NCBI GenBank assembly: GCA_001695645.1
Contig: LVZN01000001.1
Coordinates: forward strand, 60,001-92,000
Length of the DNA stretch: 32,000 nt
Reading direction: 5' to 3'
Source: Erysipelotrichaceae bacterium MTC7
GTDB lineage: Bacteria > Bacillota_I > Bacilli_A > Erysipelotrichales > Erysipelotrichaceae
Part shown: positions 1-32,000 of the stretch, piece after piece
How positions within the stretch are numbered: position 1 is the first letter of the stretch
How the letters are laid out: each line of letters opens with the position of its first letter
Notes under the pieces: model-generated
What the model saw: only the letters and a program-made list of their open reading frames with translations
Database searches by the model: none
What the model was told of the DNA's origin: nothing
Made by a program: the position numbers and the translations under genes

Positions 1-1169
1 AATAGATCACCATTTGCTACCCAGTCACCTAAACCAGCACGCTCATGGCGACGACCACCAAACCAACCATCATCAAGAACAAACAATTCTACACCATCTT
101 CATAAGCTTGCTTGGCAAAGGTAACAAGTAAGTCTTCAGTAAAGTTCATTCCAGTTGCTTCCCAATTATTGATTAAGACTGGACGTTCTTTATCTCTCCA
201 CACACCTCTAGCTAATCGGGTGCGATATAGTGTATGAAATGCCTGACTCATGCCATTTAAGCCACTTTGACTATAGGCAATGACAACCTCCGGTGCTTGG
301 AAACTTTCATTAGGCTCTAATAGCCAATCAAAGGTCATCGGATTAATTCCCATACTCACACGCGCAACATCGTAGGTATCTACTTCAACTTGTGCTAGAA
401 AATTACCAGAATACACAAAACTAAATCCGATTACTTCTCCATTATGTTCTGTAGCATTTTCTCGTTTTAGTGCAAGAAATGGATTTTGATAGTGACTTGA
501 TGATCCTCGATTACTTTCGATTGCTTGAATACCACTAGTTAACGGACGAAAGTGTGGTACCCTCTCACGACACCAGGCCCCTGATAACTGCAACATTTCA
601 TATTTCATATCTGGTAAGTCCAATGACATACTCATCAATCGTTGCAAATGAAGCTTTTGTGTTCCCTCATTATGAACACGAACACTACGAGCGATGATTG
701 GTAAATTTTCATAAATTGAATATGACAATACTACACGTAATTTTGTCACTGGATCTTTCAGTGTGATTTCTAATGTCTCTGCTTCATCATCGCTTTCAAC
801 ATAAGTAGCAGGCAACCCTTTTAATGTTGGTTTTCCTTTTAGCACATTGTGACTTTCATAAACAAATGCACTAATCGTACTTCCATTTTCTTGTTGAACA
901 GTTATGGCTGGTTGTCGAAAATCAGTAGATCCATAAACAGGAAACTCTTGCCGCAAATGCTCTCTAGAAAAGTCAACTTCTCCTTTATACACATATGCTG
1001 TATTTGGACGATATTCGTTTTCATGTAGATAGTCATAATGATCTCTAACATGTACTTTTTTCCCAAAGTATAAATTACCTAATGAACCATCTTTCATTAC
1101 TTCAAAAATGTAACTCATCTCACGATTTTGTAGGTGAAACACTTTTGTCTTTTCATTGATTACAATCAT
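1..1169 (-). CDS. alpha-galactosidase, GH36 family; N-terminal ~389 codons only, the 3' end lies beyond the window edge
   Basis: Absent from the ORF track because it is open at the edge. My reverse-strand translation from the ATG at 1169-1167 reads MIVINEKTKVFHLQNREMSYIFEVMKDGSL. Near the edge it reads RPVLINNWEATGMNFTEDLLVTFAKQAYEDGVELFVLDDGWFGGRRHERAGLGDWVANGD, the typical GH36 catalytic-barrel entry. AAGGAGG lies 9 nt upstream of the ATG. Confidence 0.85.
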   Translation of the reverse strand, partial: MIVINEKTKVFHLQNREMSYIFEVMKDGSLGNLYFGKKVHVRDHYDYLHENEYRPNTAYVYKGEVDFSREHLRQEFPVYGSTDFRQPAITVQQENGSTISAFVYESHNVLKGKPTLKGLPATYVESDDEAETLEITLKDPVTKLRVVLSYSIYENLPIIARSVRVHNEGTQKLHLQRLMSMSLDLPDMKYEMLQLSGAWCRERVPHFRPLTSGIQAIESNRGSSSHYQNPFLALKRENATEHNGEVIGFSFVYSGNFLAQVEVDTYDVARVSMGINPMTFDWLLEPNESFQAPEVVIAYSQSGLNGMSQAFHTLYRTRLARGVWRDKERPVLINNWEATGMNFTEDLLVTFAKQAYEDGVELFVLDDGWFGGRRHERAGLGDWVANGDL

Positions 1170-1385
1170 TATATAATGCCTCCTTGTAGCTATATGTTGA
1201 TTGTAATCCCTTTCATTTCTTTCGAAGAGTTAGCTTCGTTGTAAGAAACAGTCAAAATGTTAGTTGTTTGTGTAATCAATGCATAACAATTTTTCCATAG
1301 GAGTGAAATATTAATGACATAAAATGACAATGCTATGACAATTTCAAACATTGAGGGGAATGTGAGTTCATGTTAGGGATGGTTA

Positions 1386-2172
1386 TTACCAACATAACGA
1401 TGGCAGTTGAAGAACACGTACAAGCCTTTCACTCAAGAAAACTGAACGAACGATATACCGTTGTTTATGGAGACGCCACAATGATTAATGTCAGACGCGA
1501 TAGCGTTTCCAAAGAAGCGCTACATATATTAATTGGGATTACTCCTGAAGGTACTAAAGAGGTACTAGATTACCGACTATACCCTCAAGAATCAAGCGAA
1601 AACTATAAAGAAATGCTTGAAGACATTAAGCAACGTGGTACGCTAGAAATTCTTCTTTTCGTAACTGATGGTTTATCTGGACTAGCGAATGCTTGTTTAG
1701 ATGTTTACCCAAAAGCAAAACATCAAGCTTGCTGGGTGCATATTCAACGAAGTGTTTCTAGAAACGTTCGTGCCAAAGACATGAAAGAAGTTCTTGATGA
1801 TTTAAAACCGTATATAGAGCGAAAGATGAAGTTGAAGCACAAAATCATCTTGAAACGTTTAAAGATAAATACAAGAGTCGGTATCCAAAGGTGATTAAAT
1901 CACTAACGGATAATCCATCACTATTCAGTTTTTATGAATTCCCAGAAGCAATCAGAAGTAGTCTTTATACGACAAATCTCATTGAGGGGATGAATAAACA
2001 ATTGAAGCGTAATACAAAACGTAAAGAACAATTTCCAAACGAAGACTCTCTTGATCGGTTTGTATGTGACTACATGATGGATTACAACAGACGGTTTTCC
2101 ACACGAATCCATAAAGGGTTCGAAGTGGTACAAGCAGAGATTAAGGAAATGTTTGATAAACGATACAATTAA
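1386..2172 (+). pseudogene. IS256-family transposase pseudogene (N-terminal third deleted, frameshifted)
   Basis: Track ORFs 1370-1894 and 1891-2172 together match residues ~146-403 of the 403-aa transposase at 18843-20054. A single G is missing after 1810 (AAACCGTATATAG versus AAACCGGTATATAG at 19697), which splits the frame. The ATG at 1370 lies in unrelated flanking sequence. Confidence 0.9.
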
Positions 2173-2211
2173 ATTCTACTATGACGTTTACACAAAATTA
2201 TTGACACTACC
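1386..2211 (+). mobile_element. IS256-family insertion sequence remnant; left ~540 bp including the left IR is missing, the right terminal repeat is retained
   Basis: Collinear with 19276-20102 of the intact copy, with roughly a dozen substitutions by eye. It ends in the same 26-nt terminus GTTTACACAAAATTATTGACACTACC (2186-2211). Similarity begins abruptly near 1386. Confidence 0.9.
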
Positions 2212-2274
2212 TAATTTGAGATAGTTAAAAGACAAAAAATATCTTTAATCTATATTACGAATTATTTCTCTGTA

Positions 2275-2310
2275 ATTATAAAAACTCTATCAAAATTTGT
2301 TGATAGAGTT
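2275..2310 (-). terminator. possible rho-independent terminator distal to the rpiB-like gene
   Basis: 11-bp perfect stem AACTCTATCAA / TTGATAGAGTT (2283-2293 / 2300-2310) with a 6-nt loop. On the minus strand it is followed by TTTTTATAAT. It lies ~350 nt downstream of the stop at 2661, so the assignment is uncertain. Confidence 0.35.
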
Positions 2311-2660
2311 CTCTGAGTTTAGCAAAAATCATTTTACTAAATATTTAAATAAACCATAGAAATAATAATAATGACTCCTAATTCAAATATGCAATTATTG
2401 ATATAGAATTCTACCATTATTTACTTTGCTCCCACTTGATTATACCAGATGAATATTGAATATATTTATTATGTTTTTGATGTCTATTATCACTATTTTC
2501 TATAGTTATTATACTATCTATACATTTTTTGACAAGAATATAGAATCAAATTAGTATCATTTCGATTCTATATTGTTTAGAATTAATTAATAACTTCTCC
2601 AATTGTATTTACAATTTTATATTCATTTCCTTAAAATGATTTTTTTCTAGAAAGCATGTA

Positions 2661-3107
2661 TTATAACTGTTCATTTTCTATTTTGGTGATCATATCAATT
2701 CTTGTTTGATGTCTACCACCTTCAAACTCTGCAGTTATCCACTCATCAACAATCATCTTGGCTAACTCACTGCCAACTACTCTAGATCCAAATGCAAGGA
2801 TATTTGTATTATTATGCTGCTTCGATAATTTTGCAGTGTAAGGTTCACTACAAACAACAGCACGTATTCCATGTACCTTGTTGGCAGACAACGAAATTCC
2901 TACGCCACTACCACAAATCAATATTCCACAATCAATTTCTTTATTTATAATTGCATTTGCTACAGCTTCTCCTGCAATTGGATAGTCAAAGCGCTTTTTG
3001 CTGTCAGTTCCATAATCGACTACTTCATAACCGTTATCAATAAGATATTCACTGATTCTTTTTTTTAGCTCAACTGCAACATGATCATTTCCAATTCCAA
3101 TTTTCAT
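2661..3107 (-). CDS. rpiB: sugar-phosphate isomerase, RpiB/LacA/LacB family (RpiB / allose-6-phosphate isomerase type)
   Basis: 148 aa. MKIGIGNDHVAVELK and ICGSGVGISLSANK (catalytic Cys loop) are typical of RpiB. Its start ATG overlaps the upstream stop in an ATGA (3104-3107), which indicates translational coupling. Confidence 0.8.
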   Translation of the reverse strand: MKIGIGNDHVAVELKKRISEYLIDNGYEVVDYGTDSKKRFDYPIAGEAVANAIINKEIDCGILICGSGVGISLSANKVHGIRAVVCSEPYTAKLSKQHNNTNILAFGSRVVGSELAKMIVDEWITAEFEGGRHQTRIDMITKIENEQL

Positions 3108-3754
3108 AATTTTCTTAAATCCTTTATCAATGTAGTATAATCGACACCTTTATTAAACAGTGCACTTGTCCCCAAAATAAATCCATCACATTTAGACTTA
3201 CTTAACTCTTCAATAACAGTAGGTGAACAGGCACCATCAATCATAATTTTATATCCAAATTTTTCTTTAAGACTTACTAATTTATTAATTTTCTTCTTTA
3301 TAGGTTCAATAAACTGTTGTCCTGCGAATCCTGGATTAACTGTCATTACCATCACATAGTCACAGAATGGAAGAATTTCTTCAATTGTTGAAACACTAGT
3401 ATCAGGGTTTATAGCAATTCCAGATAATACTCCTCTGTTTCTTATGTGTTGTAATGTTCTTATTGTGTATCGCTCTGATTCGGGGTGTATATAAATAATG
3501 TTTACTCCCAAATCTATAAACCAATCCACTTTATTTGATGGATTTTCAATCATTAAATGACAATCAATTAATTTGTCAGTATATTTTCTTATTGTTTGAA
3601 TATCTTTAGTACCCATTGTAATATTCGGTACAAATGTTCCGTCCATAATGTCGCAATGAAAAATATCAATGTCTGCATCATTCAAAGATTTAATTTCCCT
3701 TGCTAGGTTATCAAAGTTTGCACACATTATTGAAGGACATAGTAATTTTTCCAT
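3104..3754 (-). CDS. hexulose-phosphate 3-epimerase, AlsE-like (D-allulose-6-phosphate 3-epimerase type) member of the ribulose-phosphate 3-epimerase family
   Basis: CPSIMCANF, FHCDIMDGTFVPNITMG, DCHLMIENP, VMTVNPGFAGQQF, IDGACS and GTSALFN resemble my recollection of E. coli AlsE (DGSC, GTSGLFN) more than Rpe (DGGV, GSAIF). I place the start at MEKLL (3754) because AAGGAG lies 7 nt upstream. The track ORF extends to 3772. Confidence 0.75.
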   Translation of the reverse strand: MEKLLCPSIMCANFDNLAREIKSLNDADIDIFHCDIMDGTFVPNITMGTKDIQTIRKYTDKLIDCHLMIENPSNKVDWFIDLGVNIIYIHPESERYTIRTLQHIRNRGVLSGIAINPDTSVSTIEEILPFCDYVMVMTVNPGFAGQQFIEPIKKKINKLVSLKEKFGYKIMIDGACSPTVIEELSKSKCDGFILGTSALFNKGVDYTTLIKDLRKL

Positions 3755-3781
3755 AGTAGCTCCTTTATTCACTTTAGTATT

Positions 3782-5272
<1,491 letters not shown>

Positions 5273-5277
5273 CTAGA

Positions 5278-6678
5278 TTATTTCGTCGCTTCTTTTTTAT
5301 CAACACCAAGAATCATAATTGCTGCAAACACTACTATACATCCTATTAGAATACCAGGAATCGCTCTTAATAAGTTATCCATACCTCCTGCTAAAAACGC
5401 AGTTATTCCTAAAAAGTTCGAAGCTGATAAAGCGTAAACACCAACGCCTAAAATCCTATGCGTTGCGCCTGTAACAGCCATCCCAAGACAAGCAATAATC
5501 ATTATTTTGATATTCTTCATATAAATAGCATAGATACTAGGTTCCATTACGCCTCCAACAACTGCAGCAATTGTACTTTCTGTTGCCGTTTCTTTTAATG
5601 CTTTGTTTTTTGTTTTTACACGTATCGCAATATTTAGTGCTGCAAAAATCCAACATTGACTAAATACAGATGGTAATAATGCATAAGTAACCCCAGTAGT
5701 AAATAGATCCATAACAAATATTCCAGATAAAGCTGAATGCATACCTACACTTACAAATAACGTGTACAACCCTCCAGCAACCAAAGACACTAGTACTGGT
5801 GAAATTGATTCTAATAATGTAATTGGATAAGCTAGCAATAATCCTAACTGCATTCCTCCTGGAGTTAAAATAAATAAAGCAATTGGAAGCATAATTAGCA
5901 ACTCAAATACTCCAACCAATATAAATTTAAAGTTGTCAGGCATTATTTTATTAATACCTTTTTCAACATAAGACATTATCCAAATTTGTAAGATAACTGG
6001 AATAATCTGTCCATTTAATGTATGAGCCAACGGTTCAATTCCAAACATTGTTAACGATCCATCACCTACAGCTGTTGTCCATTCACTAGAAAGTTGAATA
6101 CACACTAATAATATTGCAAATATTGGTGAACAATTAAACTTTCTTGCAGCTGTATAAGCAATTACAACGGGAATGAAGTACATAATGCCATCTTGAGCCA
6201 TTACTAGAAGTTTATAAACACCAGATTCTACTGAAACTACATTTAAACCTGTTGGTCCTATGACTGATACAATTGCTGCAAACATCCCCATTGCCACCAT
6301 TGCTCCCAATGCTGGAACAATACATTCTGTAAGCGTTGTAACAATTCCTTTTAATCTATCTTTCACAGTTTTATTCTCTTTTGGAATATCTAGATTTTCT
6401 TTTATCTCATCACTTGTTTCTAATTTCCCTTGTTTACAAACTTCATCATATACACCCCCAACCGATGTGCCAATAATTACTTGCAATTGATCTCCAACCC
6501 ACAATCTTCCATTTGTTCCTTCTAATTCATCTAATTCTTTATCATTTATTAAGCTCTTATCTTTCACATTAAAGCGTAAACGAGTAATACAATGTTCGCA
6601 GAAAATAATATTCTCTGGACCTCCAACCAATTCAAGAATTTTAGAAGCTAATTCACTATATTTTTTTTTCTTTGCCAT
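5278..6678 (-). CDS. PTS glucose/beta-glucoside-family EIIBC component
   Basis: 466 aa. N-terminal EIIB with the phospho-Cys motif CEHCITRLRFNVKD, followed by a polytopic EIIC. There is no EIIA domain. AAGGAGA RBS. Confidence 0.9.
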   Translation of the reverse strand: MAKKKKYSELASKILELVGGPENIIFCEHCITRLRFNVKDKSLINDKELDELEGTNGRLWVGDQLQVIIGTSVGGVYDEVCKQGKLETSDEIKENLDIPKENKTVKDRLKGIVTTLTECIVPALGAMVAMGMFAAIVSVIGPTGLNVVSVESGVYKLLVMAQDGIMYFIPVVIAYTAARKFNCSPIFAILLVCIQLSSEWTTAVGDGSLTMFGIEPLAHTLNGQIIPVILQIWIMSYVEKGINKIMPDNFKFILVGVFELLIMLPIALFILTPGGMQLGLLLAYPITLLESISPVLVSLVAGGLYTLFVSVGMHSALSGIFVMDLFTTGVTYALLPSVFSQCWIFAALNIAIRVKTKNKALKETATESTIAAVVGGVMEPSIYAIYMKNIKIMIIACLGMAVTGATHRILGVGVYALSASNFLGITAFLAGGMDNLLRAIPGILIGCIVVFAAIMILGVDKKEATK

Positions 6679-6750
6679 AATTTTCTCCTTTTAATTTTAA
6701 TTAATTTATTTAAACAATAAATCGCGCGAATTTTATTGTTGAAATCTGGT

Positions 6751-6811
6751 AAAATAAAAACCTCAAACATATAAAGACTTTACGACATAAAATCGTCTTT
6801 ATCGTCTGAGG
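6751..6811 (-). terminator. conditional rho-independent terminator of the EIIBC leader
   Basis: Minus-strand CCTCAGACGATAAAGAC...GTCTTTATATGTTTGAGG followed by TTTTTATTTT. The 5' arm overlaps RAT-C. Confidence 0.7.
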
Positions 6812-6835
6812 TCAAGCCCGAAAGGTAACACCCTC
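6808..6835 (-). promoter_or_regulatory. ribonucleic antiterminator (RAT) element, copy C
   Basis: Minus strand GAGGGTGTTACCTTTCGGGCTTGACCTC. It matches the BglG/LicT RAT pattern (GTTAC...GGC.TGACC) and overlaps the terminator 5' arm. Confidence 0.7.
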
Positions 6836-6850
6836 ATATTGAATTAATCT

Positions 6851-6877
6851 AGGTCAGGCCTCAGCGAGTAACCTTCC
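6851..6877 (-). promoter_or_regulatory. RAT-like element, copy B, immediately after the antiterminator gene stop
   Basis: Minus strand GGAAGGTTACTCGCTGAGGCCTGACCT. It closely parallels copies A and C. I could not fold a terminator of its own. Confidence 0.55.
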
Positions 6878-6882
6878 TATTT

Positions 6883-7722
6883 TTAATAAGTATTCTCGTA
6901 ATCTTCTCTTGTACATAATCGATTCACATGAAGCATTAAATATAACTTCTCTTCATCGGTTAATTCATACTTCATAATATCCTCCAAATAGATTGTTATT
7001 TTTTCAACAACTACATGTGTATCAGGATAAGTATCTACTAAAGTAGTATACATTTCTAAATTCTTTGATGACATAAATTTTTTCTTTTTTCCTCGAATGA
7101 ATAAATAACTCATATGAGAAACAAACCGTGAATAATTTAATTCATCTGTATTAATCTTAATATCATAATATCTTTGAATAATATCTATAATATCTTCAAT
7201 CATTTCTTCATTTTTTTTATCTTCATTGTTTTCCGCTTGTGCCCCTGCATTGATAATGTGCAAAGCTATCATTCCTGCTTCTTGTTTAGGTAATGAAACA
7301 CCTAATTCATTTTTAATGATTTTTAATGCAAATAAGCCTACATCATATTCTTTCTCATATAGGTGCTCAATGTCTTTCATAATTGGTAAACTTATGTCCA
7401 TATCTTTTTTATATCTTTTGATACCAAAGTCGATATGATCCGCAAGTGTAAAAACAAGATTTGGGTTCATCGGATAATCTATCATAATACGACAGTAATC
7501 TGTTATTTTAATAGCAATTTTTATAATTGTTTCAGATATATGATTTACTATATTTAAATAACTAGGGTTTACTTTATAGTATGTTCTTTCAATTTTTGAT
7601 AATTCTATCTCATCATTAAGATTCTTACCAAATCCTATCCCCTTACCAAATACAACTACTTCATTATTATCATTGTCTAAACACAATGTAATATTATTAT
7701 TTATACATCTGATAACCTTCAC
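6883..7722 (-). CDS. BglG/LicT/SacY-family PRD-containing transcription antiterminator
   Basis: 279 aa. N-terminal CAT domain MKVIRCINNNITLCLDNDNNEVVVFGKGIGFGK, followed by two PRD-like halves. GTG start with GGAGG 9 nt upstream. Confidence 0.9.
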   Translation of the reverse strand: MKVIRCINNNITLCLDNDNNEVVVFGKGIGFGKNLNDEIELSKIERTYYKVNPSYLNIVNHISETIIKIAIKITDYCRIMIDYPMNPNLVFTLADHIDFGIKRYKKDMDISLPIMKDIEHLYEKEYDVGLFALKIIKNELGVSLPKQEAGMIALHIINAGAQAENNEDKKNEEMIEDIIDIIQRYYDIKINTDELNYSRFVSHMSYLFIRGKKKKFMSSKNLEMYTTLVDTYPDTHVVVEKITIYLEDIMKYELTDEEKLYLMLHVNRLCTREDYENTY

Positions 7723-7737
7723 ATCTACTTACCTCCA

Positions 7738-8211
7738 TTATTTTTTATGACATGTCATAATAATAGAATCTGTTGTTACTTCTGAGTGATTTTCCATTGT
7801 AACTGAATAATCGTTATTAGTGATGACAAGAGGTGTTGTTAAATCAATATTATTTGTTTCCATTAATGCTCTATCAATCTTTATGATTGGTGTACCATGT
7901 TTTACTTTATCACCTTCACAAACCAAAACCTCAAACCCCTCACCAGCTAATGAAACAGTATCTAAGCCAATATGTAGTAATATCTCAGCATCATTACAAG
8001 CTATAAAACCAATTGCATGTTTTGTTTGAGCAACTAATTGCACAATACCATCTACAGGAGAATAAAGAATATCATCATTAAAAATTAAACCTACACCTTC
8101 CCCCATCATCTTCTTTGAAAAAACTGGATCAGGAACCTCATAAATATCTATTTTTCTACCTTTTACTGGTGAATAAATATCACATTTTTTCTTCTTTTGT
8201 AAACCAAACAT
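7738..8211 (-). CDS. PTS glucose-family EIIA component (stand-alone)
   Basis: 157 aa. GEGVGL...DGIV...TKHAIGF...ILLHIGLDTV...GEGF is the EIIA-Glc fold signature with two conserved His. AAGGAGA RBS. Confidence 0.9.
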   Translation of the reverse strand: MFGLQKKKKCDIYSPVKGRKIDIYEVPDPVFSKKMMGEGVGLIFNDDILYSPVDGIVQLVAQTKHAIGFIACNDAEILLHIGLDTVSLAGEGFEVLVCEGDKVKHGTPIIKIDRALMETNNIDLTTPLVITNNDYSVTMENHSEVTTDSIIMTCHKK

Positions 8212-8229
8212 AGCATTTCTCCTTTATAC

Positions 8230-8289
8230 AAAATAAAAACTCTTTGTAAGCGACCATAAAAACAAAACTAGGTCAAGCCTCCAAAGAGT
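8230..8289 (-). terminator. conditional rho-independent terminator in the bgl operon leader
   Basis: Minus strand CTCTTTG(8288-8282)...CAAAGAG(8246-8240) followed by TTTTTATTTT. An internal GACC/GGTC pairing is also present. The 5' arm is shared with RAT-A. Confidence 0.7.
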
Positions 8290-8297
8290 AACATTCC
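8271..8297 (-). promoter_or_regulatory. RAT element, copy A, at the 5' end of the EIIA-antiterminator transcript
   Basis: Minus strand GGAATGTTACTCTTTGGAGGCTTGACC, starting a few nt after the predicted transcription start. Confidence 0.7.
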
Positions 8298-8310
8298 TAA
8301 ATACTATTTT

Positions 8311-8339
8311 ATATTAGCATCTCTTCAAGACTATGTCAA
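8311..8339 (-). promoter_or_regulatory. sigma-A type promoter of the bgl-type operon
   Basis: Minus strand TTGACA (8339-8334), 17 nt spacer, TAATAT (8316-8311). Confidence 0.6.
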
Positions 8340-8371
8340 TTATTTTTGGAATTACTGATAATCACCTTTGT

Positions 8372-9811
8372 TTATTCTAAATATTCACCATTTGTTTCAA
8401 TCACTTTTTTATACCAATGGAAGCTATCTTTTCGATAACGCTTCATTTCTGAGATTTTTGCTTTTTCATCATCTTCATCACGATCAACATAAATAAACCC
8501 ATAACGCTTTGTTATACCTTCACGTGTTGATACTAAATCAATCGCACTCCATGGACAATATCCAAAAAGCATTGCACCTTCCTCTATTCCTAACTTTATT
8601 TCTTTGATTGTTTCACGCAAGTGTTCAATCCGATATTGATCATGTATTGTTCCATCAGATTCTAAAATATCATCACGACCATAACCATTCTCTGTAACAA
8701 TCAATGGTAAATGATAACGATCAGTTAATCGCCTAGCAGTAACTCTGATACATGATGGATCATAATAATGACCATCAATTTCTGCCTTAGTCATATATTC
8801 ATTATGTATTACCTTACCAACACCTGGTTTTTCCATCAATTTTGCTAAATAACTCATATTACGATTATCTGCATTTTTTAATTCATTCAAATCTAATTTA
8901 TAATAATCTAAATGTTCTGTAGTATCATTCCCATAGCAATTAAAAGCTATAAAATCTGGTTTGCATTCCTTCATCACTTCCATATCTCCCTCATGAATAT
9001 CCAGCTTAACATCATTAAGTTCAAAATATCGATCTACACTCTTAGGATATTCACCAAATACAAGTGGATCTAAATACCAATTATTTCTCAAATCATCCAT
9101 GTTGTAAGCTGCAATTTGATCTTTGGGATTACAGCTTGCTGGATATGAAGTAGTTATATTAGGTGCAGGACCAATTTTTGCATTTGGACTAATTTCATGG
9201 CAAAGTTTTATTGCCTTTGCTTGTGCAACAATTTGTCGATGCCCATCATTATAAATTTCATTCATCGAACGAGTAGATACTCCTCCTCCAATCATATCTA
9301 ATGCCCCAAAGTAAATAAGAGCATTCTGTTCATTGAACGTAAGCCAGTATTTTATATCATCCTTATAATTTTCAAATAAAACACGACAATATTCAACATA
9401 CAAATCAATTAGTTTGCGATTACTCCATCCCCCGTAATTTTCCTGCAATGCTAACGGCAAGTCAAAATGAAAAATGGTCACAATTGGTTCAATTCCATAC
9501 TTCTTACATTCTTTAAATACATTTTTATAAAATCTAATTCCCTCTAAATTTATATCACCTTCACCAGTTGGCATAATTCTTGACCAAGAAATTGACATTC
9601 TATAAGCCTTAAACCCCATCTCTGCCATCATTGCAATATCTTCTTTATAATGATGATAAAAATCACTTGCATAGTGGAAGGAGCAAGTTCCTGGATTTAA
9701 TTTCTTAGTATCCCATATTGATAAACCTCGTCCATCACAATCAAATCCACCTTCAACTTGAGCACTTGATGTAGAGGCCCCCCATAAAAAATTATTTGGA
9801 AAATTTGTCAT
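8372..9811 (-). CDS. 6-phospho-beta-glycosidase, GH1 (paralogue 2)
   Basis: 479 aa. [32 protein letters not shown]. There is no SD close to the ATG; see the hairpin at 9826-9862. Confidence 0.9.
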   Translation of the reverse strand: MTNFPNNFLWGASTSSAQVEGGFDCDGRGLSIWDTKKLNPGTCSFHYASDFYHHYKEDIAMMAEMGFKAYRMSISWSRIMPTGEGDINLEGIRFYKNVFKECKKYGIEPIVTIFHFDLPLALQENYGGWSNRKLIDLYVEYCRVLFENYKDDIKYWLTFNEQNALIYFGALDMIGGGVSTRSMNEIYNDGHRQIVAQAKAIKLCHEISPNAKIGPAPNITTSYPASCNPKDQIAAYNMDDLRNNWYLDPLVFGEYPKSVDRYFELNDVKLDIHEGDMEVMKECKPDFIAFNCYGNDTTEHLDYYKLDLNELKNADNRNMSYLAKLMEKPGVGKVIHNEYMTKAEIDGHYYDPSCIRVTARRLTDRYHLPLIVTENGYGRDDILESDGTIHDQYRIEHLRETIKEIKLGIEEGAMLFGYCPWSAIDLVSTREGITKRYGFIYVDRDEDDEKAKISEMKRYRKDSFHWYKKVIETNGEYLE

Positions 9812-9825
9812 ATTATTTATTATCT

Positions 9826-9862
9826 TTATATTAGAATCGATATAAAATCGATTCTAATATAA
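9826..9862. repeat. perfect 16-bp inverted repeat with a 5-nt loop between two GH1 genes
   Basis: TTATATTAGAATCGAT ataaa ATCGATTCTAATATAA, verified base by base. No U-run follows on either strand. Confidence 0.9.
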
Positions 9863-9890
9863 TCTCCTTTCTACAATTATATTCATATTT

Positions 9891-11357
9891 TTATTCTAAA
9901 TCTTGTCCATTGCTTGCTATTACTTTTTTATACCAATAAAAAGAGTCTTTCTTATAACGATTGTAGGTTCCATTTCCTTTATCATCTACATCAACATAAA
10001 TATAACCGTAGCGTTTAGATGCCTGTCCTGTCGATGCAGCTATTAAATCAATACATCCCCATGAGTTATAAGAAATTAAATCAACTCCGCTTTCTACAGC
10101 CTCCATCATTCCTTTAATATTTTCTCGTAAATAATTTATTCTGTATAAATCATGGATAGAACCATCATTTTCAAGAATATCTTTTGCACCTAACCCATTC
10201 TCTACAATCATTAAAGGTATTTGATATCGATCATAAAGCTCTATAAGTGTAATTTTCAAAACTAAAGGATCAATTGTCCAACCCCATTCACTTTTTTCTA
10301 AATACGGATTATTAATCCCAGTTAATAAATTACCAACTAAATGCTTGGAATCTTTCTCATGAATTGTATAACAACTAGATCCATAGCAAGAAAATGCATA
10401 ATAATCAACTTTTCCTTCTTCTAAGTCTAGAAGATCATTTTCTTCCATTTGGATTTCTATATTATTATCTTTCCAAATTTTCTTGGCATAAGATGGATAG
10501 TAACCACGCACCATTGTATCTCCAAAATAATGAGTGCCATTTTGGCCTTTTTCTATGATTGCTAAATAATCTGCAGGATCAGCTGTTAGCGGATATGTAG
10601 TACCTTGATAAATCATAGACCCTACTTGATAATTTGAATCGGTTTCATGTGCCAATTTCACTACTTTTGCACTTGCAAGCAGAAGATGATGTGATAATTG
10701 GTACGCTTCTTGTAAAGTAATTGCACCAAACACATTTCCTATCATTCCAATTCCATTAATTTCATTAAATGTAATCCAATATTTAACTAAGTCTTTATAT
10801 TCATTAAAACAAACTTTAGAAAATTCAATAAACTCATCAATCATTTTCCGATTAAGCCAGCCCCCATCATATTTATCATCTAAATATGTAGGCATATCAT
10901 ACTTAAACAATGTCACAATTGGTTCAATATCATATTTTTTCAATTCTTCTAACACTGACCGATAGAAATCAATCCCTTTTTGATTTGGACCTTTCTCAAT
11001 ACCAAACGGCATAATTCTTGCCCAAGAAATAGATAAATTTAAAGATTCAAATCCCATTTCTGCAAATAGAGCAATATCTTCTTTATAACGGTGATAAAAA
11101 TCGATTCCATTGCGATTAGGATAATAAATATCACTTTTTTCTAATCGCTTTATTCCTCCTGCAGAAATAATATTCCAGCAAGGGGAAGCATCACTTTTAA
11201 GGTTTCCTTTAGAATCTATATATTCTACTTTTCGAAAAATATCTCCTTCTCCTAAAACTTGTGCATAATCTACTTCAACTGGTGATTTTCCATCTTCATC
11301 CCAAGCCCCTTCACATTGTGCAGCAGAAATAGAACCACCCCATAGTATTTTTTTCAA
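9891..11357 (-). CDS. 6-phospho-beta-glycosidase, GH1 (paralogue 3)
   Basis: 488 aa. ITFNEING, IVENGLG, AASTGQASKRYGYIYVD. TTG start (TTGAAAAAAATACTATGG) 4 nt after the EIIC stop. The N-terminus aligns with paralogue 5, so no alternative start is available. Confidence 0.9.
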   Translation of the reverse strand: MKKILWGGSISAAQCEGAWDEDGKSPVEVDYAQVLGEGDIFRKVEYIDSKGNLKSDASPCWNIISAGGIKRLEKSDIYYPNRNGIDFYHRYKEDIALFAEMGFESLNLSISWARIMPFGIEKGPNQKGIDFYRSVLEELKKYDIEPIVTLFKYDMPTYLDDKYDGGWLNRKMIDEFIEFSKVCFNEYKDLVKYWITFNEINGIGMIGNVFGAITLQEAYQLSHHLLLASAKVVKLAHETDSNYQVGSMIYQGTTYPLTADPADYLAIIEKGQNGTHYFGDTMVRGYYPSYAKKIWKDNNIEIQMEENDLLDLEEGKVDYYAFSCYGSSCYTIHEKDSKHLVGNLLTGINNPYLEKSEWGWTIDPLVLKITLIELYDRYQIPLMIVENGLGAKDILENDGSIHDLYRINYLRENIKGMMEAVESGVDLISYNSWGCIDLIAASTGQASKRYGYIYVDVDDKGNGTYNRYKKDSFYWYKKVIASNGQDLE

Positions 11358-11363
11358 ATAATT

Positions 11364-12662
11364 TTACCTATTACTCTCCTCTTCTAATTTATTCTGTTCT
11401 TCTGCTTCAGCAGCTTGTTCTTTTAAATACAATTGGTTATCATATATCTTAAGGAACGGCCACCAAACTAGAGCAGAAGGAATTATACATAAATATTCAA
11501 ATACTACATTCATTATATTTAATGTTCCAAAATAAGTACCAAACCCCATTGGAAATACACCAAATATCATAATCCATGGTGGAATAATAAAGCCGGTCTG
11601 ATAAGCTATCCAGAACAAAACCATAATAAATAATGAATTTAAAACAAATGGGATACATAAGATAGGGTTAAAAATAATTGGCATCCCAAAGATTACTGGC
11701 TCTGTTATATTAAACCAACCAGGAACTACCCCAACTTTAGCAATCGCACGAACTTGTTTCGATTTTGCTTTTAAACCTAATAAACTTAATGGTAACGGAT
11801 TTCCAGTACCTCCAACAGCTGCCATTGCTCCATATAGAAATACTGGTGCTGCCACTAACGGCAATCCAGCTTCATGTAGTAAGGCATTCGTGTGAATTGC
11901 TTCAAGCATAGAAGCCATAACAATTGGATAAGTTATTGCTCCACCATGAATCCCAAAGCACCATAATACTAAAGTAACAAAACATAAAACAAATATCCCT
12001 GGCAGTGATGTTAATGTACCAAGTGGAACCATCAGCACAGCCATAATGGCAGTAGGTAAATTTAAGGCTCCTGCTGATATAACTGATAAGATTACATTTA
12101 ATCCTTGAAAGATAATTACATTTATTCCAAATGGAATAATTGCTGAAAATGAATTAACTAATGCATCCGGACATACATCAGGCATTGGAATACGAATTTT
12201 TCTATCTGCACAGAATTTTTCAACTCTAATCACCACAAATGAAATAATAAATCCAACAAACATCCCTGTTGATCCTAAAAATGAAACATCAAGTTTCCCA
12301 TCAATCAGTGGTGCACACACTAAAACAAATATAATCCCTGCATCAATTGCATTTGCAAAAGGCATTTTCATCTTTAAATTCTTTGCATAATTATAGGCAA
12401 TAAATAATGTTACCCATATTCCTAATAAATTCATTGTAAAATTGTAAGGAGCATAAATATATCCGTAAACAGCACTCTCTGCAGTGAATAGACCTGCCAT
12501 TGTACCAATAGCACAAATAATTTGACATATTGCTCCAATCATAATAATTGACATCGTTGACATCATCCCAGCAGTTAATGATGCAATGAACTTGTTTGAC
12601 CCTAATTTTTGACTCATTTCTTGTAATTTAACAAGAAATGGATTATTTACTAATTTCTCCAT
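11364..12662 (-). CDS. PTS lactose/cellobiose-family EIIC component
   Basis: 432 aa polytopic protein. The N-terminus MEKLVNNPFLVKLQEMSQKLGSNKFIASLTAGMM is typical of CelB/LicC-type EIIC. Confidence 0.9.
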   Translation of the reverse strand: MEKLVNNPFLVKLQEMSQKLGSNKFIASLTAGMMSTMSIIMIGAICQIICAIGTMAGLFTAESAVYGYIYAPYNFTMNLLGIWVTLFIAYNYAKNLKMKMPFANAIDAGIIFVLVCAPLIDGKLDVSFLGSTGMFVGFIISFVVIRVEKFCADRKIRIPMPDVCPDALVNSFSAIIPFGINVIIFQGLNVILSVISAGALNLPTAIMAVLMVPLGTLTSLPGIFVLCFVTLVLWCFGIHGGAITYPIVMASMLEAIHTNALLHEAGLPLVAAPVFLYGAMAAVGGTGNPLPLSLLGLKAKSKQVRAIAKVGVVPGWFNITEPVIFGMPIIFNPILCIPFVLNSLFIMVLFWIAYQTGFIIPPWIMIFGVFPMGFGTYFGTLNIMNVVFEYLCIIPSALVWWPFLKIYDNQLYLKEQAAEAEEQNKLEEESNR

Positions 12663-12679
12663 ATATAATTCCTTTCTTT

Positions 12680-12979
12680 TTATTTTTTTTCGTAAAGTTT
12701 GTTTACTAATTCCATAATATTAGGACAATTAGCAACAGCATAATCAAATGATTCAATTACAGCACATGGTATATTGGTAGTTTCTTTAATTTCTTCAAGA
12801 CGATACCCTATTTGTGGACCAACCAATATGATGTCATAATTACTATAAACTTCACTGTAATCACTTATACCGACAGCATCTATTTCTAGTTCTATTGATT
12901 GTTCTTCCCAATATTTTTTCATTTTTTTCATCAATAAACTTGTAGATATTCCACCAGCACATACTAATAAAATTTTCAT
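12680..12979 (-). CDS. PTS lactose/cellobiose-family EIIB component
   Basis: MKILLVCAGGISTSLL phospho-Cys motif. The track ORF starts at a GTG (12991) that overlaps the GGAGG, so I prefer the ATG at 12979. Confidence 0.85.
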   Translation of the reverse strand: MKILLVCAGGISTSLLMKKMKKYWEEQSIELEIDAVGISDYSEVYSNYDIILVGPQIGYRLEEIKETTNIPCAVIESFDYAVANCPNIMELVNKLYEKK

Positions 12980-12999
12980 ATCTGCTTTCACCTCCTTTT

Positions 13000-13308
13000 C
13001 TATTTTCGTTTATAAAGTAATATAATTTCTTTTATCAATTCAATAGCAATCATACTTGTCATCAAATGATCTTGTGCATGAATTAATAAAACATCAATAG
13101 CAGTTTTTTCTCCATTTGCTTCTTTAAATAAAAGTTCTGTTTGAGATTTATGTGCTAAATTAATTGCATCATCTGATTTTTTCAGCAATTCCTCAGCTTC
13201 ATCTATATTCCCTACCTTAGCTTTTTGAAGTGCATTGAATGCAAGAGTATGTGCATCACCAGCGTTTGCAATAATTCCAAATGAAACCATTTCAGTATTT
13301 GACTCCAT
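13000..13308 (-). CDS. PTS lactose/cellobiose-family EIIA component
   Basis: 102 aa helical protein. IIANAGDAHTLAF...LLIHAQDHLMTS (phospho-His region) is typical of EIIA-Lac/Cel. Confidence 0.9.
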   Translation of the reverse strand: MESNTEMVSFGIIANAGDAHTLAFNALQKAKVGNIDEAEELLKKSDDAINLAHKSQTELLFKEANGEKTAIDVLLIHAQDHLMTSMIAIELIKEIILLYKRK

Positions 13309-13335
13309 AATGTAACCTCTCTTTCTTATATTTTC

Positions 13336-13364
13336 ATTTTAGTTTATAAGAATTTTTCAGTCAA
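13336..13364 (-). promoter_or_regulatory. sigma-A type promoter of the cellobiose-family PTS operon
   Basis: Minus strand TTGACT (13364-13359), 17 nt spacer, TAAAAT (13341-13336), about 28 nt upstream of the ATG. Confidence 0.6.
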
Positions 13365-13393
13365 AAAACAGAAAACTCAATTTTGATAAGTAA

Positions 13394-13417
13394 TCATACA
13401 CTATTCATCAGTGTTTT
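13394..13417. promoter_or_regulatory. candidate operator/UAS: inverted repeat ACACT-N7-AGTGT (shared motif, copy 1)
   Basis: Plus strand TCATACACTattcatcAGTGTTTT, 33 nt upstream of the -35 box. An inverted AGTGTAT half-site lies at 13463-13469. Near-identical sites occur at 15746-15769 and 24227-24250. Confidence 0.45.
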
Positions 13418-13581
13418 TTTATATTTTTCACACAATATCAATGAACTAGAAAAATCTCATCTAGTGTATATATTTTTCCTAATAAAATTGATTTGTGTTT
13501 ACCCATCACTTATGTTATTTCCTTTTGTATGTTTTACTATAATTATTGTACTTTCATCAATTTTATAAGATTAAATGAAAT

Positions 13582-13615
13582 AAAAAAACCTTAGAGATTT
13601 TTTCACACTCTAAGG
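13582..13615 (-). terminator. rho-independent terminator after the UPF0303-like gene
   Basis: Minus strand AACCTTAGAG-loop-CTCTAAGGTT followed by TTTTTTTA. Confidence 0.8.
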
Positions 13616-13633
13616 TTATATTTGTATTTTTTA

Positions 13634-14161
13634 TCAAAATAGTCTTCCTGTAAATTCTATAACTTTCTTATCTAAATATGTACTAAGTGAATTTACAATT
13701 AACTCATGATCCAGCCCATCATGTAATCCAGATATTGCCACCGTTGCTTCTAGGTTTCCTTCTACATAAATCGGAAAAGCTCCACCTACTGGCATACATT
13801 CTTTATTCCCAAATAATTGCTCCATTGAGCTCCCATTCACGATGCCATTCACTAGTTTCCAGAAGCTAGAATGTCCTGTTTCCAAAACACAATTTCTTTT
13901 CAAATTTGCATAAGTTATATTCTTTTTTGTTTTTGTATCCATTACATATTGAAAGATTGGCAACTGATCCTTCTCTCTGGTAATAAGAATAACAATATCT
14001 TCTTCATACCCATCTAAGAGGTCTATTATGATATCACCTAACATATATGCATCTTTACTATTAAAACGAGAAAATTGTAACTGTTTTTCTATACTCTCAA
14101 GTTCTATCAACTGGTTATTAGTATAAGAAAAGTCTAAATGTTCTAACATAGATGTTTTCAT
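13634..14161 (-). CDS. UPF0303 / GlcG-like (heme-degrading-domain family) protein
   Basis: PVGGAFPIYVEGNLEATVAISGLHDGLDHELI resembles the UPF0303/DUF336 C-terminal core. The track ORF starts at a GTG (14173). I prefer the ATG at 14161 (MKTSML) with GGTGA 8 nt upstream; the ATG at 14170 is also possible. Confidence 0.6.
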   Translation of the reverse strand: MKTSMLEHLDFSYTNNQLIELESIEKQLQFSRFNSKDAYMLGDIIIDLLDGYEEDIVILITREKDQLPIFQYVMDTKTKKNITYANLKRNCVLETGHSSFWKLVNGIVNGSSMEQLFGNKECMPVGGAFPIYVEGNLEATVAISGLHDGLDHELIVNSLSTYLDKKVIEFTGRLF

Positions 14162-14162
14162 A

Positions 14163-15146
14163 TTACTCATCACCAGGAAAAATAATCCCTGCTTCTAGTC
14201 TTGCTTTAGTCATAATTTCACTTACTGCAATACTTTGTTCCAATTGTTGATAGCAATATTGATAATCTTTATCATTTATAGCATTAATAAACGCAGTAAA
14301 CTCAGGTACTAACCTTTCATATGCACTCTTATCATCAAATTGTTCTTCTGTGCCATCATTTAATTTAATTGTAACTTCTCCAACTAAATTTGGAGGAAAT
14401 GAACTTCTAATAACCCCATTTGTACCTTGAATCAATCCACCAACCACTCCACCACAGTCTTTTGCAGCAAAACAGTGAGCATTAAATTTAGGGTAATTTA
14501 GAACTAATAATCCATTTGTATCAATATCTCTTTCAATTGTTGGATAATACTTCACATTATCTGGTTTTCCAAATAATCCCATTACATAATGTAAATTATA
14601 TAAATTCAAATCCATTAAAGCACCACCAGCTTTTTTAGGATCAAAAGCTGGTAATATCTCACCTGCTTTAAAAGAATCATATCTCCTTGATTGTTGTGTA
14701 TGATTGCTTTCTACATTTTTAACTTCTCCTATTCTTGGCAACCACTCTTTAATCTTTAAAAATGTTCCTAGATAAACCGTTGTGATAGCTTCAAACAAGA
14801 ATAGTTTCTTTTCTTGCGCTAACTTCTTTAGTTCCATGGCTTCTCTAACATTGCTAGTCATTGGTTTTTCAATAATAACGTTTAGTCCTTTTTCTAGTGA
14901 TTTTTTACAGAACTCATAGTGTATAAAATTGGGCACCGCTACATAAACTGTATCAATTCCAGAAGCACACATTTCATCAAAAGAAACAGTTGTAAACTTT
15001 ACTCCATTGTCATCTCCAAGTTTTTTTGCATTATTAAACTCTTCTATAGTACTCATGATTCCTAATACTTCTATTCCATCCATCTTTACCATTTTAGGCA
15101 AAAAATCTTGAACAATCATTCCTGAACCAATAATTCCTAGTTTCAT
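14163..15146 (-). CDS. Gfo/Idh/MocA-family NAD(P)-dependent oxidoreductase
   Basis: 327 aa. N-terminal Rossmann motif MKLGIIGSGMI and the EKP motif (VIIEKPM) are characteristic of the family. Confidence 0.85.
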   Translation of the reverse strand: MKLGIIGSGMIVQDFLPKMVKMDGIEVLGIMSTIEEFNNAKKLGDDNGVKFTTVSFDEMCASGIDTVYVAVPNFIHYEFCKKSLEKGLNVIIEKPMTSNVREAMELKKLAQEKKLFLFEAITTVYLGTFLKIKEWLPRIGEVKNVESNHTQQSRRYDSFKAGEILPAFDPKKAGGALMDLNLYNLHYVMGLFGKPDNVKYYPTIERDIDTNGLLVLNYPKFNAHCFAAKDCGGVVGGLIQGTNGVIRSSFPPNLVGEVTIKLNDGTEEQFDDKSAYERLVPEFTAFINAINDKDYQYCYQQLEQSIAVSEIMTKARLEAGIIFPGDE

Positions 15147-15157
15147 CTTTATACCCC

Positions 15158-15634
15158 CTACATAATACTTCCTACAACTTGGTAGGAATCTTTTGTATAC
15201 TGCATAATCTCAAACTTATTTCCATCAGGATCATGTACCCACATCTGATAGGTTCCAGAAGGCCCTTTGGATATTTCAGTATCTATCTCCACACCACGTT
15301 TCATCAATTCTTCTCTCGTTTGATAAATATCATCTACAAGTAATGCATAGTGAGAATACCCTATATTTTGGTTCCATTTGTCATGTGGCCCCTGCCCTTC
15401 AAAACTTGGGAACAACTCGATGAATTGTCCTGGTGCAATTTCTATATAGACAATAACCACTTTTTCAGGATCCGTTTTTGCAAGTTGCTGATATAATTCA
15501 CTTCCTTCATTTGCATATGCTTTTGCTTTCGTAACAATTTTTGGTTTTAATCCCAGTTTATTTTCATAAAAATCTCTCATTACATCCATTTGATCAGTAA
15601 AAAATGTAACATGCATAATTGAATTAAATTTCAT
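15158..15634 (-). CDS. VOC (glyoxalase/bleomycin-resistance/dioxygenase) family protein
   Basis: 158 aa. The HVTFFTDQMDVMRDFYENKLGL opening and the HYALLV...DPDGNKFEI end are typical of the paired beta-alpha-beta-beta-beta VOC modules. Confidence 0.75.
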   Translation of the reverse strand: MKFNSIMHVTFFTDQMDVMRDFYENKLGLKPKIVTKAKAYANEGSELYQQLAKTDPEKVVIVYIEIAPGQFIELFPSFEGQGPHDKWNQNIGYSHYALLVDDIYQTREELMKRGVEIDTEISKGPSGTYQMWVHDPDGNKFEIMQYTKDSYQVVGSIM

Positions 15635-15647
15635 TTTTCCTCCTTTG

Positions 15648-15665
15648 CAATCGATAAATCGATTG
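15648..15665. repeat. 18-bp palindrome directly upstream of the VOC gene RBS
   Basis: CAATCGAT aa ATCGATTG with perfect 8-bp arms. It shares the AATCGAT/ATCGATT core with the 9826-9862 repeat. Confidence 0.8.
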
Positions 15666-15745
15666 TGCTAAATTATTATTCATTTTAATTTTAATGCATA
15701 ATGACAGTTCAAAAAAGTAGTCCTTATTTTTCTCATTAAAATTAT

Positions 15746-15769
15746 TTATACACTAAATTTAAGTGTCTC
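15746..15769. promoter_or_regulatory. candidate operator/UAS: inverted repeat ACACT-N7-AGTGT (shared motif, copy 2)
   Basis: Plus strand TTATACACTaaatttaAGTGTCTC, 37 nt upstream of a TTGAAC -35-like box. An inverted half-site AGTGTATGATTA lies at 15825-15836. Confidence 0.45.
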
Positions 15770-16001
15770 TGAATATTTGTAATAAAATCATTAAAATATA
15801 TAAATAACCAAAATTATTAACAATAGTGTATGATTATTTATGAAAGTAAACTTGTAGTGTCTTGGCATATATCTATATTCATTCTTTTGTATAATATAAA
15901 AAAAATCATAAAATCGCACTTTGAAATAGTATCCATCTTTGATTTCCATGGAGATGGAAAAATCTCTCTCTATTATAGTTACTATTTATTTTCAAATGTC
16001 T

Positions 16002-16028
16002 AAAAAAACCTATCTTAAATAAGATAAG
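16002..16028 (-). terminator. rho-independent terminator after the LevR-like gene
   Basis: Minus strand CTTATCTTatttAAGATAGG (one G-U pair) followed by TTTTTTTA. Confidence 0.65.
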
Positions 16029-16041
16029 TTTTGATAGTATA

Positions 16042-18648
16042 TCATATTTTTTTAACCATTGTAATCAAGTTAGCTATTTCATAATCATCAATAATAATTT
16101 TAAATACTTTCTCAATTTTCCTAATAATTTTTGATATTATGCGATATTCATCACTATAAGACTTAATTATTTCATCACTTCTTGGATTCTTAGTTGTGCT
16201 ATTTCCTGATAACACTCTTTCAATTAACCCCGCTATATGAACAAATAAACCCAGTGCTTGGTCACCATCTAAATTATAAATAAGAGACAATTCCTCCACT
16301 ACCGATGGAAGCGTAGTTTTTAATTTTGTCATAGAAGTTTCTGTAAACTGTTCAGATAAATTCTTATAAACTAAACTATAATCTATATTCATTTCATTTA
16401 CTGGTTCAAACATTAATATACGGTCAACATTATTGCTAGGTACTTCAAAAATACTACTGATGGGGATGTAGGGGATACCAAATAACTTCGGATCATAAGT
16501 TCCCACAAATGCGTGAATATTATATGCTTTACGGATGTCTAAAATCTCTTTTATTAAAATATCACGATTAGATATTGCCAATGCAATTGTTTTCATGCCT
16601 AGTCGCGAATGGCTGTCAATGTAATTTTTTAGTTGTAAGGCGCCACCTTCTCCCGTATGACACAGTGTAACAATTGCCGTATTATGTAAATTTTGTTGTC
16701 TTTTTCTATTTTCATACTCCAGATTAACTGAATGATATACAGAATCTATATCACCTTCCATAGAACATTTTCTCGCTATATCTATCCCTAACAGTGTTAC
16801 TGGAACATTCATATAACGAATTTTAACATCAATCTCCTCGGATATTGCATCTACCATCGTTTTGATTGACCCCATATCATAAACTATGATAACTCCAGCA
16901 CCTTGATCTATCTTTAGTATAAGCGTTTTAATTTCTTCCACAGCTTGCTTAGATTGACTATCTAAAGTTAAATCATAACTATATGCATTGCTACACTGTG
17001 TTAATGAGTTTGTAACATCACTTAATGATTTCGCAGTACTATTTCCATGCATAATATATAGTAATACTGGTTTAATATCTTCATCATCTTTTTCAGATCC
17101 AATTAAAAATAATGCAATAATAACTACTTCTGCGATATCCAAATCTAAATTTAGTTCTTTTTTTAACATAGATACAAACTGCGATGCTGCAGTATATTCA
17201 TCTGGATAATTTTGAATTACTTCAACTATCTGATCATTGTTAATTCTTTGGCTTCCAATACTTTGTGACAATAATGAATTAGTATGTAAGCATAATCCAT
17301 AAAATATATTTGATTTTAATTTGACATTTTTCTCTTTTTCAAAATCATCTACTAATATTGTTACTAGTGAAATTATTCTTCTGTCCACAATTTTTGATAA
17401 ATGTTCTAAGTTTTTATTATCGTTCTCTATACTATAACTATATAAATCGAAAAATTTCTTGATATGCTTATTCATGACCTCTTCAATACTTTCAACTTTA
17501 ATTCCACGATTTGTCATTTCATCATATTGTGTTTTAATATCGCCATACATTGTCCCTAAGTGGTCAAGCGAGTATTCTGGATTTTTTCCATATATAAAAT
17601 ACTCTCGTACACCTAATAATTCTTCTAAAGATTCTCTATATTTTTTGGCTAATAATAGCCCTCTTTTTACATTAGCAGTAAAATCATTAATGCAAACGAA
17701 AATCTCTTTATCTGACTCTGTTACTACCCTTATATATGCATTGGCGCAAGAAGCCATTATTTCATCTCTTAATTCTTTTAGATTGAAAGCAAATTTCGTC
17801 AACAACAAGCCTTTAATTGACTCTGAAGTTACCTTAACATCTCGATTAGAATTTTGTGCTTCTGTTGCATAAAATCTATTAATTAATTCTAGCCGTTCCG
17901 AAAAGGGGCGATCACTTAATGGTGGCAGTTCGATAATGGCAGGTACTTTTCTTTCCACACCAGAACCTTTAGAAGTTACAGACAGTATTAAGTTCACATC
18001 ACTATAATCAACCAATTTATCATCATATTGTAAATAGTTGGTTTCCAAAAAGGAAAAAATTAATGCCTGCTGTTTTACATTTAACATATCAAATCCTTCT
18101 ATAAATAGTATTCCCCCTCGTGCCTTTTCAAAATAAGAATTATGATTACTTCCTAATCCAAATAGTTCATTATTTAAGGTAGATATATCTTTACTGTAGT
18201 GATGACAGTTGATTTCTTCAAATGGAGAATCTATCTGTAATATTTTACTTTCTACAGCAAATTGATAAACCAAAGACGCAAATGTTGATATACCGCTTCC
18301 ATGTTCTGCAGAGATTAAAATATTCAAGCTCCTTTGTGGATATAAAACAGCAGCTTTTGCTAATTGAATAGCATTTTTCAAACTTCCTTCATTACCTACT
18401 ATTTTAGAAAAACATGTACCTGTATTAATTTCTTCCTGTTTTTCGCAAATTCTATACTTAACAGGTCTAGTATTAGATTTTTCTAACTTCCCTTCCTTAA
18501 TTAACTCATTAAGAATTGTACTTACATTAGATTTCCTTATACCAAGAGCTTCGGCTATATCAGTCGTAATAACGCCATTGATAAACTTATTATCCGTATA
18601 CATTTTTTGAGTAATATAATCAAAAACTATTTCTTTTAATGGCTTCAT
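16042..18648 (-). CDS. LevR/ManR-type PRD-containing transcriptional regulator with a degenerate sigma54-EBP AAA+ domain
   Basis: 868 aa. N-terminal wHTH (DIAEALGIRKSNVSTILNELIKEGKL). The central region aligns with EBP AAA+ modules, but Walker A reads AEHGSGIS, no GAFTGA is present and Walker B reads LFIEGF. It is followed by a PRD, an EIIA-Man-like segment (LLYIMHGNSTAKS...VIIVYDMGS), an EIIB-Gat-like segment (AIVTLCHTGEGGALQLK) and a second PRD (LGLFVHIAGLIER). Confidence 0.8.
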   Translation of the reverse strand: MKPLKEIVFDYITQKMYTDNKFINGVITTDIAEALGIRKSNVSTILNELIKEGKLEKSNTRPVKYRICEKQEEINTGTCFSKIVGNEGSLKNAIQLAKAAVLYPQRSLNILISAEHGSGISTFASLVYQFAVESKILQIDSPFEEINCHHYSKDISTLNNELFGLGSNHNSYFEKARGGILFIEGFDMLNVKQQALIFSFLETNYLQYDDKLVDYSDVNLILSVTSKGSGVERKVPAIIELPPLSDRPFSERLELINRFYATEAQNSNRDVKVTSESIKGLLLTKFAFNLKELRDEIMASCANAYIRVVTESDKEIFVCINDFTANVKRGLLLAKKYRESLEELLGVREYFIYGKNPEYSLDHLGTMYGDIKTQYDEMTNRGIKVESIEEVMNKHIKKFFDLYSYSIENDNKNLEHLSKIVDRRIISLVTILVDDFEKEKNVKLKSNIFYGLCLHTNSLLSQSIGSQRINNDQIVEVIQNYPDEYTAASQFVSMLKKELNLDLDIAEVVIIALFLIGSEKDDEDIKPVLLYIMHGNSTAKSLSDVTNSLTQCSNAYSYDLTLDSQSKQAVEEIKTLILKIDQGAGVIIVYDMGSIKTMVDAISEEIDVKIRYMNVPVTLLGIDIARKCSMEGDIDSVYHSVNLEYENRKRQQNLHNTAIVTLCHTGEGGALQLKNYIDSHSRLGMKTIALAISNRDILIKEILDIRKAYNIHAFVGTYDPKLFGIPYIPISSIFEVPSNNVDRILMFEPVNEMNIDYSLVYKNLSEQFTETSMTKLKTTLPSVVEELSLIYNLDGDQALGLFVHIAGLIERVLSGNSTTKNPRSDEIIKSYSDEYRIISKIIRKIEKVFKIIIDDYEIANLITMVKKI

Positions 18649-18739
18649 ATAATCATCCTCCAGTTACATACTTTATACATTAATTATACTATATTCACTT
18701 TCGTTATCATATATTATCATCTAATTGATTATAATGGCT

Positions 18740-18747
18740 GACGTAGA
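18740..18747. repeat. target-site duplication, left copy (GACGTAGA)
   Basis: An identical 8-mer directly abuts both IS ends (18740-18747 and 20103-20110). Confidence 0.9.
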
Positions 18748-20102
18748 GGTAGTGTAAAATATCTTGTGTAAACTCCCGGAATTACCAATCCAGGAGAAAT
18801 AGTTAATATAGAAAAAGGGCGCCGTTCCTAGTAGAATTAATTGTGACTAAACAATATTCGAAAGGACGACTACCTATGAACAATTTTAGCACAGAAATCT
18901 ACAAGGCACTATCACAAGGTTTAAATATTGACCAAATCATTTGCAATGAACTGCAAGACCAGATCAATTACTTACTTAAAACGGAACTAACAGCTTTCCT
19001 TGACTATGATAAGCATGATGTACGTGGTTACAACTCTGGTAACTCTCGTAACGGATTTTACACTCGTGACCTTGAAACTAAATATGGAACTATCAAGGTG
19101 GAGGTACCTAGAAATCGTAATGGTGAGTTTAACCAACAAACCATTCAACCATATGCACGCAGAACTGATGATTTAGAAACTGCAATTCTTCATTTGTATT
19201 CTAAAGGTGTAACCACCGCGGAAATCGCTGATCTGATTGAGAAAATGTATGGTCATGCTTATTCGCCGGCAACAATTTCAAACATAACGATGGCGGTTGA
19301 AGAACATGTACAAGCCTTTCACTCAAGAAAACTGAACGAACGATATACCGTTGTTTATGGAGACGCCACAATGATTAATGTCAGACGCGATAGTGTTTCC
19401 AAAGAAGCGCTACATATATTAATTGGGATTACTCCTGAAGGTACTAAAGAGGTACTAGATTACCGACTATACCCTCAAGAATCAAGCGAAAACTATAAAG
19501 AAATGCTTGAAGACATTAAGCAACGTGGTACGCTAGAAATTCTTCTTTTCGTAACTGATGGTTTATCTGGACTAGCGAATGCTTGTTTAGATGTTTACCC
19601 AAAAGCAAAACATCAAGCTTGCTGGGTGCATATTCAACGAAGTGTTTCTAGAAACGTTTGTGCCAAAGACAAGAAAGAAGTTCTTGATGATTTAAAACCG
19701 GTATATAGAGCGAAAGATGAAGTTGAAGCACAAAATCATCTTGAAACGTTTAAAGATAAATACAAGAGTCGGTATCCAAAGGTGATTAAATCACTAACGG
19801 ATAATCAATCATTATTCAGTTTTTATGAATTCCCAGAAGCAATCAGAAGTAGTCTTTATACGACAAATCTCATTGAGGGGATGAATAAACAATTGAAGCG
19901 TAATACAAAACGTAAAGAACAATTTCCAAACGAAGACTCTCTTGATCGGTTTGTATGTGACTACATGATGGATTACAACAGACGGTTTTCCACACGAATC
20001 CATAAAGGGTTCGAAGTGGTACAAGCAGAGATTAATGAAATGTTTGATAAATGATACAATTAAATTCTACTGTGACGTTTACACAAAATTATTGACACTA
20101 CC
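18748..20102 (+). mobile_element. intact IS256-family insertion sequence (1355 bp)
   Basis: Left terminus GGTAGTGTAAAATATCTTGTGTAAAC (18748-18773). The reverse complement of the right terminus (20077-20102) is GGTAGTGTCAATAATTTTGTGTAAAC, which matches at 22 of 26 positions. One long transposase ORF and an 8-bp direct duplication, as expected for IS256. Confidence 0.95.
18876..20054 (+). CDS. IS256-family (Mutator-like) DDE transposase
   Basis: VVYGDATMINVRRD, LLFVTDGLSGL...KHQACWVHIQRSV and TTNLIEGMNKQLKRNTK match the D, D and E regions of IS256-type transposases. The track ORF begins at a GTG (18843). I prefer the in-frame ATG at 18876 (MNNFSTE). Confidence 0.9.
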   Translation: MNNFSTEIYKALSQGLNIDQIICNELQDQINYLLKTELTAFLDYDKHDVRGYNSGNSRNGFYTRDLETKYGTIKVEVPRNRNGEFNQQTIQPYARRTDDLETAILHLYSKGVTTAEIADLIEKMYGHAYSPATISNITMAVEEHVQAFHSRKLNERYTVVYGDATMINVRRDSVSKEALHILIGITPEGTKEVLDYRLYPQESSENYKEMLEDIKQRGTLEILLFVTDGLSGLANACLDVYPKAKHQACWVHIQRSVSRNVCAKDKKEVLDDLKPVYRAKDEVEAQNHLETFKDKYKSRYPKVIKSLTDNQSLFSFYEFPEAIRSSLYTTNLIEGMNKQLKRNTKRKEQFPNEDSLDRFVCDYMMDYNRRFSTRIHKGFEVVQAEINEMFDK

Positions 20103-20110
20103 GACGTAGA
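20103..20110. repeat. target-site duplication, right copy (GACGTAGA)
   Basis: See the left copy. Confidence 0.9.
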
Positions 20111-20169
20111 AATAATTAATACTATCTTACTAAAAATAAATTATTAATTATGCATACAAAAATATACAA

Positions 20170-21063
20170 CTATCTATAATATTTATCAATATGAACAAGT
20201 AAAGCACCCAAAAGATTAGAATCATTAGCATATTTACAAGGACTTATTTCTGGACAAACAACATGAAACATCTCCATTTTTTTAAATATTTTTTTTACTT
20301 CTTCATTGATTGTATTAATTAGTATAGGTTGTTGACTAACTCCACCACCAATAATTATCTTTTCTACATCAAATGCACATTGGAGATTATAAATAGCATT
20401 TGCCATATCCTTACAAAAGATGTTAAGTATTTTTATTTTTTCACTATCCTCATCAATATTTTCAAAAAATATCTTTCCTGTTACTGAGCTAGAATCTATG
20501 TTCTTTAACTTAGCATATTTATTTGTCAGTGCTTGATAACTATTGTGAGCAAACCAATACCGTGACCAGTCCTTATTCTTTGGATCTATCACAATGCTTG
20601 AAAATTCTCCTGAATTACAATGACTACCTTTATATATTTTCCCATTAATCAATATGCTTCCACCAATTGCAGTTCCAATAATAATCGATATTGCATTTTG
20701 TACACCTTCAAGATTTCCAAACCTATGTTCTCCAAGCAATGCACATTCGGCATCATTTGCAATTGTTACAGGGCAGTGAAACAATTCTTCAAATTCTTTT
20801 TGTAAAAATTCCTCTTTTATAAATTGATAGCTACCTCCATGATGTACATATCCAATTTCAGTATTTACTCGTCCAGCTAAACTAATTGCAACTCCACTTA
20901 TCTGTTGCTTGTATTGATTATATAAATTTAAAATAGTTTCAAAGAAGTTCTTTCTGGAATCTATTGGTGAACAAATCGCTTTTTTTTCTAGAAAATCAAA
21001 TTTTTCATTCATTAATGCATATTTAAGATTTGTTCCACCCATATCTAATACTAATATTATCAT
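20170..21063 (-). CDS. ROK-family sugar kinase (no HTH domain; candidate beta-glucoside kinase)
   Basis: 297 aa. N-terminal ATP-binding motif LVLDMGGTNLKYAL, and GTAIGGSILINGKIYKGSHCNSGEF. AGGAGG RBS. It is the last gene after two GH1 genes. Confidence 0.8.
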   Translation of the reverse strand: MIILVLDMGGTNLKYALMNEKFDFLEKKAICSPIDSRKNFFETILNLYNQYKQQISGVAISLAGRVNTEIGYVHHGGSYQFIKEEFLQKEFEELFHCPVTIANDAECALLGEHRFGNLEGVQNAISIIIGTAIGGSILINGKIYKGSHCNSGEFSSIVIDPKNKDWSRYWFAHNSYQALTNKYAKLKNIDSSSVTGKIFFENIDEDSEKIKILNIFCKDMANAIYNLQCAFDVEKIIIGGGVSQQPILINTINEEVKKIFKKMEMFHVVCPEISPCKYANDSNLLGALLVHIDKYYR

Positions 21064-21154
21064 AATATCCTCCTATTTTTCTCTCGTCTACTACATTATA
21101 TATTAAATATATTAATAGAAAATGAGCGAGATATGGTTTCTCGCCTTTTCTATA

Positions 21155-22633
<1,479 letters not shown>

Positions 22634-22646
22634 TTATTTTGAATTA

Positions 22647-24107
22647 TTAATCTAAATTTTTACCATTTGATTCAATTACTTTTTTATACCAATAAAAACT
22701 ATCCTTACGATATCGTTCGTAAGTTCCATTCCCATTGTCATCTATATCAACATAAATATATCCATATCGTTTTGAAATTTGTCCAGTTGATGCAGCAATT
22801 AAATCAATACATCCCCATGAATTATAGCCAATTAAATCGACCCCCTCACCACATGCTTCTATTACTTTCTGGATATGTGTTCTTAGATAATTAATACGAT
22901 AATCGTCATGAACAGTTCCATCATCATTTAATGTATCTCTTGCTCCTAAGCCATTCTCTACAATGAGTAAAGGTATTTGATAGCGATCATATATTTCATG
23001 TAGCGCATACTTTAACCCATCTGGATCCATTGTCCAACCCCATTCGCTCTTTTCTAAATATGGATTCTCTATCCCTGAGCTCATGTTCCCAGTTACTGAT
23101 AATTCACTTTTTTGAGCAGTTAGTGCACTTGAAGAATAATAAGAGAAAGCATAAAAATCTACTTTTCCTTCCCTTAATACCTTTTCGTCATCTAGGCTTA
23201 TTGCTAACTCAACATTATTTTCTTTCCAAATTCTTGAACTATATGTCGGATAGTTTCCTCGGACCATAACATCTCCACAATACCAGAAAATATCCTGCAT
23301 CTTCTTTTGCACAGCAAGTATATCTTTTGGGTTTGGTGTTAAAGGGTAAGTAATCATGCTACAAATCATACAACCAATTTTATATTCTGGATTAATTTGA
23401 TGAGCCATTTTCACTGCTTTTGCACTCGCCAATAATTGATGATGAACTCTTACAAATGCTGATGAAATATTATTTTCGATTCCTAATATTACTCCTTGGA
23501 GTATAATATCCACGTTAATTTCATTAAATGTAATCCAATACTTTACTAAGTCTTTGTATTCCTCAAAACATACTTTTGCAAATGCTAAAAATTCATCTAT
23601 TAATTTTTTATTTTTCCAACCGCCTAACTGTTCTTCAAAATAAACAGGCATATCATACTTAAACAATGTACAAATAGGTTCAATATTATATTTTTTTAAT
23701 TCCAATAATACAGAACGATAGAACTCTACTCCTTCCCAATTAATCCCTTTTTCTATTCCACATGGATAAATTCGAGCCCACGATATTGATAAATTTAATG
23801 ATTTAAATCCCATTTCCGCAAATAATAAAATATCTTCCTTATAATTATTATAGAAATCAATTCCATTACGATTTGAATAATATTCACCATCTACTTCTAT
23901 TCGCTTTGCATATTCTGGCATACCTAAACCAAAATTCCCAGCTATCCCATTTACACCTGTTTCTGTCACATAAGAAATTGTTCTCATTGAATCATTTGAT
24001 GCAACTGTTGCATAATCAATTTCCACAGGAGACTTTCCATCAACATTCCATGCTCCTTCACATTGAGCTGCACTAATTGAACCACCCCACAAAAAATTAG
24101 GTTTCAT
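22647..24107 (-). CDS. 6-phospho-beta-glycosidase, GH1 (paralogue 5)
   Basis: 486 aa. ITFNEINV, IVENGLG, AASTGQISKRYGYIYVD. By eye it is most similar to paralogue 3. Confidence 0.9.
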   Translation of the reverse strand: MKPNFLWGGSISAAQCEGAWNVDGKSPVEIDYATVASNDSMRTISYVTETGVNGIAGNFGLGMPEYAKRIEVDGEYYSNRNGIDFYNNYKEDILLFAEMGFKSLNLSISWARIYPCGIEKGINWEGVEFYRSVLLELKKYNIEPICTLFKYDMPVYFEEQLGGWKNKKLIDEFLAFAKVCFEEYKDLVKYWITFNEINVDIILQGVILGIENNISSAFVRVHHQLLASAKAVKMAHQINPEYKIGCMICSMITYPLTPNPKDILAVQKKMQDIFWYCGDVMVRGNYPTYSSRIWKENNVELAISLDDEKVLREGKVDFYAFSYYSSSALTAQKSELSVTGNMSSGIENPYLEKSEWGWTMDPDGLKYALHEIYDRYQIPLLIVENGLGARDTLNDDGTVHDDYRINYLRTHIQKVIEACGEGVDLIGYNSWGCIDLIAASTGQISKRYGYIYVDIDDNGNGTYERYRKDSFYWYKKVIESNGKNLD

Positions 24108-24226
24108 TTTTCCTCGCTTTCCGCATACGATAAAATGTACGCTACAATAAAATTATGATTTCATTATGATTTTAATATATATATGATTTTCAAGAAAGTC
24201 GCTTTCACCTTTTTTAATGTAGAAAT

Positions 24227-24250
24227 TCATACACTAAAGTATAGAGTTTT
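24227..24250. promoter_or_regulatory. candidate operator/UAS: inverted repeat ACACT-N7-AGAGT (shared motif, copy 3)
   Basis: Plus strand TCATACACTaaagtatAGAGTTTT, 37 nt upstream of a TTGAAA -35-like box. An inverted half-site AGTGTAT lies at 24307-24313, within the palindrome CCATATACTAGTGTATGG. Confidence 0.45.
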
Positions 24251-24394
24251 ATATCCACTATATAGTCCTTATCATAAACCTCAAAATTAATATCAATCCA
24301 TATACTAGTGTATGGAATTTTATATCAATTATGTATTTGTGTTCTAATAATCCAAATAGTTACTTCTTTTTGTATGTTCAAATTAATTTTTAGT

Positions 24395-24706
24395 AAAACT
24401 TCAGAAATTCCAAAATCATTAGTGATTAGTGTAAAAAATAAATAATGGGTGATGTCACTGAACTCAAGTACGGAAAGAAGAATAAAAAAAACTCTATTTA
24501 AGTGCATTTCTTGATTTGTATGATAGAAATCTCGTTGGCTACAAAATAAGTTAGCACAATGATAATCCCTTAGTACTTAATTCCTTTAATAAGGCAGTGG
24601 CTGTAAACAAAATGATCATCCTCTAGTACATACAAATGGTGATTATCAATATACTAGTACAGACTTTATAAAGCTTCTAGGATGACACATAGTATGTTTG
24701 TGAATA
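24395..24706 (+). pseudogene. IS3-family (IS150-like) orfB integrase-core remnant, heavily decayed
   Basis: Stitching frames gives W-V-(shift)-DVTELKYGKKNKK-(shift)-LYLSAFLDLYDRNLVGYKIS*HNDNPLVLNSFNKAVAVN-(shift)-NDHPLVHTNGDYQYTSTDFIKLLG-(shift)-MTHSMF. This follows the IS3 DDE-core pattern (TDVTEF...LYLS..D...R.IVGY, H.D.G.QYTS). The left boundary is approximate. Confidence 0.6.
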
Positions 24707-24707
24707 C

Positions 24708-24799
24708 GTCGCTCGTTTTGCGCCAGTTGCGTCGCGATAGTTTGAGCCACTTAAATCGCGATTAATTGCGCCACTCTCATCGCGATAAACTATGCCAGT
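24708..24799. repeat. four imperfect ~24-bp tandem direct repeats (IS21-type terminal transposase-binding repeats)
   Basis: TCGCTCGTTTTGCGCCAG / TCGCGATAGTTTGAGCCAC / TCGCGATTAATTGCGCCAC / TCGCGATAAACTATGCCAG, starting at 24708, 24731, 24755 and 24779. The stretch is locally GC-rich relative to its surroundings. Confidence 0.7.
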
Positions 24800-24810
24800 T
24801 ATTGTATTTA

Positions 24811-24849
24811 AAAACCAGTTACCACCTTATGATGATAACTGGTTTTTTT
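24811..24849. terminator. bidirectional hairpin terminator just after the istB stop
   Basis: AACCAGTTA...TAACTGGTT, a 9-bp stem flanked by an A-run and a T-run. Confidence 0.55.
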
Positions 24850-25215
24850 AAGCATTTCTCATGGATTTTCCATCAAGTATAATTTCATATGCATTTGGCG
24901 TAATTCTGTCTAGAACGGAATCTGCCAATATGTTTCCACCAAGTTGAGAATGCCACTCCTTGGGCTCAAGTTGTGAGCATACAATAGTTGACTTTGTTCC
25001 ATATCGATATTCAAGAAGCTGAAATAAGTAATTTACCTCCTTATCGATTAATTCGTTAATTAAAAAATCATCAAGGATTAATACATCATACTTTGCGTAT
25101 TTTTTGATTGCTTTACTTACTGTTCCTGTTAGTATTTTTTCTTGATTGCAATCATCAATGAATTCAAATATCCTACAATAAAATGTGGAATGGGAATTGT
25201 CGCAAGCATGGTTAC
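24848..25215 (-). pseudogene. IS21-family IstB helper ATPase, C-terminal ~120 codons only
   Basis: Reverse translation gives ACDNSHSTFYCRIFEFIDDCNQEKILTGTVSKAIKKYAKYDVLILDDFLINELIDKEVNYLFQLLEYRYGTKSTIVCSQLEPKEWHSQLGGNILADSVLDRITPNAYEIILDGKSMRNA*. This covers the Walker B LILDD and the IstB C-terminal pattern. In-frame stops upstream remove the Walker A part. Confidence 0.7.
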
Positions 25216-25630
25216 TTCATCATTCACTTACTTGGTTGTCATCTTAAAGCAAACACTTTTTCTTAAAAGCGTGAGAAAGAACCTATGAATAGATTAGCAA
25301 GAACATGATCTTGCAGTTTATGTTCTTGCTGATTTTTGATGTCAGTAAAACATAGAAACTCATTGCCTTTCATGTATACTCTAATCACATTATAAAGCTT
25401 AATAAAACGAGAAATTGGAAGGTCTTCAAGTGAAAATTTACACAGTTTTCATTGGAAATCAAACTTCCGCGAGAAATTCATTTTGATTATTAATTATTTT
25501 ATGGGAAATATGAAATACATTCATTACCTCTCCATTTAGCGCATACTCATTTTCGCTCAACTATTTAACCGTTTCTTCATATACTGTTTCCAATTGCTCA
25601 TAGTCTCCTTGATAAACATCAATAGCCACT

Positions 25631-25966
25631 TTAGTTTAAGATTGTATTTTCTGCATTTGTCTCTTTAGGAATAGAAGTTACCATAGGTTCCTTTTCATCG
25701 GTCTTTTTATTACTCCAGCAAACCGAATAAACATAGTCAGACAACTCTCTAACTTCTACCATTAATTTATAAACATAATCGTGTGATATATGTCCATAGT
25801 TTTCAATATAACTTGATTCCGCAATTACATCATAAAGTTTATTATGCTTTCTATATTCCCATGATGTATCTGTTAAATTCTCTAGAAGTAATTTCACTTT
25901 CTCAAGGTCTACATTTACATCTTCCAATGCTGACGCAACGTCAAATAATGAATCTAATTTTCTCAA
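25631..25966 (-). CDS. hypothetical protein (111 aa), TTG start
   Basis: ORF with GGAG 10 nt upstream of a TTG. I recognise no family motif. It lies between IS debris and guaA. Confidence 0.35.
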   Translation of the reverse strand: MRKLDSLFDVASALEDVNVDLEKVKLLLENLTDTSWEYRKHNKLYDVIAESSYIENYGHISHDYVYKLMVEVRELSDYVYSVCWSNKKTDEKEPMVTSIPKETNAENTILN

Positions 25967-26106
25967 TTTCAGTAATCTCCTTTCTATTTATACTTGAAGT
26001 TTAAAATAATCGGAGAGCAAAATATAGTCTTAAAATTGTGAATTTTATATTATATGATTTAATTTAGAGAAGAATAAACATCGACTAAAATTTAACAACT
26101 TATTAT

Positions 26107-26136
26107 CAAAAAAAGGACTCTTATAATAAGAATCCT
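26107..26136 (-). terminator. rho-independent terminator after guaA
   Basis: Minus strand AGGATTCTTA-tta-TAAGAGTCCT (one G-U pair) followed by TTTTTTTG. Confidence 0.8.
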
Positions 26137-26157
26137 CAAAATATTGGACTTCTATAT

Positions 26158-27447
26158 CTACTCCCACTCAATTGTTCCCGTAGGTTTTGGTGTTAGATCA
26201 TATAGTACACGATTGACATTTGGTACTTCTTTAACAATTCGATCAGTTACTTTTAATAATACTTCCCAGTCTAGCAATTCAATTGTTGCTACCATTGCAT
26301 CAATGGTATTTACGGCACGAATGATTACTGGGTATTCAAAAGTTCGTTCATGATTGCGAACACCAACACTCTTGAAATCAGGTACGACTGTGAAGTATTG
26401 CCACACTTTTTTATCTAATCCATATTTTACGAATTCTTCTCTAAGGATTGCATCCGATTCGCGCACAGCATCCAAACGTTCTTTCGTGATTGCTCCTAGA
26501 CATCTTACACCAAGACCAGGTCCAGGGAAAGGTTGTCTAAACACCATGTGTGCAGGTAAACCCAATTCAAGTCCACAAGCACGCACTTCATCTTTAAACA
26601 ATTGATATAGTGGTTCAATTAATTTGAACTTCATATCTTCAGGTAATCCACCAACGTTGTGGTGTGATTTAACAACCTTTGCGGTTTTTGTTCCACTCTC
26701 TACGATATCTGGATAGATGGTACCTTGTGCAAGATAATCAATTCCGTCCAATTTATCTGCTTCTTCGTCGAATACAACAATAAATTCATTACCGATAATT
26801 TTGCGTTTTTCTTCCGGATCTGAAACACCATCTAATTTAGATAAAAAGCGTTCACTCGCATCCACATAGATTAGATTTGCATCCAGTTGGTTTCTAAATA
26901 CTTCAACTACATCTTCTGATTCACCTTTACGCATCAATCCATGGTTTACGTGAACACAAACCAGTTGTTTTCCAATTGCTTTAATAAGTAAAGCTGCAAC
27001 AACCGATGAATCCACTCCTCCAGATAAAGCTAGCAATACTTTCTTATCACCAACTTCATTTCGTACACGTTCCACTTGGTCCGCTACGAAGTTTTTCATA
27101 TTCCAGTTTTTCTCGGCCTTACAAATATTTAAAACAAAGTTTTCGGTTTGTGGAATTGTTGGATAACGATCCAATTTTGTTGCTTTATCGCTTTCGTGAT
27201 CGATGGCTAAAAATGGTACATCCAGTTCATAGATCTCTGGATTTACATCAATTGCTTGTCCATCTACGATGCGGTTTTCACCACCGTTTAAAATAATTCC
27301 TTTCACATTAGGTAAAGCCTGCAATTCAGCTTTTGTAATGTCATGTGGATAAATTTCACTGTAAACATTTAAGGTACGAATATCACGTGCCAATGTTGTA
27401 TTTTCTGTACTCCCTAAATCGAGTATAACGATCATATCTTGTTTCAT
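26158..27447 (-). CDS. guaA: GMP synthase with an intact ATP-pyrophosphatase and dimerisation part but a vestigial N-terminal amidotransferase domain
   Basis: 429 aa. P-loop LALSGGVDSSV, KSHHNVGGLP, RQPFPGPGLGVR and a C-terminal ...PTGTIEWE are all GuaA hallmarks. The N-terminal ~95 aa resembles only the first half of a class I GATase and has no G-x-C-x-G-x-Q nucleophile elbow. Confidence 0.85.
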   Translation of the reverse strand: MKQDMIVILDLGSTENTTLARDIRTLNVYSEIYPHDITKAELQALPNVKGIILNGGENRIVDGQAIDVNPEIYELDVPFLAIDHESDKATKLDRYPTIPQTENFVLNICKAEKNWNMKNFVADQVERVRNEVGDKKVLLALSGGVDSSVVAALLIKAIGKQLVCVHVNHGLMRKGESEDVVEVFRNQLDANLIYVDASERFLSKLDGVSDPEEKRKIIGNEFIVVFDEEADKLDGIDYLAQGTIYPDIVESGTKTAKVVKSHHNVGGLPEDMKFKLIEPLYQLFKDEVRACGLELGLPAHMVFRQPFPGPGLGVRCLGAITKERLDAVRESDAILREEFVKYGLDKKVWQYFTVVPDFKSVGVRNHERTFEYPVIIRAVNTIDAMVATIELLDWEVLLKVTDRIVKEVPNVNRVLYDLTPKPTGTIEWE

Positions 27448-27465
27448 TTGTATCCCCTTTATGTA

Positions 27466-28656
27466 TTATTCTGTGTAGTTGTCAAAGTAACCTTGGATCA
27501 AAACAACCGGTGTTCCTTTATCTCCAGAACCACTTGTTAAATCGCTTAACGAACCAATTAAATCGGTTAATTGACGTGGTGTTGTCCCTTGACTTGCCAT
27601 ATCTCCAGTTAAGTCTTCATCTTTTTCTTTAATTCTTGTTTTGATAGCTTCTTTTAATGCTTCTCCATGTAAATCCTTGAAGTCATTATCTGCGAGGTAT
27701 TTTAATTTTACTTCGTTAGGCGTTCCAACTAACCCTTTTGTATATGCAGGTGAAACTACTGGATCTGCAAGTTCCCAAATTTTTCCCTGTGGATCTTTAA
27801 AGGCTCCATCTCCGTACACCATAACTTCGATATGTTTACCAGTTCTTTCTTTTATTTGGTTTTGAATATCATCAACAAGTACTTGTGCATTACTTGGGAA
27901 TAATTTAATTGTATCTTCCGTTGCTTTGTTTGATCCAAGCAAACCATATTCTGCGTTGTATCCACTTCCATCAACCGATTCATCAAGGATGTCATCCATT
28001 CCAAAGATTCGATTTCCCCCATTTTCTAATAAAATACGTTTTGTTCTTTGTCGTGTGTGGATATCACAAGTAAGAACATCTTTTGTATAGTTAAGAATGC
28101 GTTTTGGGTTATTAGCAAAAATGATTTCGCACTCCGCGCCCTCACTTTCAATCAATTCTTGATAGTAGCTGATGTAATCTACACCTGTAAATTCATGAAC
28201 TTCATAACCAAACAGTTCACGGTATGTTTCAAGAGTAAGTACATCACTGTAAGGATTGACACCCGCTAAATCTAACTGTTCGTATGTTAACAAAGCATTT
28301 CCAACTTCATCACTTGGATACGAAAGCATCAACACAATTTTTTTAGCCCCACGTGCCATCCCTTTTAAGCATATTGAAAAACGGTTTCTTGAAAGAATTG
28401 GGAAAATAACTCCAATTGTTTCACCACCAAGTTTATGTTTTACATCTTTAGCAATTGCATCAATACTCGCATAGTTTCCTTGTGCTCGAGCAACAATTGA
28501 TTCCGTAACCGAAATAACATCGTTTTCCCGGATGGATAAGCCCAAACTCTCGACTGACGCGATGGCACTATCAACAACGATTGTCGCTAAATCATCCCCC
28601 TCGCGAATAATTGGGCAACGTACCCCCATTGAAATTGTTCCAATTTTTCTATCCAT
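27466..28656 (-). CDS. CofE-like (F420-0:gamma-glutamyl ligase fold family) protein of unknown function
   Basis: 396 aa. CPIIREGDDLATIV...NDVISVTESIVARAQG and HIEVMVYGDGAFKD...GDKGTPVVLIQG parallel my recollection of the archaeal CofE motifs (PLIKEGDDLAELI, VISKAEGR, VGVIITDTNGR, GDGIPAVVVRG), with a ~150-aa insertion between them. It ends 18 nt before guaA. Confidence 0.55.
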   Translation of the reverse strand: MDRKIGTISMGVRCPIIREGDDLATIVVDSAIASVESLGLSIRENDVISVTESIVARAQGNYASIDAIAKDVKHKLGGETIGVIFPILSRNRFSICLKGMARGAKKIVLMLSYPSDEVGNALLTYEQLDLAGVNPYSDVLTLETYRELFGYEVHEFTGVDYISYYQELIESEGAECEIIFANNPKRILNYTKDVLTCDIHTRQRTKRILLENGGNRIFGMDDILDESVDGSGYNAEYGLLGSNKATEDTIKLFPSNAQVLVDDIQNQIKERTGKHIEVMVYGDGAFKDPQGKIWELADPVVSPAYTKGLVGTPNEVKLKYLADNDFKDLHGEALKEAIKTRIKEKDEDLTGDMASQGTTPRQLTDLIGSLSDLTSGSGDKGTPVVLIQGYFDNYTE

Positions 28657-28749
28657 ATATTTTTCCTCTTTTCTGTTTCTTATTTATTATACAGCACTTT
28701 TATTATAATGGATATTTACAAAAAAGGTGAAAAAGACACGAAATATATG

Positions 28750-28784
28750 AAAAAAAAAGTATGAACCGGTAAGGGAACATACTT
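28750..28784 (-). terminator. rho-independent terminator after guaB
   Basis: Minus strand AAGTATG-loop-CATACTT followed by TTTTTTTCAT. The stem lies at 28757-28763 / 28778-28784. Confidence 0.7.
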
Positions 28785-28794
28785 TTTTGGTACA

Positions 28795-30309
28795 TTAATC
28801 GTTTTTATTTGTATAGTTTGCTTCTTTTACCACAACGTCGTGTGCACCACCTTCAACAAGTGAAGTTGCAGAGACAAGGGTAATTTTTGCTTTTTCTTGA
28901 AGTTCTGGAATGGTTAGAGCTCCACAGTTACACATCGTATGTTTGATTTTGCTCAATGTTAAGCTTACATTATCTTTCAAACTACCTGCGTAAGGAACGT
29001 ATGAGTCAACACCTTCCACAAATGATAGGCCTTCTTCTTCTCCACCTGTGTCATAACGTTGCCAGTTACGTGCTCTTGCACTTCCTTCCCCCCAGTATTC
29101 TTTCATGTATTGTCCATTAACGTTAATTTTCTTTGTTGGACTTTCATCAAATCTTGAGAAGTAACGACCTAACATAATAAAGTCAGATCCCATGGCTAAT
29201 GCTAACGTCATGTGATAGTCATGTACAATTCCACCATCACTACAAATTGGAACATAAATTCCAGTTTCTTCATAGTATTCATCACGTGCAAGTGCTACTT
29301 CTTGAAGTGCTGTTGCTTGTCCACGTCCAATTCCTTTTTGTTCACGGGTAATACAAATACTACCACCACCGATACCAACTTTGATGAAGTCAGCTCCAGC
29401 TTCTGCTAGAAAACGGAATCCGTCGCGGTCAACAACGTTACCTGCTCCACATTTTACAGTGTCACCGTAGTTTTCTTGAATCCATTTCAAGGTTAAACGT
29501 TGCCATTCTGAGAACCCTTCACTTGAGTCAATACATAATACGTCTGCCCCAGCTTCTACTAATGCAGGAACACGTTCAGCATAGTCTCTTGTGTTGATCC
29601 CAGCACCAACGATGTAACTCTTGTCGTTATCCAATAATTCATTTGGATTTTCTTTATGAGAATCGTAGTCTTTACGGAATACGAAATATTTAAGACGTTG
29701 ATTATCGTCAATGATTGGAAGGGCGTTTAATTTATTATCCCAAATAATATCGTTTGCTTCTGATAAAGAGATTCCATCTTTACCTGTGATTAGTTTTGCA
29801 AAAGGTGTCATAAATGACTCGATTTTTGCAGTTTTATCCATACGTGAAACACGGTAATCACGACTGGTAACAACACCAACCATTTTCCCTTCAGCTGTAC
29901 CATCTTCTGTAACTGCAATGGTACCATGACCTTTTTTCTTCTTTAATGCGATAACATCTGCCAACGTATCCGTTGGTTTTAAGTTTGAATCACTTGGCAC
30001 AAATCCAGCTTTTGTTGCTTTTACTTTTGCCACCATTGCTGCTTCTTCTTCAATGGTTTGTGACCCATAAATAAAAGAGATTCCACCCTCTTTTGCCAAC
30101 GCAACTGCCATCTCATCTCCAGAGACCGATTGCATAATTGCACTTACCATAGGAATGTTCATAGTAATTGCCGATGTTTCCCCTTTTTTAAATTTCACAA
30201 GAGGGGTTTTCAATGTTACATTTTCCGGAGTAGACTCAGGACTTGAGTATCCAGGAACTAATAAGTATTCACTAAACGTACGTGATGGTTCTTTAAAATA
30301 AAACGCCAT
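28795..30309 (-). CDS. guaB: IMP dehydrogenase
   Basis: Catalytic loop [25 protein letters not shown], a CBS pair in the N-terminal third, and [20 protein letters not shown] at the start. The track ORF begins at 30321, but the GGAGG overlaps that ATG, so the start is placed at 30309. Confidence 0.9.
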
Positions 30310-30335
30310 AATTACCTCCATTTTTCTTTGTATTA

Positions 30336-30363
30336 ATTATAAGGGTTTAAACGTTAAAGTCAA
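30336..30363 (-). promoter_or_regulatory. sigma-A type promoter of guaB
   Basis: Minus strand TTGACT (30363-30358), 16 nt spacer, TATAAT (30341-30336). The leader is short, with no room for a riboswitch. Confidence 0.55.
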
Positions 30364-30461
30364 CTGAACTGGAAAAGAGTTTTCATAAATTTTCATTCGG
30401 TGTTTTTTTAGTCATATGTTTACCATTTTTGTTGTGCATTTTATAAAGAAAAAGAGCAGAA

Positions 30462-31916
30462 TTACTTCCACTCTTCAAATGCATCGTATACTTCTTTATA
30501 CTCTTTTGCACTGTGTTCCCAACTAACATCTGTAGTTAGGGCATTGCGCACAAGTTGTTTGTAATCTTTTGGATTGTCATAGTAACAAGCCAGAGCACGA
30601 TACACCGCATCAACCATTTCCCAACCATTGAAGTTACTAAAGCTAAAACCAGTTCCTTCTTTCGTGTATTGATTGTATGGAATGACCGTATCTTTTAAAC
30701 CACCAGTTTCGCGAACGATTGGTAAGGTTCCATAATGCATCGAAATCAGTTGTGAAATTCCACATGGTTCAAATTTTGAAGGCATGAGAAATCCATCACA
30801 GGCTGCATAGATTTGGTGTGCAAGATCTTCGTTGTATCCACCATAGAAAACAAACTTTCCTTTGTTTCCTGCTTCAACGGCACGGAAGTCATTTTCCAAG
30901 TCCATATCACCACTACCAAGCACAACAATTTGCATGTTAGCCCCAATCAGTGCACTCATCTCTTGTTGGACAAGATTTAAACCTTTTTGCGAGGTCAAAC
31001 GAGTCACCATTCCTAATAAATACACATCTGGATCTTCAACTAAACCAAGTGTTTTTTGTAAAGCGACTTTGTTTAGTTTTTTATTTTTGAAGACATTTAC
31101 TTTATTGAAATTGTATGGCAGTAATGGATCGGTTTTAGGATTCCAAACATCCACATCGATTCCATTGACAATTCCACGTAAGTTTTGGGCACGCATTTGC
31201 AACACGTGTTCCAAATGTTCTCCATATTCACTTGTTAGAATTTCTTGTGCATAGGTTGGTGATACCGTTGTCACTTTATCCGCATACACAATTCCACTTT
31301 TCATAAAGGAAATTCCTGTATCAAAGCGTACATTTCCATTGTCGTATAAATGCATACTTAGACCCAAGCAACCATCTAGCATATCTTTGGCAAAGTTACC
31401 TTGGTAAGCTAGGTTGTGAATCGTGTAAACATGACGAATGTTTAAATAACGTGGATCATGCAAAAAGTTTTCTTTACACATAACAGGAATCATTCCTGTA
31501 TGCCAGTCATGAGAGTGCATCACATCTGGAAAGTAATCCAGTTGGTTACACATTTCAAGAACCGCTTTTTGAAAATATGCAAAACGTTCACCATCATCTT
31601 GGTAACCGTATAAAGCACCTTCTCTTTCAAAGTAGCCTTGGTGTTCCACAAAGTAATAACGGACACCTTCATATACGCTTGTTAATAAACGCACTGGTAT
31701 CTCAACATAGTTGATATTGACAGAGTATTCAGCCACAAATTCTAATTCTTCATGGTTGTTCGTCGCAATTTTCTTATACAAAGGAATGACAACACGAACA
31801 TCCATTCCTAGTTTTTGTAATTCTTTTGGCAATGAACCAACCACATCGGCAAGTCCACCACTTTTGATATATGGCAATGCTTCTGCAGCCACAAAAAGTA
31901 CTTGTTGTTCTCTCAT
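30462..31916 (-). CDS. glgA: glycogen synthase (ADP-glucose type, GT5)
   Basis: VLFVAAEALPYIKSGGLADVVGSLPKEL N-terminal KxGGL motif and length of ~485 aa. The track ORF starts at a GTG (31925). I prefer the ATG at 31916 with AGGTG 6 nt upstream. Confidence 0.9.
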   Translation of the reverse strand: MREQQVLFVAAEALPYIKSGGLADVVGSLPKELQKLGMDVRVVIPLYKKIATNNHEELEFVAEYSVNINYVEIPVRLLTSVYEGVRYYFVEHQGYFEREGALYGYQDDGERFAYFQKAVLEMCNQLDYFPDVMHSHDWHTGMIPVMCKENFLHDPRYLNIRHVYTIHNLAYQGNFAKDMLDGCLGLSMHLYDNGNVRFDTGISFMKSGIVYADKVTTVSPTYAQEILTSEYGEHLEHVLQMRAQNLRGIVNGIDVDVWNPKTDPLLPYNFNKVNVFKNKKLNKVALQKTLGLVEDPDVYLLGMVTRLTSQKGLNLVQQEMSALIGANMQIVVLGSGDMDLENDFRAVEAGNKGKFVFYGGYNEDLAHQIYAACDGFLMPSKFEPCGISQLISMHYGTLPIVRETGGLKDTVIPYNQYTKEGTGFSFSNFNGWEMVDAVYRALACYYDNPKDYKQLVRNALTTDVSWEHSAKEYKEVYDAFEEWK

Positions 31917-31925
31917 TTGTAACAC

Positions 31926-32000
31926 CTAAATCCGATCACTTCGTTTGATGTAGACCGGTTGTTCGATTGTACCTTCAACCGACTTCACTTTACTAATGAC
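31926..32000 (-). CDS. 3' end of the upstream gene, probably a glucose-1-phosphate adenylyltransferase subunit (GlgD/GlgC)
   Basis: Reverse translation gives VISKVKSVEGTIEQPVYIKRSDRI*. The assignment rests mainly on its position just upstream of glgA. Confidence 0.35.
   Translation of the reverse strand, partial: VISKVKSVEGTIEQPVYIKRSDRI

Follow-up and report, generated by a model that had tools for sequence, protein, structure and literature searches.

The window examined in this study, a 32,000-nucleotide stretch of Erysipelotrichaceae bacterium MTC7, carries on its minus strand three putative target operons and the gene of an 868-aa PRD-containing regulator. The first operon (8372..13308) encodes cellobiose-family PTS components IIA, IIB and IIC followed by two GH1 6-phospho-beta-glucosidases (Pfam). 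The second (13634..15634) encodes a VOC/glyoxalase-fold protein, a GFO/IDH/MocA oxidoreductase and an HbpS/GlcG-like protein, and the third (20170..24107) encodes two GH1 proteins and a ROK-family sugar kinase that is weakly BglK-like (Pfam and NCBIfam for both). The regulator gene lies between the last two (16042..18648), and its product is the candidate binder of the promoter boxes described below.

A preliminary description of the window had reported a conserved tripartite operator upstream of these operons, centred on the palindrome ACWCT-N7-AGTGTATRA. On the minus strand, which is that of the operons, exact matches to this pattern lie at 13394-13414, 15746-15766 and 24227-24247; the count of three against 0.01 expected in the window is a post hoc statistic, because the pattern was derived from those same three sites. 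Six of the nine copies of AGTGTAT in the window fall in the three operon intergenic regions, and ATACACTA occurs eight times against 1.49 expected. The additional inverted AGTGTAT half-sites reported at 13463, 15825 and 24307 were present, their distances of 49, 59 and 60 were reproduced as coordinate differences (13463-13414, 15825-15766 and 24307-24247), and the 12-mer at 15825-15836 is the exact reverse complement of 13391-13402.

The boxes and core promoter elements of all three promoters lie on the minus strand. At the PTS promoter, the proximal site (13394..13414) comprises box C (AATAGTGTATGA, 13394-13405; 9.8 bits with the foreign matrix introduced below) and a weak left half, ACACT (13410-13414); the box C core precedes the start of the -35 by 35 nt. 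Box B (ATATACACTAGA, 13460..13471), at 15.1 bits the second best match in the window, starts 67 nt upstream of box C, and box A (GTAAACACAAAT, 13491..13502; 9.3 bits) lies 30-31 nt upstream of box B; no other direct pair in the window combines a spacing of 29-33 bp with scores of at least 9 bits. A distal element (ATACAAAA, 13523..13530) lies 30 nt upstream of box A, where relatives carry ATACTTT or ATACGCT. The core promoter, TTGACT-17-TAAAAT (13336..13364), scored 10/12 in a promoter scan, and its spacer holds a degenerate box (TTATAAACTAAA, 13338-13349; 8.2 bits), which is placed at +20 from the -35 start and overlaps the -10 element. Relatives have TTGACA-17-TAAAAT at this position, with TATACACTA in the same place.

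The VOC promoter follows the same plan. Its proximal site (15746..15766) combines box C (TTTAGTGTATAA, 15746-15757), the highest-scoring match in the window at 16.3 bits, with the left half ACACT (15762-15766), and 35 nt separate the box C core from the aligned -35 position downstream. Box B (TCATACACTATT, 15822..15833; 9.8 bits) starts 77 nt upstream of box C, box A (GACACTA, 15855..15861) lies 30 nt upstream of box B, and the distal element (ATACAAAA, 15885-15892) lies another 30 nt upstream. The core promoter region (15688..15712) contains the -10 hexamer TAAAAT (15688-15693) and TTGAAC (15707-15712), 13 nt from the -10, and the position 17 nt upstream of the -10 reads TTTTTT. At the GH1 promoter, the proximal site (24227..24247) comprises box C (TTTAGTGTATGA, 24227-24238; 12.1 bits; core at -35) and the left half ACTCT (24243-24247). 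Box B (CCATACACTAGT, 24304..24315; 9.2 bits) starts 78 nt upstream of box C, box A (AACACAA, 24337..24343) lies 30 nt above box B, and a distal element (ATACAAAA, 24368-24375) and a further weak box (TTTTACACTAAT, 24425-24436) follow. The core promoter region (24169..24193) has TAAAAT at 24169-24174 and TTGAAA at 24188-24193, again 13 nt from the -10, and a cre-like sequence (TGAAAGCGACTTTC, 24194-24207) lies just upstream of TTGAAA. The VOC and GH1 leaders have a similar RBS and start, and the hairpins common to them fold weakly (z-scores of -1.6 and -1.2). The Rfam scan of the window returned no matches, and therefore gives no riboswitch or RAT-type explanation for the leaders.

Read in operon orientation, each promoter shows the same order of elements (TACAAAA, box A, box B, inverted box C, TAAAAT), with spacings in the PTS, VOC and GH1 promoters of 30/30/31 nt from TACAAAA to box A, 30/30/30 nt from A to B, 67/77/78 nt from B to C and 61/61/61 nt from C to TAAAAT. 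This last distance, from the start of AGTGTAT to the -10 hexamer, is identical in all three promoters. The boxes of the tripartite architecture are real, but the promoters each hold more than three elements, namely TACAAAA, box A (RACACWA), box B, the weak left half and box C, to which the PTS promoter adds its degenerate spacer box. The gaps previously given between the main sites and TTGACT, TTGAAC and TTGAAA (33, 37 and 37 nt) are 29, 33 and 33 nt when measured from the 9-mer, although the pattern of x, x+4 and x+4 holds. As TTGAAC and TTGAAA are only 13 nt from the -10, their designation as -35 elements is doubtful, and they are probably not functional as such. Box C was also considered as the -10 of a promoter of its own; it has no -35 at 16-18 nt and is kept at a fixed distance from a better promoter, and this candidate was rejected.

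A weight-matrix scan against shuffled controls was carried out with a 12-nt matrix built solely from 22 foreign promoter regions, with the window sequences excluded. This matrix placed three of the six reported sites among its top four matches in the window and all six, the inverted half-sites included, among its top 14, at the positions originally described. The three operon regions contain seven matches of at least 9 bits against 0.44 expected from dinucleotide shuffles, none of which reached the observed count (0/2000). The other intergenic regions of the window, those of the bgl-type, gua and glg genes among them, contain no match, with the exception of the region upstream of the regulator gene, and the matches at 226, 409, 985 and 14915 are inside coding sequence and were taken as chance. 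The claim of a local regulon of three operons marked by one motif is upheld. The motif had also been described as absent elsewhere; this is true of the bgl-type, gua and glg regions, but not wholly of the regulator gene, which has a degenerate box on the plus strand (18673..18684; 9.8 bits), 25-36 nt upstream of its ATG and reading ATTAATGTATAA in regulator orientation. This is a possible autoregulatory site, and many relatives have strong (A)GTGTATAAT boxes at the matching position.

Loci with orthologous regulators (30-61 % identity) were drawn from Clostridium, Erysipelotrichaceae, Trichococcus and Streptococcus pasteurianus, and counts of such loci overstate the number of independent observations because related loci are phylogenetically linked. 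The palindrome is absent from every relative, with no relevant match to AC[N]CT-N7-AG[N]GT in 45 orthologous loci, and was consequently dropped in favour of a single box as the conserved unit. Across the loci compared, this unit is the 9-10 bp box TATACACTA(A/G), rather than a palindrome, with the consensus TTATACACTAAR and the core TACAC; in the foreign sites TACACT is preceded by A in 59/60 cases and followed by A in 48/60. The left half of the palindrome matches a box at -47 to -50 that is weak and varies in its spacing. Loss of conservation in orthologous loci had been named as evidence against the motif, and we find the single-box layout to be kept, though the palindrome is not. Of 27 promoters, 22 have box C 34-36 nt ahead of the -35 start of TTGACA-17-TAAAAT, and in two more the distance is shorter by one helical turn. 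In 25/27, box B is found between -102 and -105 or between -111 and -116, with box A another 31 nt upstream; the outliers are L016, with box B at -94, and L007-like cases without box C. The earlier idea of helical phasing is borne out by these distances, as A and B are 30-32 bp apart and the B-C distance clusters at 67-70 or 76-80 bp. The layout of boxes and promoter is identical in S. pasteurianus, and in L046 and L047, where the regulator is 61 % identical, the VOC-GFO-HbpS gene trio again follows it and the boxes occupy matching positions.

The regulator comprises, in order, a winged HTH, a degenerate bEBP-type AAA+ domain, PRD1, EIIA(Man), an EIIB(Gat)-like domain and PRD2. Pfam matched PRD twice, EIIA-man, HTH models and, weakly, Sigma54_activat (E 1.6e-9, 122/168 positions); the best NCBIfam model, DagR, reached 204 bits against a cut-off of 1400, and NCBI names members of the family just 'PRD domain-containing protein'. 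In the AF2 model (pLDDT 81.7), residues 1-67 form a winged helix, residues ~80-330 adopt an AAA+ fold and residues 656-716 make up an EIIB-like alpha/beta unit; the EIIB(Gat) assignment is suggested by this unit and by the conserved LCHTGEGGA, without a Pfam match. Foldseek matched the AAA+ fold to PspF, NtrC1, LuxO and FleQ (TM 0.72-0.76), and also to VpsR and NtrX. The AAA+ domain is degenerate, as had been noted from the translation: Walker A reads EHGSGIST, with no Lys, Walker B reads LFIEGF, and there is no GAFTGA, the position of that loop reading ELFGLGSNHNSYFEKARGG. Among 50 homologues, the candidate phosphorylation sites Cys663 (EIIB-like) and His804 (PRD2) are invariant and His534 (EIIA(Man)) is conserved in at least 90 %; His455 in PRD1 is also conserved, and the recognition helix and wing residues of the winged helix are invariant. 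The counterparts in CelR are His551 and His829 in C. acetobutylicum and His546 and Cys682 in B. thuringiensis (PMC10864463), and the putative equivalence of His534, Cys663 and His804 to CelR residues is by position in the domain order, not by direct alignment. Judged from its sequence, the protein is a descendant of the LevR/CelR class of sigma54 enhancer-binding proteins.

Our preferred explanation, to which we attach a probability of roughly 0.7, is that the boxes are predicted binding sites of this 868-aa regulator, which would activate transcription at sigmaA promoters without sigma54. The regulator would bind as an oligomer, held together by its pseudo-AAA+ domain, on a phased array along one face of the DNA. 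In this array, direct boxes, two or three in number, would follow one another every 30-31 bp, or three helical turns, at approximately -140, -170 and -200, and the inverted box C with its weak partner half-site would be centred at about -70, given that the box C core precedes the -10 by 58 nt and that transcription is taken to start 7 nt after the -10. Class I (CRP-like) activators bind at sites centred near -61.5, -71.5 or -82.5, on the face of the DNA that RNA polymerase occupies, and contact its alpha C-terminal domain. The core promoters would be of ordinary sigmaA type; the PTS operon has TTGACT-17-TAAAAT, and in the other two a good -10 is paired with a poor -35. With a beta-glucoside in transport, EIIB(Cel) would stop phosphorylating PRD2, and in the absence of glucose HPr would phosphorylate the EIIA(Man) domain; this PTS logic, well established in CelR and LevR, is extended here to the window regulator by analogy. 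The bound regulator would then recruit or stabilize sigmaA RNA polymerase, and the cel-type PTS/GH1, GH1-GH1-ROK and VOC-GFO-HbpS operons would be switched on. We infer binding, oligomerization and the PTS control logic; activation by the regulator is probable, and the activator-type, class I-like geometry that was first proposed is plausible.

The same regulator might instead be mainly a repressor, or a dual regulator resembling TyrR, with the upstream boxes nucleating an oligomer that extends to the spacer box and would occlude RNA polymerase until a PTS signal dislodges it. Several features of the relatives speak for this: a perfect TATACACTA lies in the 17-nt spacer, overlapping the -10, in 19/27 promoters, TTGACA-17-TAAAAT is near consensus, a cre-like element covers the -35 in 14/24 promoters, and the region ahead of the regulator gene has boxes that overlap a TATAAT. 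A spacer box over the -10, near-consensus -35 and -10 hexamers and a cre-like element over the -35, as seen in most relatives, are more typical of repression than of activator dependence, and the structural neighbours of the AAA+ domain include the sigma54-independent VpsR and NtrX. In the window, however, only the PTS promoter has a spacer box, and a degenerate one; the VOC and GH1 promoters have none and their -35 regions are poor, a pattern that points to activator dependence. The best-conserved box is ~70 nt upstream of the inferred start and off the core promoter, and the characterized LevR/CelR-type proteins are all activators (PMC10864463, PMC11976118). We therefore regard a mainly repressing or dual role as unlikely, and retain activation by the regulator as the preferred reading.

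That the adjacent LevR-like protein is the binder, as was initially suggested, is favoured by its association with the boxes in both directions. A direct A-B pair 31±1 bp apart was found in 33 of 47 regulator loci, one per locus, and nowhere else in ~800 kb, and this pair always adjoins the regulator or its cel-type PTS operon. Conversely, a search from the DNA pattern alone recovered 15/120 loci with a regulator homologue (29-47 % identical) immediately downstream, and none of the loci from this search had cel PTS genes without a regulator homologue. The cel-type PTS and GH1 gene set of the first operon adjoins the regulator in more than 25 foreign loci, and the DUF3284 gene and CcpA sites are likewise conserved in regulator loci. 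A different, unlinked transcription factor could read the boxes, with the LevR-like gene a bystander co-inherited with the PTS operon; binding of the boxes by the regulator is, after all, a prediction from sequence, and other features of these loci are conserved with it. We consider this improbable, as the boxes follow the regulator despite changes in gene order, being upstream of regulator-first operons and downstream of the regulator in streptococci, and also occur upstream of the VOC operon, which has no PTS genes. Furthermore, no other DNA-binding protein is consistently present in regulator loci and the recognition helix is invariant across the family. The LevR-like protein is by far the best candidate for the predicted binding.

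The boxes might also be the classical UAS of a sigma54-dependent CelR/LevR system whose -24/-12 promoters had been overlooked, given that the domain order is that of LevR/CelR, that Pfam still detects Sigma54_activat and that CelR typically has multiple upstream sites (PMC10864463). Against this, the GAFTGA loop was found in none of 50 aligned homologues and is absent throughout the family down to 36 % identity, and the pattern G[AS][FY][TS]GA matched solely in a 27 %-identical cousin, L043. Walker A reads GCGTTY in the closest relatives; distant members (36-41 % identity) keep GxGKS or GxGKT, with DH or DN rather than DE at the Walker B position. With the GAFTGA, the Walker A lysine and the Walker B acidic pair lost, the window regulator would therefore be unable to contact sigma54 or hydrolyse ATP. 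On the DNA side, no -24/-12 type element (TGGCAC-N5-TTGCW) was found within three mismatches on the operon strand of the three window regions, and neither strict nor loose -24/-12 patterns (GG-N10-GC type) were found in 29 upstream regions. These empty scans are informative only because L043, the sole cousin with an intact loop (GETGVGKS, GAYTGA and FLDEV), serves as a positive control, as the same scan detects a -24/-12 element, TTGGCAGTATTATTGCT, downstream of it. In most loci TTGACA-17-TAAAAT is instead found at a fixed distance from the boxes, and the same architecture occurs in S. pasteurianus; to our knowledge, streptococci lack rpoN (sigma54). A classical sigma54 system is thus highly improbable, and the best reading is of a PTS-controlled, sigma54-independent CelR/LevR derivative, predicted to bind phased boxes at sigmaA promoters.

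A recent duplication of a promoter segment within the genome, or chance in AT-rich DNA, could account for the alignment of the three regions over ~200 bp and for the resemblance of the VOC and GH1 leaders, but is already contradicted and has next to no probability, as three-way identity (32/97 and 40/100 columns against 11.5±3.2 at random offsets) is concentrated in the boxes and falls to background between them, the same boxes occupy the same positions where regulators are 30-60 % identical, and shuffles never reached the observed count.

As a putative sigma54-independent activator, the regulator can be compared with several known systems. CelR of C. acetobutylicum, B. thuringiensis, L. monocytogenes and E. 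faecalis is a sigma54-dependent, LevR-like PRD activator of cellobiose PTS operons with the same domain order, and the window regulator shares its His and Cys phosphorylation sites (by position), its lactose/cellobiose-family PTS and GH1 targets, and the use of several upstream sites and a promoter-associated cre. B. thuringiensis CelR has three UAS (PMC10864463), and the E. faecalis CelR site, ACACACA...TGTGTAA (ACACACAMAAAARRAWARTGTGTAA; PMC11976118), has an ACAC...GTGT half-site flavour related to that of the boxes here, as do the GTGTA/TACAC palindromes of the cousin L043. The window regulator differs from CelR in lacking the GAFTGA, the Walker A Lys and the Walker B motif, in having targets with TTGACA-17-TAAAAT rather than -24/-12 promoters, in the fixed, phased array of 9-10-bp boxes reaching the core promoter, as opposed to distal palindromes ~100 bp upstream, and in the occurrence of its family in Streptococcus. 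LevR of Bacillus subtilis is the prototype of the domain architecture and of dual PTS control (activation through HPr/EIIA(Man), inhibition through EIIB/PRD2), and has a UAS upstream of its promoter, as here; it depends on sigmaL and on ATP hydrolysis and controls a mannose-family PTS, three traits that the window regulator would not share.

TyrR, VpsR, NtrX, HupR and DhaR are bEBP-type AAA+ proteins without a functional GAFTGA that act on sigma70-type promoters (PMC3162934), and the window regulator resembles them in its bEBP-type AAA+ fold without the loop. TyrR also uses arrays of strong and weak boxes, some over the promoter, and its oligomerization decides between activation and repression. 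However, these five proteins are proteobacterial, have a C-terminal Fis-type HTH and are controlled by a ligand or by receiver phosphorylation (ACT/PAS or receiver domains), whereas the window regulator has an N-terminal winged HTH and a PRD/EIIA/EIIB signal module; TyrR also still binds ATP, whereas the window protein has no Walker A lysine. The MtlR/LicR/ManR-type PRD activators, which include CelR of S. mutans and S. pneumoniae, are PTS-controlled and act at sigmaA promoters from operators just upstream of the -35, and these two CelR proteins have the same physiological role for cellobiose in streptococci (PMC3478281). They were considered as members of the same family and rejected, as the MtlR/LicR-type architecture, HTH-Mga-PRD-PRD-EIIB(Gat)-EIIA(Mtl) with no AAA+, differs from that of the window regulator, which has an AAA+ domain and neither Mga nor EIIA(Mtl), and therefore belongs to an unrelated family. 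A literature search with the motif string returned nothing relevant, and the GAFTGA-less subgroup is undescribed in the literature matching 'LevR-like', a search that did not extend to Nie et al. 2016 or the Deutscher 2014 review.

Regulators of this kind are distributed across Clostridiaceae, Erysipelotrichales, Carnobacteriaceae, streptococci, enterococci and lactobacilli. A broader proposal, which we offer tentatively as possible rather than probable, is that this whole LevR/CelR-type clade was rewired from sigma54 to sigmaA, with TACAC/GTGTA recognition and the PTS module kept. The AAA+ ring would have become a catalytically dead scaffold on a ~200-bp array of 9-bp boxes that includes the spacer box, and a single protein would both repress and activate the same promoter, in the manner of TyrR, according to its PTS phosphorylation state.

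In summary, LevR/CelR regulators are the textbook sigma54-dependent, PTS-controlled activators of Firmicutes, and it is routine for their homologues to be annotated as, or counted among, sigma54 activators. Our study indicates that a large subgroup, streptococcal members included, is unable to use sigma54 and appears to control ordinary promoters via a strictly phased multi-box operator, which corrects a likely source of mis-annotation. The subgroup offers a tractable Gram-positive case of an AAA+ activator turned pseudo-enzyme scaffold. The motif and its architecture may be used to predict beta-glucoside regulons in gut Erysipelotrichaceae and clostridia, and link an uncharacterized VOC-GFO-HbpS operon to beta-glucoside metabolism.

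The three sites of the form ACWCT-N7-AGTGTATRA reported in the preliminary description were exact, at 13394-13414, 15746-15766 and 24227-24247; the window holds 3 matches against 0.01 expected, a post hoc figure because the pattern was derived from those same sites. The relevant genes are all encoded on the minus strand, and the sites precede the cellobiose-family PTS operon (IIA-IIB-IIC-GH1-GH1, 13308 down to 8372), the operon of a VOC/glyoxalase-fold protein, a GFO/IDH/MocA oxidoreductase and an HbpS-like protein (VOC operon, 15634 down to 13634) and the GH1-GH1-ROK operon (GH1 operon, 24107 down to 20170). The gene of the 868-aa LevR-like regulator, the candidate binder, runs from 18648 down to 16042, and further downstream the window has a separate bgl-type system that includes a LicT-type antiterminator. 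Inverted half-sites were likewise present at 13463, 15825 and 24307; six of the nine AGTGTAT occurrences of the window fall in the three promoter regions, and the 12-mer at 15825 is exactly the reverse complement of 13391-13402.

Read in operon orientation, the PTS, VOC and GH1 promoters share a spaced series of elements: TACAAAA to box A (RACACWA), 30, 30 and 31 nt; box A to box B (ATACACT, direct), 30 nt in all three; box B to box C (AGTGTAT, inverted), 67, 77 and 78 nt; and box C to TAAAAT, 61 nt in all three. The distances of 33, 37 and 37 nt first given between the main sites and -35-like hexamers were measured, from the 9-mer, as 29, 33 and 33 nt. A proper -35/-10 combination, TTGACT-17-TAAAAT, is present in the PTS promoter alone; the TTGAAC and TTGAAA of the other two stand 13 nt from the conserved TAAAAT and are therefore unlikely to be -35 elements. 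The promoters are identical in 32/97 columns when anchored on box B and in 40/100 when anchored on box C, compared to 11.5±3.2 at random offsets, and the identical columns are concentrated in the boxes and the -10, a punctate conservation that argues against a simple recent duplication. The VOC (15630-15685, minus) and GH1 (24103-24166, minus) leaders also have TAGC..TTTATCG..TGC..GAGGAAAAATGAAA in common, with a short hairpin just 5' of the ribosome-binding site that is predicted to fold weakly (z -1.6 and -1.2).

A 12-nt weight matrix built from 22 foreign promoters only placed 15746 (16.3 bits), 13460 (15.1) and 24227 (12.1) among its best hits in the window, followed by 15822, 13394 and 24304, and in the PTS promoter it additionally found box A (13491) and, within the spacer, a degenerate box (13338). 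Seven hits of ≥9 bits fell in the three regions versus 0.44 in shuffles (0/2000), and the 27 kb of coding sequence gave 5 hits. The earlier statement that the motif is absent elsewhere stood for the regions upstream of the bgl-type, gua and glg genes, which like all other intergenic regions of the window scored zero, but not for the regulator gene, which has a weak box upstream (18673). A high-scoring box TTATACACTATG within the GFO oxidoreductase gene (14915-14926, minus; 13.4 bits), some 220 nt into the gene, was treated as chance; TACACT is also present in the GFO gene of the related locus L046, at a different codon.

The regulator protein retrieved 45 loci (27-57 % identity) from a species-level genome collection, and its closest homologue (61 %) is in a metagenome assembly. 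Cel-type IIA-IIB-IIC and GH1 genes come after the regulator in more than 25 loci, usually with a small divergent DUF3284 gene between regulator and IIA (e.g. L003, L007, L168); in most relatives, transcription of this gene runs divergently from the intergenic region that contains the boxes, and the window has no such gene. The exact palindrome first described was found in none of the related loci. Instead, a repeated box, TATACACTA, is conspicuous upstream of IIA, and among 60 foreign occurrences of TACACT an A precedes 59, a T stands two positions before 47 and an A follows 48.

With the start of the -35 hexamer in a conserved TTGACA-17-TAAAAT promoter as the reference point, the core of box C lies at -34 to -36 in 22/27 promoters, including the window's three and both of L046, and at -25 in two more. 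Most Clostridium-type loci have box B at -114 to -116 and most Erysipelotrichaceae-type loci at -103 to -105; in the window it is at -102, -112 and -113. The B-C distances thus form two groups, 67-70 and 76-80 bp, that differ by one helical turn. Box A is found 31±1 bp upstream of box B, and an additional box, TATACACTAAAAT, lies inside the promoter spacer in 19/27 promoters. A weak box in direct orientation, at -47 to -50, is the counterpart of the left half-site of the original palindrome; several relatives show it with N5 to N8 spacing. Direct pairs, defined as two boxes 29-33 bp apart and each ≥9 bits, occur once per locus in 33/47 loci, in every case beside the regulator or PTS operon and nowhere else in ~800 kb; duplication of the PTS operon accounts for the two pairs of L023, and L008 has a second, 33 bp apart, in the same promoter region.

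A reverse scan of metagenome contigs with the pattern TATACACTA-N22/23-TATACACTA alone returned at least 120 loci. Among the matches listed, most came from unrelated environments and were either tandem repeats or fortuitous, 15 had a regulator homologue (29-47 % identical) starting ~250 bp downstream in the same orientation, with IIA-IIB-IIC-GH1 next where the contig continues, and none had cel PTS genes without the regulator. In these regulator-first operons one box abuts the -35 and an inverted box follows the -10; the arrangement differs and the motif is the same, so the boxes follow the regulator through changes of gene order. Many relatives also have strong (A)GTGTATAAT boxes upstream of the regulator, at the position of the window's weak box, and the regulator's own gene probably belongs to its local regulon. 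The region upstream of the regulator is separated from the ROK gene by an intact IS256/Mutator-family transposase gene (18843-20054, plus), whose insertion may have truncated the original upstream region; close to the start of the window (1370-2172, plus) is a second copy, split into two ORFs.

No -24/-12 element was found in the three window regions, nor, by strict or loose patterns, in 29 upstream regions. Such promoters can be seen by this method, since a textbook example, TTGGCAGTATTATTGCT, was detected downstream of GTGTA/TACAC palindromes in L043 (Maledivibacter halophilus, 12600-13000), whose regulator (27 % identity) is the only fetched cousin with an intact EBP core (GETGVGKS, GAYTGA, FLDEV). 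L043 may represent the ancestral, sigma54-dependent state. Streptococcus pasteurianus, with a 41 % identical regulator, has the same layout, A-31-B ... AGTGTATAAA-29-TTGACA-16-TAAAAT, and streptococci are not known to carry rpoN. The published site of E. faecalis CelR is ACACACAMAAAARRAWARTGTGTAA (PMC11976118), and the wider CelR clade seems to have inherited its half-site recognition from a common ancestor. In 14/24 foreign PTS promoters (e.g. L003 ~13622, L019, L023), but in none of the window's promoters, a cre-like TGWAANCGNTTTGA overlaps the -35; the window's PTS and VOC promoters have no cre-like element, and its GH1 promoter has an imperfect one, TGAAAGCGACTTTC (24194-24207).

The regulator itself matched Sigma54_activat only weakly (Pfam, E 1.6e-9) and NtrC1 marginally among PDB sequences (E 0.0045). 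Its Walker A reads EHGSGIST and its Walker B LFIEGF, and GAFTGA is absent, the sequence there being ELFGLGSNHNSYFEKARGG; across 14 and then 50 homologues none had GAFTGA and only the more distant kept the Walker A lysine. The AlphaFold model (pLDDT 81.7) showed a predicted N-terminal winged helix with invariant residues on the recognition helix and wing, a PRD/EIIA/EIIB/PRD module and a predicted AAA+ fold similar to PspF, LuxO, NtrC1 and FleQ (TM 0.72-0.76); VpsR and NtrX, which are sigma54-independent homologues, were also matched. His455, Cys663 and His804 are invariant in the 50 homologues and His534 is conserved in ≥90 %, and by position in the domain order these residues correspond to the regulatory sites of CelR (PMC10864463). 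No NCBIfam equivalog covers the protein (best, DagR, 204 bits vs a cut-off of 1400), and the relatives have no NCBI name more specific than 'PRD domain-containing protein'.

A repressive or dual, TyrR-like, action at these promoters would accord with the box inside the promoter spacer, the near-consensus promoters of the relatives and the boxes over a -10-like sequence of the regulator's own gene, and we consider it less likely than activation. Activation is the favoured prediction because of family precedent (LevR/CelR), because the VOC and GH1 promoters have poor -35 regions and because the proximal box lies ~70 nt upstream of the inferred start.

L046 and L047 have the regulator followed by the same VOC-GFO-HbpS operon as the window, and this operon with its HbpS/GlcG-like gene would stand under the beta-glucoside regulator in two genomes (window 13634-15634, minus; L046 13072-15106), which may point to oxidation as a step in the processing of glycosides or aglycones. 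The oxidoreductase of the operon is weakly similar to sugar dehydrogenases and to glycoside 3-dehydrogenase. In L046, the locus of the closest relative, the PTS operon is interrupted between IIB and IIC by an IS110-family transposase (5471-6718). In the window, hairpin-plus-T-run terminators were read by eye after the HbpS-like gene (13581-13617, minus) and the regulator gene (~16000-16031, minus), neither reported by the terminator scan; if real, they would insulate the PTS and VOC promoters each from upstream transcription. For the ~1.6 kb upstream of the GH1 operon (24500-26157) Rfam gave no match and no gene was convincing; an orphan 111-aa ORF (25631-25966) without Pfam hits is all that this stretch contains.

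LevR/CelR regulators with multiple upstream sites and PTS control are already known (PMC10864463, PMC11976118, PMC6615313), as are sigma70-dependent EBP homologues in proteobacteria (PMC3162934). The literature searched, whose coverage is incomplete, contained no description of a GAFTGA-less LevR-type subgroup, its sigmaA-type targets or this box architecture, and we therefore rate the subgroup with its boxes as new within a known regulator type. Taken together, the best-supported reading is that the regulator is a PTS-controlled, sigma54-independent CelR/LevR derivative, predicted to bind a phased TATACACTA array at sigmaA-type promoters and to govern a local regulon of three beta-glucoside-related operons.

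Follow-up and report, generated by a model that had tools for sequence, protein, structure and literature searches.

The closest described systems are the sigma-54-dependent regulators of the LevR/CelR/ManR (Listeria) type, among them LevR from B. subtilis and CelR from L. monocytogenes, C. acetobutylicum, B. thuringiensis and E. faecalis. The regulator studied here is encoded in a stretch of 32,000 nucleotides from Erysipelotrichaceae bacterium MTC7 (the window). It shares with these proteins the domain order, the His and Cys phosphorylation sites, the kind of targets (Lac/cellobiose-family PTS, GH1 and a DUF3284/CelI-like gene) and related recognition boxes, i.e. AGTGTAT/TGTATA in the intact relatives and ACACA...TGTGT for CelR of E. 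faecalis. In contrast, GAFTGA is deleted in the MTC7 protein, which also has no Walker A Lys, Walker B DE or sensor II Arg, and its target promoters are of the -35/-10 instead of the -24/-12 type. The nearest box is located ~70 bp upstream of the start, whereas the enhancers of the sigma-54 forms lie roughly 100-125 bp upstream.

MtlR, LicR and ManR (B. subtilis) are PTS-phosphorylation-controlled activators of PTS operons and bind just upstream of sigma-A promoters. The regulatory logic is common to them and the MTC7 regulator, but they carry an HTH and a Mga-like N-terminus, have no AAA+ domain and continue with EIIB-Gat followed by EIIA-Mtl, from which the Pfam architecture of the MTC7 regulator differs. 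Several sigma-54-independent EBP derivatives still bind nucleotide; the present subclade has lost the P-loop lysine. The promoter controlled by LevR in L. casei is reportedly of the -35/-10 type.

EBP homologues that lack GAFTGA and work with sigma-70 include TyrR, DhaR, HupR and VpsR (Francke 2011). TyrR/PhhR, VpsR, DhaR, HupR, NtrX and Caulobacter NtrC have in common with the MTC7 regulator an AAA+ domain of the EBP type that lacks a functional GAFTGA, as well as promoters of the sigma-70 type, the promoters here being assigned by conservation. Regulators of the TyrR/VpsR/NtrX kind are proteobacterial and combine receiver or ACT/PAS sensory domains with a C-terminal HTH, whereas the MTC7 regulator has a PTS phosphorylation input and an N-terminal DNA-binding domain. 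Within the LevR type itself, L. casei LevR controls a PTS operon that is called 'RpoN-independent' in the title of the corresponding study (Mazé et al. 2004, J Bacteriol 186:4543). Going by that title the functional mode is the same as here, with a mannose-class PTS there and a Lac-class PTS in MTC7. An earlier sequence-only reading of the window had known of no characterised case of this mode in the family; precedents do exist in TyrR, DhaR, HupR and VpsR and, as far as its title tells, in the work on L. casei LevR. The mode represents no new principle, since sigma-54-independent EBP derivatives and, on the word of the same title, one RpoN-independent LevR system were already known.

The regulator ORF has an intact frame and encodes a protein of 868 amino acid residues, which is 100% identical to the database entry 'transcriptional regulator [Erysipelotrichaceae bacterium MTC7]'. 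An IS256-type element is located 195 bp upstream of the gene. The gene and its parts are as follows:

16042..18648, minus strand: regulator gene of the LevR/CelR type with a degenerate AAA+ domain (ORF, Pfam, database identity)
18439..18648, minus strand: N-terminal wHTH, aa 1-70 (weak Pfam match at 26-68; AF2 helices and strands at 4-67)
17659..18402, minus strand: NtrC-like AAA+ core and lid, aa 83-330 (partial PF00158, Foldseek, dN/dS)
18286..18309, minus strand: Walker A remnant AEHGSGIS, aa 114-121 (alignment)
18112..18168, minus strand: ELFGLGSNHNSYFEKARGG, aa 161-179, site of the GAFTGA L1-loop deletion (alignment)
18088..18111, minus strand: Walker B remnant ILFIEGFD, aa 180-187 (alignment)
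17089..17433, minus strand: PRD1, about aa 406-520, with the invariant His455 (Pfam, conservation)
16699..17070, minus strand: EIIA-Man-like domain, aa 527-650, with the nearly invariant His534 in IMHG (PF03610, matches to PDB 3gx1 and 3gdw)
16414..16686, minus strand: putative EIIB-Gat-like domain, about aa 655-745, with the invariant Cys663 (AF2 pattern, conservation)
16045..16401, minus strand: PRD2, aa 750-868, with the invariant His804 (Pfam, conservation)

The wHTH has a mean pairwise identity of 52% within the clade and presumably recognizes the TTATACACTA boxes described below. It is followed by a partial match to Sigma54_activat (PF00158), which spans residues 83-206 and profile positions 1-122 of 168 with 38 bits. 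Pfam also recognized two PRD domains (86 bits) and, at residues 532-635, an EIIA-man domain that resembles PDB 3gx1 (Lin1832) and 3gdw. The Pfam search of the regulator gave no match in the EIIB-Gat-like region, and its assignment is inferred from a predicted beta-alpha-beta segment (657-716) together with the clade-invariant Cys663 in LCHTGEGGA. With the EIIB domain placed by model and Cys663, the order wHTH, NtrC-like domain, PRD1, EIIA-Man, EIIB-Gat and PRD2 is that of LevR/CelR, in agreement with the ManR/LevR layout proposed from the sequence alone. Among 72 sequences, no variation is seen at His455, Cys663 and His804, and at least 90% have His534; in a broader set, His534 is a His in 121 of 130 sequences and His804 in 126 of 130. 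The module of PRD1, EIIA-Man, EIIB-Gat and PRD2 retains its His and Cys phosphorylation sites. The phosphorylation sites of L. casei LevR, reportedly at residues 488 and 776, found no match among the representatives.

The catalytic motifs of the AAA+ domain were compared with NtrC1 (PDB 1ny6/3m0e) and with intact LevR-like sequences. The Walker A motif GESGVGKE reads AEHGSGIS with Ile120 in place of the Lys, and Walker B LFLDE reads LFIEG (aa 181-185), with DE replaced by EG; both losses had been reported in the sequence-only reading and were seen in the alignments. The segment ELFGYEKGAFTGAVSS of the reference is reduced to ELF and GLGSNH on either side of a gap that takes out GAFTGA. This deletion had been recognized as well, but the gap comprises 8 residues and not the suggested 6 or so. 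Furthermore, the sensor II Arg is changed to Lys (FNLKEL), the sensor I 'TE' motif is not retained, and the arginine pair RRIP of the intact relatives reads RKVP, leaving a single Arg that is not conserved across the clade. The homology of the domain to NtrC/PspF is evident from phmmer (E = 2e-4 to NtrC1), and profile search and alignment placed no intact GK[ST], GAFTGA or DE in the regulator, as had been expected. The motif comparison supports the prediction that the protein can neither hydrolyse ATP canonically nor contact sigma-54 via GAFTGA.

The AF2 model shows the bEBP fold with pLDDT values of 80-90 over residues 83-330. LuxO, VpsR, NtrC1 and PspF are the top matches in Foldseek (probability 1.0, target TM-score about 0.74), and the best structural matches include NtrX as well as VpsR. 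Values of dN/dS amount to 0.076 for the AAA core, 0.065 for the lid and 0.086 for the whole gene, and range about 0.07-0.09 in all domains including the dead AAA+; its per-domain identity is similar to that of the wHTH and the PRDs. The catalytically dead AAA+ domain thus stays folded, is under purifying selection and is functional in some sense.

Motif loss is a property of the whole clade, as asked in the sequence-only reading: of the 120 matches listed, 112 are full-length, and not one of these has GAFTGA. A survey at 50% identity revealed 93 of 130 full-length sequences in which both GAFTGA and the Walker B DE are missing; all relatives together number roughly 1,750. The clade consensus reads GCGT[TS] for Walker A and LFIDN for Walker B. 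As a control, an intact LevR-like protein from Lacticaseibacillus served as the seed, and all three motifs were kept in 119 of the 120 matches listed; L. casei LevR was not among these 120. Searches of plasmids with tblastn retrieved solely intact sigma-54-type regulators, one of which adjoins a plasmid-borne rpoN. Cluster names of the basal GAFTGA-less lineages are from Erysipelotrichales only, and further family members were found in Streptococcus sanguinis and Oenococcus. Clade members are also encoded in the complete genomes of Erysipelothrix sp. HDW6A (CP049859), Clostridium manihotivorum (CP025746) and Pediococcus siamensis (CP178375). The genomes of S. sanguinis SK36 and O. oeni PSU-1 were both listed with zero sigma-54 (Francke 2011, supplementary file 1). 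NCBIfam holds no model for the degenerate clade, the best match being DagR with 204 bits against a cut-off of 1400, and the database names of clade proteins are 'sigma 54-interacting' or merely 'PRD domain-containing'. Surveys of sigma-54 regulons drop proteins without GAFTGA (Francke 2011 among them). As a result of such names and filters, the family has been overlooked, although it probably comprises hundreds of clusters at 50% identity. A literature search retrieved no description of the degenerate clade, which is weak evidence because subscription journals were thinly covered; the family is large and apparently unstudied.

In nearly all of 57 loci, the regulator gene is followed by a divergent DUF3284 gene and then by IIA-IIB-IIC-GH1. 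The putative targets in the window and their upstream elements are:

8372..13308, minus strand: PTS target operon with Lac/cellobiose-family IIA, IIB and IIC and two GH1 6-phospho-beta-glucosidases (Pfam, conserved synteny)
13336..13364, minus strand: sigma-A promoter of the PTS operon, TTGACT-17-TAAAAT (cross-species conservation)
13340-13350, minus strand: one-mismatch box CTTATAAACTA in the spacer and -10 of the PTS promoter (arrangement conserved in Clostridium and Erysipelotrichaceae loci)
13395..13403, minus strand: promoter-proximal box TAGTGTATG of the PTS operon, starting 38 bp upstream of the -35 (PWM, conserved geometry)
13461..13470, minus strand: distal box TATACACTAG of the PTS operon, 15.0 bits (PWM)
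13634..15634, minus strand: second putative target operon, encoding a glyoxalase-family protein, a GFO/IDH/MocA oxidoreductase and an HbpS-like protein (Pfam, box/promoter geometry)
15746..15755, minus strand: box TAGTGTATAA upstream of the glyoxalase operon, 17.6 bits, the best of the window (PWM)
15823-15832: second box upstream of the glyoxalase operon
18672..18683, plus strand: weak box TTTATACATTAA, 10.4 bits, 24 bp upstream of the regulator start codon (PWM)
20170..24107, minus strand: third putative target operon, with two GH1 genes and a ROK-family kinase or regulator (Pfam, boxes)
24194-24207: cre-like TGAAAGCGACTTTC upstream of the GH1-GH1-ROK operon
24227..24236, minus strand: box TAGTGTATGA upstream of the GH1-GH1-ROK operon (PWM)
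24305-24314 and 24426-24435: further boxes upstream of the GH1-GH1-ROK operon

The conserved unit, obtained by k-mer counting across 35 loci, is the asymmetric box TTATACACTA, which is present in 31-33 of the 35 intergenic regions. Its placement is stereotyped: the -35 of the conserved TTGACA-17-TAAAAT is preceded by a box at a distance of 37-39 bp, and the inter-box spacings are fixed at 31, 80 and 54 bp. Nine of the 12 PWM matches in the window (at least 9 bits) fall inside four promoter regions that make up ~4% of it. The whole-window count of 12 is not above that of shuffled sequences (5-15), so that weight can be given only to the clustering of the matches in promoter regions and to their conservation between species. 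The three sites named in the sequence-only reading are real, but the palindrome ACACT-N7-AGTGT given there as the unit is not significantly enriched (3 occurrences against 0.9 expected, a number reached by 8 of 100 shuffles) and was replaced by TTATACACTA. A location of the boxes on the same face of the helix was likewise dropped, as the Rayleigh R of 0.38 at 10.3 bp compares with 0.42 at 11.5 bp. The intact relatives have related AGTGTAT/TGTATA boxes upstream of their -24/-12 promoters. By its position, the weak box TTTATACATTAA may allow autoregulation of the regulator.

A repeated scan confirmed that a -24/-12 promoter is found in none of the intergenic regions of the window. The element is also missing from all 46 degenerate loci (0/35 and 0/11), whereas TTGGCA-N7-TTGC occurs at six of six PTS promoters beside five intact relatives; these counts support a co-variation of promoter type with GAFTGA status across the clade. 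Consensus sigma-70 hexamers are not enriched over shuffles in the AT-rich DNA of the window, and the sigma-A promoter call is therefore based on cross-species conservation. The good sigma-A pairs described earlier are fully confirmed for the PTS operon; the glyoxalase and GH1-GH1-ROK operons have poorer hexamers with a poor -35. The PTS/GH1 target operons have promoters of the sigma-A type, accompanied by a cre site and by TTATACACTA boxes that are conserved, and lack any -24/-12 element.

The MTC7 protein is probably a LevR/CelR-type, PTS-controlled regulator of a beta-glucoside (cellobiose-type) regulon that works without sigma-54 and without ATP hydrolysis; as judged from sequence data, sigma-54 independence and PTS control are most likely. 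The idea of a rewired, PTS-controlled and EBP-derived regulator, put forward in the sequence-only reading, is largely sustained, namely in its motif losses, its sigma-A targets and its clade-wide occurrence, apart from the supposed lack of precedent. In the proposed mechanism, the wHTH would bind the TTATACACTA boxes and the dead AAA+ domain might, quite conjecturally, act as a nucleotide-independent scaffold for oligomerisation and signal relay. HPr~P at His534 and EIIB~P at His804 would switch the regulator according to the availability of substrate and glucose. In its active state, the regulator at the box ~70 bp upstream of the transcription start would recruit sigma-A RNA polymerase much as class I activators do. 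An additional box, in the spacer/-10, may keep the promoter off in the uninduced state, and CcpA at the cre site would add catabolite repression.

We infer a role as activator; with a conserved box in the core promoter, repression or dual control may apply instead. Under this alternative, the protein would act chiefly as a repressor under PTS control, or else as a dual regulator like AraC or TyrR, with the spacer/-10 and upstream boxes shutting a strong sigma-A promoter until a PTS substrate signal releases or re-arranges the complex. The near-consensus core promoter of most loci (TTGACA-17-TAAAAT) would not need an activator, and the spacer/-10 box, one mismatch in MTC7 notwithstanding, occupies a position typical of repressors and is conserved across Clostridium and Erysipelotrichaceae. 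The fixed box spacings suggest a multi-site nucleoprotein complex, and there is the example of TyrR, the classic GAFTGA-less EBP homologue, which is sigma-70-dependent and as a repressor can be replaced by PhhR (Francke 2011). However, the internal box is missing in loci of Lactobacillales (S. pasteurianus, E. casseliflavus), whereas every locus has the box ~70 bp upstream of the start. The poor -35 elements of the other two operons are frequent in activator-dependent promoters, and the LevR/CelR-type regulators in the literature consulted, including the E. faecalis CelR paper, are activators. A principal role in repression or dual control is rather unlikely.

Continued work with sigma-54, by hetero-oligomers with an intact EBP paralogue or by an unconventional contact, would suit the Pfam scoring of the domain as Sigma54_activat and the many clade-bearing species of Clostridium and Enterococcus, genera with sigma-54. 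It is nonetheless very improbable: GAFTGA is deleted, and its loss is treated in surveys as abolishing sigma-54 activation (Francke 2011); -24/-12 elements, always present beside intact relatives, are absent from the degenerate loci; and the family extends to S. sanguinis and Oenococcus, whose genomes surveyed in 2011 (S. sanguinis and O. oeni) are without sigma-54. Even less credence is due to a decaying, non-functional relic of a sigma-54 activator, an explanation already refuted at the clade level. Every catalytic motif has been lost and an IS256-type element is close by, yet the ORF is intact over 868 aa, purifying selection extends to the dead domain, at least 35 species share the synteny and the cis-elements, and the residues at the phosphorylation sites show little or no variation.

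Returning to the sigma-54-independent, PTS-controlled regulator, a more far-reaching version can be offered tentatively. The dead AAA+ domain might serve as a nucleotide-independent platform that bridges a fixed array of four or five TTATACACTA boxes, one of them in the core sigma-A promoter, and so forms a device that the PTS switches from repressor to activator, comparable in Firmicutes to TyrR or AraC. It might represent a large unnamed family that lost GAFTGA and Walker B first and then, repeatedly, the P-loop lysine, and that governs the use of beta-glucosides in Erysipelotrichia, Clostridia and Lactobacillales of the gut.

Recognition of the family corrects the prediction of sigma-54 regulons in Firmicutes. 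It also provides an operator motif and a promoter architecture for the cellobiose/beta-glucoside PTS regulons of gut Erysipelotrichaceae, Clostridium, Enterococcus, Streptococcus and lactobacilli. Lastly, the natural series from intact over ATP-binding only to P-loop-dead proteins can be used to ask what role the AAA+ ring has in a transcription factor without a motor.

The ORF at 16042-18648 (-) encodes a LevR/CelR-type regulator of 868 amino acid residues with 100% identity to the entry 'transcriptional regulator [Erysipelotrichaceae bacterium MTC7]'. NCBIfam holds no model for this protein; the best match, DagR, scored 204 bits, far below its cut-off of 1400. Pfam matches cover the following domains:

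residues 26-68, wHTH (weak matches)
residues 83-206, Sigma54_activat (38 bits; partial, reaching profile positions 1-122 of 168)
residues 532-635, EIIA-man
two PRDs (86 bits)

His455 (PRD1), Cys663 (EIIB-like) and His804 (PRD2) of the phosphorylation module are invariant, and His534 (EIIA-like) is nearly so. The neighbouring genes (operons at 8372-15634 and 20170-24107) all lie on the minus strand:

24107-20170 (-), GH1-GH1-ROK operon, upstream of the regulator past an IS256-family transposase
15634-13634 (-), glyoxalase-family gene, GFO/IDH/MocA oxidoreductase and HbpS-like gene, downstream of the regulator
13308-8372 (-), lactose/cellobiose-family PTS IIA-IIB-IIC, then two GH1 genes, past the glyoxalase operon

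The total of GH1 genes in the window is five (repeat families D1-D9), one of them in a separate beta-glucoside system (3782-8211, -) under a BglG-type antiterminator:

7738-8211 (-), EIIA-Glc
6883-7722 (-), CAT-PRD antiterminator
5278-6678 (-), EIIBC
3782-5254 (-), GH1

The IS256/Mutator-family transposase gene between the GH1-GH1-ROK operon and the regulator (18843-20054, +) has a second, 98% identical copy (1385-2100, +), which has a 1-nt indel, lacks the first third of the gene and is split into ORFs 1370-1894 and 1891-2172. Another mobile element has left a remnant in the 1.5 kb of non-coding DNA that precede the GH1 gene at 24107: a fragment of an IstB/IS21 helper ATPase (24851-25165, -; PF01695 profile positions 141-231 of 238 only). 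The guaA ORF (26158-27447, -) is short, at 429 aa, and the match to its glutamine amidotransferase domain covers only profile positions 1-78 of 190, which suggests an internal deletion, a frameshift or an assembly error.

Comparison with NtrC1 (PDB 1ny6/3m0e) confirmed the degenerate Walker motifs and the missing GAFTGA described in the sequence-only reading:

Walker A, NtrC1 GESGVGKE, regulator AEHGSGIS (Lys to Ile120)
L1 loop, NtrC1 ELFGYEKGAFTGAVSS, regulator ELF--------GLGSNH
Walker B, NtrC1 LFLDE, regulator LFIEG

The gap in L1 comprises eight residues and not about six, as previously given. MAFFT alignments against intact relatives, i.e. LevR-like proteins with GAFTGA and Walker motifs, displayed the same losses; here, the 'TE' sensor I motif is also lost, sensor II carries Lys where the relatives have Arg, and their RRIP arginine pair reads RKVP.

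A survey of homologues revealed a large GAFTGA-less family rather than a single degenerate protein. The best 120 homologues (36-100% identity) belong to Clostridium, Enterococcus, Streptococcus, Oenococcus, Lactiplantibacillus, Trichococcus and many Erysipelotrichaceae. Of these, 112 are full-length; a GAFTGA-like motif was absent from all 112 and only 10 kept G.GK[ST], GCGT[TS] being the usual P-loop remnant across the clade. The regular expressions were controlled on 120 homologues of a LevR-like protein from Lacticaseibacillus that is intact, and recovered all three motifs in 119. An exhaustive search yielded 1,757 relatives among 50%-identity representatives; the top 150 of these and eight sequences from the best-homologue list provided 130 full-length proteins, of which 93 lacked GAFTGA and DE, 33 were fully intact and four were intermediate. 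To keep the AAA+ region from biasing the grouping, a neighbour-joining tree was calculated from residues 331-868 alone; in it, the intact sequences stood apart and the GAFTGA-less sequences formed a single large group. Basal lineages of this group (48 sequences) retain the Walker A lysine, which was lost repeatedly (45), the query belonging to a crown group without it. From this distribution we infer that the catalytic Glu and the L1 segment were probably lost first and that the P-loop lysine was lost later, several times.

Mean pairwise identity within the clade was as high for the AAA core (49%) and the lid (53%) as for the wHTH (52%) and the PRDs (46-47%). Nei-Gojobori dN/dS over about 45 Clostridium pairs was 0.076 (core), 0.065 (lid) and 0.086 (whole gene), rough values given a dS of about 1.2. 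The AlphaFold2 model had a mean pLDDT of 80.5, with most of residues 83-330 at 80-92. Its best PDB matches were the bEBP AAA+ domains of LuxO, NtrC1, PspF and FleQ (target TM-scores about 0.74); VpsR and NtrX also ranked high, with lower target TM-scores (about 0.5). The AAA+ domain is therefore a conserved pseudo-ATPase and not a relic.

Gene order was compared in 57 loci taken from GTDB species genomes and six loci obtained by protein identity: next to the regulator gene there is almost always a divergent DUF3284 gene, after which come Lac-family IIA-IIB-IIC and GH1 genes. In a more distant subclade that keeps Walker A, the PTS genes directly follow the regulator on the same strand. The DUF3284 (CelI/ChbD-like) gene, the divergent neighbour in nearly all other genomes (loci L001-L059), is absent from the window; its place is taken by the glyoxalase, GFO/IDH, HbpS-like operon (13634-15634) under the same box. 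The Lactiplantibacillus nangangensis locus is also flanked by a glyoxalase homologue (62% identity).

K-mer counting identified TAGTGTATA/TTATACACTA in 31-33 of 35 DUF3284/IIA intergenic regions, and 91 instances gave the operator-like box consensus tTATACA(C/G)TA. The layout is stereotyped: a tandem pair of boxes spaced by 31 bp, a third, inverted box 80 bp further on, always starting 37-39 bp upstream of the -35, a cre-like TGAAAGCGCTT overlapping the TTGACA -35, a 17-bp spacer and TAAAAT, the spacer carrying a fourth box (TTTATACAC) in Clostridium and Erysipelotrichaceae. The PTS promoter of the window has exactly this layout:

13395-13403, box TAGTGTATG
13359-13364, -35 TTGACT
13340-13350, inner box with one mismatch
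13336-13341, -10 TAAAAT

The glyoxalase and GH1-ROK operons carry the same upstream box 37 bp before TTGAA(C/A), with poorly spaced -10 elements; the description of the adjacent operons as having good sigma-A -35/-10 pairs thus applies in full to the PTS operon (TTGACT/TAAAAT) alone. Nine of the 12 PWM matches in the window fall inside four promoter regions (about 4% of the sequence). A near-perfect box, TTTATACACTAT (14916-14927, -; 16.8 of 17.6 bits), lies within the GFO/IDH/MocA coding sequence, by chance or as an internal site. A perfect palindrome, AATCGAT-TT-ATCGATT (~15650-15668, -), between the glyoxalase-operon promoter and the ribosome-binding site may be an operator of another regulator. 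A cre-like TGAAAGCGCTT or TGTAAGCGCTT covers the PTS-promoter -35 in most species (DUF3284/IIA intergenic regions of loci L009-L059), which indicates that catabolite repression by CcpA is conserved and adds to control by the regulator.

No credible -24/-12 element was detected in the 35 IIA-upstream regions or the 11 loci of the co-directional subclade. At four loci with intact relatives beside Lac-family PTS, TTGGCATG-N4-TTGC(T/A) occurred in five of five promoters, 58-86 nt before the start codon, and TTGGCACGAAGCTTGCTT was present beside an intact Lacticaseibacillus regulator adjoining a mannose-class PTS. On these sequences, promoter class co-varies with GAFTGA status. Related AGTGTAT/TGTATA boxes lie upstream in the intact loci, and thus the change of promoter type appears to have left DNA recognition in place. 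Streptococcus sanguinis, S. pasteurianus and Oenococcus are among the sources of clade members; in Francke et al. 2011 (supplementary file 1), S. sanguinis SK36, S. agalactiae and O. oeni PSU-1 have counts of zero for both sigma-54 and EBP, whereas the sigma-54/EBP counts are 1/5 for E. faecalis and 1/3 for C. acetobutylicum. The L. paracasei plasmid NZ_CP048004.1 carries a portable sigma-54 module, in which rpoN (L068, 4462-5757) adjoins a LevR/DagR-like regulator that is intact and a PTS of the mannose class with a DgaE-family lyase.

At the sequence level, these comparisons establish that all catalytic and sigma-54-contact motifs are lost in a maintained fold, that the PTS-sensing module is intact, and that the regulon is conserved along with its operator and a promoter architecture of predicted sigma-A type. 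In the proposed mechanism, the wHTH would bind the boxes, and the pseudo-AAA+ domain would serve in oligomerisation and link the PRD/EII-like module with either DNA binding or contact to the polymerase. By analogy with Listeria CelR, whose control is outlined in the E. faecalis CelR paper, HPr~P on His534 would activate and EIIB~P on His804 would inhibit. Sigma-A polymerase would be recruited from the box that precedes the start by about 70 bp, and CcpA would act on the cre site. What is least certain is the direction of regulation. The near-consensus core of the PTS promoter speaks for a repressive or dual component, as does the conserved box within its spacer and -10, whereas activation is favoured by the universal presence of the upstream box, by the weakness of the glyoxalase and GH1-ROK promoters and by the history of the regulator's family.

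That EBP homologues without GAFTGA can act with sigma-70 is established. TyrR, DhaR, HupR, VpsR and YplP, which share with the regulator an EBP-type AAA+ domain without functional GAFTGA, work with sigma-70 despite a defective motif (Francke et al.), and VpsR and Caulobacter NtrC are additional sigma-54-independent cases. Judging by the title of Mazé et al. 2004, L. casei LevR controls an 'RpoN-independent' operon. The earlier statement that this mode is uncharacterised for the family was hence incorrect. A full-text literature search found no description of the clade, of its box or of the architecture of its promoters. Because systematic surveys of sigma-54 use GAFTGA as a filter, the clade proteins drop out of them. 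Action of the regulator without ATP hydrolysis and without sigma-54 is well supported as a prediction, and the confirmed observation reaches from one protein to a large family.
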